A stretch of 61,471 nucleotides of DNA, counting the filler. It is 8 parts of 8 records of this genome, joined end to end, with 100 filler letters (N's around TTAATTAATTAA, not from the genome) between each part and the next. Parts side by side here need not be neighbours in the genome. Positions count along the whole stretch, not along the records: positions 41,768 to 49,976 come from SRR15195285_831; 7 more parts are not named here. One strand, written 5' to 3'. The position numbers and the translations under genes are program-made. Shown here in pieces: positions 1 through 61,471 of the stretch. The notes under the pieces are model-generated. The model did no database searches, had not been told where the DNA came from, and was given only the letters and a program-made list of their open reading frames with translations. Positions within the stretch are counted from its first letter, which is position 1. Every line of letters begins with the position of its first letter.

Positions 1-163
1 GGGGGGGAGCTGCTCAGCAGGCGTGTATGCGCGCCGTTGTTGCTCGTGGCGTTGCGGGACTTGAGGGCTGGGTGCCGGGGAAGGGGAAAGCCCACGCGGT
101 ACTCTAGAGATCTAGCAGAGGGCACACAGTCTTTCGCCATATACGTTTCAATTGTGTAGGTAG

Positions 164-3100
164 TCGGGCCCTGGCCTCCCTGACTCCCACGCCCTGGCGG
201 CTATGTTGGTGTCAGGGGCGACGTGGCTGGATACGGCCAACCAGCCTGACGCCAACGACAGGGACGGGAACGACCGAACGCGGGCCAACGACGGGCCCAA
301 GGTTCAGACGACCTACCTCAGCGCGGTGGGGATCCCGGACGAGCAGGAGTCTGCACTGTGGGACCTGTTCCACACGGCAGAGGACGGGGCATTGCAGGGC
401 CCTGACGGGGTCGTCACCAGCGGCCAGCCGGGAGGCACCCAGCTATGCTGTGGCACGTACTACCGCCGCACGAGCACAAACGACGACAACTGGAAGTGGC
501 ACGAGCATGCGGACCAAAACGAAGCAGCCACTTTCACCGAACCGTACACCTGGGACTACGTAGACATCACGGGGTCAGAACCCGTGTCGGTCGTTTTCGT
601 CGCGCACGAGGATTCCGGGTCGCTGCCGGACGGTGATCGTGACGGTCGGCTCTTCGACGGTACCCCGTACACTGGCTGCGGCACGTGGGACACCGCCACG
701 GAGACGTGGGCGGACGACCGTGATGAGTGCGAGGTGTTCTACATCGAGTGTGACCCCAGTACGGGCGACATCAAGGAGATCGACCTCGAGCGGGCTCAGC
801 TCGGCTCCCAGCAATCCGAAGTCATTCCAAACAGCATCGGCGAGTTCACGGCTTTGATCAAACTGGACTTGGCCGATAACCAGTGGACGGGGATGTCAAC
901 GAACATCCAGCATCTTGACTCCCTCATCACTTTAGACCTGCACTTGAACATGATCAGCCAGCCTGCGGAGACCATTTTCGCTGCGCTCAGTCAGGTTGGT
1001 CCGGACGGGTCGGCCACGACCAGTTTGCGGAATGTGAACCTAAACAACAACCGCATACATGGCGCTCTGCCGGCGTTCGGGGCGCGCCTGGGACCCCTCG
1101 AAAAGCTCGATCTCGGTCACAACGAGCTGTCCGGCGCACTGCCAGACGATACATTCAGCCACCTCACAAGTATGAAAGAGTTCAGCTTGTCGCAGAACCG
1201 TGACATCACCGGCAACGTCCACGAAGATTTTGCGTTGATGTCGAGTTTGGAAAAGCTCGATATCGAAGATACTGGTTTCACGGGTGAGCTGTTCGAGTTC
1301 ACTAATTTCGCCCTCCTCCAGGAGCTGCACGCGTCTGGCTGCTCGTTCACGGGCGCTCTGCCTGCCTCCATCGGCAACGCAATATCCCTGCAAGTCCTTG
1401 ACTTGGAGCACAGCGACCTTTCCGGCCCGCTGGACCCAGGTATTATCAACTGCGGCAGCTTGAGGACCTTGAATCTTGCACACAACGCGTTCGACGGCCC
1501 GCTTCCAACTCAGTGTGTTGAGACAGCTGGAAGTGTCCCAGCGGACGCGGCATTGTGTGCAGCTGTGGAACTTGGAACAGACACATCCCGTGCTCAGTGC
1601 GAGGCAGTGCAACGGACTGACGGTGGCGGGGCTGCGTGTACTTTCCAAAGCCTCCTGAGCAACACGGGAAGCATGCAGCAGCTGGATCTAAGCTACAACT
1701 CTTTTGAAGGCAGCATTGCTGACCTCCTCGATATGCTTCCTCCATCGTACCCGACGCTGACCCAGTTCAACCTGGAAGAGAATCGGTTCGATGGAGCAAT
1801 CCCGGCCAGTCTGAGCAAGCTTGGGAACGTGATGGATATGCGGCTCGCGGGGAATCAGTTCACTAGCCTTCCTGCGTCGGATTTGAGTCTGGTCTTGTGC
1901 AGCCACTTCGATGTTCATGACAATAAAATTGCTGGGGCACTGCCATCCCTTTCAGGCTTGACACGTCTGGCATACCTGGATGTATATGACAACCTGCTCA
2001 CCGGAGGGCTGGGAGACATGTCGCAGCAGTGTATGCTACTTTCGATTGACGCACACGACAATTCTTTGACAGAGCTTGGGCAGCTGCCGACGTCGATCAA
2101 AACTGCTGACTTCGATGACAATCAGATTGCGATCGATGTGGCGAGCATAGGTCTATCCGATGCCCACTGTGCTCTGCATTCGCTTGAGATCGAGCGAAAC
2201 CAGCTAAGTGGAGACCTTGGCAGCCTGAGCGCTTTGCCGGCGTTGCGGAAGCTGAAGGCCGGATTCAATTCGCTCAGTGGAGACTTTCCAAACTTCAGTC
2301 CTCGCATGGCATGGGCAGAGTTAAATGACAATGCTCTCACTGGCGATGTGAGCAATTTCTACTGCTCTGACCGTCTGCCTGCAAACGACTGTAGGGTGAA
2401 CACCAATTTGCCTTATGACGCCGTTGAAGGAAGGTGCCGAAATTTTCCCGGAACAGGTATCCCAGTCACTTTTCAACAGGTGACGGACCTTCAGAAGCTT
2501 ACACTCAATGTCAAGAACAACCAACTCACGGGGGTTCCAGGGTGTCCAGCCGTGCCGGACTGGCTGGACCAGGACTTGTCTGCAGTGTCCCTCAACGTTG
2601 CCAACAATCTGATCCAAGGACCATTTCAGCCTGTGGATTCGGTCCTTTTGCCAAAGTTGGCTGCAATCGATTTGTCAAACAATGATCTCGGCACGCCTGC
2701 TGACGGAGTTACTGGCGAAGATCTGGCGTGGCTCTCCCGGCTCGGGCAAGAAGATTGCACCGCAGCAACACCGGCGGATGCAGTAGCTTGCGCCGCGGTT
2801 CCCCGCGGCACGGCTACTACACAAACCGAGTGTGTGGCTGCAGGATGCACTTACATCGCTGGCAGTCAACTGGGCGCGAACAATGGCATATCGATCAAGC
2901 TTGCAAACAACAGCTTGGGATTGCACATCAATGACTTCGAGCAATATCTAGACTTTGAAACAGTGCAGTTTATCGACTTGTCAGGCAATGATCTGACGGG
3001 CACTCTGGAGCCATTGGGGAGACTAGTAAACTTGAAATTGTTAAATCTCGAGAACAACAACTTGGGCGGCACCCTTGATGGCCTAGGTGCGCTGTGGGCA

Positions 3101-5416
3101 ACGTGGCACTCGGTTCACGAAGTACTGACGCCAGAGATCTGCCAACAATATGACTGTGCCGCTCCAGCCGACCTGGAGACGACATGCAGTGAGACTGCAA
3201 CGGGTGCAGAATCAGTGGCAGAAGATGCAACAGCGTGTTCGAACGTTGTGCTCGGCACGCCCACCGCAAAGGCTGACTGCGAAGCAGTGACCACTGCGGC
3301 CAACAGCGACATTTCAGCCTGCACATTTTCAACGCTGTGTCCTTCAGGCTGCACGCTAGCGGGAACGGGTGCCGCGGAAACCTGCACTATTCCTCAGAAT
3401 GACTGCACCACTGGATACACTGTAGGAGATCCGAATTCACCATCGACCACCTGCCCTGAGGGATGCTTTTTCCAACCGGCTACCGCAAGGTCGAACGCGA
3501 AGACCACGACCGACTACCTCGACGTGTATGTTGCAAACAACCAGTTTACTGGCGGAGTTGAGTTCCTGACCCAGGATCACAACAACATGCATCTGGAACA
3601 TCTAGACCTGTCTGGAAACCTCTTGAGTGGCGAAGTGCCGTACAATTTGTGGCGCTCGGACCTACACAGGATCCTTTTGAACGACAACAGTTTCACAGGA
3701 GCGATTCCGATGTTGCGGCCTGACTGTGAGCATTGGATGGGAAGCGTTGCGGACGTTCAAAGTGCAAGCTCCAATCCAATCCGTGATGACTGGGCCAACG
3801 TGCGCCTAAGTCTCGAAAACTTGAACCAAGACTGGTGCAAAATCAATGTGGCTCAGACGGGTCAATCCGACGTCTGCAACGAGCCTGTTGCCGACGCTGC
3901 GGCATGCGATGCGGCATGTCTGGCGGCCACGCTCGTCGTGATCCCTCAAAAACCGACACAACAAGCTGGATGGCACATCTGGAAAGACATTTGCAGTACT
4001 GGTCTCGCGTTTGGTCCAGGTGTACACAGCGGTCAGTGTCAGGTGTGCACGAGCTTTGAACCCGCCGGTTGCGAGGACCTCGATGATGATTCGCCCTGCG
4101 AGTGCACGTTTTTTGCTGCCCCAACCCAAGACTGCATCAACCAATGCATCGTATCGCATTGCGAGAGCGTATTTCAAAACAGAGAATATTGTCAACAGCC
4201 TCAGGCATGCCATCTTGCGGTCGACCTCTCTGGAAACGATTGGAGTTGTCCTGCACCACGACTGCCTCCAGGAGATAATTCCGGCTTCACTATGCAGCTG
4301 TCCAAAGAGGAGCCGTGGGTAAACCCTGTCTACCAGAGCGCTGATTGTACGTGCGCTGCCGGGTCAACGTGCACAGGAGACGGCCGCTCCAGCAATACTG
4401 TCGAAACTAGTACTGCGAATCAGTGCCGGGCATTTTGCAAGCCGTGTCAGCGTGGATTCTTCAGCGACGAGACGGACGCTGATGGTTGCGACCAGTGCCA
4501 GTCTGGCAAGTACTCTGACTTCGAAGGCCAGACAGCATGCTCAGAATGCCAGCCTGGTCGAATCGGAGCTGCAACTTACACAGATGAGTCTGCATCACCA
4601 CCTGTGGACAGAACCGTCGAAATCCGCAATTCTGAGGCAATCTCATGCGAAGAGTGCGTGCCCGGCACGTACCAGACCCAGGCAGCCCAGATTTCCTGCG
4701 AGCTTGCTGAAGTTGGCAACTCTGCACCCTTCACTGGGATGAACTGCACCATTCCGTGTGAGCCCGGGTCTTTTGCGGCAGAAGAAGGTGCGGTGCAGTG
4801 CGACTTCTGCCCTGCTGGCAAGTACCAGAACGCAACCGGCTCAGATGATTGCAGTGACTGCCCAGAAGGCACCGTCACACGTTTCGGCGGGGCAGCACAA
4901 GAAGTGCAGTGCAACGATCCTCTCCTAGCCAACGAGTTCTGCCCGAAAGGTTCATTCGCTAACCGAGCCGCCTATGACGCTGACGGGGTTCTGTTGTGCA
5001 TAAAAGCACGGCCAGGAAGGTATGTAACCTGGGAAGGGCCAAGTGTTGTTCAGTGGGAAGAGGATGGTGCAGAGCAGCTGTGCTCTGACCAGGGAAATTT
5101 TATCGCAGCCAAGCCAGGTAGCACTGGCTGCACTGAGTGTGTGGACAACACATACGCAAATACAGAGCAGGGCTCCGGCTCGCTAGAAGGCAACACCAAC
5201 TACGTCTGTCTTCCGTGCGGAATTTTTGGGACAGAGTCTGAGTATTGCGCCGCGAACCTGTTGTCAATTGGGGTACTGGCTGGGTGTGTGCTGCTACTGC
5301 TCGGCGCACTCGCTTTCAAAATCTCGACGAGGCACGACGAAGAAATGTCCGACTCAAGCGACTCAGATGAGGAGTTCGGTGGCGCCTCGAACGCAGCATA
5401 TCAGGCTGCTGATTGA
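164..5416 (+). CDS. Large single-pass LRR receptor-like protein (plant-type LRRs with Cys-rich islands, ephrin-receptor-like/GCC2-GCC3 Cys repeats, C-terminal TM, short acidic tail); probably 5'-incomplete
   Basis: ORF 203..5416 has many LxxLxLxxNxLxGxxP repeats (e.g. LEKLDLGHNELSGALP, LKLLNLENNNLGGTL). It also has CxxCxxGxY/F repeats (CKPCQRGFFS, CEECVPGTYQ, CDFCPAGKYQ), the TM segment LLSIGVLAGCVLLLLGALAF and the tail RHDEEMSDSSDSDEE. The frame is open from 164 after tgtgtaggtag, a likely acceptor. No signal peptide is seen, so an upstream exon is probably missing. Confidence 0.85.
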   Translation, partial: SGPGLPDSHALAAMLVSGATWLDTANQPDANDRDGNDRTRANDGPKVQTTYLSAVGIPDEQESALWDLFHTAEDGALQGPDGVVTSGQPGGTQLCCGTYYRRTSTNDDNWKWHEHADQNEAATFTEPYTWDYVDITGSEPVSVVFVAHEDSGSLPDGDRDGRLFDGTPYTGCGTWDTATETWADDRDECEVFYIECDPSTGDIKEIDLERAQLGSQQSEVIPNSIGEFTALIKLDLADNQWTGMSTNIQHLDSLITLDLHLNMISQPAETIFAALSQVGPDGSATTSLRNVNLNNNRIHGALPAFGARLGPLEKLDLGHNELSGALPDDTFSHLTSMKEFSLSQNRDITGNVHEDFALMSSLEKLDIEDTGFTGELFEFTNFALLQELHASGCSFTGALPASIGNAISLQVLDLEHSDLSGPLDPGIINCGSLRTLNLAHNAFDGPLPTQCVETAGSVPADAALCAAVELGTDTSRAQCEAVQRTDGGGAACTFQSLLSNTGSMQQLDLSYNSFEGSIADLLDMLPPSYPTLTQFNLEENRFDGAIPASLSKLGNVMDMRLAGNQFTSLPASDLSLVLCSHFDVHDNKIAGALPSLSGLTRLAYLDVYDNLLTGGLGDMSQQCMLLSIDAHDNSLTELGQLPTSIKTADFDDNQIAIDVASIGLSDAHCALHSLEIERNQLSGDLGSLSALPALRKLKAGFNSLSGDFPNFSPRMAWAELNDNALTGDVSNFYCSDRLPANDCRVNTNLPYDAVEGRCRNFPGTGIPVTFQQVTDLQKLTLNVKNNQLTGVPGCPAVPDWLDQDLSAVSLNVANNLIQGPFQPVDSVLLPKLAAIDLSNNDLGTPADGVTGEDLAWLSRLGQEDCTAATPADAVACAAVPRGTATTQTECVAAGCTYIAGSQLGANNGISIKLANNSLGLHINDFEQYLDFETVQFIDLSGNDLTGTLEPLGRLVNLKLLNLENNNLGGTLDGLGALWATWHSVHEVLTPEICQQYDCAAPADLETTCSETATGAESVAEDATACSNVVLGTPTAKADCEAVTTAANSDISACTFSTLCPSGCTLAGTGAAETCTIPQNDCTTGYTVGDPNSPSTTCPEGCFFQPATARSNAKTTTDYLDVYVANNQFTGGVEFLTQDHNNMHLEHLDLSGNLLSGEVPYNLWRSDLHRILLNDNSFTGAIPMLRPDCEHWMGSVADVQSASSNPIRDDWANVRLSLENLNQDWCKINVAQTGQSDVCNEPVADAAACDAACLAATLVVIPQKPTQQAGWHIWKDICSTGLAFGPGVHSGQCQVCTSFEPAGCEDLDDDSPCECTFFAAPTQDCINQCIVSHCESVFQNREYCQQPQACHLAVDLSGNDWSCPAPRLPPGDNSGFTMQLSKEEPWVNPVYQSADCTCAAGSTCTGDGRSSNTVETSTANQCRAFCKPCQRGFFSDETDADGCDQCQSGKYSDFEGQTACSECQPGRIGAATYTDESASPPVDRTVEIRNSEAISCEECVPGTYQTQAAQISCELAEVGNSAPFTGMNCTIPCEPGSFAAEEGAVQCDFCPAGKYQNATGSDDCSDCPEGTVTRFGGAAQEVQCNDPLLANEFCPKGSFANRAAYDADGVLLCIKARPGRYVTWEGPSVVQWEEDGAEQLCSDQGNFIAAKPGSTGCTECVDNTYANTEQGSGSLEGNTNYVCLPCGIFGTESEYCAANLLSIGVLAGCVLLLLGALAFKISTRHDEEMSDSSDSDEEFGGASNAAYQAAD

Positions 5417-5533
5417 TTGTGCTCAGTGGCATACCGATCTCGAATGTGAGAGACTTAATAGGATTATGACTGTTGAAATTGCCTCCATGCACTGATGACC
5501 AGGCAGTCCTGTGCTGAGAGCGGAGCAACACCC

Positions 5534-7293
5534 TTAAGAGCGCTCTGCTGCCGCGATCAATCCTTCTCGTGACTCGTCCTGTATCCTCCCCACACGGACA
5601 CCGCCAGCAGCATTAGCCGGGGTGTTCTGTTTAAGCTTTCGGTATGCGACGAACCACAAGATAACAGTCCACACCAGCCAGGCGCAAGCTGTGCCCATCA
5701 CCAACCGGTAATCACCGTGGGTGTTCTTCTTCTCGCCTGGGTGGACACACGGCAGCGTGGTGCACGGATTCGCTGCCGGCTCGTCCTTGAGCTGCACAGT
5801 CTCCTTGTGCTGGAGCCAGTAGTTCCCACCGCATGGCAAGCAGCTGTCGCACTCAGGCACACTCCCAGGCAGCACACAGATGGCGTCGCCAGCGCCACAG
5901 GTTGCGGTGCCATTGTCCACCACACACTGCGTGGGTAGAGGCTCGGTCTGCCAACCATCGGCACAGCCGTTAGGTTCGAAATCACAAAATAATGATGCGT
6001 AAACTGTGTGCGTAGTGCAGTGCAGCCGCGCTTCTTGCGTTTGCTACTCACTGGGTCAGGCTTCATGCCGGGCTTGCACATGTATGTGCCTGCGTAGTCG
6101 GCCGTGTTGTCCAGCAGAAAGCCAAGGATCGGTGGAGATGGTATGTCGCCAAACAAGTGCGCGATCAGCATAGAGAAGGCCATGGCGTGAGGCTTAAGGT
6201 CCTCGCCAACCGACCACAGCATAGCAGAGTTGATTGGCCCTTCCTTCGCAAAGATAGCTAACTCTGCGACGAAGAGAAATGCAAAAAAGGCCCACTTCGA
6301 GTCGACAAGAAACGCGCAGAAGCACAAGGGCAGGCTAACAACCATCATGACAGTGCTGAGGGCCGTGGCCTCCACTGGAGTTGCAGCCTCCCCCGACTTG
6401 ATTCTTTCCAGAAGGTACCCACCCGAGGCTGTCCCGACGAGTCCCGTGAGTGCAGTGATCCCACCGAAGATTAGGTTTGCCCTGTCCTGCTGCATGTCAT
6501 AAGTGTACTGCAAAAACTGAGGTGCAAACACTGAGAATCCCCCGATCGTGAACGTGTAGCACGCGTAGCCCATTGCGAGGCAGACGTACGTCGGCTGTCG
6601 TAGCAGCTTCATTGGGGCCACCCAGAACGGCTCCGAGTGATCCATCATTGTAGCAGGAGCCGCGCCAGCCTGGTCCCATGTGGCAGGGGCACCGAAAGCT
6701 ATCACAAGGAACGGTGCCATGAGGACTCCATCTATGAGAAAGAGGTAGTAGTAGTGGTCATCCAAGTTTTGGCCGATGAAGCCACCCAGGCCAAAACCGA
6801 TCGCCATCCCGAAAGGAATGGTCGCGTAGAACAGCGCGAGCCATAGACCCTTGCTGTCATCCGGTGCAATTCGGTCAATGAATGGTGGCGCGAGCACGAG
6901 GAACGCAGCCTCGCCTACCCCCACGAGCACGCGAGCGAGTAGCAGTGGGTAGAACATGCCCGCTATCGCCGACAAGAACGAGCACAGTGAGCCGACAGAG
7001 AAGCACAAGAGCCCGAATCCCATCAACTTGAAACTCTTTCCAGCGAACATTTCAGTTCCGCTGAGATGCGCGAACAGAGGTGCGGCGGCGATGTAACCCA
7101 CTGTGAAAGCTGACACGACGACGCCGGACTCTGCAGTGCTCAAGCACAGTCCTTTCTTCAGGTTGGTCAGCACGGCGTTCAGAGCCCCCCGATCGACGTA
7201 GTTGACCAGTGCGATCGTGCAAAACAGTACCAGGAAGAACGATCCCTGCTTTTCTTCCTTCCGGTCGAGAAGCGAAGCCCCGCCACCAATCAT
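5534..7293 (-). CDS. Spinster-family (SPNS-like) MFS transporter, 2 exons (7293-6052, 5926-5534)
   Basis: Motifs LVNYVDRG, ARVLVGVGEAAF, PFIDRIAP, HLFGDIPSPPILG and about 12 hydrophobic segments. A GTGAG...CAG intron at 6051-5927 joins ORF 5698..7416 in frame to ORF 5534..5923, which supplies the last TM. Confidence 0.85.
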
Positions 7294-7650
7294 AGTCGAG
7301 TTGGTCCTCCCAGCCAAGATCTTTCGGCAAGGGGCGCACAGCCGTCCGCAGCGCCGCCGCCGACACCGTGGACACCCCGTCTCGACGGCTGCCCTTCGAC
7401 CTCTGCCGCCGTCCACACCCCTACCCGCGCGTCCAAGGCGGCCCCCTTCGATCTCTCACCGGAGAGTGGCAGTCCTGTGTGCGTGCGTTACTGACGGGCG
7501 AGGGTACAGTAGCAGCCACAGAGCGAGACACGCGCGAGGGGCCTCGCGAGTCGAGCAGCCGCAGGCGGGGAGGACCGGCCGGCCACCGCGCACCGGCGGC
7601 TTCCGCGGGCTTGCAATTGACGCTTGTGCGCTGACCATGAATCGAATGGG

Positions 7651-7679
7651 CATTGACATTGATTGACATTGACATTGTC
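7651..7679. repeat. Short imperfect (CATTGA)n tandem repeat upstream of the spinster gene
   Basis: cattgacattgattgacattgacattgtc read directly from the sequence. Confidence 0.7.
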
Positions 7680-7806
7680 GGGTTGTGCCGTGCCGCCGTG
7701 CGATTAGGGCGGGATAGAAGAGAACAAGTTTTTAAAAAAGTGCGAACAACCGTGACGACTTGTTTTAGTATACTACTTACTAGCTCCGCAATTTACCGAC
7801 ACATGA

Positions 7807-7906
7807 NNNNNNNNNNNNNNNNNNNNNNNNNNNNNNNNNNNNNNNNNNNNTTAATTAATTAANNNNNNNNNNNNNNNNNNNNNNNNNNNNNNNNNNNNNN
7901 NNNNNN
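7807..7906. other. Artificial contig spacer
   Basis: N44-TTAATTAATTAA-N44, exactly 100 nt, with stops in all six frames. The same spacer occurs 7 times. Confidence 0.98.
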
Positions 7907-7936
7907 CACACACGCACACACGCACACACGCACACA
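7907..7936. repeat. (CA)n/(CACG) microsatellite at contig start, inside the TCTEX1D2 intron
   Basis: cacacacgcacacacgcacacacgcacaca. Confidence 0.85.
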
Positions 7937-8159
7937 GACACCAGATCACCAGCGGTCAGTCTCGCACATCTGTGATAAGCCCACGCATAACGAACGCCAG
8001 GCCACGCGTGCAGCTCAACGGCCTCCTCTTTTGTTTTCAGCGCCTGCAGCGGGACACGCGCGGCGCGATCCCACGCTCTACGCATGCGCGACAGCCGCCG
8101 CCGCCCACCCGCCCTCGGGCCGCCTCCCCGCTGCACTGCACCCAGCATCGCTCGCTCAC

Positions 8160-8343
8160 CTTTGAGGCGCGTCTTGACCTCATCCGCGATCTCCTTCGTC
8201 CACTGCGTCGTGAGGTCGGCGCTGAACTCCTTCCCCGTCAACTTCTCACTGAGCACCGCCGCCAGGATCTCCTTGCCCTGGCTCGGCTTGAACTTGCCCG
8301 CGTAGTCAGGCGCGATCGCGTACGGCGCGGGGGCGCTGCTCAT
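8160..8343 (-). CDS. TCTEX1D2: Tctex-1 family dynein light chain (TCTEX1D2/Tctex2b-like), first exon only; the rest is lost at the contig end
   Basis: YAIAPDYAGKFKPSQGKEILAAVLSEKLTGKEFSADLTTQWTKEIADEVKTRLK matches the Tctex1 N-terminal helices. A GTGAG donor at 8159 is followed by low-complexity intronic sequence. Confidence 0.75.
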
Positions 8344-9192
8344 GTTGCCCGACCAGCCGTTACCCGACCGTTACGTCCAAGGCCTTCGTCCGTGCCACCC
8401 GGGTAGCTTAGGAATACAGGAAATCGACTTCTCTTCTAGAAATTACCGAGAAATACAATACTGTGCCACAGACAGGATGATGACTCCTCGCTGGATTTGT
8501 TTCACGCATTACTACAGAAATTCGCGTTGTTGTTGGTGTTGCATCCGGCTGTGGACGCGGAGTGTTCGTGTTCATGAACTATGCGAATTTCAGTAGGATC
8601 CTGCTTCTTGACGCGCGAAAACGAGCACGTAGAAATCCTGCTCGAGGCGTTCCCCGGTATTTCCACCAGTACACCCGGATAGAGAATCCTCAGGTCGAAA
8701 GGAGTGGACAACTTTTCGAGAAGGGCGGGAATCCCCCATTGAAATCCTCGAGCAGGAATTCCAATTTTGACTTCCAGTTTTTTCTTGATGACCAACAAGC
8801 AACATCACGAACCCCGGGTCAGTCGATTCAGCAGCCCCATTTCGCCATTTGCATTTCCAGCGGTGCCGATGCCGAGCACGCTCTGCTGGCGGACTGCTGT
8901 TCTCATCCATTTGACTCGATTCAAAACCGCTACAAACCAGTACTAATTCAATACCAATTTGTATTCAACTGTTCGAGTTTGTACCCGGAATTCTACGATG
9001 AGACCATTTGCGCCGAGAGGAGCCAAACCAAGCGCTGGTATTCATTTCATTCCAATTCACGTGCAATCTGCACCGGGAAATACTACCATTCTGATGTGTA
9101 CGCCCGGTTGAGCTTGAGGGTACGAAGTCAGCGTCGGCAGGGTGGGGGAATCGCACTGAGAAATCGAGGCGGGCACCCACCGCCATACAGCT

Positions 9193-9297
9193 GTACGTGG
9201 CGAGTGGTCGCCCGTTTCTTAGCGTACACTTGTCGAGTGCTCGCCCCGTTTCTTCGCGGGTACGCGGCGAGTGCTCGCCCCGTTTGTTTGCGCGTAC
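9193..9297 (+). repeat. Three degenerate ~33-bp tandem repeats directly upstream of the Hsp100 ATG
   Basis: Units start with GTAC at 9193, 9224 and 9260 (and 9294). Their cores are CGAGTGGTCGCCCGTTT, CGAGTGCTCGCCCCGTTT and CGAGTGCTCGCCCCGTTT. Confidence 0.8.
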
Positions 9298-9311
9298 TGC
9301 ACGTGGCGGAG

Positions 9312-11819
9312 ATGGCGGAGGTGGCCGAGGATGCGAAGCGCGTGCTGGAGAACGCGCGGGCGCTGGCGGCGCAGAAAGGCCACGAGGAGCTCGACCCGAT
9401 CCATGTGGCGCATGTGCTCTTCCACGAGGAGGGCAGCGTCGGCCAGGTGTGCCTCTTTTCCGACATGCGTACACCGGAGGAGCCATCTAACTCTGCTCGG
9501 CCGTGCCACCCATCGCTTGGCCGTGCCGCTCATCGCGCCAGCTCAGCTCAGCACACACCATGAACCTGTACCGATCGCGCTGATGCTCGGCTTGTTGGCT
9601 GTGCCTCCTCTCATCAGCGCGCGGTGAACGCCACGGCGGTCGCCGACATCAAGGCGCTGCAGTCGGGCCTGAGCGCGATGCTGGAGACGTGCAAGGGCGG
9701 GAGCGGGGCGGTCAACCCGTCGCCGCGCTATTCGGAGCTGATGGAGCACGCGGAGCGCCACAAGGGCTACTCGAAGGGCAAGCGCCTGGCGGTGGAGCAC
9801 CTGATCTTCGCGCTGCCAGAGAACCCCGACATCCGCAGCGTGTTCAAGCGTAGCGGCCTGACGATCAGCGACCTGCACCGCTTCGTGCCGCGCGTCCTGT
9901 CGGCCCCGTCGCAGCGCGAGAATCCGAGCCGCATGTCCAACCCCGTCGCGGCCAGCACCGAGACGCTCGCCGCCGAGGCCAAAACACTCGGCGAGTACGG
10001 CACGGAGCTGGTGGCGATGGCGGCCGAGGGCCTCATCGACCCAATCGTGGGCCGTGACAAGGAGCTCGAGCGCGTGGTCGAGGTGCTCTCTCGCCGCACC
10101 AAGAACAACCCGTGCTTGATCGGCGAGCCGGGCGTCGGCAAGACCGCCGTCGCAGAGGGGCTGGCACAGGCGATCGCCGACAACAAGATTCCGACCCTGA
10201 ACGGATGCCGCCTGTGGTCGCTCGACATGGGCTCGTTGGTCGCAGGCGCCAAGCTGCGCGGTGAGTTCGAGGAGCGCATGCAGGTAGTGCTCGAGGCCGT
10301 GAAGCAGTCCGATGGCGGGATCGTGCTGTTCATGGACGAAATACACCTGGCCCTCGGTGCAGGCCGTGCCGGCGGCGGGGCGATGGACGCCGCGAACTTG
10401 CTGAAACCGCTGCTTGCTCGGGGCGAGATTCGTGTCATCGGGGCCACCACGATCTCCGAGTTCCGCACGCACGTCGAAAAGGACGCGGCGTTCGAGCGCC
10501 GCTTCCAGACCGTCCTGGTGGACGAGCCGTCGCCAGAAATTTGCATTGAAATGCTGGAGACGCTGTCGGAAAACTACGAGCAGTACCACAACGTCACTAT
10601 CACTCCTGGTGCACGCCACGCGGCAGCACACCTGTCGTCCCGGTACATCACTCAGAGGTTCATGCCTGACAAGGCCATTGATGTGCTCGACGAAGCATGC
10701 GCACGCACGCGTGTGCATCACGGCATTACCGAGGGCGGGGTAATATCTGCCGAACAAGTGATGGAGGTCATCAGTCTTATGAGTGGGATTCCGCTCACGA
10801 AGCTCACCGTCACCGAAGGTGAACGCCTGCTCAACCTTGGCGACAAGCTGCGCGAGCGTGTTGTTGGGCAAGATATGGCTGTCGAAGCAGTGGCACAGGC
10901 TGTGCTGCGCACGCGTGCCGGCCTTGGTCGCCGGTCACAGCCCGTCGGCTCGTTCCTTTTCCTTGGGCCGACTGGTGTGGGTAAGACGGAACTGGGCAAG
11001 GCGCTTGCCGAGGAGCTGTTTGACGACGAAAGTCACATGGTGCGCCTCGACATGAGCGAATACTCCGAGCGCCATTCCATACAGCGGCTCATAGGCTCTC
11101 CGCCTGGATTCGTCGGGCACGATGCGGGCGGGCAGCTGACCGAGGCGGTTCGTACGACTCCCCACACCGTGGTCTTGTTTGACGAAGTCGAAAAGGCGCA
11201 CGTCTCTGTGCTCACCGCTCTGCTCCAGGTGATGGACGACGGGCGCCTGACGGATGGCAAGGGTAGGACGGTAGACTTCTCAAACACTGTAATTATCTTG
11301 ACCTCAAATCTGGGCGCTGCGGCGCTGCTTGAGTCCGCCGAGAAAGACATCGACTTCGGCCCTGGGTCCGCAGAATGGGATAGCGCGTCGGAAAAGGTTA
11401 TGACCGCTGTGAAGAAGAAGTTCCCGCCAGAGCTGATCAACCGTCTTGATGATCTGCTCATCTTTTCCACCATTGGTCGCAGCGACCTCATCAACATCGT
11501 TGATTTGCTGATCAACAATGTGGAAGTTCGACTGAAGGAGGCCCAGGCGACACGCGAGACGCCGTTGGACATCAATATCGTCTTGGACCCGAAGGCCCGC
11601 GACCACGTGGTTGACACTGCATACGAACCAGCCTTCGGTGTCCGACCGCTGCGCCGCTACATCGAAAGAGAGATTGTGACTTCTTTGGCGACAGCAATGG
11701 TCAAGGGCGAGCTCGGTGACGACAACATTGTCAACATCGGAGTGGTAGACGTCGGCACCGAGGATGAGAGGCTTTCGGTGGAAATTGAGACCCACGGGAA
11801 CTTGCGCCCGAAGCTCTAA
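9312..11819 (+). CDS. Hsp100/ClpB(Hsp101)-like AAA+ ATPase lacking the middle coiled-coil domain; 2 exons (9312-9446, 9618-11819)
   Basis: Clp N-domain ([18 protein letters not shown]). NBD1 motifs [38 protein letters not shown]2 motifs [43 protein letters not shown]. The GT-AG intron 9447-9617 joins the exons in frame. Confidence 0.92.
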
Positions 11820-11937
11820 TGGCGTGCAAGGTACCGTATCATTCGCCGGATGGGCGCGTGCTGCGGCAAAAGTGTTGACGTGCTCGTTGAATTGCGTGCA
11901 TGCCATTTATATGAATTACGTGTTTGTTTATCGTGGG

Positions 11938-13326
11938 TCACTGGTCCAACGCGCTGCCAGCAGCACCTGCGACCGCGCCGGCATCACCAGCATCTGCGCT
12001 GGAAGCCAACGTGTGCACCAGCTGGCGCAAAAAGGGAGCCAAAATGGGGTCGTCCAGCACGCTTTCCGAGTCAGACTCTCCCTGCGCTAGAGCTGCGAGA
12101 GTTTGCAGCATTCGTCGATTGGCCATAGAGCTCTGCAATGCACACGCGGATTTCCATCGCAATCAGCTCAGCTGCTGAGTTGTACGTGTCTGCATATCAC
12201 CAGAGAAATGCCTCAGAGAGCCTCGAGCTGACTCACAGAAGGCTGAGAGAGCATCTTGCCCAACTCAAATATGGCGCGATCACTGTCGCTCATCTCGTGT
12301 GGTGTCTCCTAACGCAAGCCCCGGTGGATGCGTTTTAAGCTTGCAGTGGCTGGGCAGCGAAGGGACTGTGTAGCGAGGACAAGTAGGCACGGCGCAGCGG
12401 ATGGTTCACCCACAGTCTCAGCGAACAGCCATACCAACGCCCTGTCTTCTCTGTTGTTGCAAGCCCGAAGTGCCAGAAGCACCTTGCCTGTGCACACGAA
12501 ACGCATGGATGCGCGAGAGAGCCTGTCAACGATCCCAATAGGCTCGGCAAGGATGCGGGCAGGCCGACTGGTTCTGTAAGAATATCCTGCCCACTTGGAA
12601 TTCATGCCAGCTGCGCATTGTGAAGACGCAGCGCTTACCAAGTTCGAAGCCCATTTCCACGAGCTGGTGAACTAGCTGCGGGCTTGGCATGAAGGCTGAT
12701 CGCTGTTTCTCGATAGCAGCGAGCTCTTGGTCGCTAAGTGGCGAGTCTAGGGTCGCATCATCGAAATCCTGCTGGAGTATCCATTCCATCGCTGCGTTCG
12801 TATCGGAGTGGAGCAGCAGTGCTCTCCTGGCTCTATTCTCGGAGAACCCCATCTCTTGCAACTGCTGCAGACTAGCTTCATCAGTGCCATCACCGCCTCC
12901 ACCCGCTGCCCCGCCACCCGCCTCGTCACCGTCCCCATCGCTGGGCCGCACGAAGAAGCTGGAAAGTAACCGCAGCACGTCCTGCACATCCTTGTCTTCT
13001 TTCGCGACACTCTCTTCCGAGGCGGTCGCTGCGCGAATCGCAGCGCGTGAGGGGGCACCAGCGTCAGCAGCTGGAGCAGCGGTGCAGACAGCCTCTCGCC
13101 GGGAAGCCGACGGCAGCAGCACAAGCCACGACCCATCTTCCACATCGTTCTCCGCCATCGTCCCCGCGCGCAGTACGGCACGCCGGTGGACGAGCTTACG
13201 TGCTTGCTCGGCTGGGAGCTGCGCTGCTGCGCAGACCATATCCATTAGCTGCTGGACGTTCGTCGTCCTCTCCACGCCGTCGAGCGTCGCCGGCTCCCCG
13301 CCAGCCACCCGCACGTGCAGCCGCAT
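11938..13326 (-). CDS. UBAC1: UBL-UBA-UBA-STI1 protein, UBAC1/KPC2-like; about 4 exons
   Basis: N-terminal ubiquitin-like domain and APSRAAIRAAT. UBA1 is LQQLQEMGFSENRARRALLLH...AMEWI. UBA2 is LVEMGFEL/GKVLLALRACNNREDRALVWL across intron 12638-12488. The C-terminal STI1-like segment VLDDPILAPFLRQL lies in ORF 11938..12162. Confidence 0.75.
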
Positions 13327-13910
13327 AGGCCCCGGGCCCTCCCTACTGTGTGTGCGTACAGCCCTGCCCCCGGGCACCACACAGGAAACGGCGTTGTGAG
13401 TAGCCCTCAGAGCTACGCCCTGTGCACACACACGCACACGTCGGTCGCGCCGGTCGCTACACACGCACCGTGACGTACAGCACGGCACCCAGCAGCGTTA
13501 GTGCGCTAGTGCGCCAGTAGAGCCAGGTGCGGCTGCGCATGCACGCATGCCAATTTGGCATGCTCACTCGACTCACGATCGACGATGCGAGGAACAGTCG
13601 CGTGCGCACGCACGCGCGGCGACCACGTATAATCATTTACCTATAATCGTATACCGGGCTATATCGATGTTTACACATTCCTATGTTTCGAAATCGAATG
13701 TTCAATTGAACGTGTCGCCGTTCAGCTGTATGTGTAGTTGTGTACACAGCATGCCTCCACAATGCCACTGCGTACAGCAGTACCTGTAGATCTACACCTG
13801 CCTGCGCGCGCGCGCCGGGGGACTGGCGGCGGTCGCGCCGGGTCGCGGTGCGGCTCGACGCAGCGCCTCCGGGCCTCACCCTCAGGTTACAGAAAGACTG
13901 GCCAGACCGG

Positions 13911-15294
13911 ATGTCTGATCTGCGAGCGCTCATCTGGCCGATTTATCTGCCATCACTCATCAACCAGCTCTGTGAGCAGCTCACAGCGACGTCCGTGGCG
14001 CTGTTTGCGCTGCAGATCTCGGGCAGTACGGCACTGGCCGGGGCTGCCGTCGGGGCGACTGGGTTGGGTGTGGTGGTCTCGAATGTCCCGGCAAGCCTGC
14101 TTTACCGGGTGCTTGGTGCACAGCGCACATTGGCGACGGGCCAGGCGATCTCAGGGCTGGCCTCTGTAATCGTGGCGCAGGGCTGTCGAGTGCGGTCGAT
14201 GGCGCTGTTCGTTGCAGGGCTGGCGCTCATCGGCGTTGGCGATGCAACGTTTCTCATCGCGCGCTCCTCGAGAGTTCGAGAGGTGACCACGCCTGCCGTC
14301 CGTGGTAGAGCGACCGCGATGTTCGGAGGCATCGGGCGTGTCGCCCAGGTGTTTGGACCTCCAGCAGGGGGATTTATCGTGGGCCGTGTTGGCGTCGGGA
14401 TGGCGTTCATGCTAAGAGGCGTCGGCCTCTTCGTTGGGGCACTGACCGTAATATTTAGCCGCGGGTTTGTACCAACGTCACAGGCACTGGATGATACAGC
14501 AGGTGGACCAGCTGCTTTCAAACGAGGTGCTGCGCCTGCACCTTACAAGCAGTCGCTGCCGTCTGCAAGGCGTGGTGCCGCGCGACTAGCGCGTAGGCTG
14601 GTGGTTGGATGTCTTCCGATGTTCACATTGAGTGCAATGCGCCAGTCGCGCAGCGCTATAATACCCCTCGTCGGTGCTGGAATTGGTCTTGGACCACAGG
14701 AGCTGGGCGTGCTCGTCGGCCTGGCATCCATGGCAGAAACTGCTCTCTTCATCCCGGCCGGGTTTCTATATGATACAATTGGGAGGAAAGCCACATCAAT
14801 CCCAGGGATGCTGACGATGGCAGCCGGCTTTGCGGTGCTCTCTCGTGCTGGTAGCAAGTCAGCACTGGCAGCAGCCAGTGTGCTGATTGGTGTGGGCAAC
14901 GGCCTGACTTCTGGGCTGGTGCAGCTACTTGCACAAGACCTAGCTCCGCCTCCACCCGACGCCGGTAATTTTCTGAGTGACCTTGTAACTGCTTGGGTAA
15001 TTTTGGAAGAATTCAACCTGGCTCTTGCGCTGTCTTAGGTCTATCTACAGCAATTGGTGGTACCATGATCTAATTCTAGCGAATGTTTTGCTGCATGCAG
15101 CACCCTTTATTGCACTGTGGTCCACACTCTCCTACCTGGGCACTTTGGCAGGACCTCTGGTTGCAGGGTCTGCGGCACAACTCGCAGGCGTCAGTCGTGC
15201 GAGCCAGCTTATTGCAGCTGTTGGCGCAGGAGGAGCAGCGTGGAACTTGTTTCTCGTACCGGAGACGTTGAAGCGGAAGAAGCAGCAAAAGTGA
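13911..15294 (+). CDS. MFS_1 transporter of bacterial-like type; 2 exons (13911-14964, 15101-15294)
   Basis: About 12 hydrophobic segments. Motifs PIYLPSL, RGRATAMFGGIGRVAQVFGP, PAGFLYDTIGRK, GVGNGLTSG. A GTAATT...TGCAG intron links to the ORF 15025..15294 frame, which encodes TM11-12. Confidence 0.85.
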
Positions 15295-15647
15295 GACCTA
15301 TGAAATACTCTCAAATTTACCAGCAGTTCGACCGTGGAACGCAAGCGTATGGAGCCAGTTGTCATGCTGAATGTTCCACAATGCATAATCGTGGAGTCCT
15401 TAGAGACTTGTTCCCATACCTGAGGTGTGCGCTAATTTGCAACGCTGTCGTTGTGCCTGTGCACCAACCGTGCTCCTGCCAATGTCCCACCGCTCTCCAC
15501 CTAGCCCGATGAACTAGGCTTTGATGATTAGGTACTCAAGGTTTCCGCCTAACGAGAAATTGGCGACTGTGAGAACTCACTGAGTGAGTGCTGACACCGC
15601 GCATGAGGCCGGACTACCCTACTCTAGTATGCCCGGGTGCGTGCTAG

Positions 15648-15684
15648 TGACACCGGGCATAAGGGCCCCTTATGCCCGGTGTCA
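15648..15684. repeat. Perfect 18-bp inverted repeat (hairpin/palindrome) at the contig end
   Basis: TGACACCGGGCATAAGGG-C-CCCTTATGCCCGGTGTCA. A degenerate arm copy TGACACCGCGCATGAGG lies at 15592-15608. Confidence 0.9.
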
Positions 15685-15784
15685 NNNNNNNNNNNNNNNN
15701 NNNNNNNNNNNNNNNNNNNNNNNNNNNNTTAATTAATTAANNNNNNNNNNNNNNNNNNNNNNNNNNNNNNNNNNNNNNNNNNNN
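15685..15784. other. Artificial contig spacer
   Basis: N44-TTAATTAATTAA-N44. Confidence 0.98.
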
Positions 15785-15786
15785 CT

Positions 15787-18700
15787 CCGCATAGAAAACA
15801 AGTACAGCAAACTGAGGCGGCACTCGAAGACAACGCAAGGGAGACGATTCGGACTGAGGCTCTCCTAGCTGAGGCTAGCATTGAGCTCCAGCGCAACACT
15901 GCAACGCTGCAGGAGCTAGAGCAGCAGCTCAACGACGTTTCGCGGGATCTCGACTATCTTACCATGCAGGCAGTGGAAGGTCCACAGCCGGCGGGCGGTC
16001 CCGGGCTGCTGATCAAGGAGCTGACCACGCTCGATCCTTCGACTCCAGGGAATGATGAGCGAAGTGCTCAGATAAAATCTTCCCTCCTGGAAACCTTGGG
16101 AGATGAACTGCAGCATATCATTGACTACGTGCGTGAGCGTGCCAAATCATTCAAAAAGGCCGGGCAACCGAAAATGGAGGCTGCGAACAAAGACACAGCT
16201 AGCTGGTTTGAGAGCAAGATTGCAGAGCTGCAGAGCCTTGACTTAGAAATTGAACTGATGAAGCGAAAACAGGGAGCACCGCCGCTGTATCCCCGTGTTT
16301 GCACCGCAGAGGAGCTGGAGTTGACCGTGCGACAGCGAATTGAGCTGCTGCTCGAGAAGCACAATCCACCAAAGCTTCAGCACTTGGATGAGCTGATGGG
16401 CGAATGGGATGGCGAAAGTCAATTGCTGTTCGAAAGGATTGTGGACAAGTACGAGCCTACTACACTTCGTGGCAAACTGCCCAACCTGCGACGCATTGTT
16501 GCAAGGCTAAGGACTGAGTATGAGCAGCTCAAAAACAAGCTGGTGGGCTCTCAACAGGTTGTGACCCACTGCAATGATACATTGGAAGAATTATCAGCAC
16601 ATCGGAAGAGGCTACTGCCGGAGGTGACGCGGCTGAGCCGGGAGCAAGCTGAGCTGGATCGTGAAGTGAAGCTTCGGGAATCAAAGATGATGGAGATAGA
16701 GCAGCAGATGCAGAATCAAAAGAGCAACGGCGACAGCAAGAACGACGAAGCTGGCGAGAATGACGAGGGTGTGGATTCTGGGGTTGTTGGTGTGGCTTGC
16801 ATTCAGATACTCTGGCGAATCTCGGACTACTACGACGACGATGTTTTCACTGACATTATGTTCCACCTCGCGAGTCGAACAGAGCTCCGTGTCCATCACC
16901 TCGACTGCTCACGAATTATGCCTTTCGTCCGGATCATGCGGGTCCTCTCTCCAGATGTGTCAACACCCCCCCAGTATGCCTCAGCCTCTGCTGGTACTGG
17001 TGGCCATGGAACTGACGAGGCACCAGCATCCGAAGCACTCTCAGTGTTCTACGACATCCGAAGGTGGGCGCTAGAACAGATCATCTTCCTGATAGATCAG
17101 TCGAGCCAACGTGATATCATGGAGCGAGAGGATCCTGGACTGGAATTGTTGAGGGCAGCAAGCGATAGTCAACTAGACCACCCTGATCTATGTACGCTGT
17201 CTACAGGCATTCTGACCTTGACAGCATACAAAGAATATGAGACGATGGATGCTATCAGCGCGGCCTCATGTCTGGTGGATCAAAGCGTCAAGAAGCGTAA
17301 TGCTACCGCGCTGCCCTTGATTGACCGTGCTGTAGGAGCAATCCTGCAGTTGCATGTAGGGACACCGATACTTTACATGCATGGCCAGCAGCTCTACTAT
17401 GTTGCAAGCTGCTTGCTGCGTCGTGGCGCTGCTGTCGCACGTACAGCCAGTTCTGGCGATGCTAGTCCGAAGCCAATGCCGAGGCTGGCTGGCTGGGCCC
17501 GATCTCTGCCAATATTTGGGCCTCTCCTCAATGTGACAGTGGTGTGGGTAGTTTGCAGTATCATCTTGGTTTGGTTCATCATACCCATATTCCTTGTATC
17601 GCCAGGCCGCAATCTGAACACCCAGGAAGAGACCCTAATCTGGTCCTATGTGCTGCTCAAGCTCAGTGCTTTCTGCGTCTTCGTGATGTGGGCGTTGAAT
17701 GAGGCTGGATATCGCGAGCTGACAGCCAATGTCGAGTCATCGATCCTTGCACAGACAGCAGTGAAGCGAGGCGACACGGAACGACTGTTGGCCCTCGATA
17801 CCAAAGAGGAGGCACTGCGACAGGAGATTCACGGCAGTGCAGCTGGTATGAATGAGCTCAGCATGGAGGAGAAGGCTCAGCGTCGAAGTCAGCTGCAGCA
17901 AGTCAAAGAGGAACGTGAGGGCCTGGCCCTGCTACCGTCAATCGAAAATCTTCCCCTGCGACAGATGTTCACCATCCAACTTTTGAGGAGCGCTGGCGCA
18001 AGCCAGCGGCAAGAGAAAACGCAACCGAATCTACGCATGTGGAACTGGCACAACATTGTAGTCATGACCGAGCTCGTTTGGGAGCTTGTCCAGCTGCTCG
18101 CATACGTGGTACCCTGGCCGATTCTGCGTGTGTTTCACCTTTGGCTCGGCGGCGATGAGATATTCAAGCTGACATGGTTGATCGCTAGCCTGGGTGGTGT
18201 TGGGGTATGGATGCTGTGCACGGATGCTCTGCTTCTTGCTGGCGGCTTCGTTCTCTCGTCGATTCTTGGTGTCTTCAGCTGGGTTGAGAGAATTCTGCCC
18301 GTCACTTTCAAGACTGCAGCTGAGGTGGATGATGAACAAGTTCACCGGTTGCGCAAGGCGCTCACTGGCTCACCCGAGCCACCTCCGCACGTTGAACGAG
18401 AGCGAATGGTAAAAGTTCAGTGGGCAGAGCTCGAGGCGCCGACCTGGGAAAAAGAGAGCAGCCTGCCGAAGCCACTTAAAGAGTTGCCGGGGAAGAATGG
18501 CGAACCGCCGGCGCCGGTGTCACTTGGCGACGAGCATGCTGGGGGCTGGCCGGAGTTAGAGGTGATCTGGGCCATGACACAGGACAAGCAGCTAAAGGAG
18601 TTTGCTACCAAATATGGCGGAGTGAAGCCTGTGGCAGAGCTCTTCGAAGACGAGCGACCGACCGTGGCAGCTGTGCTGGCCTGGACATGGGTTGACAAGG

Positions 18701-21267
18701 TTATGGATGAGGAGGAGGAGCGGCGCAAGGATGAGGTGGACCCAGCACGTGTACGACTGCGCAAGGAGCAGGCTGCGATCAAGCAGGCTGAGTCACTGCG
18801 AGAGACCAAAGCATTTGAAGTTGGCATGCGGGTGCAGGTTGTTAGAGATCAGCGTAACAGCAGCAGCTCTAGTCGTAAGAAGCAGAGCAGCGGCAGTATT
18901 GCCCCTGTGGATGAGACAGAAGGTGACGCCGCGATGAAAAAAGCTGAGCCTGAGGCGTTTGCCGCCCTGGGTAGGTACGCAACCGTGCGTGGTGTGGTAG
19001 AACAGCGAGGGCTCTACTACTTCAAACTACGTCTCGAGCCACACGAGCTGGATCTACTGGATCAGCACCACCCACCGAAGAATGAACAGCGGGAGCAGGA
19101 GCAGGCGAATGATTTGGCTGCGGCGCAGCAGGATGATGACACACTGAACGATAGCGAAGAGGACGAAGGTGACGAGATTATTGTCGTGTCGGCTCGCTAC
19201 ATGAAGGCAGCGACAATCACCGCACCTACAAACCGTTTGCAGTGGCTGTGGCGGAAACATTGGCCGAAGCTCAAGCGCAAATTACTCTCCATCTGGCCAG
19301 CGATCAAGGCGCACCACAATGAGATCGCAATGTTCCTCGGTGGCGCATGCCTCACACCGATATGTTTGCAACTTTTCACGCCTCTACATTGTACATATGT
19401 TGAGACAGCAGTTCGTGTGTGGGATATCTATCTGTATGTCGATCCAGACAGCGAGTGCTTCACTGGGCTGCACTTGTTCTGGGTCTTCCTCTCACTGGTC
19501 GCACTCTCAATATTTCTTCCGTCGGTTTGCCTCGTCATGCCAGTTCTCTCATCGCGGCCAACCAGAGGCGCTGATATCAACACGCAGACTATCGCCTACA
19601 AGCCACATTTCATTGCGGCGCGGACTTTGCTGCGTGCAGCTTTGCCTGCCAGCCAGACATTTCTGCTGGGTCGGCAAGGTGGCAACACCGTGCAGCACGT
19701 CCTTAGTATGTGCGCTGTGCTGTCACTTTTTGCGCTTGTGAGTGCCACTCAGCCATGCTCCTGCAGCATCGTGAACTACCTGCACATGAGCAGTTATGCA
19801 ATGGTACTCTGGTGCGCGCTGATGGTCCTGCTCTTTGGTCTGATTCCTGAAGATGATGTCCTGCCAGAAGTGACCATTGGCGAAGGATACCAGTTGCCGG
19901 AGGCGCTGTTGCTGGAACAGCAGCAGCGCGAGGCTGCTGAGGCGCAACGTGAGGAGGCAGAGCGCGATCCCGCCGCTATGGCAGACGGTGATGTTGCGTT
20001 CGGACTGGTGTTGGTGGGCTGGGCGCTGATTGGTCTGTTGTGGTGCATACCGACGGACTGCTTCGCGGCATGTGCTCTGTTGAAGAGGCAGGTTGGTCAG
20101 ACAATCGCCGACTTGCGATACGCCCTCGCGGACGGTGAGGGCGGGTCGCAGATCAACATCTATCGCCTAGACGATGGTACGCAAAAGTCAGACCCCGCAG
20201 ACGACAAGGATGGAGGCAAAAACACTGGCAAACCGGGAAAGTTTCTTGCATGGGCGGGGAAGAATAGTGGAGAAGATGGTTCGAAGAAGCAGCAACATCC
20301 GTCGCTTCCTGGCGGCGGAGAGCACCTGGCTGACGCAGCAAAGCAGTTTCCTGTCGGCACACGAGTGAGACTGTGTGGCAATAAGCAGGACAAGGAGCTG
20401 ATGCTCGGGCCGCCAGAGCAACGCAAGGTATGGGAGCGCTTAGGAAGCGATGGCTCAGTGCTGCGATGGGACGGCAACCAAGGCAAGCTGCTGGTAGCAC
20501 TGGAGCCTAGCACAGCTCACCCTGTCGTGTGTGGCAATCCGAAGTGTAGAAAGGAGTACGAACGGCGGGGTGAGTTGAGCCAGGCAATCACCACTAGCCA
20601 GGCCCTCGTACAGATAAGCAGGGCCCTGGGTCTGAGAGGCAAGCTGACACTCGCTACGAAGGCAGCGCCGACAGAACCAGGTACGGCGGACCCTTCGCTT
20701 GACCGCAACGATCGCGAAACAGGCGCATCGCCTCCGCTCGATGCTGTGATTGCGGAGGCGTGCAAGCAGCGGCCGAGCCTGGGGTCACCGGCGGAATTCA
20801 AGCGAGGGAAGAACTTCCGCGAGCAGCTGCAGCAGATCTGCACTGAGTACCAGATCAGAACCAATTGGATCAAGGGCGAGGCTGCCGTGGCTTCGCGCCA
20901 CAGTGTGGCAGGCGGAGGAGGTGAGCTGACGTGTGGCGCCTGCATGAGTGCGATATCCCAGACGAAGCTGTGGGTCTGCCCGCAAAACGTCGAGGTCAAT
21001 TTCCCGTGGTCCTACGTGCCGCTGGAGGAGCTGCGGGCAGCTGGAAAAATGGGTTCAGGAGCAAGCGGCGCAGACGGGCATCCCTACGTCGACAGCACAC
21101 GAAAGGAGCGCTATCTGTCTCCAGAGGACCTGCGGGTGGCTTTTCGTCAGGAGGGCGTCGAGAGCCTGCAGCAGTTCTACGCGATGCCGAGGTGGAAGCA
21201 GAAGCGGGCGAAGCTCAGAACCGGTATATGGCACGATTACGCAGAGCAGGAGGAGGACGAAGAGTAG
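15787..21267 (+). CDS. 5'-truncated large multipass membrane protein with N-terminal coiled coils and a C-terminal villin headpiece domain
   Basis: The frame of ORF 15964..21267 is open back to the contig start. It has coiled-coil heptads and about 10 or more TM segments, including the protist-type LxxDxxxxCFxxxH motif (YVDPDSECFTGLH). The C-terminal VDSTRKERYLSPEDLRVAF...FYAMPRWKQKRAKLRTGIW matches the villin headpiece. Confidence 0.8.
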   Translation, partial: PHRKQVQQTEAALEDNARETIRTEALLAEASIELQRNTATLQELEQQLNDVSRDLDYLTMQAVEGPQPAGGPGLLIKELTTLDPSTPGNDERSAQIKSSLLETLGDELQHIIDYVRERAKSFKKAGQPKMEAANKDTASWFESKIAELQSLDLEIELMKRKQGAPPLYPRVCTAEELELTVRQRIELLLEKHNPPKLQHLDELMGEWDGESQLLFERIVDKYEPTTLRGKLPNLRRIVARLRTEYEQLKNKLVGSQQVVTHCNDTLEELSAHRKRLLPEVTRLSREQAELDREVKLRESKMMEIEQQMQNQKSNGDSKNDEAGENDEGVDSGVVGVACIQILWRISDYYDDDVFTDIMFHLASRTELRVHHLDCSRIMPFVRIMRVLSPDVSTPPQYASASAGTGGHGTDEAPASEALSVFYDIRRWALEQIIFLIDQSSQRDIMEREDPGLELLRAASDSQLDHPDLCTLSTGILTLTAYKEYETMDAISAASCLVDQSVKKRNATALPLIDRAVGAILQLHVGTPILYMHGQQLYYVASCLLRRGAAVARTASSGDASPKPMPRLAGWARSLPIFGPLLNVTVVWVVCSIILVWFIIPIFLVSPGRNLNTQEETLIWSYVLLKLSAFCVFVMWALNEAGYRELTANVESSILAQTAVKRGDTERLLALDTKEEALRQEIHGSAAGMNELSMEEKAQRRSQLQQVKEEREGLALLPSIENLPLRQMFTIQLLRSAGASQRQEKTQPNLRMWNWHNIVVMTELVWELVQLLAYVVPWPILRVFHLWLGGDEIFKLTWLIASLGGVGVWMLCTDALLLAGGFVLSSILGVFSWVERILPVTFKTAAEVDDEQVHRLRKALTGSPEPPPHVERERMVKVQWAELEAPTWEKESSLPKPLKELPGKNGEPPAPVSLGDEHAGGWPELEVIWAMTQDKQLKEFATKYGGVKPVAELFEDERPTVAAVLAWTWVDKVMDEEEERRKDEVDPARVRLRKEQAAIKQAESLRETKAFEVGMRVQVVRDQRNSSSSSRKKQSSGSIAPVDETEGDAAMKKAEPEAFAALGRYATVRGVVEQRGLYYFKLRLEPHELDLLDQHHPPKNEQREQEQANDLAAAQQDDDTLNDSEEDEGDEIIVVSARYMKAATITAPTNRLQWLWRKHWPKLKRKLLSIWPAIKAHHNEIAMFLGGACLTPICLQLFTPLHCTYVETAVRVWDIYLYVDPDSECFTGLHLFWVFLSLVALSIFLPSVCLVMPVLSSRPTRGADINTQTIAYKPHFIAARTLLRAALPASQTFLLGRQGGNTVQHVLSMCAVLSLFALVSATQPCSCSIVNYLHMSSYAMVLWCALMVLLFGLIPEDDVLPEVTIGEGYQLPEALLLEQQQREAAEAQREEAERDPAAMADGDVAFGLVLVGWALIGLLWCIPTDCFAACALLKRQVGQTIADLRYALADGEGGSQINIYRLDDGTQKSDPADDKDGGKNTGKPGKFLAWAGKNSGEDGSKKQQHPSLPGGGEHLADAAKQFPVGTRVRLCGNKQDKELMLGPPEQRKVWERLGSDGSVLRWDGNQGKLLVALEPSTAHPVVCGNPKCRKEYERRGELSQAITTSQALVQISRALGLRGKLTLATKAAPTEPGTADPSLDRNDRETGASPPLDAVIAEACKQRPSLGSPAEFKRGKNFREQLQQICTEYQIRTNWIKGEAAVASRHSVAGGGGELTCGACMSAISQTKLWVCPQNVEVNFPWSYVPLEELRAAGKMGSGASGADGHPYVDSTRKERYLSPEDLRVAFRQEGVESLQQFYAMPRWKQKRAKLRTGIWHDYAEQEEDEE

Positions 21268-21464
21268 AGCGGTCGAAGAGAGTGCATGCTGCACAACAAC
21301 AACAATGCACTGTGATTGCCACTGTGCCGCAAACATCTTTGCGGGCATTCGCTATCGGCCTCGCTTCCCGCTCTGCTGACCATCGTTGAAAGGACAGACG
21401 CAGCGGTGAGACGGTTGGTCCAGCAGCCACACTCATGCGGAGAGACCAACTGAGGCTTCTTCTG

Positions 21465-21707
21465 TCAGATGTTGCCGACATAGCCACTCTTCACACGGTC
21501 CCCATCGAGCTTGCCAGCCTTGCGCCGCGCTGTGCGCTCCTTCTGCAGCTCATAGAGCTGCTCCGGGTCATCTTTCGCAGCCTCAATCTTCTGCTGCAGG
21601 ACGATCGTGCTAGCTCGAGGCTCGTACGATTGCACCGAGCCGCGCTCCTCCGTATTCGCCGTTCCATCCCCAGTCGACGGCGTCGCTGTGCTGGCTCCGC
21701 AGCCCAT
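21465..21707 (-). CDS. 80-aa small protein with an N-terminal dual acylation motif (MGCGAS)
   Basis: ATG at 21707 within ORF 21465..21788 gives MGCGASTATPSTGDG..., a typical myristoylation (G2) plus palmitoylation (C3) N-terminus followed by a charged helical segment. Confidence 0.6.
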   Translation of the reverse strand: MGCGASTATPSTGDGTANTEERGSVQSYEPRASTIVLQQKIEAAKDDPEQLYELQKERTARRKAGKLDGDRVKSGYVGNI

Positions 21708-21851
21708 GCGAGCAGCGACGCTGCTCTGCACTGAGTAACTGCTGGCTGCAAGTGACTGCCGGTCCGCGGACGGCGACCCTTCGGCCACAAGCCAACAGGT
21801 CGATCGCAGTGCGCGCTCGCTCCGCTGAGCTCACAGCACCGCCATGAGCCC

Positions 21852-21882
21852 TCCGTCCCTCCGTCCGTCCGTCCGTCCGTCC
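21852..21882. repeat. (CCGT)n microsatellite
   Basis: tccgtccctccgtccgtccgtccgtccgtcc. Confidence 0.8.
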
Positions 21883-22257
21883 CTGATCAGTGGCGGCAGG
21901 GCAGGGGCTCGCACCCTGTGCGCTGCGCTGTGCGTTGTTGTGCCAAGGGGTTGGTGCAGTGAGGGCCGCCCTCCGTCCACCTGCGCGCCGCCGGTCCAGA
22001 CGTCCCTGGAGTGGAGGCGCGCGCGTGCGTCATTGCGTCATGCACGCGCTATCCAGTTGATCCGTACTACTCTCACTTTTCCAATAAAAATGAGTTCGCA
22101 ATTATGCAAATGCCCTACACGGAGAGTACCGTACTACATGTATTATAGTACTTGAATGCGGCCTGCTGTAGGCTCAGTTGGCTCAGGTGGGCAATGACCT
22201 ACCGTCACAGAGAGGACAATATCGGAGTGGTATTTGTTCGTGAGGGGTTCGCATTTC

Positions 22258-22342
22258 ATTCGCAGTTGGATTCTGACTGGTTCTGGAAGAATGAAGAATG
22301 ATGACTTCTGCTGCAGGAAAATTCGCAGTTGAATTCTGACTG
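22258..22342. repeat. 22-bp direct repeat pair in AT-richer non-coding DNA near the contig end
   Basis: ATTCGCAGTTGGATTCTGACTG (22258) and ATTCGCAGTTGAATTCTGACTG (22321), 21/22 identical. Confidence 0.8.
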
Positions 22343-22549
22343 TCAGAAATGGTTTCGCATTTATCCGCGGGGTTCGCGTTTATACGAATGCGTTCCTCTA
22401 CTGTGTAGTACAAAATACGGCTGTGTTTATGTAAACTGCTGTCAGGAAACGAAGTGTTCCACACTCGGAAGCGCACTACGCAACTGCGACGGTTCGGTAT
22501 CCTATGCTAAACGAGAGACCACACCCAAGGTGCGGCTAGAACCCAAGAA

Positions 22550-22649
22550 NNNNNNNNNNNNNNNNNNNNNNNNNNNNNNNNNNNNNNNNNNNNTTAATTA
22601 ATTAANNNNNNNNNNNNNNNNNNNNNNNNNNNNNNNNNNNNNNNNNNNN
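22550..22649. other. Artificial contig spacer
   Basis: N44-TTAATTAATTAA-N44. Confidence 0.98.
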
Positions 22650-22679
22650 GAGAGAGAGAGAGAGAGTGTGTGTGTGTGT
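22650..22679. repeat. (GA)n(GT)n microsatellite at contig start (intronic)
   Basis: gagagagagagagagagtgtgtgtgtgtgt precedes the acceptor tgcag at 22750. Confidence 0.85.
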
Positions 22680-22750
22680 TTGTGCGCGCGCCCTCTTGCG
22701 GCGCTCAAGAACGCTGACGGGCGCCGCCTGCGTGCTGTGCTGTGCTGCAG

Positions 22751-25700
22751 ATCAAGAACCCAGACAAGGGCCCAGAGCTGCGCACTGGACACAGCGTCGT
22801 GGTCACCGGGCTGCCGAACAACCCGAAGGCGGTGCTTGTTGGGGGATGCACATCCAGCGCGCTGGTGAACGATGTATGGAACCTCAAGCTTGGCGCAGAG
22901 AGTCTGGAGTGGGAGAGGCCAAAGATCGGCCAGCCCGATTCGGCGCCCTCACCACGCTGGCGGCACACCGCAACGCTGCTTCGTGAGTTGGCCTAGCAGC
23001 TGCCGCAGCGCCCAGCAGTGATTGCTCTAACATTTCTCGCCTGCGCAGCCGATGGCAAGCGGATTTTTATCTTCGGCGGGATGGACAGGAGTAGGCGGTA
23101 CGACGACTGCTTCATCCTGGGCACGGACAAAATCAACGCCTCTCCGTCACAGGTGCGGTGGACGGTGCCTGACGTGACGGGTGCAATTCCAGCCCCTCGT
23201 GCTAACCACACTGCCACACTGGTCGGCGACAAACTGTACATCATCGGTGGCTATGGCGGCTCGGGGTTTTCACGGGTCATGTTTGCCGACGTGCATGTAT
23301 TGGACACCAATACGTTCGAGTTCACAAAGCTCCAGCCGGCGGGCACACCGCCTGAACCGCGCGCGAACCACGTCACAGTGAGCGTCCGCAACAAGCTGTA
23401 CGTGATGGGTGGACGCGGATTCACGTCCGTGCATGATGATGCATGGGTGCTCGACTTAGACGAAATGAAGTGGTCCAAGGATCCCGTAACCACGCCGGAG
23501 CCCGTGTACAACCACGCTGGCTTGGCGACCATGGCAGTCCCGACATGGAAAGCGTTCTTTTTCGGCGGCCGACACGGCGTGTACGACAAAGACACGGACA
23601 CACGCAAGTACCACGGCCAAGTGACTGTGCTGGACGCTGATAATATGACGTGGCTGTCTCCAACCATCCACGGTTCACCGCCGTCCGCGCGCGAAGACAC
23701 GATCATGGTCTATGACTCGAAGAACTCACGCATGGTGCTTATCGGCGGCTGGGCCGACAAGCTGTACACCGACGTCCACATCCTCGTGCGTCAATATCTC
23801 GCGAATCGTGCTTGTGAGCCTCTGTTTTCCTCTTTTTGTAGGTTTGCTGACAGTGTTCCGGTCATCATGCAGGACGTATCGATGATTGTTGGCCCGCCAT
23901 ACGCGATCGAGAGCTGTTTACCTATCATCGGGCCGGTGGATGGTGGCACAGAGCTCATTATCACTGGTATGGGTTTTACCAACGATTCATGCAGTGTGCG
24001 TTTCTCCTTCGGAAAGGGCGAGGATCAATTTGCCGACGCTCCGGGCGAATTCATATCTTCAACTGAAATCAAGGTGGTTACGCCAGACTTTGAGGAGTTC
24101 GGTCCGAAGAAGGTCGACGTGCGGTTGTCGATTAAGGGTGATGCCTTGACAACGACTAAGACGACCTACCAGTACTTCGAAAACACCAAGGCCGAAAACT
24201 GCGTAGTGTATGGCCCAGGCACCAACCCAGTCTGTGCCATCAACACACCGGTGGCAATTGTGATTCAGGCCGTTGACGGCGCGGGGGCAATGCGGGACAG
24301 CGGTCTTGACACTTTCCAAGTCGAAGTCATGGACACGTCGAACGGTAGTGCCATCCCAGAGGACGAGATCTCAATCGTTGACAACGATGACGGGACATAT
24401 CTCGTCACTTTCTCAGCGGAGAACCCGGCAGTGCATCGGATCGACCTCATGTACAAAGAAAATCAGCTCAACGGCAGTCCATTCGAGGTGCAATTCAGCG
24501 AAGAAGCTTCGCCGGACGTGAATGCAATTAATGGTACAGCGATGCTGGAGCAGCTGAGTCAGGACATCGAAGAACTGTCGGTCTTTACAACCACCACTAG
24601 CAAGGGCGTCGACGAGCCAGTCGCAACTGGCGACAAGGAGCCGCTGCTTCGTGTGATGGGGCATCTTTTCAACGTGAAAGCTCGGGATGCCGAAATTGAG
24701 ACGAAAATCAATCGGTACCGGGAACTTATCAAGTACTTGAAAAAGTACCACAACATCAACAAGAGCGCTGATCTGACCAAGCTGGAGGCGTCCAATGATA
24801 CTTACAAGGAAATCAAGAAGTCCCTGCCGGAGGTCCGCACCAAAATCGCCCAACCGATGAAAGTTGCTGCCGCTGCGACACGTGAAGAAGTGGCTGAATT
24901 CACCCAGAACTGCCGAAAATTTCGCGAACTCTTCAAACAGAATTCGTTTTTCTCGTTTGATACTGGGCCGGAAGCCAGCTATACAACAATTGAGGAGGTC
25001 ACCAAGGACATGGTGTCTCTCACTGCTGATGCGAACGCACTGGCTGAAGTCTGCAAGGTGTACGAATTTCCGGAGGTTATGGACGAGGCGCTGTCCCTGG
25101 TCAAGGACTGCTCGAGTGACCTCCTGTCAATTCATGCCGCCTGGAAAAATTCAGAAAAGATTGCTACCACTTTCGATCGCTTCAACTCAACACTCTGGGC
25201 AAGCGTTGACGCGGACGCGATGGAAGAAGAAGCAAAGGCACTGCAGAAATCCACCCGTCAGCTAGACCGCGCAGTGCGTTGGTGCGATGCGTACAAGCAG
25301 CAGGAGCTGACTGTCAAGAACATGCTGGTCGCGCTTCCCCTCGTTGCCGACTTACGCCACCCGTCCATGCGTGATCGACATTGGGCTGAGCTGATGCGGG
25401 TCACAGAGAAGTCGTTTGATTTAGAAGATCCGGCCTTTTCGTTACGCGACCTGCTGGACCTCGGTCTGCACATGTTCGGCGACGATGTCGGAGAAATCGT
25501 CGAGCAGGCGCAGAAGGAAGAGAAAATGGAGAAGACACTTGTTGAGCTTACAGAAACGTGGGACCCAATGGAACTTCAATATGAGCAGCACAAAGACACG
25601 GACTTGCAATTATTCAAGATGGATGGCGACGATTTCGAGACGCTTGAAGATAATCAGCTGGTGGTGCAGAGCATGATGGCGTCGAAGTATCTAGCGACGT

Positions 25701-28700
25701 TCGAAGAAGAGATCCGTGGCTGGCAGAAAAAGCTTGCCACCATCGCAGACGTCATTACGATTTCGTCAGAGATTCAGCGCACGTGGTCATATCTTGAAAA
25801 CCTTTTCGTTTACTCCGATGAAGTCAAGAAAGAGCTCCCAGAAGATGCGAAGCGTTTTGCTGGACTGCACGAAGAGATCATCGCCATCCTCAAATACGGG
25901 GTGAGCGAGCCCAACGTGGTCAAAATGTGCAACAAAGAGGGACTTTTCGAGCAACTAGAGAAGATAGCAGCCGGTCTGGAACTGTGTGAAAAGGCGCTTG
26001 CCGACTACCTTGACGCTAAGAAGCGTATTTTCCCTCGATTTTACTTTACATCAACCGTAGATCTCCTGGATATGCTCAGCAACGGCAACGATCCACTGCG
26101 GATTATGCCTCACATGCCGAAAGTCATCTGTGGCATAGCCCAGCTGAACGTGACGGGAGGCGAGGACGGCAAAGATCGTCCTACAGCATCTGGCATGGTT
26201 GCGGCTGTTGGAGTCGAGGAGGTTGCCTTTGACAAACCCCTAAAGCTTCTGAATAAGATCGAGAGCTATTTGCAAGATGTCATCGACTCGATGCAGACGG
26301 CTTTGCAGGTCAATGCGGTAAGCAGCGTTAAATCTGTGCTCACCAAGCCGCGCCGCGACTGGATGTATGAGGACCCTGCGCAGATCACCATAGCGGTGAA
26401 CCAGATCCAGTGGGTGAACGGTGTCGAGGCCGCTCTGGATGAGCTCTTGGCCGGAGGCGGCCCGGATGGATCAGCCCTCAAGGATTATTCGAAGTCTCAG
26501 ATTGACGGCCTCTCCGAACTGATTAGCATTACACGGACGAACTTGTCCAAACCAAAGCGTACGCTTGTGATGGTACTCATTACCATGGACACGCACAATC
26601 GCGATGTGATAAGCAACTATCTGCTGAAACAGGGCGTGTACGACAAGACGAACTTCTTGTGGGCGTCGCAGCTACGACCGAAGTGGATGACAGAAGAGGA
26701 GCGCATCCTGTTCTCGATTTGTGATGCGCGCGTGCCGTACGGGTACGAGTATCTGGGGAACGGGCCGCGCTTGGTCATTACCCCGCTGACCGACCGCATA
26801 TATGTCACGGCTACCCAAGCCCAGAATCTTTCTCTCGGGTGTGCACCAGCTGGCCCAGCAGGTACTGGCAAGACAGAGTCCACAAAGGACCTGTCGTCCG
26901 CGCTCGCGGTGCCCATTTACGTTTTTAACTGTGCGCCAGAGATGGACTACCGCTCTCTCGGCGATATTTTCAAGGGCCTTGCAGCCTCAGGCGCCTGGGG
27001 ATGTTTTGACGAGTTCAACCGCCTCATTCCAGAAGTGTTGTCCGTGTGCACAGTGCAGTACAAGGCTGTTACTGACGCGATCCGCCAAGGTGTGAAGGAG
27101 TTCATGTTGATGGGAGACATGATGACGCTGATCCCGTCTGCAATGGCTTTCATCACCATGAACCCAGGATACCTCGGTCGTTCTGAACTGCCAGAAGGCC
27201 TAAAGGCACTCTTTAGGCCTATCACAGTTATGGTTCCTGACTTCGGTTTGATTTGCGAGAATATGCTCATGGCGGAAGGGTTTGAGACGGCTGTCGTGCT
27301 GGGCAAGCGCTTCTTCACGCTCTATGACCTTTGCAAGCGACTGCTGTCAGCGCAGATGCATTACGACTGGGGCCTTCGGGCGATCAAGTCTGTGCTCGTC
27401 GTCGCTGGTGGGTTCAAACGCGCCGAACCAGAAATGGATGAGGGAGGCATCCTGATGCGCGCCTTGCGTGACTTCAACATCCCCAAAATTGTTGCTGACG
27501 ACATGACTGTCTTCATGGGTCTACTGGGAGATTTGTTCCCAGGCCTGGACCCGCCGCGCAAGCGCGACATGGAGTTCGAGGCTCTGGTCAAGAAGGTTAC
27601 ACTGGACAACAAACTTCACCCTGATGATGAGTTCATTCTCAAGTCGGTGCAGCTGGGTGAGCTCATGGAGATTCGGCACTGCGTGTTCGTGATGGGACCG
27701 GCTGGATGCGGTAAGTCAAAGGCGTGGCAGATTCTCGCACAAGCCAAGAATGAGGCCGGCCAGCGATTTACGCACCTTTTCCCCAATCAGAGCACCATGG
27801 ATGGCGGCAAGATCACGGCAAAAGATGTCAACCCCAAGTCGATCCAAACTTTTGAGCTTTATGGATATGTCAACATGGCGACGCGCGAGTGGAAGGACGG
27901 TCTGCTGTCTAGTACCATGCGTGACCTTGGTAACGACCCGGATAAGAACCCGAAGTGGATTTTGCTGGACGGCGACCTCGATGCCAACTGGATCGAATCG
28001 ATGAACAGTGTGATGGACGACAACAAAATTCTGACGCTGCCGTCCAACGAGCGTATCACTCTATACCCACACATGCGCCTGATCTTCGAGATCCGGGATC
28101 TCAAGCATGCCACGCCCGCCACGTCATCCCGTGCTGGTATCCTGTACATATCCGATGACAACGGGTACCAGTGGCGATGCATGGTCAAGGCGTGGCTCGC
28201 CAGTCGCTCTGAAGAAGATGGCTACGACGAGGCCACCAAAACGGAGCTCTCGACGATGTTCGAGGAGTACATTGCGAAGACCTTGTTCCAGATCAAGAAA
28301 GAGTTTTTCACGATCATTCCGATGGTGGACGTGCAGTCGGTTGAGACAATGTTTCACCTTTTGGCTGGGCTGCTCACAGATGATGTGATCAAGGGAGAGC
28401 TTCGGCCACTGCTGGAGACTTACATTGTGTTCGCTTGCGTATGGGCATTTGGTTCTCCTCTGTTCACGAAGGACAATGTCAACTACAAAAAGGAATTCAG
28501 TGCATGGTGGAAGGCTGAATTCAAGAACGTCAAGTTCCCGTCTCGCGGTGAAGTGTTCGACTATTACGTTGACGTGGAAACGAAGAAGTTCGAGCCGTGG
28601 ACTAAAGTCGTTCCGGTCGTAGAGTACACTAGCGATATGGAGATGTCATCGATTACTGTTCCCACACCAGAAACGGTGTCGGTGGACTTCATGTGTGACA

Positions 28701-31700
28701 TCCTCCTGCCTCGTCGCAACCCCGTCATGCTTGTAGGAGAGGCAGGCACAGGTAAAACACAGCAGCTTACCGGGAAGCTCCGACAGATGCAAGACGAATC
28801 GGATGGAGATTACGTGTTCACCACGATCTGCTTCAATTACTACTCTGATTCCGGTGCGTTGCAGACGATCCTGGAGGGTGCGCTGGAGAAAAAAGCCGGC
28901 ATTAACTTCGGGCCTAAGGGCAAAGCAAAGTTGATTTATTTCGTGGATGATCTCAACATGCCCCAGCTTGATGCTTACATGACGCAGACTTCCATTTCGT
29001 TGATGCGGACACACTTCGACTATCAACACTGGTACGACCGCTCTAAGTTTACGCTCAAGAATATTCACAATTGCCAATGGGTGTCCGCAATGAATCCTAC
29101 TGCCGGAAGCTCCACCGTCAACCCGCGCCTGCAGCGCTGGTACATGATCTTTGCTGTCGAGCTACCAGGTGCAGAATGCCTGTACGCGATCTACAACACC
29201 TTCTTGGACGGCCACCTGAAAATATTCCCCGAGGAGCTACAGAAGCTGAGTTCTACCGTGATTCGTGCCGCGCTCGCGATCCAGACCCAGGTAGCGCAGA
29301 CTTTCCGGAAGACCGCGGTGAATTTCCACTACGAGTTCAATATTCGGCACTTAACGCGAGTATTTACTGGCCTGCTCAGCTCTCGCCCCGAACAGTTCAA
29401 AGATCCGGACAAGTTCGTCCGCATGTGGATGCACGAGTCCGAGCGTGTGTATGGCGACATTCTGGTCTCATATGAGCACCTTGCGATGTATCAGAAGTTA
29501 GCGCAGGGAGTTGCTAAGAAGCTTTTCCCGTCCGTCAGCGTCGATCGGTTCTACGCCAAAGAAAACCCCGAGCCGTTGATTTACTGCCACTTTGCAGAGG
29601 GTGACCTGACAGACAAGCTGTACGACGAGATCACGTCGTTCGAGACTTTGGGCAACATTTTGAACAACGCACTGAAAGAGTACAACGAAATTAACGCTGT
29701 GATGGACCTTGTTCTTTTCATCGACGCCATGAAGCACATCTGCCGTGTCACTCGCGTTATCAATAATTCAGGTGGTCACGCTCTGCTGGTTGGCGTTGGC
29801 GGGATGGGCAAACAGTCGCTCTCACGCCTTAGCTCATTTGTCTGTGGCTACACCACTGTGCAGATACAGATTAGCCAAGCGTACACCATCAACTCCTCAC
29901 CCGGCCTGAAGGAAGATATCCGCACCATGTACACAAAAGCTGGCTTGAAAGACGAAGGAATCTGTTTCTTGTTCACCGACGCGCAGATCGCCGACGAGAA
30001 ATTCTTGGTGTACCTGAACGACTTGCTCTCAAGCGGCGATATTCCTGGGTTGTTTCTTGCCGACGAGAGAGAGAACGTCATCAACAGCGTCAGATCACGT
30101 GTCAAGGCAGCTGGTATTCCGGAAACACCAGACAACTGCTGGCGTTTCTTCATCCAAACTGTTCAGCAAAATTTGCACATGTGCCTGTGCTTCAGTCCTG
30201 TTGGCGAGGATATGTCGCGACGTGCACGCCGATTCCCGGCCCTCATCAACTGCACATCCATCGATTGGTTCCAAGACTGGCCCCAGAGTGCACTACTCTC
30301 GGTAACACAGAAGTTCCTGAGCAACATTGAGGGCGGTCTTGGCGACGAGGACGTCACCGAGAGCGTCATTAAGTTCATGCCGTGGTCGTTCAACCTAGTC
30401 AACCGAGTGGCCAAAGACTTCAAAGCCGGAGAGAAGAGGGAGGTCTACACGACACCAAAGTCGTTCCTTGAGCTGCTCAGTTTCTACACGACCATGCTAT
30501 TGACTAAGCGCCACGAGACTAACGCAGCCATTGAGCGTCTTGACACTGGGTTGACCAAACTGCTCGAGACCTCTGCTGCTGTGGGCGTGATGGAGGAGGA
30601 ACTCAAGGTCAAGAGTGTTGAGGTAGCTGAGAAGAAAGAGAAAGCCGAGGAAATCGCTGAGGTTGTCGGCAAAGAGAAGGCTATTGTGGACGCACAAGCC
30701 GCGGCCGCGGCCGTCGAGGGAGAGAAATGCGACGTGATTGCTTCAGAAGCTGCCGCAATTCAAGCTTCAGCAGAGAAAGATTTGGAGAAGGCTGAGCCAG
30801 CTGTGCGGGAAGCTGAGGCCGCACTAGACACACTGGACAAGAAGGAGCTGGGTGAGTGCAAGGGCATGGCCAAGCCGCCTGGCGGGGTGGACGACGTTTT
30901 TTCAAGCATCTTGGTGCTGCTCGCGAATGCCGGAGGCGCAAATGACATTGCAACAACCAAGAAAGGCATGCCAAAGGACTTGTCATGGAAGGCCGCGCAG
31001 CTGCTGATGAAAGATGTGGTTGGTTTCATCGCTCGTCTGAAGGGTGTCAAGGGCCTGATCGACACAGACCAGGTGCCAAAGGTAAACTTCGAGCACATAC
31101 GCAGCTACTTGGCAATGGAGCACTTTACTGTTGACATTATCAAGAAGAAGTCGAACGCTGCAGCAGGCTGCTGTGCGTTTGTCATTGCCATCGTGACCTA
31201 CTATGACATTGTCGTCACAGTTGAGCCCAAACGGCAGGCGTTGCGCGAAGCCACGGACAAGCTGAATAAGGCACAGTCTGAGCTCGAGGTCATCAACGCA
31301 GAAGTTGCTGATCTTCAGGCGAAACTTAAGGTTCTTGTCGACCAGTTTGACGAGGCCGATGCTACGAAGACCGCGGCGATTGCAGAGTCCGATGCTTGCG
31401 AGAAGAAGCTTAACCTTGCTCAGCGTCTTGTTGCTGCGCTCGCGAGCGAGAAAGTCAGGTGGGGGGTGGGAATAGAGGAGCTGAAGGCAAGTTACGATCT
31501 TCTGACGGGCGATTGCCTTCTTGCTGCAGCGTTCGTCTCTTACGTCGGACCGTTTACCAAACCATACCGAGTCAGACTCATCGAAGGTGAGATGGCGCCG
31601 TGGATGCAGGCCAACAACATCCCCATGGGCGAGGCAGTTGATCCGCTGAAGGTGATGGTTGATGCATCTGAGGTAGCAGAATGGGCATCTGAGGGTCTCC

Positions 31701-34700
31701 CTAACGATCCGGTCAGTGTGGAGAATGGGACGATCGTTACAAGGTGCACGCGCTACCCTGTCATGATTGACCCGCAGCTGCAAGGTATCGCCTGGATCAA
31801 AGAGCGCGAATCCAAAAAGAACTTGCAGGTGACTCGCTTGACAGCCAAGGACATGATTAACGTCATGGAACGCTCCATCCAGGATGGTCACAGCGTGCTG
31901 ATTGAAAATATGGGCGAGCAAATCGAGCCGGTACTATCCAACGTTGTGGGTCGACGCCTTTTCAAAAAAGGACGCACAATGTACGTGCAGCTTGGCGATA
32001 AGGAAGTGCCTTTCAACAACGACTTCAAGCTCTTCCTTCACACCAAGCTCTCGAACCCGCACTACCCTCCGGAGGTGCAGGCTGAAGCAACGGTGATCAA
32101 CTTCTCCGTGACGGAAAGTGGGTTAGAGGACCAACTGCTCGCGCTCGTGGTGTGCAAGGAGCGGCCTGACCTGGAGCAACAGAAAGCCAAACTGATCTCT
32201 GATCAAAACGGTTTCATGATCAAGATGAAGGAGTTGGAGGACGATTTGTTGCACCGCCTTGCAAACGCCGAAGGAGACATTACAGAAGACGTGGAGCTGA
32301 TCGAGAATCTAGAGGAGTCTAAGCGCATAGCTACAGACATCGCAGAGAAGCAAGTCATTGCCGCTGAGACTGAAGTCACCATCAATGCAGCGCGCGAGAA
32401 CTACCGACCGACAGCTGCGCGTGGTGCCTTGCTCTTCTTTTTGATGGTTAATCTGAACAAGGTACACACCTTCTACCAGTTCTCCCTCAACTCATACGTC
32501 GCTGTGTTCCAGCGGGGTATTGATAACGTTTCCAAGCCTGCGGTGCCCAAAAACCCGTTGTTGCGGATGAAGATGGCGGTCTCTCGTGCCACGAAGAAGT
32601 TTTCATGGTCTGTAGATGTACTCAAGCAGGCGCGTGACGGTGGAGACTTCGGTGGTGGCGGTGTCCCCGTCCCGAAATCCCCTGAGGAGCTCCAAGAACG
32701 GTTGAGCGTGCTAACAGAGAGTGTGCAATTTACAGTGGTGTCCTACATTCGCCGAGGCCTCTTTGTGTGCGATAAAATGACCCTGGCAACGCAGGTGTGT
32801 CTGTGGGTCTTGCGAAAGAACGGCGATCTACCTGCGGATGAAGTAGCCTCTCTCATTTCAGGCAGGCAGGTGGACACTGGTGCTGGGATGTCACAGGTGC
32901 TTGCTGAGTGGCTGCCGGAATCAGCATGGTTCGGCTTGCAAGCCCTGAAAGAGATCCAGGCCTTCGCGAAACTTCCAGATGACATGGACAGCATGCCCGA
33001 GATGTGGAAACGATGGTACGATCTTGAGAAGCCCGAGCTTGTGGACATGCCCAAGGAGTACAAGAACTTCGACGACTGGAAGAAGATTTTAGTGCTACGA
33101 GTAGTGCGCCCCGATCGTGTGACCCCTGCTATGAGTCAGTTCATCAAGGACAGGATGGGAGCAAGGTACATAGACGAGGAAGCATTCAACATGAGAGACT
33201 GTTTCAACGAGTCGAGTCCATCTACGCCGATCTTTTTCGTGCTGTTCCCTGGCGTCGATCCGACCCCAGACGTCGAGAGACTTGGCAACGAGCTCGGTTT
33301 CACCGAGGCCAAGGGCAACTACATTAACATCAGCATGGGTCAGGGTCAGGAGCAGACTGCGGAGCAGAGCTTGGACAATTTTGCCAAGAACGGCGGGTGG
33401 GTGTTCCTGCAAAACGTGCACTTGATGTCATCGTGGCTGCCACAGCTCGAGCGCAAGCTTGAGATTTGCGCCGAAATGGGCCACGACGATTTCCGCTGCT
33501 TCATCTCTGCAGAGCCGCCCATGTTTGCAGGCATGCCAGCGCCGATGGTTAAGACGATACCGGAATCGATTCTGCAGAGCTGCATCAAGGTAGCGAACGA
33601 GGCACCTGTAGATGCCAAGGCAAATCTTCGCATGGCGTACGCGAACTTCAGCGAGGAAAAATGGAGTTCTTGCGGTGCGGACATGAAGAAGGTCAACGAC
33701 TGCAAGAACTGCCTCTTCTCGCTCTGTGTTTTCCACACAATGCTGCTTGGACGCAAGAAGTTCGGATTCGTTGGATGGAGTCGCGTTTACCCATTCAATA
33801 CAGGTGACCTCACTATATCGTCAGATGTCATGGTGTCCTATATTCGCGACAACCCCGAGACCCCATATGCTGACCTACGCTACATATTCGGCGAGATTAT
33901 GTACGGCGGTCACATCACCGACCCGTGGGATCGTCGTGTAGACAACAACTACCTCACCGTCCTGATCGGCGAGCACACGCAAGAGGGCTTCGAATGCATG
34001 CCTGGGTTCCCGCTGCCGAACCCGGCTGAGACAAACTACGACGGCTACCGCCAGTACATTGAAGAAAAGATGCCGCTCGAGGACCCGACGATGTACGGGC
34101 TGCACGCGAACGCTGGCATTGGAAACCTCCTCAACTCTACTTCCGTGCTGTTCAACACCATCATGACGTTGCAGGGTGCAGGCGGCGGAAGTGGCGGCGG
34201 CGTGAAGATGGAGTCGGTCGTAGAGCGCATGGTTGAGGACTACTTAGAACGGCTGCCGGAGAACTTCAACATGTTTGAGATCCGTTCGCGCATTGCTGAG
34301 AAGTCCCCATACGTTCTTGTCGTGCTTCAGGAGATTGAGCGTATGAACGAGCTGCTCTCCGAGATCCGACGCTCGTTGATAGAGCTGCAGCTTGGTCTGC
34401 AAGGTGCTCTGAACATGTCGGCGGACATGGAAACGCTGCAGACCTGTCTTTTCACTACGGCGGTCCCGCCTGGATGGCGAAAGGTCGCGTACGCCTCGCT
34501 GAAGGGCCTGGTTGCCTGGTGGGCGGACATGCAGGAGCGTGTGAATCAGCTGACGGACTGGTCTGATACACTGATTCTGCCGAAATCCGTGTGGATCCCT
34601 GGCCTGTTCAACGCCAACGCTTTCCTCACCGCCATCAACCAGGTGACAGCGAGAAGAGAAGGCCTCCCGCTCGACACCATGGATACCCTTGTGAACGTCA

Positions 34701-35053
34701 CGAGTGTGCTGGAACCGTCAGGCCTAGATGGTGCTGTCGAAGATGGCGCGACCATCCACGGTCTCTACATGGAGGGTGCGCGTTGGAATAGTGAGGAGAA
34801 CGTCATCGCCGAATCTTTCTTGAAGGACTTGCACCCGCAAATGCCGCTGCTCCACGTCTTCTCGAAACAAGCTCCGGCCCTCGAGAATCGATTCTTGCAT
34901 GAAGGCTACTACGAGTGTCCGGTCTTCACTTGTTCGACACGTGGCGCGTCAAACACCAACGCTATCTTCGGTGCGTCGATTATGATGGCGGAGACAGATA
35001 GCAAGGAGCGGTGGATCTCTGCAGCTGTGTGCCTGCTATTCTCTGACGACTAG
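22751..35053 (+). CDS. Axonemal outer-arm dynein heavy chain, alpha-type (kelch propeller + IPT/TIG + filamin-like Ig + motor domain; ODA11/Dyh5-like), 5'-partial; introns 22983-23048 and 23786-23872
   Basis: Kelch repeats (PAPRANHTAT...LYIIGG, PEPRANH), IPT (GPVDGGTELIITGMGF) and filamin-like (DNDDGTYLVTF...NGSPF) domains. P-loops GPAGTGKT, GPAGCGKS, GEAGTGKT, GVGGMGKQS. Other motifs are WGCFDEFNR, HYDWGLR, DGDLDANWIESMNSVMDDN, the stalk coiled coil and the C-terminal GLYMEGARW...YECPVF. Confidence 0.96.
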
Positions 35054-35257
35054 AGTGCCACCTACCTGTCCTAGTGATAGCTTGAAATGCGAAATGATAC
35101 GTATTCTAGCTGTGCCTTCTTGCTGATTGCTCGCGCACCGTAGATTACACTGTATTGCGGGAGTTAGTGTAGCCAAGGCACTTTTGTCATTCATGGTTGA
35201 AGTGCACGCACAAACGAGCAGCAAGGCATGATTGTGCTGCGTTAAGCGTGGGTGCTG

Positions 35258-36187
35258 CTAGCGTGCCCATCCGTCACGACCTTCGTCTCCCACTACAATC
35301 TGAGCAGCGGGCGGAGGCTCACAGTTGGGATAGAAGGCTTCACAGTTGGCGCAATCTGATGGACGCAAGTGCTGCGAAGCTTCGTACAGCGAGGCGCAAT
35401 ACCATTGTGCCGCGAGCATGTTCCAATAGACTGGGGGATTCCCACAGATTGACCGGCTCCACTCTATAGATTTGGTGAAGTTCCACCCGAGGTAGGTCAT
35501 AGTATACGCCGCGATGAATTCGCCGGTGCGATCGCAGCCCGCGGCGCAGTGAGCATAGAGCACCAGTGGTCTCCCCTTGGCCGCTGGAGGCGGCGGATTC
35601 TGCAGAAACTCTCGCACTGCCAGAACCCGGCTAGACAGGTAGTCCGATGGCATGCCCACCTGCCCACCGGCGCGTGCTTGCATTGGCGTGCTGCTGTTTC
35701 CATCCGCCCACACCCCGTAAGCAGGTTGTGCAGCCAGGCGCGCGACATCGGCCGCGGTCATGTCACGCAGCTGCACCGCGCAGTGTGGCGAGTCGCCATC
35801 GATAGGCACACCAGCCACATAGCAGCCTACAGCAACCTGTGGCTTTTTAAGTCCACCCAGCGGCCACCACACAAAGTCGCCGAGGTCGGGGTTGTCAGCC
35901 AAAAAAGGCATCACTGACTCCCAGCCTTCGTACTCGAGCGACAAATCACGGAGAAAGAACTCCGATGGGAAGCTCAGATTCACCTTGGCAGCCTCTGAGG
36001 TGAAGGCTCTGGCGAGGTGCTGCATGGCGATGGGGCTACCTTTGCCACTGGTCGGATCGCCGCCACGAAACAGCCAGTGGCCGGTGTTGTTGTCATAATC
36101 GACCAGCCGAATCTTGCTCGTGTCGATTGCGCCCGTCCCCGTGGTCGCCACCTGGAGCCATAAAAACACGGCGACGCGACGTAACAT
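35258..36187 (-). CDS. Secreted protein-tyrosine/dual-specificity phosphatase-like protein (CX5R)
   Basis: The ATG at 36187 begins the signal-peptide-like MLRRVAVFLWLQVATTGTGA. The protein has WLFRGGDP and the catalytic loop LYAHCAAGCDRTGE. Confidence 0.8.
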   Translation of the reverse strand: MLRRVAVFLWLQVATTGTGAIDTSKIRLVDYDNNTGHWLFRGGDPTSGKGSPIAMQHLARAFTSEAAKVNLSFPSEFFLRDLSLEYEGWESVMPFLADNPDLGDFVWWPLGGLKKPQVAVGCYVAGVPIDGDSPHCAVQLRDMTAADVARLAAQPAYGVWADGNSSTPMQARAGGQVGMPSDYLSSRVLAVREFLQNPPPPAAKGRPLVLYAHCAAGCDRTGEFIAAYTMTYLGWNFTKSIEWSRSICGNPPVYWNMLAAQWYCASLYEASQHLRPSDCANCEAFYPNCEPPPAAQIVVGDEGRDGWAR

Positions 36188-36325
36188 CCGTCGCGCGCTG
36201 CGTGCGTTCCGTCCCCGCGCGGCCCACGCGCGCGGGGCCTGCGTAGCGCTGCAGCTGCCGCCGGTTGGAGTGGAAGGCTTGGCGTGCAACCTTCTCACAC
36301 CACTGTCAAAGCACCGATTAGAGCG

Positions 36326-36425
36326 NNNNNNNNNNNNNNNNNNNNNNNNNNNNNNNNNNNNNNNNNNNNTTAATTAATTAANNNNNNNNNNNNNNNNNNN
36401 NNNNNNNNNNNNNNNNNNNNNNNNN
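36326..36425. other. Artificial contig spacer
   Basis: N44-TTAATTAATTAA-N44. Confidence 0.98.
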
Positions 36426-37029
36426 AATGTGATTCCTGGGTCGGCGAACATGCATGCAGCACCAAAATGTGTTGGCCAACACACAGACAGAGACACAGGT
36501 ACGGAATTCCAGTGTACACAGTACCGATACTACTGGTACAGTAGCTATAGATCTATTCGAATACCTAGGTAGTACAGAATGCACACAATGCTGGATCATG
36601 ATTTCCCGACTTGGTCCAACCTCACAAATGCCTGCCACCGATTCCAGCATTCGAAGCATGAGTCTGACCGGGAATGAATCTGACTGGAATCGTACATTTT
36701 TCCAAACTCGATCCTCCTCCCCCCATACAGCTGTACATATATTAAATAGTACATGCTTGCAGATACCAGTCGAACTGGTCCCAGTAAATAAAGACACACT
36801 GACAAACTTATGCATAAACGAGGCTACGGCAGGTCGAGGGTTTCCGGCGGCATTGTTCCCGTGGTGGGTACCCCAAAACAGCGGACGGTGAATCAATCAA
36901 CTGCAGCAGCTCAGTGCGACACTATATTTGACCGTACGGAGCAAACTCGTTACAACTCGCTCGCTATTGCTTCGCCCACTCACTCCTCAGACTTGGCCAC
37001 TCTAGCAAGTTGGACGCAACTACGCCTGC

Positions 37030-40000
37030 TTATGATGCGCTCGGCTTGATTACGAGCATCGCCCCACCGTTCGTGGATCCAGCGATAGACAAAACGGGCA
37101 CTGATGAGCCATGGTTGACGGCGGCCTGTACGCCTTCGACTGCTGGCTGCGTGACCTCAACTTTGGTTGCGTCTAGCCCGAGCTGCGTCCAGTCAATACC
37201 AAGCGTGACATTCGCACTGCCTCCACACCATGACGCTACCACAATCACAGCTTGTTTCTGAAAAGTGACGTATGTGGTGGCTTTGATGTCGGAGATGCTG
37301 CAAACCTTGGACGGAATGTTGGCATCACCCTTGAAGTAGCCTGTGTAATCAGCGTTGTGCGCTACTCCATCTTTGTTGTTCCTTTGCATGCAGCCATCGG
37401 CAGGCTTGGTGGGGTCATTTGATGTTTTCCAATCAAAACCGAAGCAGTCGTCACCCAAGGCACAGCAGTCCACCTTGGCTTGCGCGACAGTCAGGGAGGG
37501 GAACTTCTTGTTGCTACCGGGGGGTCCGCAGTCACCTCCGAAGCCGTAGACTCCGCTGGGCCCGCCCGCAGATCCGACATAGCTGCCCTTGCGTGACGTG
37601 TAGCCGTCCACACAGCTAATGTTCTTGTGGTGTGGCGACGGCGACGGCGGTGGAAGAGACAAACTGACTGGTGAGTCGTCCTCCCACCAGCCGATCATCT
37701 CGGAGTCTTCAATTTTAATCGCATCCCAGAATTTCCAGATCGGCTGCGCAGATCCCGAGTTTCGTTCATAGTTGCCGAACAGCATGCCCTTGATTGCATC
37801 AGGTCCACCAAGGCGATCGCACGGGATGCCATGTATAAAGCCAGAAACATCGGTCAGCCAGTACGCTGAATCGCCGGCCCAGTTGAAGCCTTCTCCATTC
37901 CACGCTGAGTCTGCATACGGGAAGTGCGAAAGGTAGGTGACTGCAGAAGGCGAGTCTGGGCCAATGTTCCCTGTGTGGATATCGATGAGTGGTGCAAACT
38001 TCTTTCCCTCCGAAGCGCGATCCAGCACCTTGCGCACGCGACGCATGCCGCGGCGGTCGAAGTTGATTCCGTCATAGTAAATCCCGTCCATGTGTGGCGC
38101 TTGATTGACCGACCAAAAGGCGCCTTCCAAGTAGTAGTTGAACCACCTCGATGTGCCATGGTCGCAGACGGACGCATCAGTCTCGCCATTGGCAAGTCCC
38201 TGCTGCCAGCACGAGACGTAGTCGTCGATCAGATGCTCGTGCAGATAGGCACCACCACCATGCGCATTCCAGGCGTGGTTAAAGCCAGCTTGAGGGATCG
38301 TGTATGGATCGCCCGATGTCAACACCTGCGCAGGACGGTCGCGGTGACTTCGACAGGAAATTGGCATGCGAGAGTCCCACTCCTCTAGTGTTGGTCGCAC
38401 CTCTCCCTGGAGCGCCTTTAGTGCATACAGCTCCACTACGTGGTTGGTCAGCTCTCGGATCGTGTAACTGTGACGTGCACTCAAGCTGTTAGTGAACACA
38501 AGAGCTATGTTGCCCCTTACACCAGGTGCTTCCGCAGTGATGCTTACTAAAACTTGACCTGGATGTTGAGAGCGTGCGCCTGTTTGGTGTAATCCTCCAT
38601 GAAGTTGACGACGTCCGGCACGAAGGGCCAATTGATGTAAGGGTTTACCTAACAATCATACGTCGCAGAACTATATCAACTACAAGAAGATGGCTTGTGA
38701 AAGAGATCGATTGCCAAGCTTATGAATGCGTCGATGGTATGGTCGAGTATACCATGCTCGGGGTACCGTCCGTGGCATTGTGGATTCCACCGATTCCTTG
38801 GTGAAGAGTCGCCACAGTTACACCCATTTCTGAGACTGCTTCCGGCGTCGTGTAATCCACGCCGCCGTAACCTATGCAGCCATTTTCTGATAGGTTAGCG
38901 CCCATTTCGCTGAGCGAGCTCCACTCGGGCGGTTTAGTGGCATGCAACCTACCGATCTGAAGGTAGCGGGACTTCCAGTGGTGACGGAGGTCCAGAGGCT
39001 TCGATGGTGTGAACGCCATATCAAAGAGGAACTGCACAGGCGCATCCCGTGCTCGGAGTGTGCGCGCGCCCGAGCTCATCTGGACAGTAGAATCATTCAC
39101 AGTTGCACCTGTTTGTGTGGTGTTGGTGTCGGGCGTGGCTGCTGCCCCTCCCCAGCTGTCGGGGATGAACGGAAGCTGCACACCGCATCGTCGTTAATTT
39201 GCAGGACGAACAGATAAGCACTGACAAGCTCTACGGTAGGCAATCGAGCGCTGGCGCACCACGGGGTAGTCCTTTGAGTAATTGGGATTTTCCCAGTCCG
39301 GGCCATCGCCACGGGGGTACACAAAAACACCAGCCTCCACCCGTCCCATCCAAAATCGGTTGTTTCCCTGCCCCTTGTTCCACTTCCAAACCAGGTCCGA
39401 CATGTATTGGCCGTCAACTCCAAAACCACACATCATCTTCGCAGTTTGATTCGTCGCCTGCACGCGGAGTACGATGTCCGACACTTCGACGTCGGCCGCG
39501 GTGGCACGAACAGACACCGAGAACTCCAAGTACGAATCAAAGTCCATTGCGCCAGAAACATTCAGCGCGAGGCCTCCACCCTCTGACTCAGACTGCCACG
39601 TGACTGTCGAGGATGTGTGTGTGAGGATATGAGCTGGTTTCGTTACTGACATCTGTACTGGCTTGCCGCCGACAAGGCACTCAAATGCTACAGGTTCCGC
39701 AAGGACTTCGTAGCCAACGGATGTGTTCTTGCCCTGTCGAAACTTGCGAGCGCTGACAAGCGACTGTGACGGAAGGCCGTTGAGTCCAATATGTGTCAAT
39801 TTGTTGACGACACCGATTGATAAACCAGTACTGGCGCTCGTAGCTGTGAGGTTGGTAAATGGGCGAGTCACTTCGTCGTCCACACCGATCGTCGAGTCAA
39901 GCCACCGCAGCCGGCGCATCGAGTACACATCCTCATCGCCGTGAAGAGGCAGCGGCTTTCCATCACTTGGGACCTTGATCGTCAGTGTCACATGCAGAGT

Positions 40001-41482
40001 CTTTGTGTGTGATGCCCCTGCTTCCGAGGTTGCCGACAGGGTGATTGTGCCCTTGAACGTGCCAGCGGAGGAGATGTCACTCGGCAGGTCGATCCCAAAC
40101 CACAGCGCACCAATCTGGCCAGCACCTACTGAGTAGTCCTTGGTGAACGGTAGGCCATGCTGATCCTTGCCTCCCAGATTAAAGCAGGTCATTGCCGACG
40201 TCGGAATGGCATAGGCACGGCTGCTGGCGTCAGCAGCACCGCCAGCCAAGGCGGAAAAACTCGCACTAATGTTGCGAAGCGCGGGCCCGTTCGCAAACAC
40301 GCCTGCTTGAAAAGTAAAGTATTCTCCAACCATGGCAGTAGCACTAAGTTCTAGCACTTCGCCACCCGGATTGCGCGCCCAATGTGCTGGGACACGGTCC
40401 AGCATCCGGATTGCGTTTTCTCGTGGCTCCATGTAGACAGCCATGCCCTTAGGTACGGTTGCGAGCTCTGACGGGAGTGCAACGAGTTCCTAGTGCATAC
40501 AATTGCAATTGCATCGCCACGTGACAAGAGTAGCAGAGTGAGCCAGGAATACTGCACACCAGCCAAGCAAACATCAAGCCCGCGGGAGTGCCTAACTTAG
40601 CAGCGATATCACAACGCACCATTATCGTGAAGCCGTGAAACGGTTCACCAGTTGGGGTGTGATCGTGCTCGCCGTAAGAATTCGGGCGGTTTTCATAGCT
40701 TACGGCAACAGCTGCCGCAGAAGTGTCGACCGACGCGCAGGCATCCGCTGCTGGAAGCTGCGCTTGAGAGGAGTCGACCGTTCTGTCCAAGACACACTTT
40801 CGCCCGTGCGTTGGATCGGTGCAGTTGAACCAAGTAAAGACCACGCCAGCGCCACCTCCAGTCTGCACGTGCGGCAGGTAGTACACGAAGTAGTCACCTG
40901 GTCCAGCATGAGCGAACTTGACCACGCCGCACTCGCTCTGCAGAGCCGACACCGAGCTTTGCATCTGTGCTCCTGTGGCATTAGTCACCACAACTGCCTT
41001 GATCTCTGGACTATGGTCGCGCCGGCGCCTGGCAGGTGAAGCATCAGAAGCTTAGGGCAAGCAGCGGCATTGCATGTGACAACACAGGACGCCACTAGCA
41101 CCAGCGCTTACCAAAAGATTTGTGCGGTGACCGTGCTGTTGGCCTGCGCTGCCAGCTTGGCCGACACGCGCAGCCGCACGCGCACATCACCAAGCAGGAG
41201 ACCCTGCTTGGACTTCGGTGCTGGTGGCTGCAGCCGGCGCCGACCAGAGCCCGCCTCGCCCTCGAACTTGAGCCCGGGGTTGGGTCCAACAGGGAACGGC
41301 AGTTTGGGGTTGGGCAACGCCCATGGCGCAGCGTTGCTCGCCGCAGGTGTGATGGGCAGGAGTGGGAACGGCGCTGCGGTCGTCGACACTCCCACGGCTT
41401 CATCACCCGCGCTGGCCTGCGATGCATCGCTGAGTCCGCAGCGCTGCAGGGCCAAGAGCAGCCATGGTGCACGAATATACAT
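37030..41482 (-). CDS. DUF6067 / GH123-like glycoside hydrolase domain protein with at least 7 introns; start codon uncertain
   Basis: GT-AG introns at 41111-41029, 40619-40490, 39259-39176, 38952-38872, 38752-38649, 38547-38468 and 38400-38326 join five ORFs into one frame. Motifs IFWRRRD, RLRWLDSTIGVDD, NPYINWPF, KFYYTIREL, YLHEHL, SRWFNYYLEG, DGIYYDGINFDRRGMRRVRKVL, LIDIH. The family name is from recall, not a search. Confidence 0.75.
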
Positions 41483-41667
41483 ATATGCAGTGATCGGCAG
41501 CTAGGTGCGTGGTGCTGCCACGGGTCGGCGAGAGTAGCCGCCAGGCGTCGCAAGCGCGACAGACGCCGGCGCTCCGTCCGTCCGCACACGCACTACGCAG
41601 CAGCAACACCAGCTAGCATACTAGTACTGTACCGGTAGCGCTGCTATGGTACACGCAGCCCTGTTTA

Positions 41668-41767
41668 NNNNNNNNNNNNNNNNNNNNNNNNNNNNNNNNN
41701 NNNNNNNNNNNTTAATTAATTAANNNNNNNNNNNNNNNNNNNNNNNNNNNNNNNNNNNNNNNNNNNN
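41668..41767. other. Artificial contig spacer
   Basis: N44-TTAATTAATTAA-N44. Confidence 0.98.
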
Positions 41768-42462
41768 CACACTGCCATTGGCACCGATCATATATGGTAG
41801 GAAGTTCCTATTCGAATATGTTTCTATTCATCGTACGGCGGATCCACAGCTTAAGCTGTACATTCGTTCATGGGACACAGTCGCGCGGATGGGGGGAATT
41901 GCGGCGCGCGAGGCGCATTAAACCAGAGCCTCGCCACCCTAGATTTTCCTAGTAGCACGATCCGGATACCTCTAGCTAGATCGAGGATCCTAGTCCACGA
42001 AATGTAGTGAACAGTACATGAAATTAGCATTGTTGTGCGAAATGATGCAACCGATCACGCGTGCGTCATCTCTCAACTGACGACTCTACTGACCACCAGT
42101 AGAAAAGACCCCTCTGGATCCCGCGTACCCTGACCGCTCGCGCACGATCGAAAACAACCCGAATCTTCCGTCCCAACCCTGGGAGCCAAAGCTCGGGCTC
42201 GAGGGGTTCCGCGTTGCGATTGGTCGAATTGGTGATTGTCAGTGAGATCTCAGTACCGAGCACCGTACTCAACACTCGTACGATACCGACCGTACCGTGG
42301 CAAATTCCGCACTACAATCTCACATTATCTACATACAAAAACAGAAGTTTACAATGAATAGTATACGAGATTGTAACAGCCGACCCGGTACGGTACGCAG
42401 AAGGACGAGGAGGCCCTGCCCGGGGTTGGCTTGGGGGAGGGGGAGGAGGAGGAGGAGGAGGG

Positions 42463-45400
42463 ATGCGGCAGAGCCAGATGAAGGACGAGGATCGCCTCGG
42501 CGAGATCGACGACCTGCTGGGCGAACTCGACGCGGGAGATGGGGCCGCCTCGATGCGGATGGTGAGCCTGCCCGCCCGCCTACCTGCTTGCCACGCGATG
42601 GATGCGACAGGGTGAGCTGGCTGGCGGGCTGATGCGCGCTGTGCTTTGGGCGGCTGTTGCGTTTGTTGCGGGGCAGTCGACCATACACGCCGGCCCGACG
42701 ATGGGCTACGACGAGCGGCAGGCGCACGAAGATGCTCGAGAGCAGGACGCACTGCGCGGGTCGCGGCTGCCTCCGCGCTACGGCCAGCAGCCGGCTGAGC
42801 GTGCCTCGACGCCGCCCCGCGCCGGCCAGCGCGGTGGCCCTGGCCGTGGCGCTCCGCCTGGCCAGCGCGCCACGACCCCCCCGCGTAGAGCGGGCAACAA
42901 CGGGCCGGGCAGAGCCCCGCCCAAGCTGCCGCCGCTGCCAACGCGACAAGAGGTCCAGAGTGCGAAAAGCAGCAGACCAGACGATGCCCAGGCGGCCGCC
43001 GAGGCATTTCGTCGGGCGGATACGGACGGCAGCGGTGGCCTGGACAAGGGTGAGGTCAGACAGCGCCTGCACGATTACGGCCTGACCAACGTTTCGGCGC
43101 AGTACATCGACGGCATATTCTCGGTGTTTGACATCAACGGCGACGGCGTCCTGAGCCTGGAAGAGTTCGAGAAGCTCCACGATATGGTCATCAAGCGGCA
43201 CGAGGAGCAGTGGGCACGGCTGGAGAGCGGTGACACCGGCGCCCTCTGCCCGACCGGAGGTGGCGGGGTCAAAGTGCTGCACAAGGATACGAGGCCCTTG
43301 GCGTTCTACGAGAAGACTGGGCTGTTGATTACTGCGCTGGCCTTTGCATTCATTGGCCTCGGCTTCTTCATGAAGTCCCTCAACGAAGTGCAAGAGATGG
43401 CCAAGCAATGCAAGGCCGACATTTGCCAGAATGGAGCTAGGTGCGTCGACATCCTGCTTGGCAGCGAAGAAGCAGGCACAGCGCAGTACGAGTTCCAATG
43501 CGTGTGCCATGCTGGCTACGACGGGTCGACGTGCGAAGAAGACATCGACGAGTGCTCTTCGGCACCCTGCCAGAACGGCGGAGCGTGCACGCAGGGCGTG
43601 GACGAGTACGCCTGCACCTGCGTTGCTGGCTTTGTCGGCCAACGCTGTCAGACTGACATCGACGAGTGCCAGTCCCAGCCATGCATTAACCGCGGCACCT
43701 GCAACCAGCAGACGCAGTATGATCCTGCGTACACGGAAAGCCCGGACCCTCCCCTGGGGAGCTACACTTGTACGTGCCAGGACGGCTATGCAGGCGACAA
43801 CTGCGCAGACATTCTTCCAACGCGCCGATTCTTTAGCTTGCGTGCACCGTGTGTGGAGACGCAGTGCAACGACGTGCGCACTGTAGACAGCGCGACAGAA
43901 GTACTTGGGGCAGCTTTCGGTGTGCACGACGACAATCTGGTCGAGATGAACATCACGCGTTTCGATGGGGATGGGGACGGCCGCAGTGATGGCGATATGG
44001 TCAACTTCACCCTCAGTACGTACAGTGATGACATCAACGGGATGACGGTGTCGCACCTGTTGCCCGCGGGGTGGCGCGTGCTTGAGGCGGAGATCCAGGC
44101 GTGCGATGAGGCGCGTAGCGTGGACGCCCTATTCCCCAGCACTACGGACTGTGTGGCTCTGGATCCTGCCAACCCCACCGATAATGCAACGTGCAACGCT
44201 GTCAATGGCTCTGACCTTCGGACAGCGACTGCCTGTGAAGCGGTCAGGAGTTCCGCCGATGCAACACAACCAGCATGCGAGTACCTCTCAGATCGAGCAA
44301 CAAACATCATAGAATGCATTTCAAACTACGGCCAACTGAGGGTCGACGAAGACCTAGACTTATACATCCTCGAGGATTTGTCTAGTTCATTCACCGATGA
44401 CATTGACAGCCTAGCGGCACTCAGCCGGAAGTTCGTCTCCACCCTGGACCTCATGTTCAACTCCTACCGTGTCGGCATCGGGAGCTTTGTAGACGTGGGA
44501 GGATACTGCTTCAGGAATGATTTCAGCATCGCTGCGCTCACAGCTGAGGAACTACAGGACAGTATGAGCGAACTGCAAGTCTCAGGCCAGGGTTACTCTT
44601 GCCCGCATCGCGACCCAACCGACGGAGAGGCTATGACCACTGGCTTGTTCCAGGTTGGGCAACAGCACGCAGAGATCGGGTTCGACAGAGATGCGATGCG
44701 TGTTGTCTTGGCGAGCACAGACGACTTCTTCAAATTGGGCCCAGACGGTGACGATCACACAGCCGACGGGCAAGATACTGGTTGCGATGATCCTACAAGA
44801 TACTGCTCTAGAATCAACAGCATTGCAGAAGTGAACGCGTCGCTTCGAACCAGCAATCCACCGATCCGGCCAATCTTCGCTATTGCAGATCCAATAGATC
44901 TCGAACAGTATCGAGGAACACCAGATGAATGGCTCATCCCATACATGCTCGAACAGGACGAACGGAGAATAGAAGCGTACAGAAGTGTTATGACCGCACT
45001 CGGATACGACGCAGAGAAGTTCGTGACGAAGCTGTCATCAGACTCTTCCGATTTCGTTGAAATTGCTGTCATCGCCCTGCGTCAGGCAGTGGGAGACCTA
45101 CCAGAGGAGTGCCTGCCGGCTGACGAATGCGCAGTGCCGAACCCTTGCGGCCCATCGGAGTGTGTGGCAGTTTCTTCCAGCGAGATTTCTGCCGACGACG
45201 TCTCAAACTGTGCTAATGTGACGGGTGTCGCACTCGGTAATTCAAGTGCATGTGATGCGATCGTGATGGAGAACAATCAAGCGGAGCGGGCGTGCATGTA
45301 CCGATCACCCTCTTGCTACGACACACCGTACGGGCCGAAAGAGTGCACAAATTGCCCACTAGGTAGAGCGATGGACCCGACAACTGGTGGTTGTGATATC

Positions 45401-46915
45401 AATATCGATGAGTGCTGTAGTAGTCCTTGCAATCACGACGGCGCCTGCATTGATGGAGATGACCAGTACACTTGTGTGTGCACGGACGGTTGGGAAGGAT
45501 CCAACTGTGCTGTAGACACAGACGAGTGCGAGACTGCTGGATGTCAAAACGATGCTCTCTGTGTGAGCTCAAACATCTCAGATGCGAACAATCTTATTGC
45601 ACCAAATGAATTCGAGTGCATCTGTGTCGTCGGGTACTCAGGCGAGCTCTGCAGCGTCGATATGAACGAGTGTGCGAGCGGTCCGTGCGAAAATCGGGGG
45701 GCGTGTAGTGAAAGCAACACAGATGCCACCATTGCAGTAGATGACTGGACATGTGCGTGCGTGGCTGGTTATGAAGGCGACGACTGCAGCATTGACGTTG
45801 ACGAGTGTGCCAGTGAACCTTGTTTGAATGGTGGGGTCTGTGATCAGCCTGCTCCTGATCTTTTTGGCTGTGAGTGCACCACCTCGGACGAATTCTTTGC
45901 CGCGCACTACGAAGGCGAGTTTTGCGAGATTGAGCTGCCGATTGACTACACATACTTGGTCGTTGCCGTCGTGTCCGGCATTGTGCTGATCATCTCTACC
46001 TTCCTGGCGTGCTGTTATTATCACCATAAAAGCAATCTTGTGGTGTTCACAATCGAGACGCTCGATCGTGCTGACGGAGCAAATGGTGGTGAAATAATAG
46101 TCGAGATGCGCATGAAGACCTGGAATACGATCTATGATGTCCTGGCCGAGCTTGAGAGGCGTGAGCGCATTAGCAAGAGAGAGGCTAGGCTGTTCTTCAC
46201 GCCTCCTAGTGACGAGAGCAGGGACGACAGTATGCTCAACCCGAACCCCGATGGACCAACGCTTGCTGAACTCCATATCGTGACGGGATCAGTAGTGAAG
46301 CTGCTTCAGGTCTGGACAATACGGGTTAAAGACATGGGGGAGGGAACGGAGTATGAGCTACCGGTTGTAGAAAGGTAAACGATTGTCAGAAATGCGCGCG
46401 TCGTCAGCAGCAGCGTAGTGAGCAGCGGAAGCATCGCTGCTAACAATGAGGGTCGTGTTGCGTCATGGCTGCAGGCACTGGCGAGTACAGTCTGTGAAGA
46501 TGGCTGCCCAAGATGTCTCAGGAATTATGGCGTCGACTATGACACTCACGACAGAGGACTTAACTCCCCTTGAAGATACGGTGAGTTGGAACTGGAATGC
46601 TGCGAACTAACCTTGACGGCTCCCCACAATCCTTTGATGACTGTGCTCTCTTCGCAGACTGTTCTGAATGCGCATGCCATGTTCCTGCTGCAGGAATCTC
46701 TCCCTTCGTATACCTCGATTAGGAACGGCTCCATCTTGAATATGCATGGTCAACGCCCGGTGCAGAAGGTGGAACCACCACCACCGAAGCCAAAACCGAA
46801 GCTCGCAGCGAATAGCGTTGTTACAATGGGTAGGATGTTTGAAAAAGGCGAAATTCCCGGTAGCCATCTGAGCGATCTGCAGGAGGCGGACTTCATCCGC
46901 GGACGATGCTCATAG
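42463..46915 (+). CDS. Two-pass membrane receptor: cytoplasmic EF-hand pair - TM - 3 EGF - integrin beta I-like vWA - 5 EGF - TM - two ubiquitin-like domains; introns 42562-42676, 46375-46474, 46581-46693 (alternative acceptor 46657)
   Basis: EF-hands DTDGSGGLDKGE and DINGDGVLSLEEF; TM1 LLITALAFAFIGLGFFM; cbEGF repeats such as DIDECSSAPCQNGGAC. The vWA domain reads DLYILEDLSSSFTDD...YRVGIGSFVD...STDD...PIFAI. TM2 is LVVAVVSGIVLIISTFLA. Ubl1 is TIYDVLAELERRERISKREARLFF...TLAELHI, and Ubl2 is assembled across two introns. Confidence 0.85.
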
Positions 46916-47120
46916 AACGACTGGGTGAATGCGATAATGGGCTGCATGAAGTTGCTGCTACCAACAGGTCGCACGATCTGTCTCCTCCCGACAGGCTGCG
47001 CGCTGGTAGCTCAAGCATGCCACGATCAAGCATGGAGCCACGGTCGTGCAGTCGGTCGTCACTCATTAGCGAGACAAGATGTAATATTTGGGTTTGCAGA
47101 GTATAGAATGATGAGTTTAA

Positions 47121-49976
47121 TCAACGATGTAAATCGTCACGTCGAGAAGGCGAAGACATGATCCTTCGCGTTGCTTGTCCTGTGGCTGCACCGCTCCTGC
47201 AAACAAACACGCGTATCAGGCCACAATATATCAGATACGGTAGGTCAGATGCTAGGTCCCACTTCGCACATCGTAGCGTGGCGCCGATTGGCGAGGCAGG
47301 TCAGCTCACCCGAACGTAGCAATCGATGCGGCCGCCAGTTCCTTCTCGACCCGACGAAGCTGGTTCTCCACTTTGGCACGTGCGCGTTCTGCCTCCAGCA
47401 TTCGGTCGTGACTAACCGACTCCTTTCCAACGGCATCGGTTAGCCTCTCCTCGGCAAGCCGTAGTCGAGTTGACTGTGCTGCAGCAGCTGCGTCTCGTTC
47501 TGTTGCAAAGAGGGAACTTCGCAATTCTGCAACACAAACGATGTATCAGATATACGGATGGATCTGGCACGGTAGAGCTTCTATGAAATTCAGCGTGCTC
47601 AGATTCTCACCAGCCTCAGCAACTGCAGCGGCAACCTGTTGGTCTGCCGCCTGTTTGGCAGCTTCCGCATGTACCTGCATCCGTACCACCTCAGTCTCTG
47701 CCTCTCGCAGTGCGTCTGCAAGCCGTGCACTCTCTGCTTCGATACCCTGTCGTGCTGCAGCACCTGTCGCGACCTCTTCGCGGGCTGCCACAAGATGATC
47801 TTCGGCCGTCACCAGCTGCTGCTTTGTCACTGCTACACTCGTCTCGAGCCCCGCCGCTTTCGCCTGTAGCACTCCGACGGCTTTCAACGAGCTGGTTGCC
47901 TCTGCCACAGTCGCCTCCAGTTGCTCATTGGCTGACCGTACGCCTAGCAGCTCCTCGCGGTATCCTGCTGCTGCCTTCTCAGCCTCAGCACGCCGCTCTG
48001 TCTCCTGTTGCACCTGTGCAGCTGCAGCTGCCTCCAGCTCACGACGTGTTTGTTCGGCTTCCGCTTTGACAGCCTCGATGGCCACAACTGCCTGCTTTTT
48101 CATTGTACCGAGACCTAGCTCCGCCTGAGAATAGACGCTTTGCATTTCACTGATACGATTTCGCAGTGTTGAAACTTCTTGCTCAGCAACCTTTGCACGC
48201 TCGTATGCCACGTCTCGCTCTTCTGACAGCACTGTGTGTACCTCATAGGCCTGGTCATGCATCTGGTACAGGCCACGCTGCGCCACAGCTGAGTCTGTCT
48301 CCATCTGCTTTAGGGCTCCCCGCAGTATTGTTACCTCCTCTTCAGCCAGCATCGCCGTCTCAAGCTTTGACTCTGCGGTAAGTCGTGCCTCCTTCTCCTC
48401 TGTACAGCTCGCTTGTGCCTCTACGACGTCTTCTGCATACATCTGGGCGCGCGACTGTTCCTCCTCGAGCAAATGTGTCGTTTGTGCCAGTGCAAGCCGC
48501 AGAGCAGCAACCTCTCCGCTTAGCGTTTCGTACTGCGCAGGTCCACGCTCTTCCAGGTCTCGTAACACTGCGAGGCGGCTGCGCTCACGCTCGGCGGCTG
48601 TGGCCTCCGCGTCCTCGCGCAACGCCACAGATCGCGCCAATTGACCCTCTAAAGACTCTCGAAGCTCGACTTCCTCTCTCAGTCGCTCCAAGGCGTACTC
48701 CGCCTCATCCTTCCAGCCTTCTTCTGTGCGAGACATACGAGTCTCCGTCTGTACCATGATGGTTCGCATCCCGCTGTGCTGCTTGGCTCCCTCGTCATGA
48801 TACTGTGCTATATTTGAAACATACTTGCGTGCGTCGATGAACTCCGAGTACAACTCCTCGTCATCCATCATAAGCGGATTTGGTATGTCTTGCACACCAA
48901 AGCCATCGTTACCGAGTACCAAGCCTTCTGCGGCAGCCTGTGCTTCTTGCTCTTCAACGGCCTGGCGTTGAGCAGTGAGTCTTTCTGACTCCAAAATCTT
49001 CAATTTGTCCTGCGCACTATCACGCTCTACGCAAACAGTCTTGAGCGAACTCGCAGCTGCAGCAAGCCGCGTGACAGCCGCAGCAAGTGCTTCGCTGGTC
49101 TCGCGACTCTTTATCTCAAGCTGCTGTCGGTATTCCAACTCAGCTTCGAGTCGTGCCTCCGCCATCGCAGCGCGTTGCTCGTTTTGTGCTGCCTTGGCAA
49201 CTGCTGCCCTTTGCGTCTCCTCACGCTCTGACGCTGTCTGACGCAGTGCGACACTCACTTGCTTCGCCACCTCGCCCTGTTGCACACGCGCAAGTGAAGC
49301 AGCAGAGACCATGGCTTTTGAAAGCGCCGCTTCCACCCCAAGTAGCCTCTTTTCAGCTTTTGCCCTTGCGATGCGCTCCGACGCGTACTTCTCCTGCAAC
49401 TCTTGTGCAGTTGTCGTGCCAGCTGATTCAGCTGCCCGACCCATTGACCTTAGGAGTGAGACTTCATTGCGAGATTCCTCCAGCATCACCTCCACGCGCT
49501 GTCTCGCTTCAACCTCGCGATCTGCAGCATGGATCGCATCCTGTTCGCGCCGTTGTGCAACATGGGTAGCGTCCTCGGCGTTATGCTTGGCCTCGCGTAG
49601 CTCGTCCATCTGTCGAAGCAGCTCTCCGTTGCGCGCGTCCACGCTGATTGATGTTTCACGCGCCGTCTGCAGCTCCCGGCGCAGCGACGTAACCTCTTCC
49701 TGAAGGGCAACCACGACAGCGTGGTCAGCACCACCTGCTCCTGTCAGCACGGGCACATCATACCCAGGTCCAGACGGTGTGGCAATCGTAATCACATCGT
49801 CATTCGTAACTTCAGGTCGAACTGACTGCTCCTGCACTGTGTCTTCTGCAGCCACAGCCGCAGCGGCCGCCTGTGCTGCCGCCACCTGGGCCTCCAGCTC
49901 AGCCTTGGCAGTAGCTGCTTCCGCTGCAGCTGCTTCTGCCGCTGCCTGCTCCTGTGCAGCTGCGACAATCAGTGCA
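47121..49976 (-). CDS. Long Ala/Glu-rich coiled-coil protein, 5'-truncated, about 3 exons
   Basis: ORF 47546..49885 is open to the contig end with continuous heptad-like A/E/R/Q composition. GTGAG donors near 47610 and 47309 continue into ORF 47306..47524 and a short last exon. No family motif is recognised. Confidence 0.7.
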
Positions 49977-50076
49977 NNNNNNNNNNNNNNNNNNNNNNNN
50001 NNNNNNNNNNNNNNNNNNNNTTAATTAATTAANNNNNNNNNNNNNNNNNNNNNNNNNNNNNNNNNNNNNNNNNNNN
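49977..50076. other. Artificial contig spacer
   Basis: N44-TTAATTAATTAA-N44. Confidence 0.98.
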
Positions 50077-50102
50077 TGCTGCTGCTGCTGCTGCTGCTGC
50101 TG
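50077..50102. repeat. (CTG)n / polyQ-coding microsatellite at the contig break
   Basis: tgctgctgctgctgctgctgctgctg. Confidence 0.9.
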
Positions 50103-53100
50103 ACCCGCCATCTGCTGCTGGTGTTTCGTTGACTGTTGCTGTTGCTGCTTGCCTAGCCGCCCCTGTGATCCCGGTTTGGAAACTCGGCCCGCTGTGGCAT
50201 GCGCACCACCAATCGGCACGCCCGCTGAACGTCCTGTTCCAACACCACGCGCATGCTGCGAACGAACAGAACCAAAACCTCCTGCCGCAAATGTGGCTGG
50301 TGGCGAGTTGCCTTCCTGCCGACCACTTGCACTGCCCCCGCCTGCCGACGAGGACGATGCCCGTCGTCGAATTGTGGCCCGCTCTTCGTCGGTAAGAGAA
50401 AGTATGAGCTTACGAAGAGCATGGTTCGTGACGAGATTTCGATGGGGCAAAACTTGGTTGGTGATCGGAGAGGTCTGATGATTCGCAAGCCAGCTCTCTA
50501 TCGCCTTGCGCTCGTATCTGAAAAACACAACCACACGTCAACAACAGTTGCGCATAAATGTGGTCGAATGAATTTAGGACGAGGGGTGCGCAGTGCGACT
50601 CTGTGTCAGGACTGCCCATGCAACGAAATGGCAAGGAAGATACGCACGAATGCCCGAGGGCGTCAATCACTGGATCACGCATAATCTCGTGAGTGATTGG
50701 ACAGAGGCAGTCATTAAGACGATGATCTGACGATTCGAGTGTCCGCGTCAATTCTTCATCAACACTCAGCTGCGCTAGTTCCGCCACGGCACTGGTACAA
50801 GCCACCCGAGACAGACAGCGTGAGAACGAACTGCACGACACGAACCAAAGAGATCACCGCACAGCAAATGAATGGATCCTGCGGTAGTTCGCACTCGCAC
50901 CTGCCATCAAGGTCATCGTCGTCCATTCCAAGATCTCCGAGCAGGTCACGGCCCAAGGCCATCTCAATGTTGAAATCACCCTGTGGCGCGCTTCCATCAG
51001 CACCAGATGTTGACCCCACGGTGGGGCCCTCGCCGTTCGGCAATGACTCCTCGCCACGATTCTCTCCATCCGCGGTCTGCTCGTCCTCTTTCAACTGCTC
51101 TTCGTCCTTCAGGGCGTACTCAGCCATCTGTGCTTCAAAAGCTGCAGCCTCTGCTGCAATTTTAGCTTTCTCTCTTTCAGCTTCCTCTTCAGCGGCTTTT
51201 GCAGCGGCTACAGCCGCCGCGGCCTCTGCGGCTTCTTTCTCCTCAGCAGCCTTTTTCTCTGCGGCAGCTTTCTCTTCTTCCTGCTTCTTTCGACGCTCTG
51301 CTGCTTCTTTCTTTTTCTGCTCGGCTTTCGCAGCAGACTTTTTGATGTAATCGACCTCTGCCGCTTTGCACTTGGCCTGCAGTTCCGCCAGCTCTTCCTG
51401 TGATATTCCCCCACCAAACTGTGAATCAAGCATTTGCATAAGCGTCGGGACTTTCTCGATTGCACGTACTGCTTGCGTGCCTTCACCACGGTCCAGCATC
51501 TCCTGGGTCTTTGCCACTGCCTTTTCGATCCGTTCGATAGTTGCATCGTGTTTAGCACGTCGCTCCGCTAACGCACGTGCTGCAGCCTGCTCTTGCCGCT
51601 GCTGTTCTAGCTTCTCAAGCCGTTCCCGCTCGGCCGCTGCAGCTAGCTTGCGTTCCTCTTCTGCGGCCTTGCGTCTAGCCTTCTCTTCTGCGGCCTTAGC
51701 CTTTGCCTGCTCGGCAAGTGTCGCGGCCGCACTGAGAGCATCTTGCTTGTTTTGCTTCAGCCGCTCTATCTCCGCATCATCGTTAAGATCTGTTGCGACT
51801 CGGATCGCTTTGCTGAACGCTTTGGCTGCCCCGCTTGGGTCACCACTCCTCAACAGCTTCTGAGCTTTGGTTTCCTCGGTCTCTAGCTGCTTTTTCTTCG
51901 TAGCAAGCATCTGTTCTCGACGCTGGGCATCCTTTAAAGCGGCAGCTTCCTTCTGACGTTGCAACCGCGCCTCTTCCCGTTTTTTGCGATTGGCCTCTTC
52001 AACCTTTGCCTGCTCAGCCAAACGCGCTTCCTCGAGCAACCGACGCTCGGCTGCCTTCTTCGCCTCCTCCTTTCGCTGCTGCTCTCTTAGCTCTGCCATT
52101 TTCTCACGCTCGACTTCAGCCTCTGCCGCACGCTTGGCCTCTTCCAGCTGTCGTAACCTCGCCTCCTCCTGTCGAGCTTTGTCGGCGTCCAGCTTGTCTT
52201 GCCGTGCTCGCTCCCATGCCTGCATAATCCGCACACGCTGCGCCGGCACGTTTGCTAGCCATGCTCGACCAATTGCAAGCTCGCGTCGATCGGCCACCGT
52301 CGGACCATCGCAGTCGCCGTCCGCGAAGCGCTTTTCCCATCGCCCCCCTTCGTCAATCAAAAACATCAACATGCCCACCACTTCGTCAAAAAACACCGGG
52401 TCTGCTTGCTCACTTGAGTTCGAACTCCCACTCAAGATCGGCGGCACGCCTCTCATCAACTTGTCGTGCCGTGTCAAGCACGCATTCAGACACCCAAAGA
52501 TGTAGTCCTGCAACTTGTCCGTCAGTGTCAGCATGTGCTGCGCGAGGTCTGGATCAAGCGTCTCTCCCAACGCAGCAAGGTCGATCTCGTCGTCTACAAG
52601 CTTGGTCGCCCGCAGGTAGTCAAGGTTGAATTGTCGCTTCTGTGGACTGCGCGGGTTGGCGCAGTCGTATCGCGTGAGCGCTTTTGGAGCGCCGAACCCA
52701 CTTTGCACGATCGCGAGCGTTTCTTGCAGCTCTGTGGCAAGGCGATCCTTGATGGTTCTAGCCCGCCAGTCTCGCAAATCGTCTTTCAATGGCCGATTCA
52801 GCGGCTGGACCAGACCAAGCTTGTACAGCATCAACCGCGCCTTTACGTATGCCTGTTTGGCAACGTTTTTGTCGGCATCAAAGCTGTACCATAAGGTCGT
52901 GTACGTGATCAGCAACGAAAGGCATCCGGTCTGCAACATCGCCAGAGAGTACATGATGGTAGGTACGAAGTGCCCAAACATCCACTCCCCCATACCTGCT
53001 GTAAAAAAAGCTACCAATAATCGCCATAGCATCGTGTACGACCACACCAACAACGTCTTGAACGTGTAGTCCTGATCTTCTTCTGGAGGAAATTGGCAAG

Positions 53101-54961
53101 GATGAAAGGCAGACATGGCGAAGAACGCTGCCTGTACGACGAGAAAAAACCCGTCCGACTCTAAATAAACTTCATCCGACCCCCATGCTACCTGATTGAC
53201 TAAATACACCACGAGTAGCGACCATGAAATTGAATGCCCGTACGCCAGCGCACTCGACCAGCTGCTGAGCGGCTGTGTATGCGGTACCAAGTAGCCAAGG
53301 AACAGCAGCATCCCTGTGCATGCGTGCGTCCAGTCTGCATATTCAGGGAGGACGTTTCCAAGCTGCTGAAATGCCGTCAGCATCTGAATTACGCAAAAGG
53401 TGGCAAGAGCTCCGCCCCACAGCACTGCCGGCACACCTTGCACCAGCCAGCCTGGGATAGGCCCTACGTCGCGCAGCCCTGGAATCAACCAGCTGAAAGC
53501 GAAGAGCACCACAGCGCATGCGTACCACGGGATATGGTGGAGTGCTTGGAACGACTCGCCTATATCACACAGCACGATGTGGTACGCTGCAAACGCCTCC
53601 AACGTCCAGAACAACAAGTAAATGCCCAGCGGGATTCCTTTCGTGCACGCTGACTGTAAGCGATATCTTTCAACAGAAGTGTACATGTCGCTAAGGTACT
53701 TGCGTGCATCTTTTGATGTATCGGCAAAATGCCCTTCAGCACCGGGAGACTGCAGCGCGAACCCCATGTGTGCAACCGCGGCAATCGTGCGGTCCGGGAT
53801 GAAGCTATCCGGTGTTTCGCCCCGGTTTGCCTTCGGCGCAGGTACCACAGCCGCGCTGAGCAGTGCAATGCTTTCTGCGTCGTCAGGATCGACCTCAACC
53901 TTCGCCGCCAGATCCTGCAACCGCTTCTCACGCGCGTCAGCGAACGTCGAGTTGAACCATTGCAGGACCCTGACATCTCCGCTGATAGCAGCGCAGTGCT
54001 CAAGTGTCGCGTCGCACAGCCTCGCCTCGACCCGGTTCATCGAAACTGGGGCAGACTTGACTACGGAGTCGTTGCTAAGCCATTTGCGCACAGCAGTGGA
54101 GCGGGAAGCCAGCGTGACGTTGCCGGACTCGCACATGTCGCCCAGCCAGCCGGAGATGATTGGGATCGAGTACGGACTCAGGCGCGCAAGCACGTCCACG
54201 TCGTCGATCCAGCCTTGGGCCTTCCACGGGTTTGAGCCTAGCCCGGTGGGGGCCCCAGAGGCGGGCCGCACAGTCCCTAGCAGGAACCATTTGAGGATGT
54301 CCAGGTCCCCCAGCAGCAGCAGCGAGCAGCAGACCGCGTCCGGCGGGGTCTCTGTCCGCGGCGACGACGGATATCCGTCGTTGGCTTCGCCAAATGCCGT
54401 GGCCAGGCGGTTCCACAGGTCGATCACGTGCTTCCGCACGCTTCGGTGCGAGTTTACGTCCGCCCGGCAGTCCGCCCGGCTCCCGTGCGACTCCACCACG
54501 GGGCTGTAGCGCACAGGGGACTGCATCCGCACGAGGTGGTCCTTCGCCTTCTGCGCCTGCGGCGAGTCAGCGCGGAGCTGAATGACGCGCTCAAAGTCAT
54601 CCTTCGCGCGCTCGAAATCGCCGGACACTTTGAGCTTCACCGCGCGGTTCATGTGCCAGATGTGCATGTCCTTGTGCTCGCCGGTCTGGATCGCCGTCGT
54701 GTACGACTTGATCGCCTCGGCGTCGTTGCCGAGCTTAGAGTAGCACAGCCCCATCTGGTTGTGGCAGATCGCCCAGTAGCTATCGGATCGGTCCAGCGAG
54801 TCGCGCACCTGCGTGTACATCCGGAGGGCCTCCTCCACGTGCCCGTCTTGGAAGAGCGCCTTGGCCTGGCGGAAGGCCGTGCGCCCGCGCCCGGTGGACG
54901 GCTCGGATACCCACTTGATGTCCACCGGCGCGTCGCTCGCCTTGGCCGCCGCCGCCGCCAT
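50077..54961 (-). CDS. TPR - multipass TM - coiled coil - U-box protein (putative membrane E3 ligase), 3'-truncated in a polyQ tract; 2 introns in the U-box region
   Basis: TPRs (AICHNQMGLCYSKLGNDAEAIKSYTTAI; WHMNRAVKLKVSGDFERAKDDFERVIQL), about 8 hydrophobic segments and an E/K/A-rich coil. The spliced U-box CPITHEIMRDPVIDALGHS/YERKAIESWLANHQTSPITNQVLPHRNLVTNHALRKLI comes from ORFs 50410..50841 and 50025..50534. Confidence 0.85.
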
Positions 54962-55412
54962 CGCAGCCCCGGACAATCCTCACGGCCGAGGCCGCGGTCG
55001 GGAGCTCCCTCAGCCAGCCGGCTACCCGAAACTGCACCAAGCCAACGCCGCCTTCCGTTCGCAGCTTCGCAAAGGCCACCTGTCCTGCAGGAAAGCCGCA
55101 GCGTATCGATCCGCCAGCCCTGCAAGGAGCGCGGCGAGCGAGCTCGTCCAAAGCCGCCCGCCTCGCCTTTCCTTCACGCCGTCAAACCGTCCAAACCCTC
55201 CCAAAAATCACCCTTCCAAAGGCGCCCACCACCCCAGGGCCAGAGCCCTCCCTCCGCCCCTGTCCCAGCAACCCCTTCCGCCGATGCTCAGCCCGCCATC
55301 ATCGCATATAAAGTCATCGCCATCATCAGCGCCATCATCGCCATTCTGGTACGTACTTCCGCTTTCGATTTCCCTTGCCCAGGTCCTGCCTGGTCGATTC
55401 TCATTCACGCAA

Positions 55413-55512
55413 NNNNNNNNNNNNNNNNNNNNNNNNNNNNNNNNNNNNNNNNNNNNTTAATTAATTAANNNNNNNNNNNNNNNNNNNNNNNNNNNNNNNN
55501 NNNNNNNNNNNN
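55413..55512. other. Artificial contig spacer
   Basis: N44-TTAATTAATTAA-N44. Confidence 0.98.
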
Positions 55513-55623
55513 TCAATACATCCCGGCGCTTGATTGTACTATGATAGTATGCCCGAGGCGAGAGGGGTAAATGCTGGACGGATGCTGCGCAAGGAATTGA
55601 ACTGCGCGCGGTCGGCATCCGGG

Positions 55624-57094
55624 ATGGTGGTATGGGCAATACTCTTAGCAGCCCCAGCAGTGTTGTTCCCTCAGCTTGACTTCGCCTCGGCGGTGGGGCT
55701 GGGGGTGGGGATGGCCACAGTAGGCCTCAGAGGCGCCGCGAGCCAGTGTGTCGAGCAGCTGGGCCACGACGGATGCCTTCCTAGCGCTGGGGGACACAAA
55801 TGTGCGGACTGCGCCGAGGGCCACAGGGCGGACCTCGAGAAGGCGGGGTGTAGCCACTCGTTTGTGCTCAATTGGTGCGAGGGGCGGACTGATGGCTGCT
55901 GGGTGGAGCTGCTCAAGCAGGAGTCCGTCCACGTCAACTGCACACGCGGCTTTAGTTACGGCTGTGTCAACAGCAGCACGATGTGGGCGGCAGGCGGCTG
56001 CAGAGGTGTGTTTGCATGCGGCAGTGCCACCAGCGTCCTGTGCAGCTCAGGTCGAAGTCAAAACGTGACGTGTGACTGCCGCCGAGCCTCATCAAAACCT
56101 CCACCGCCACCCTCAATCAATGCATCAACCGTTACGGTCATGGTGTTTGGAGATTCGTGGGGCTCATTAGGTCCTGGCTGGCACGAGCTCCAGGACATGT
56201 TTGACCGTCACAATATCTCCGCCGTCGTCCGCAGCGCTGCACGCGGTGGCACCCAGGCTTGTCAGTGGGCCGAAAGTCCGGAATCGATGGTAGCCGCGGC
56301 ACAAAAGCTCTTCCCGGAGCGAAAGACTAAAGGTGTGTCCGCTCCAGCATGGCAGCCTAGGGCGAGCTGACCTCGCGATGCCACGATGGACAGGACCCGA
56401 TTTTGTGTGGTACACGCTAGGAGGCAACGACTTCGCCAACGGCGAGTATCAAAAGTGTAGCCGATCAGCCAGGACAATTGCAGACGAAATGGTTTGCGTA
56501 GACACGCTTTTCGAAGTGGTCGGCAACTGTGAGTTCGTTCAAGCAGATCATCTTGAATGTAGACGCGACGGGGCTTTCGTACTGCTACCACGATTGCGCG
56601 TTTTCTCTGGGAGCGGTACTGAGCAGCGCGGTGTGGGTGCCGATAATACAGGCACCAAAACGCTGCTGGAGCACTACTGGAAAGCATATCCACAGAGCAA
56701 AGTCATGCAGTGCGGCTACGATATCCCATGCGAACAGGGCGGTTGCTTACATACTGATGATAGTCGCATTCCCTTCTGCAAGAGCAATGCAACGTGCATG
56801 GATGAGGTGACCTTGCACTGGCAGGGCGTCTACGTGGACGCACTACACGCTCACTACAATCAACCAGGTGGCGTACCCGGCGGCGGAAGCTATGATGGCC
56901 TCAACATCCTCGGCACTGTCCAGGTAGCTGGTGGCGTCAAAGGTGCCGCAGTAGGCCACCCCGTGCTCGGCGTCGGTTCTCCTTGCGATCTAGAGACGAT
57001 GTGCGTCCATCCGACCCACGGGAAAGCAGGAGCAACCGCAGTGGGCGAAGCGTTCTGGGAATTATATTATAGCAAGCGCCTACCACTAGCATGA
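55624..57094 (+). CDS. Secreted SGNH/GDSL hydrolase with N-terminal Cys-rich and DUF3011-like (lectin-like) modules; introns 56333-56393 and 56529-56651
   Basis: Signal-like MVVWAILLAAPAVLF, then VELLKQES...CTRGFSYG...MWAAGGCRGVF and a Pro linker KPPPPPS. SGNH blocks are VMVFGDSWG, ARGG, TLGGND and CVHPT. Confidence 0.82.
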
Positions 57095-57452
57095 CGGCTA
57101 ATTGATTGACGTCCGCCATAAATTCGGGCTTATCTAACAAACACGCAGGGCATACGGCGCCACATGGAATCAACCAGCTTGATGATGTGCGCGCTTCCAT
57201 CTCTGGATGCGCGACACACTGAGGCGGTGCTGCGGCAGGTGGAGCAGAGCAGCTAGAACATGGCAGAGTGGCGGCCCGCTGCCTAAAAAGCGACAGCGGG
57301 CTCCGTGCACTTCGTTGTAAATATACGCGCTGAGGCCGAATTCGTACAGCTACTCGTACACACCTGGACCGGGTCTGCTCACGCGAACTTCCGCTGCAAC
57401 TGTCGCGCGAAGGTGCCATCCGCACCATCCTCTCGGAGAGCTTGATCATCGT

Positions 57453-59102
57453 CTAGTGGAACTGACCTTTCGATTTCGCACCGAGATCCCAGTGCCCATC
57501 GCTAAATACCCTGTCACCGCGCAACATCATCCCGCGCTCACGTGACGGCGGGTCCGTCTTTGCCGCCTCCAGAGCCTCGGCTCGCATCTCGACGCTGGTC
57601 GCCAGGGGCACTGCCAGACAAACGTGTATCATGCAGGATGACGGTACGCTATTGATAGGGTGCGAACGCAGGTACGTGTGCCGTACGCAGCGCAGACAGG
57701 TCAGCACTACGTGCAAATTGGATGCGTACTGATGACGTCGTCCTCGGGCTTCGTGTATCGGTTAATGAATGTGCTGCGTGGGTCAGAGGAATGGTTCGGA
57801 GGGCTTCCATGCACACAATACCTAGCAGAAGCACCGATGCGGTCTCAGTATCGCGAAATTACGCTTCCAGCAACAAGTCCGATGCTACGTGTGGGTGGGC
57901 TCCATACTTACTGGTGGAACAAAATCGCATCTCCAGCTTTCCCCTCGATGCTAACCCCATCTTCTATTCTCCAGATGTGTGGGTCGAGACCTAAATGGGA
58001 CGAGGTGTTGACGTGGTCAATGAAGCCGTTCCGGTGGCTCCCCGGAAAGACAGTTAGTGGTCCCTGCACGAAGACAGCACCACCGGGTCATAGGGCGTAG
58101 CAACCGCGTGGCACACGACCCGCGGCGAGGCAAAATGCGCTCTGCTTTACGTTGCCAATCGAGTTGTCCGTGTCAATAGTGTAGTTCAGGGTGCCAATTG
58201 GCGATAGCCCAGACCCACCAAATTCAAAAAATGCGGCGTCTCTGTGTGGACAACGCGTGCACACACCCAGTGCATCCTGTGGTCAGCGCGGGCGCAGAGC
58301 CAAGAACATGCTGACGCACTGGTGTAGGGAGACTGTATGTCCGCCCGCAGGTTCCTTGTATACTAGCTGGCCTTGACCAAAGAGCTCGACATTCGGCGAG
58401 CCGAAGATCTCTTGAACGATGTCAAGCACTCGATCATCTCCCGCGCACTGGAACAGTGCGGCTGAGTTTTGGCTGCGCCACACAGCAGTAGGTCAGCGAC
58501 GTAGTGCCCTCAACGTGTCAGTTGCATAGCTGCAGCGCAACGCACTAGTCAACGGCAGGCACCATTATCTGCTTCTCCACGTTTTGTGCGTCACCCAATT
58601 GAGCCACCAGGTCCATGACTGGCTTGTGGCGGTTCTTTTCTGCCACAGTGCCATCCCAAGCTGCTGGGATAAAGAGAGTGCCGTCCGGAGTCACCCACCC
58701 CTCCGGCACCCGCTCAATGCTACCAAGCTGCTCTAGCCTCCGACTCTGGTCGACAGTGCGACGCACCGCCTCGTTGATGGCCCCCACCCAACGATTGTTC
58801 AGCCCGCGTATGACGACGCAGCCGTGCTCCCGGAACAGCGCTGCAGCCTTGCTCACGAGCTGCGGGTCTTCAGCACTCAATTCTAACGCGCCGACCGTCT
58901 CCGCGCTTAGCAGCGGCGCTGCCGATGATGATCCGACTGTCGACGCAGAGACCTCGGTATCACCTTCAAAGATGTCGATCGGCAGTAGCAGTGGCAGTGG
59001 CAGTGCCGGTGGGCTTGCCAATGAGGAGGAGATATGCCGATGCCGGCCCAGTGCAGCCTGCAGGTGGCCCAGCCGCCGTCCTGCTGCTGCTGGATGAACC
59101 AT
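57453..59102 (-). CDS. Phytanoyl-CoA dioxygenase (PhyH) family 2OG-Fe(II) oxygenase, 6 exons
   Basis: FREHGCVVIRG; spliced YKEPAGGHTVSLHQDAAFF (HxD); NGPLTVFPGSHR; GDAILFHQYCVHGSPPNHSSDPR (distal His and 2OG-binding Arg). Five GT-AG introns keep the frame. Confidence 0.88.
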
Positions 59103-59508
59103 CTACCCTATGGGGTGCTACCTGAAGGGTTACAACCGTAGACCGGTAGAGAGACAACTTGAGCGAACCCACACGCCCCCGCCTCAAAGCATGCCACGCT
59201 CGCGCGAGTGCGATGGTGCCGTCGAGATGACTTCAAGCCGACGGTGAGCCGCTCAGCCCCGCGCGCAAACTGTATGTCCGTCATTTTCCATACAAATCGC
59301 ACTCCCCCGGCCGCGGCCCCCCTCATATCGTAGATACGCCTCATTTTCCAAGAGCCGACTACGACCGATCTATGCAGGCATGCACTTAAAATCAAGCTTG
59401 TACGCGAACGCGTGTGCGACCAGGTGGTCCATCGTGTGCGGCCTCGCTGTGGGGCCCCCAGGGCCGTGCTGCTGGTATACCTGGGGGGCCGCTGATCACG
59501 ATCGATCG

Positions 59509-60900
59509 ATGGGAGTAGCTTCTGAGCCGAGCTGCATGCGTCGACTCGCTGCTATCGCTCGGACAGTACGAGCTAGCGCTGTGTCGACGACGTCCGAGCC
59601 GTCTGGCTCTGTGACTGGCACTGGCGGGGCAGAGGCAGCAGTACCACCACCACCGTTCGTGCCACAACCACTGCTGCCTGGGGGCATCGTGCGGTCGCTA
59701 TTCGACGCCGCCACGGATGCTCCGCTCATCAACAAGCTTCGGCTGCACGAGCCCGAGGTATACAATGGCGGCGAGTGGAAGCCTGGCGACAAGATCCACG
59801 GCATCACCAACATCCACAACCCATCCTTCGACATCTACCCCGTCGCTGGGCCAGGTTGCTGCGTGATTCTCGTTCCGGGTGGCGGACATCGCGTCCTTGG
59901 AGTAGGCGGCTGCACGGATCTCGTAACCACCTTTGCCGCCCGAGGCATCTCCACTGTCATTGTGCGCTGTCGTCTGCGCGTTGATGGGTATGACATGAGT
60001 GTCGATGCCCTGAACGACACGCTTCGCTGCATCTCCCTCGTCCGTGCCAACAGCGCGGAGTGGGGGCTCGATCCGAAAAGGATCGGAGTTATCGGCATGT
60101 CTGCGGGGGCCGAGCACGCAGCAGGAGCGGCGACGGAGTACGAAGCGTTCAGATGCAATGGAAGCCTTTTGCACCGTGTGAGCCCCCGGCCAGATTTTGT
60201 CGGGGTCCTGTTTAGTGGGCCCACGCTGTTCGAGCACGATCCCGCACTAGACAGCGAAGGCGGTGGAAGATACGCCGGAATGTCGGAACAAGGCGCGGTG
60301 GGCCAGGCAGCAAATGACGCGCAGACGGCCGAAGAGCGGTGAGCCACACATATCGCAGACGAGTTCCTCACCTGGACGGCTCGATGCGAAATAATCACAC
60401 CAATTCGGTCTGTGGAGGAGCAGGAAAGGGCGAGATGGACCACCAAGCATCCCGGATGATTGCCCACCAAGCTTCGTCGCGTCGGCCGGTCCTGGTGACA
60501 AGATCCACGCAGCGTGGTGCCTGGCGTACTTCAGCGCCATGCTCTATGCTGGAGTTCCCAACACTGAGATTCATCTCTACGCGAAGGGTCGGCACGGGCA
60601 GCTGCCACGCGGCGCTCCGGGTGCAGGAACGCACGTCGGCGTGTGGACTGACCGGCTGATTGAATGTGAGTGGTTTGCTTTGCTTACACCTCGCATCGAA
60701 CAGCAGCGCAGCTATCATTTCATTCTGTCCCACCGTCCGTCCATTAAATGGCCGTATTCACTCTTGCTATGATGTCACTGCTTGGTTTTGCATCGGTGCA
60801 AGGGCTTGGGGCCTTGGGGTTTATGGACAAGCCCGGGAAGGAGACAAACGCAGCGCAGGATTGTGCCACGTTCGCAGCGGGAAAGCGCGTCCCGCAATGA
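59509..60900 (+). CDS. Alpha/beta hydrolase (Aes/acetyl xylan esterase-like), 3 exons; introns 60339-60423 and 60666-60802
   Basis: Oxyanion PGGGH, WGLDPKRIGVIGMSAG nucleophile elbow and RPDFVGVLF. Spliced PPSFVASAGPGDKIH (Asp) and EIHLYAKGRHG (His). The last exon WLGALGFMDKPGKETNAAQD ends at TGA 60898-60900. Confidence 0.85.
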
Positions 60901-61026
60901 CCACAACCCCATTCGGGCTTCGTGTTCGAAGACACTGGCTATCGACACAGTTTGTGGATACAATCACGGAGACTATCAAGGACGTCTCCTGGGTGTCTTA
61001 CTGGAGTCTATTACGCACCTTTGCAA

Positions 61027-61471
61027 TCAAGGTTCCTGGAATACACTGCCACGCGCTTGCTCGATGAGCGCCAAGAGCGCGCTCCTCGGGTCGTGGCTGT
61101 CTCTCGCTTCCTCGATCGCGCCATCGCTGACGCCTGCTGCGGCAGCGCGTTGTCGTAGTTCTTTTACAGTGAGGTTGCTCAGGTCGACTTGTGCGTTCTG
61201 TATCAAGCTGATCATCGCTGCCCTTGGATCGTGACTGTCCCGTGCGTCCTCGATCTGGTCGGCGTCCACGCCCAGCGCTGCGGCTTTCTGTCGAAGCTCC
61301 TTCATAGTGGCATTGTTGAGACCCAACGAAGTGCCTAGAGCTGGAGGTGCTGGTGCGGGTGACGGTACTGGAGCTGGAGCTGGAGCTGGAGGTGCAGATG
61401 CAATACCAGCTAGCCCACCGGCGACATCTCGCAGGACCATGCCAGGCTGCTGCTGCTGCTGCTGCTGCTGC
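61027..61471 (-). CDS. 3' end of a protein with a polyQ/S tract, Pro-Ala linker and two tandem helix-extension-helix (SAP/HeH-like) repeats
   Basis: ATMKELRQKAAALGVDADQIEDARDSHDPRAAMISLI and LTVKELRQRAAAAGVSDGAIEEARDSHDPRSALLALI. The frame is open to the window end in a (CTG)n tract. Confidence 0.7.
   Translation of the reverse strand, partial: QQQQQQQQPGMVLRDVAGGLAGIASAPPAPAPAPVPSPAPAPPALGTSLGLNNATMKELRQKAAALGVDADQIEDARDSHDPRAAMISLIQNAQVDLSNLTVKELRQRAAAAGVSDGAIEEARDSHDPRSALLALIEQARGSVFQEP

Follow-up and report, generated by a model that had tools for sequence, protein, structure and literature searches.

The stretch of DNA analyzed here (the window; 61,471 nucleotides, filler included) carries at positions 42463 to 46915 of its plus strand an expressed eukaryotic gene with a 3.7-kb main exon and a modeled product of 1374 residues; all features described below lie on that strand. 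The main exon, exon 2 (42677..46374), is an uninterrupted open frame of 1232 codons that is colinear in the orthologues and encodes successively a Pro-rich region, an EF-hand pair, a first transmembrane helix (TM1), EGF domains 1-3, a spacer, a beta-I-like vWA domain, EGF domains 4-7, a second transmembrane helix (TM2), a ubiquitin-like domain (Ubl1), and the start of a second tail module. Contigs of RNA-library runs, four runs in all, cover much of this exon at 95-100% identity. Exon 3 (46475..46580) is conserved in P0004 and P0092 and aligns to the uninterrupted tail of P0009, while exon 4 (46694..46915), which ends at a TAG stop, is found in RNA contigs of runs X2 and X4. The preliminary description had called for three introns, of which intron 3 (46581..46693) is spliced in RNA, whereas introns 1 and 2 have no RNA joint. 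For intron 3, an X2 contig passes directly from 46579/80 to 46693/94, so that 113 nt with GT..AG ends are left out, and continues to 47100; a nearer acceptor AG at 46657 was ruled out because this joint places the intron end at 46693. Intron 2 (46375..46474; 100 nt, GT..AG, phase 2) is supported by the read-through ORFs P0004 and P0092, in which exon 3 is conserved after an unconserved stretch, and one X2 contig follows the genome to 46415 and then diverges. The putative intron 1 (42562..42676; 115 nt, GT..AG) has its acceptor at the exact onset of protein conservation with P0005 (QSTIHAGP), and the in-frame stretch upstream is not conserved. The putative exon 1 (42463..42561) runs from an ATG at 42463 to a GT donor at 42562 and has 33 codons that specify an acidic segment without a hydrophobic stretch, but no contig of the RNA-library runs bridges it and its start codon is uncertain. 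An alternative start is the Met at ~42707 (TMGYDE), where the EukProt model P0101 begins. A further in-frame Met upstream (MRAVLWAAVAFVAG...), which is the gene caller's start for P0002, is signal-peptide-like, and its use would contradict the topology inferred below.

The whole architecture is conserved at 39-78% identity in P0003, P0004, P0005, P0101, and P0009, and relatives sharing it are confined to marine data and to a pair of single-cell co-assemblies of Picozoa. Of the 24 runs in which part of this stretch is listed, 23 are RNA on record, and most are labelled as marine or seawater metagenomes. Two related clusters have members with the EukProt names of the Picozoa co-assemblies COSAG06 and COSAG04, in agreement with the non-opisthokont host proposed previously. 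The host is a marine heterotrophic protist, probably a picozoan; the picozoan label rests on these two EukProt names, and single-cell assemblies can be contaminated.

Only two segments of the spliced model exceed a mean hydropathy of 1.6 over 19 residues. TM1 (GLLITALAFAFIGLGFFM; 43319..43372) peaks at 2.11 over 19 residues and has a matching hydrophobic segment at the corresponding place in P0003, P0004, P0005, and P0009, while TM2 (YLVVAVVSGIVLIISTFLACCYY, followed by HHK; 45953..46021) peaks at 2.74 and is likewise conserved in the orthologues. Between them fall 66 of the 68 Cys residues and eight of the ten N-glycosylation sequons, and the N-terminus of P0009 is Met-led and polar, without a hydrophobic stretch. 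A topology with both termini inside is the only arrangement that would place these Cys residues and sequons outside the cell; such a topology had been proposed for this protein, and the distribution of both features bears it out as a prediction, from which a cytosolic position of the EF-hands would follow. The predicted extracellular part begins with three EGF domains (43406..43804; Pfam EGF), the second and third of which start with DIDEC, as in the calcium-binding type, and ends with four more (45386..45925; Pfam EGF, hEGF, and EGF_Teneurin stretches) that start with NIDEC, DTDEC, DMNEC, and DVDEC. Over the whole of exon 2, Pfam EGF reaches 101.5 bits in seven stretches. According to the AlphaFold model and DSSP, the spacer (43805..44341) comprises an alpha/beta module (model residues 5-81, at a pLDDT of ~80-90), an acidic loop of low confidence, and a small Cys module of the pattern C..V...AC.AV....AC.Y; it has no Pfam family at E<=1 and aligned to no integrin domain in the structural comparisons. 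A second copy of the small Cys module (model residues 452-500, block-mean pLDDT 67-89), together with a CYDTPYGPKEC stretch, occupies 45098..45385 and also has no Pfam family. The beta-I-like domain thus sits between the EGF arrays and the two transmembrane helices, as originally described.

This domain (44342..45097) is supported by Pfam Integrin_beta (PF00362), a phmmer search of the PDB, an AlphaFold model, Foldseek, and VIA-align. The peptide blocks from which it had first been recognized are all present in the translation of 42566-46378, with DLDLYILED beginning at nt 44351. Pfam Integrin_beta scored 42.8 bits (E 6.8e-11; gathering score 24.8) in an alignment that spans only profile positions 6-52 (47 of 248), and neither PF00092 nor any other generic VWA family was listed at E<=1. 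In the PDB, all 60 matches listed (the best 60 of 69) are integrin beta chains or pactolus, a beta-2-like protein; the best E-value among the matches listed was 1.6e-4, and a second stretch aligned IGFDRDAMRVVLASTDDFFKLGPDG with the IGW..TDD..GDG block of integrins. The AlphaFold model has a mean pLDDT of 80.1, with block means of 81-98 in the domain (model residues 180-431), and the 45 Foldseek matches that are shown from the top 50 ranks belong to integrin beta throughout, with E-values from 2.4e-13. VIA-align superposed the model on beta-3 residues 108-390 with Z 23.9 and rmsd 2.2 A over 204 residues. Against 48,161 representative chains, ranks 1-7 were integrin beta or pactolus (Z 19.6-23.1, rmsd 2.1-3.0 A, 196-205 residues), while the best match that is not of the beta-I type was the alpha-1 I domain (Z 15.6, rmsd 3.2 A, 183 residues). 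The vWA_SIBA-E profile gave the window protein 16.2 bits, below its cut-off of 27. Pfam, the PDB search, and the fold ranking therefore agree with the earlier choice of a beta-I-type over a generic vWA domain, and we conclude that the domain is integrin-beta-type in sequence and in its modeled fold, with a likeness well beyond chance. Motif alignment identified the blocks DLSSS (MIDAS), DD (ADMIDAS), FVD, GE, TDD, and DSS, which are conserved across the family and retain the MIDAS DxSxS with the Glu and Asp completing that site, as well as the ADMIDAS DD. The SyMBS is partly recognizable, as FVD and the Glu are kept, the Pro before this Glu is Gly, and the N-x-D positions are unaligned. The long specificity-determining loop of integrins is missing from the domain in the same alignment, so ligand recognition may differ from that of integrins.

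The predicted cytosolic parts are conserved as well. The Pro/Arg/Gly-rich N-terminal region contains a PxxPxR-like motif, LPPLPTR (42926..42946), a candidate SH3-ligand consensus, whose residues L84, P85, L87, P88, T89, and R90 are invariant in all six rows of alignment A6, including the 39%-identical P0009. The EF-hand pair (42992..43177) has canonical 12-residue loops (DTDGSGGLDKGE and DINGDGVLSLEE) with ligand positions that are invariant in the same alignment, and its earlier recognition is confirmed by Pfam EF-hand_7 (42 bits, cut-off 30), next to 36 bits for EF-hand_1. Two ubiquitin-fold domains had been proposed for the C-terminal tail, and the modeled fold of the P0009 tail, which is 38% identical to the window tail, upholds the first but gives no confident fold for the second. 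Residues 1-98 of that model, corresponding to Ubl1 (46031..46312), have block-mean pLDDT values of 40-90 (at least 61 in eight of ten blocks) and the order beta-beta-alpha-beta...beta. In a wide VIA-align search their top 50 matches were all ubiquitin, UBL, or other ubiquitin-fold domains, the best being ubiquitin itself (Z 12.9, rmsd 1.4 A, 78 residues, 23% identity). All 40 PDB matches of the tail profile were ubiquitin or ubiquitin-derived, with E-values of 0.13-1.6 for single ubiquitin, and Pfam listed no ubiquitin family for the window protein. The second tail module, a putative Ubl2, starts at 46313..46374, continues through exons 3 and 4 to 46750, and is colinear with the uninterrupted P0009 tail. 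Its assignment to the ubiquitin fold was not supported, with a pLDDT <50 and an hhalign probability of 0.1 against Ubl1; the ubiquitin-family leads from the ESM Atlas were all below 0.9. Exon 4 encodes the end of this module, a PPPPKPKPK linker, and a conserved C-terminal motif, ANSVVTMGRMF...IPGSHLSDLQ (46799-46882), of which A39, N40, S41, V42, M45, M48, F49, P55, G56, L59, S60, L62, and Q63 are identical in P0009. As noted before, there is no NPxY, and no NPxF either, anywhere in the protein.

From its domains, we predict that the protein is most likely a cation-dependent receptor for a surface ligand or particle, and we favor, with some reserve, a two-pass adhesion or uptake receptor of the plasma membrane that is built around an integrin-type metal site and is not an integrin beta subunit. 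Both ends would be cytosolic, and the Cys-rich, glycosylatable middle of ~860 residues would form an extracellular loop stiffened by the calcium-binding EGF domains. Like beta-I and other vWA domains, the beta-I-like domain would use a divalent cation held at the MIDAS to bind an acidic side chain on its external ligand, with a surface, colloid, prey, or matrix as candidates. Occupancy or load would then be transmitted via the two transmembrane helices to the cytosolic parts, where the EF-hand pair, the PxxPxR-like motif, the ubiquitin-like domain, and the C-terminal motif may bring in adaptors of the endocytic or cytoskeletal machinery, a response that cytosolic Ca2+ would tune.

It is extremely improbable that the gene model is an artefact in which separate genes or a pseudogene were fused by read-through. 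Exon 1 and introns 1 and 2 do lack RNA proof, and the database proteins are prokaryote-style ORF calls that run through introns; however, the EF-hands through Ubl1 share a single open frame, the same domain order recurs in four other lineages, the whole P0009 tail is one uninterrupted ORF colinear with exons 2-4, and intron 3 is spliced in RNA. Somewhat less remote, but still improbable, is a regulatory or auxiliary subunit, for example the MIDAS-containing vWA partner of an ion channel or of a transporter, or a Notch-like receptor whose cleavage in the spacer frees the ubiquitin-like tail. MIDAS vWA domains do occur in non-adhesive complexes, and proteasome and TFIIH subunits are among the lower-ranked structural matches (Z ~14); the EGF arrays adjoin the unassigned alpha/beta module, and the cytosolic EF-hands hint at a link with Ca2+ fluxes. 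The fold is nevertheless specifically beta-I-like (Z 23 vs 12-15.6), Pfam found no channel, LNR, or other Notch-specific family, and nothing indicates cleavage.

The origin of the domain bears upon the two remaining alternatives. Related domains had been noted in bacteria, and sequence identity indeed places the window domain closer to the Integrin_beta-type domains of bacteria than to animal integrins: it reaches 30-31% over ~265 residues with Methylobacterium and Synechococcales loci, against 19-27% when animal integrins are aligned by structure. The best match outside the family has an E-value of 8.5e-14, 27 of the 68 matches scanned bear RTX repeats, and the nearest non-family ones are Cys-poor; P0014, the best RTX-type match, corresponds to a Methylobacterium sp. 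Leaf118 locus at 100% identity. These matches, together with the DLSxSF motif that the window domain has in common with these loci (DLSxSM in animal integrins) and a careful tree in which the family rises from a backbone of such proteins, are what would be expected if a bacterial domain had been transferred into an EGF membrane protein serving as a non-signalling surface coat or as an adhesin between cells or between cell and bacterium, with cytosolic parts that only anchor or sort it. We consider this unlikely, although less so than the other alternatives, as the gene is eukaryotic in architecture and interrupted by spliceosomal introns, and the cytosolic EF-hand loops, PxxPxR-like motif, Ubl1, and C-terminal motif stay conserved even where overall identity drops to 39%, which points to more than an anchoring role. 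Moreover, the tree does not resolve that backbone, and the AU test did not reject a union of the family with animal integrins (p-AU 0.9), the log-likelihood of the constrained tree exceeding that of the quick free tree by 50. This union may itself reflect long-branch attraction, since the family and the integrins are both long branches, and the tree does not discriminate between bacterial origin and integrin kinship. A divergent but genuine integrin beta subunit, with an FG-GAP alpha partner and talin-type adaptor signalling, would carry the integrin machinery into a lineage related to Archaeplastida, and the beta-I fold, the MIDAS and ADMIDAS residues, and the AU result all speak for it. Against it, Pfam found no PSI_integrin, I-EGF_1, EGF_integrin, or Integrin_b_cyt, all of which were found in the controls P0068, P0087, and P0088; the flanks of the domain contain helices and did not align to a hybrid domain, none of which was found; the alpha-contacting specificity loop and NPxY/F are missing; there are two transmembrane helices with the N-terminus inside; and no FG-GAP protein was present among the 15 large window ORFs scanned. 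This alternative is thus very improbable, and we conclude that the protein is not an integrin beta chain.

Compared with the integrin beta chains of animals and other Amorphea (PF00362), the window protein has the same fold (Z 23, rmsd 2.2 A, ~203 residues) and the same MIDAS DxSxS, ADMIDAS DD, FVD, MIDAS Glu, TDD, and DSS blocks, and in both the domain adjoins Cys-rich EGF-type repeats, is membrane-anchored, and is extracellular, as predicted for the window protein. In contrast, its Integrin_beta score is 42.8 bits vs 236-394 for the control integrins, it lacks the PSI, I-EGF, beta-tail, and cytoplasmic domains, NPxY, and the long specificity loop, no hybrid domain was found in it, and it has two transmembrane helices with both ends predicted inside, cytosolic EF-hands, and a ubiquitin-like domain. 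Ubl1 shares its modeled fold, as seen in P0009, with ubiquitin, ISG15, the Rad23/Dsk2 UBL, and talin F0/F1; unlike ubiquitin, it is internal, directly follows a transmembrane helix, and lacks a C-terminal GG, features that rule out a role as a conjugatable modifier. Outside the family, the closest sequences are bacterial surface proteins with RTX-repeat, Calx-beta, or cadherin-like features (for example from Methylobacterium sp. Leaf118, a Synechococcales MAG, and a Myxococcales MAG), whose domains have the DLSxSF..DD motif and a short loop after FVD in common with the window domain; however, these proteins are secreted, repeat-bearing, and Cys-poor or Cys-free, without EGF domains, transmembrane pairs, EF-hands, or Ubl, and the window family has in addition two probable disulfide pairs and an insert of ~25 residues after PIFAIA. 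Unusual architectures with beta-type vWA domains are also described, in the available portion of Kang et al. (bioRxiv 10.1101/2020.04.29.069435), for eukaryotic membrane proteins, namely the non-canonical integrin-beta-like proteins called 'Type II' in variosean Amoebozoa and the Sib proteins of Dictyostelium; some of these have EGF-like domains and some lack a stalk or NPxY, and its authors hesitate to name them integrins. Those proteins belong to Amorphea, and the same portion of that source makes no mention of EF-hands, Ubl, or a two-pass topology, which sets them apart from the window protein by description. The non-canonical architecture recognized at the outset thus holds, and it places an integrin-beta-type metal-binding domain in a new setting, in which it would be extracellular between two membrane anchors.

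The gene at 42463-46915 on the plus strand is real, expressed and conserved, and it encodes a domain that is integrin-beta-like by sequence and fold. Its core is an uninterrupted plus-strand frame of 1232 codons (exon 2, 42677-46374), around which three introns were placed. Intron 1 (42562-42676) has GT..AG ends, and conservation with P0005, one of the stored database relatives, begins exactly at its acceptor. Intron 2 (46375-46474) and exon 3, which lies between introns 2 and 3, are indicated by the conservation seen in two read-through ORFs (P0004 and P0092) and by colinearity with the relative P0009, whose tail is a single ORF without interruption. Intron 3 (46581-46693) also has GT..AG ends and is proven by an RNA contig from one library run (X2), which joins 46579/80 to 46693/94, continues beyond the stop codon and places the acceptor at the distal AG at 46693, not at the AG at 46657. 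Of the three introns put forward in the preliminary description, the third is therefore spliced in RNA, while no contig bridged intron 1 or intron 2; stretches lacking contig cover were treated as evidence in neither direction. Contigs also had loose ends at 42341, 42493 and 46415, and a second run (X1) showed an apparent 42511>44431 joint carrying 34 foreign letters; we regard these as chimeric or strain variants, not as splicing. Two start codons are candidates, the ATG at 42463 and the Met at about 42707 that opens the EukProt model P0101, and neither provides a signal peptide. Further upstream in the same frame, a Met within the putative intron opens a signal-peptide-like stretch and was chosen by the gene caller for the relative P0002. 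It was rejected as the start because P0005 shows no conservation of this stretch and because the topology would be inverted, landing the Cys-rich EGF/beta-I part in the cytosol. Of the 24 runs listed as holding part of the stretch, 23 are on record as RNA, and most are labelled as marine or seawater metagenomes. Two runs of N, which are assembly gaps, are read as X on translation (about 41716-41770 and about 49976-50020), and one of these gaps lies ~700 nt upstream of the putative start of the gene.

Exon 2 matched the Pfam model Integrin_beta (PF00362) at E 6.8e-11 and 42.8 bits against a gathering threshold of 24.8, in an alignment that spans just profile positions 6-52 of 248, and no generic VWA model (PF00092, PF13519 and others) was listed for the window protein at E<=1. 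A phmmer search of 44312-45124 against all PDB chains returned 69 distinct sequences at E<=10 (best E 1.6e-4), and all 60 of the matches listed from this total were integrin beta chains or the beta-2-like pactolus; here, a second aligned stretch covered the IGF..TDD..GDG block. We then modelled 43805-45391 with AlphaFold2 (529 residues, alignment of 54 rows), which yielded a mean pLDDT of 80.1 and 10-residue block means of 81-98 over model residues 180-431, corresponding to the beta-I-like domain. In Foldseek searches of the PDB, each of the 45 rows displayed from the 50 best ranks was an integrin beta chain (E from 2.4e-13, ~280 columns, identity 16-22%), and VIA-align on Foldseek's list likewise gave integrin beta for all 50 entries shown, with Z 21.9-23.9 and rmsd 2.1-3.7 Å (mostly ~2.2) over ~203 residues, making beta-3 residues 108-353 the counterpart of model residues 180-431. 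Against 48,161 representative chains, ranks 1-7 were held by integrin beta or pactolus (Z 19.6-23.1), whereas the best non-beta domain, the alpha-1 I domain, reached Z 15.6 (rmsd 3.2 Å, 183 residues) and the remaining vWA domains Z 12.3-15.4. As modelled, the window domain is beta-I-like, resembling beta-I domains more closely than alpha-I domains or the rest of the vWA class. The earlier assignment to beta-I rather than to a generic VWA family was thus upheld, as generic VWA scored no better by Pfam, PDB phmmer or VIA-align. An ESM Atlas search with the whole exon-2 protein gave no usable match. The same AlphaFold2 model contains a beta-alpha-beta-beta-alpha module between the first EGF array and the beta-I-like domain (43820-44050, plus strand; model residues 5-81, pLDDT about 80-90), to which neither a Pfam family nor a known fold was assigned.

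To compare metal sites, we aligned motifs of the relatives with those of four animal integrins and of bacterial domains. The window protein and its nearest Cys-rich relatives (hereafter, the window family) keep the DLSSS of the MIDAS followed by the DD of the ADMIDAS, with DLSSSFTDD aligning to the integrin motif, and the GSFVD, STDD and DSS blocks are kept as well. The Glu of the D-x-P-E block is retained in the window sequence as D-G-E, with Gly replacing Pro, and the GE and TDD of the window domain align with the integrin MIDAS Glu and Asp motifs; we take the roles of these residues to be those of their counterparts in integrin beta-3. At the SyMBS (LIMBS), the FVD Asp is retained along with the Glu; the N and D of N-x-D-x-P-E fall inside a family-specific insert, and because this insert precedes the Glu, the N-x-D ligands are not placeable. 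Unlike integrins, the window family is devoid of the long loop after FVD, which is the specificity-determining loop of integrins, and it has a ~25-residue insert after PIFAIA and four family-specific Cys. A small Cys motif, C..V...[A/T].C[E/D]A[V/I]........AC.Y, occurs on both sides of the beta-I-like domain (about 44180-44290 and about 45190-45300, plus strand) without matching any Pfam family, and P0005 has a third copy inserted within its beta-I domain.

The spliced model contains two hydrophobic segments only (residues 248-265 and 1126-1148), between which lie 66 of its 68 Cys and 8 of its 10 N-x-S/T sequons. EGF and beta-I domains require an oxidising compartment; therefore, the N- and C-terminus should both be cytosolic and the EF-hand pair should face the cytosol. 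The N-in/C-in arrangement with cytosolic EF-hands that had been proposed accordingly fits the two segments and the placement of Cys and sequons between them. EF-hand_7 matched exon 2 at 42 bits (cut-off 30), both loops are of the canonical 12-residue type, and their ligand positions are invariant across the six proteins of an alignment of relatives, so that the pair is, by its sequence, a predicted Ca2+ binder. An LPPLPTR (PxxPxR-like) motif in the N-terminal region is also invariant in this alignment. A complex prediction for the EF-hand region, the exon-4 tail and 2 Ca scored 0.02, which speaks neither for nor against binding. Pfam further detected seven EGF stretches on exon 2 (101.5 bits), six of which open with D/N-x-D/N-E-C, the calcium-binding-type start.

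The fold of the cytosolic tail was examined on the uninterrupted tail of P0009, which is 38% identical to the exon-2 tail of the window protein. Mean pLDDT of this model was 54.4 overall, and residues 1-98 formed a beta-beta-alpha-beta...beta unit of moderate confidence, in which 8 of 10 blocks average 61-90 and a loop dips to 40. When this membrane-proximal domain (Ubl1) was compared with the 48,161 chains, the top 50 were all ubiquitin, UBL or other ubiquitin-fold proteins, the best at Z 12.9, rmsd 1.4 Å and 23% identity over 78 residues. A tail profile run against the PDB gave 40 matches, all of them ubiquitin or ubiquitin-derived, with a single ubiquitin reaching E 0.13-1.6 only. Judging from its relative, Ubl1 is a predicted ubiquitin-like (beta-grasp) domain. 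The second tail module (46313-46374, exon 3 and 46694-46750, plus strand) is colinear with the P0009 tail, where it was modelled at pLDDT under 50; hhalign found no likeness to Ubl1 (probability 0.1), and the ESM Atlas returned ubiquitin-family clusters at 0.80-0.85, below the 0.9 lead level. Of the tandem ubiquitin-like domains originally described, the first is thus backed by the P0009 fold matches, whereas the second is not borne out by its pLDDT or by hhalign. The window protein and P0009 also have in common the C-terminal motif ANSV..M..MF....PG..LS.LQ.

A word-indexed search identified four proteins at 55-74% identity. Three of these have 1263-1312 residues and the same precomputed Pfam set, and P0006 (727 aa) is a fragment with Integrin_beta only. 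An exhaustive phmmer search of 1.84 billion representatives yielded 87 proteins at E<=1e-3, of which 11 reached <=1e-10 and 6 reached <=1e-30; 61 of the first 68 also passed the PF00362 threshold, and RTX repeats were present in 27, EGF in 8 and PSI_integrin in 2. In P0009 (1446 residues, 39% overall identity), the EGF and beta-I region is likewise flanked by two hydrophobic segments, and the second EGF array carries an extra Cys-rich insert, CQFPFTYEG..WCPT, which we take to be reminiscent of a fibronectin type II module. Names were looked up for 30 clusters, and an organism was obtained for only a few: the P0005 and P0043 clusters include EukProt proteins of Picozoa sp. COSAG06 and COSAG04, P0073 belongs to a Myxococcales MAG, and the cluster names identify P0054 and P0088 as arthropod integrins. 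The best Cys-poor match, P0014, shares 100% identity with a locus of Methylobacterium sp. Leaf118; this bacterial RTX protein has two tandem beta-I-like domains (L001 1445-2095 and 2444-3094), each ~30% identical to that of the window. A metagenome scan with the six-protein alignment matched EGF patterns only, with 0 of 70 loci containing a beta-I domain, tail or N-terminal region. We infer that the host is a picozoan or a close relative. Picozoa are tiny heterotrophic ocean flagellates, uncultured save for one lost transient culture. The available text of PMC8599508 describes them as plastid-lacking relatives of red algae that feed by endocytosis of nano-sized colloids.

The origin of the beta-I-like domain was addressed with a domain HMM, which matched 110 stored proteins, 99 of them covering at least 70% of the domain. 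A quick tree contained 82 rows after 17 near-identical cluster members were left out, and a careful tree contained 79 after further omission of P0084, P0104 and P0004. In the careful tree, the window family formed one clade (support 98/97) and the four animal integrins another (100/100), both as long branches on a backbone that is unresolved and consists of Cys-poor domains of bacterial type. When the family was united with the animal integrins, an AU test did not reject the union (p-AU 0.9), and the constrained tree had a log-likelihood 50 above that of the quick free tree, which had missed the constrained topology. Since the AU test and the careful tree both show an unresolved backbone, we dropped the reading of the quick tree, in which the family seemed to sit on the bacterial side apart from integrins. 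Measured simply by sequence similarity, the window domain is closer to the bacterial domains (30-31% identity over ~265 residues), and DLSxSF is common to them and the window family, whereas integrins have DLSxSM. Bacterial transfer and ancient kinship with integrins are both candidate origins, and long-branch attraction could be the source of the AU result. Because the AU test does not reject the union and the constrained tree has the higher likelihood, the family might more specifically be a sister group to integrin beta chains, representing a eukaryotic lineage of beta-I receptors that was inherited vertically and has been retained in Picozoa; we consider this unlikely. Were such a sister relationship true, the MIDAS/ADMIDAS head would be older than the split of Amorphea and Archaeplastida-related lineages. 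There would then have been an older cation-dependent surface receptor, of which the canonical integrin (with PSI, hybrid, I-EGF stalk, NPxY tail and alpha partner) would be one later elaboration and the two-pass, EF-hand- and Ubl-coupled form another.

Several other genes are present in the window. A single plus-strand frame of 4018 codons (22997-35053) encodes Kelch repeats, TIG/IPT, a filamin repeat and a dynein heavy-chain motor that is complete (DHC_N2, AAA 1-6, stalk and C-terminal domain), the N-terminus being unusual for a dynein. At 164-5416 (plus strand), a 1750-codon frame combines numerous leucine-rich repeats with an Ephrin_rec_like/TNFR-like Cys-rich module and probably encodes another surface receptor. 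Two minus-strand frames match different parts of GH123_N, 37030-38655 at profile positions 656-889 and 39194-40489 at positions 161-519, and are therefore exons of one glycoside-hydrolase-123-like gene. The large-frame scan also revealed ordinary neighbours, namely a ClpB/Hsp104-type double AAA ATPase (9564-11819, plus), a UBA-domain protein (12526-13497, minus), an OATP/MFS transporter (5698-7455, minus) and a second MFS transporter (13710-15038, plus).

Beyond the domain order, conserved metal ligands, EF-hand loops, Ubl1 fold, expression and cross-lineage conservation observed here, we lean towards a function as an adhesion or uptake receptor. In such a receptor, a hairpin-anchored extracellular loop would be held out by calcium-binding-type EGF domains, the MIDAS would capture an acidic ligand group in a cation-dependent manner, and the signal would pass via the two TM helices to cytosolic modules that may sense Ca2+ and recruit adaptors. 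Integrin-type beta-I domains are treated as a hallmark of animal and amorphean adhesion machinery, with isolated bacterial occurrences. The present results place one in Picozoa-type flagellates, with its metal sites largely intact and its gene expressed in the sea, in an architecture that would couple it directly with a calcium sensor and with a module of ubiquitin fold. This makes the window protein a concrete candidate for a surface receptor in picozoan particle uptake, and it adds a new long branch with which a properly sampled phylogeny could decide between an ancestral eukaryotic origin of the integrin head and repeated borrowing from bacteria. In the main text of openly accessible papers, we found no paper on an integrin in Picozoa, no integrin-beta-type domain described from Picozoa, Archaeplastida, cryptophytes or Telonemia, and no description of the architecture of the window protein. 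The available text of Kang et al. (10.1101/2020.04.29.069435) sets criteria for authentic integrin beta chains and describes proteins of a non-canonical Type II from Variosea. It also reports that the CRuMs taxon Rigifila has a canonical beta chain and that a cyanobacterial homologue has just one of the domains; that text mentions no Diaphoretickes protein of this kind.

The window protein is not an integrin beta chain, as it departs from that class in most of the characters by which membership is judged. Pfam found no PSI_integrin, I-EGF_1, EGF_integrin or Integrin_b_cyt (PF08725) in it, and its EGF-type matches were to generic EGF, hEGF and teneurin-type EGF models only. In control integrins (P0068, P0087, P0088 and P0064, two of which carry NCBI names of arthropod integrin beta), Integrin_beta scored 236-394 bits, PSI_integrin was detected in P0068 and P0064, and I-EGF_1, EGF_integrin and PF08725 were detected as well. 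The modelled flanks of the beta-I-like domain hold helices H27-38, H75-81, H124-134 and H168-175, and in most rows, the chains with a hybrid domain aligned over model residues 180-431 only; in the model, the flanks thus do not appear to align with a hybrid domain, which is weaker evidence than the absence of PSI. The Dictyostelium Sib model vWA_SIBA-E (PF24909) reached 16.2 bits, below its gathering threshold of 27, and no FG-GAP protein was found among 15 large window ORFs scanned. Whereas a canonical integrin beta chain is a type I protein with one TM and an NPxY/F tail, the window protein has two hydrophobic segments and no NPxY/F anywhere in its length, confirming what had been noted for its C-terminal tail. 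It would offer a natural experiment on how a beta-I head might signal independently of an alpha subunit or a talin-binding tail.
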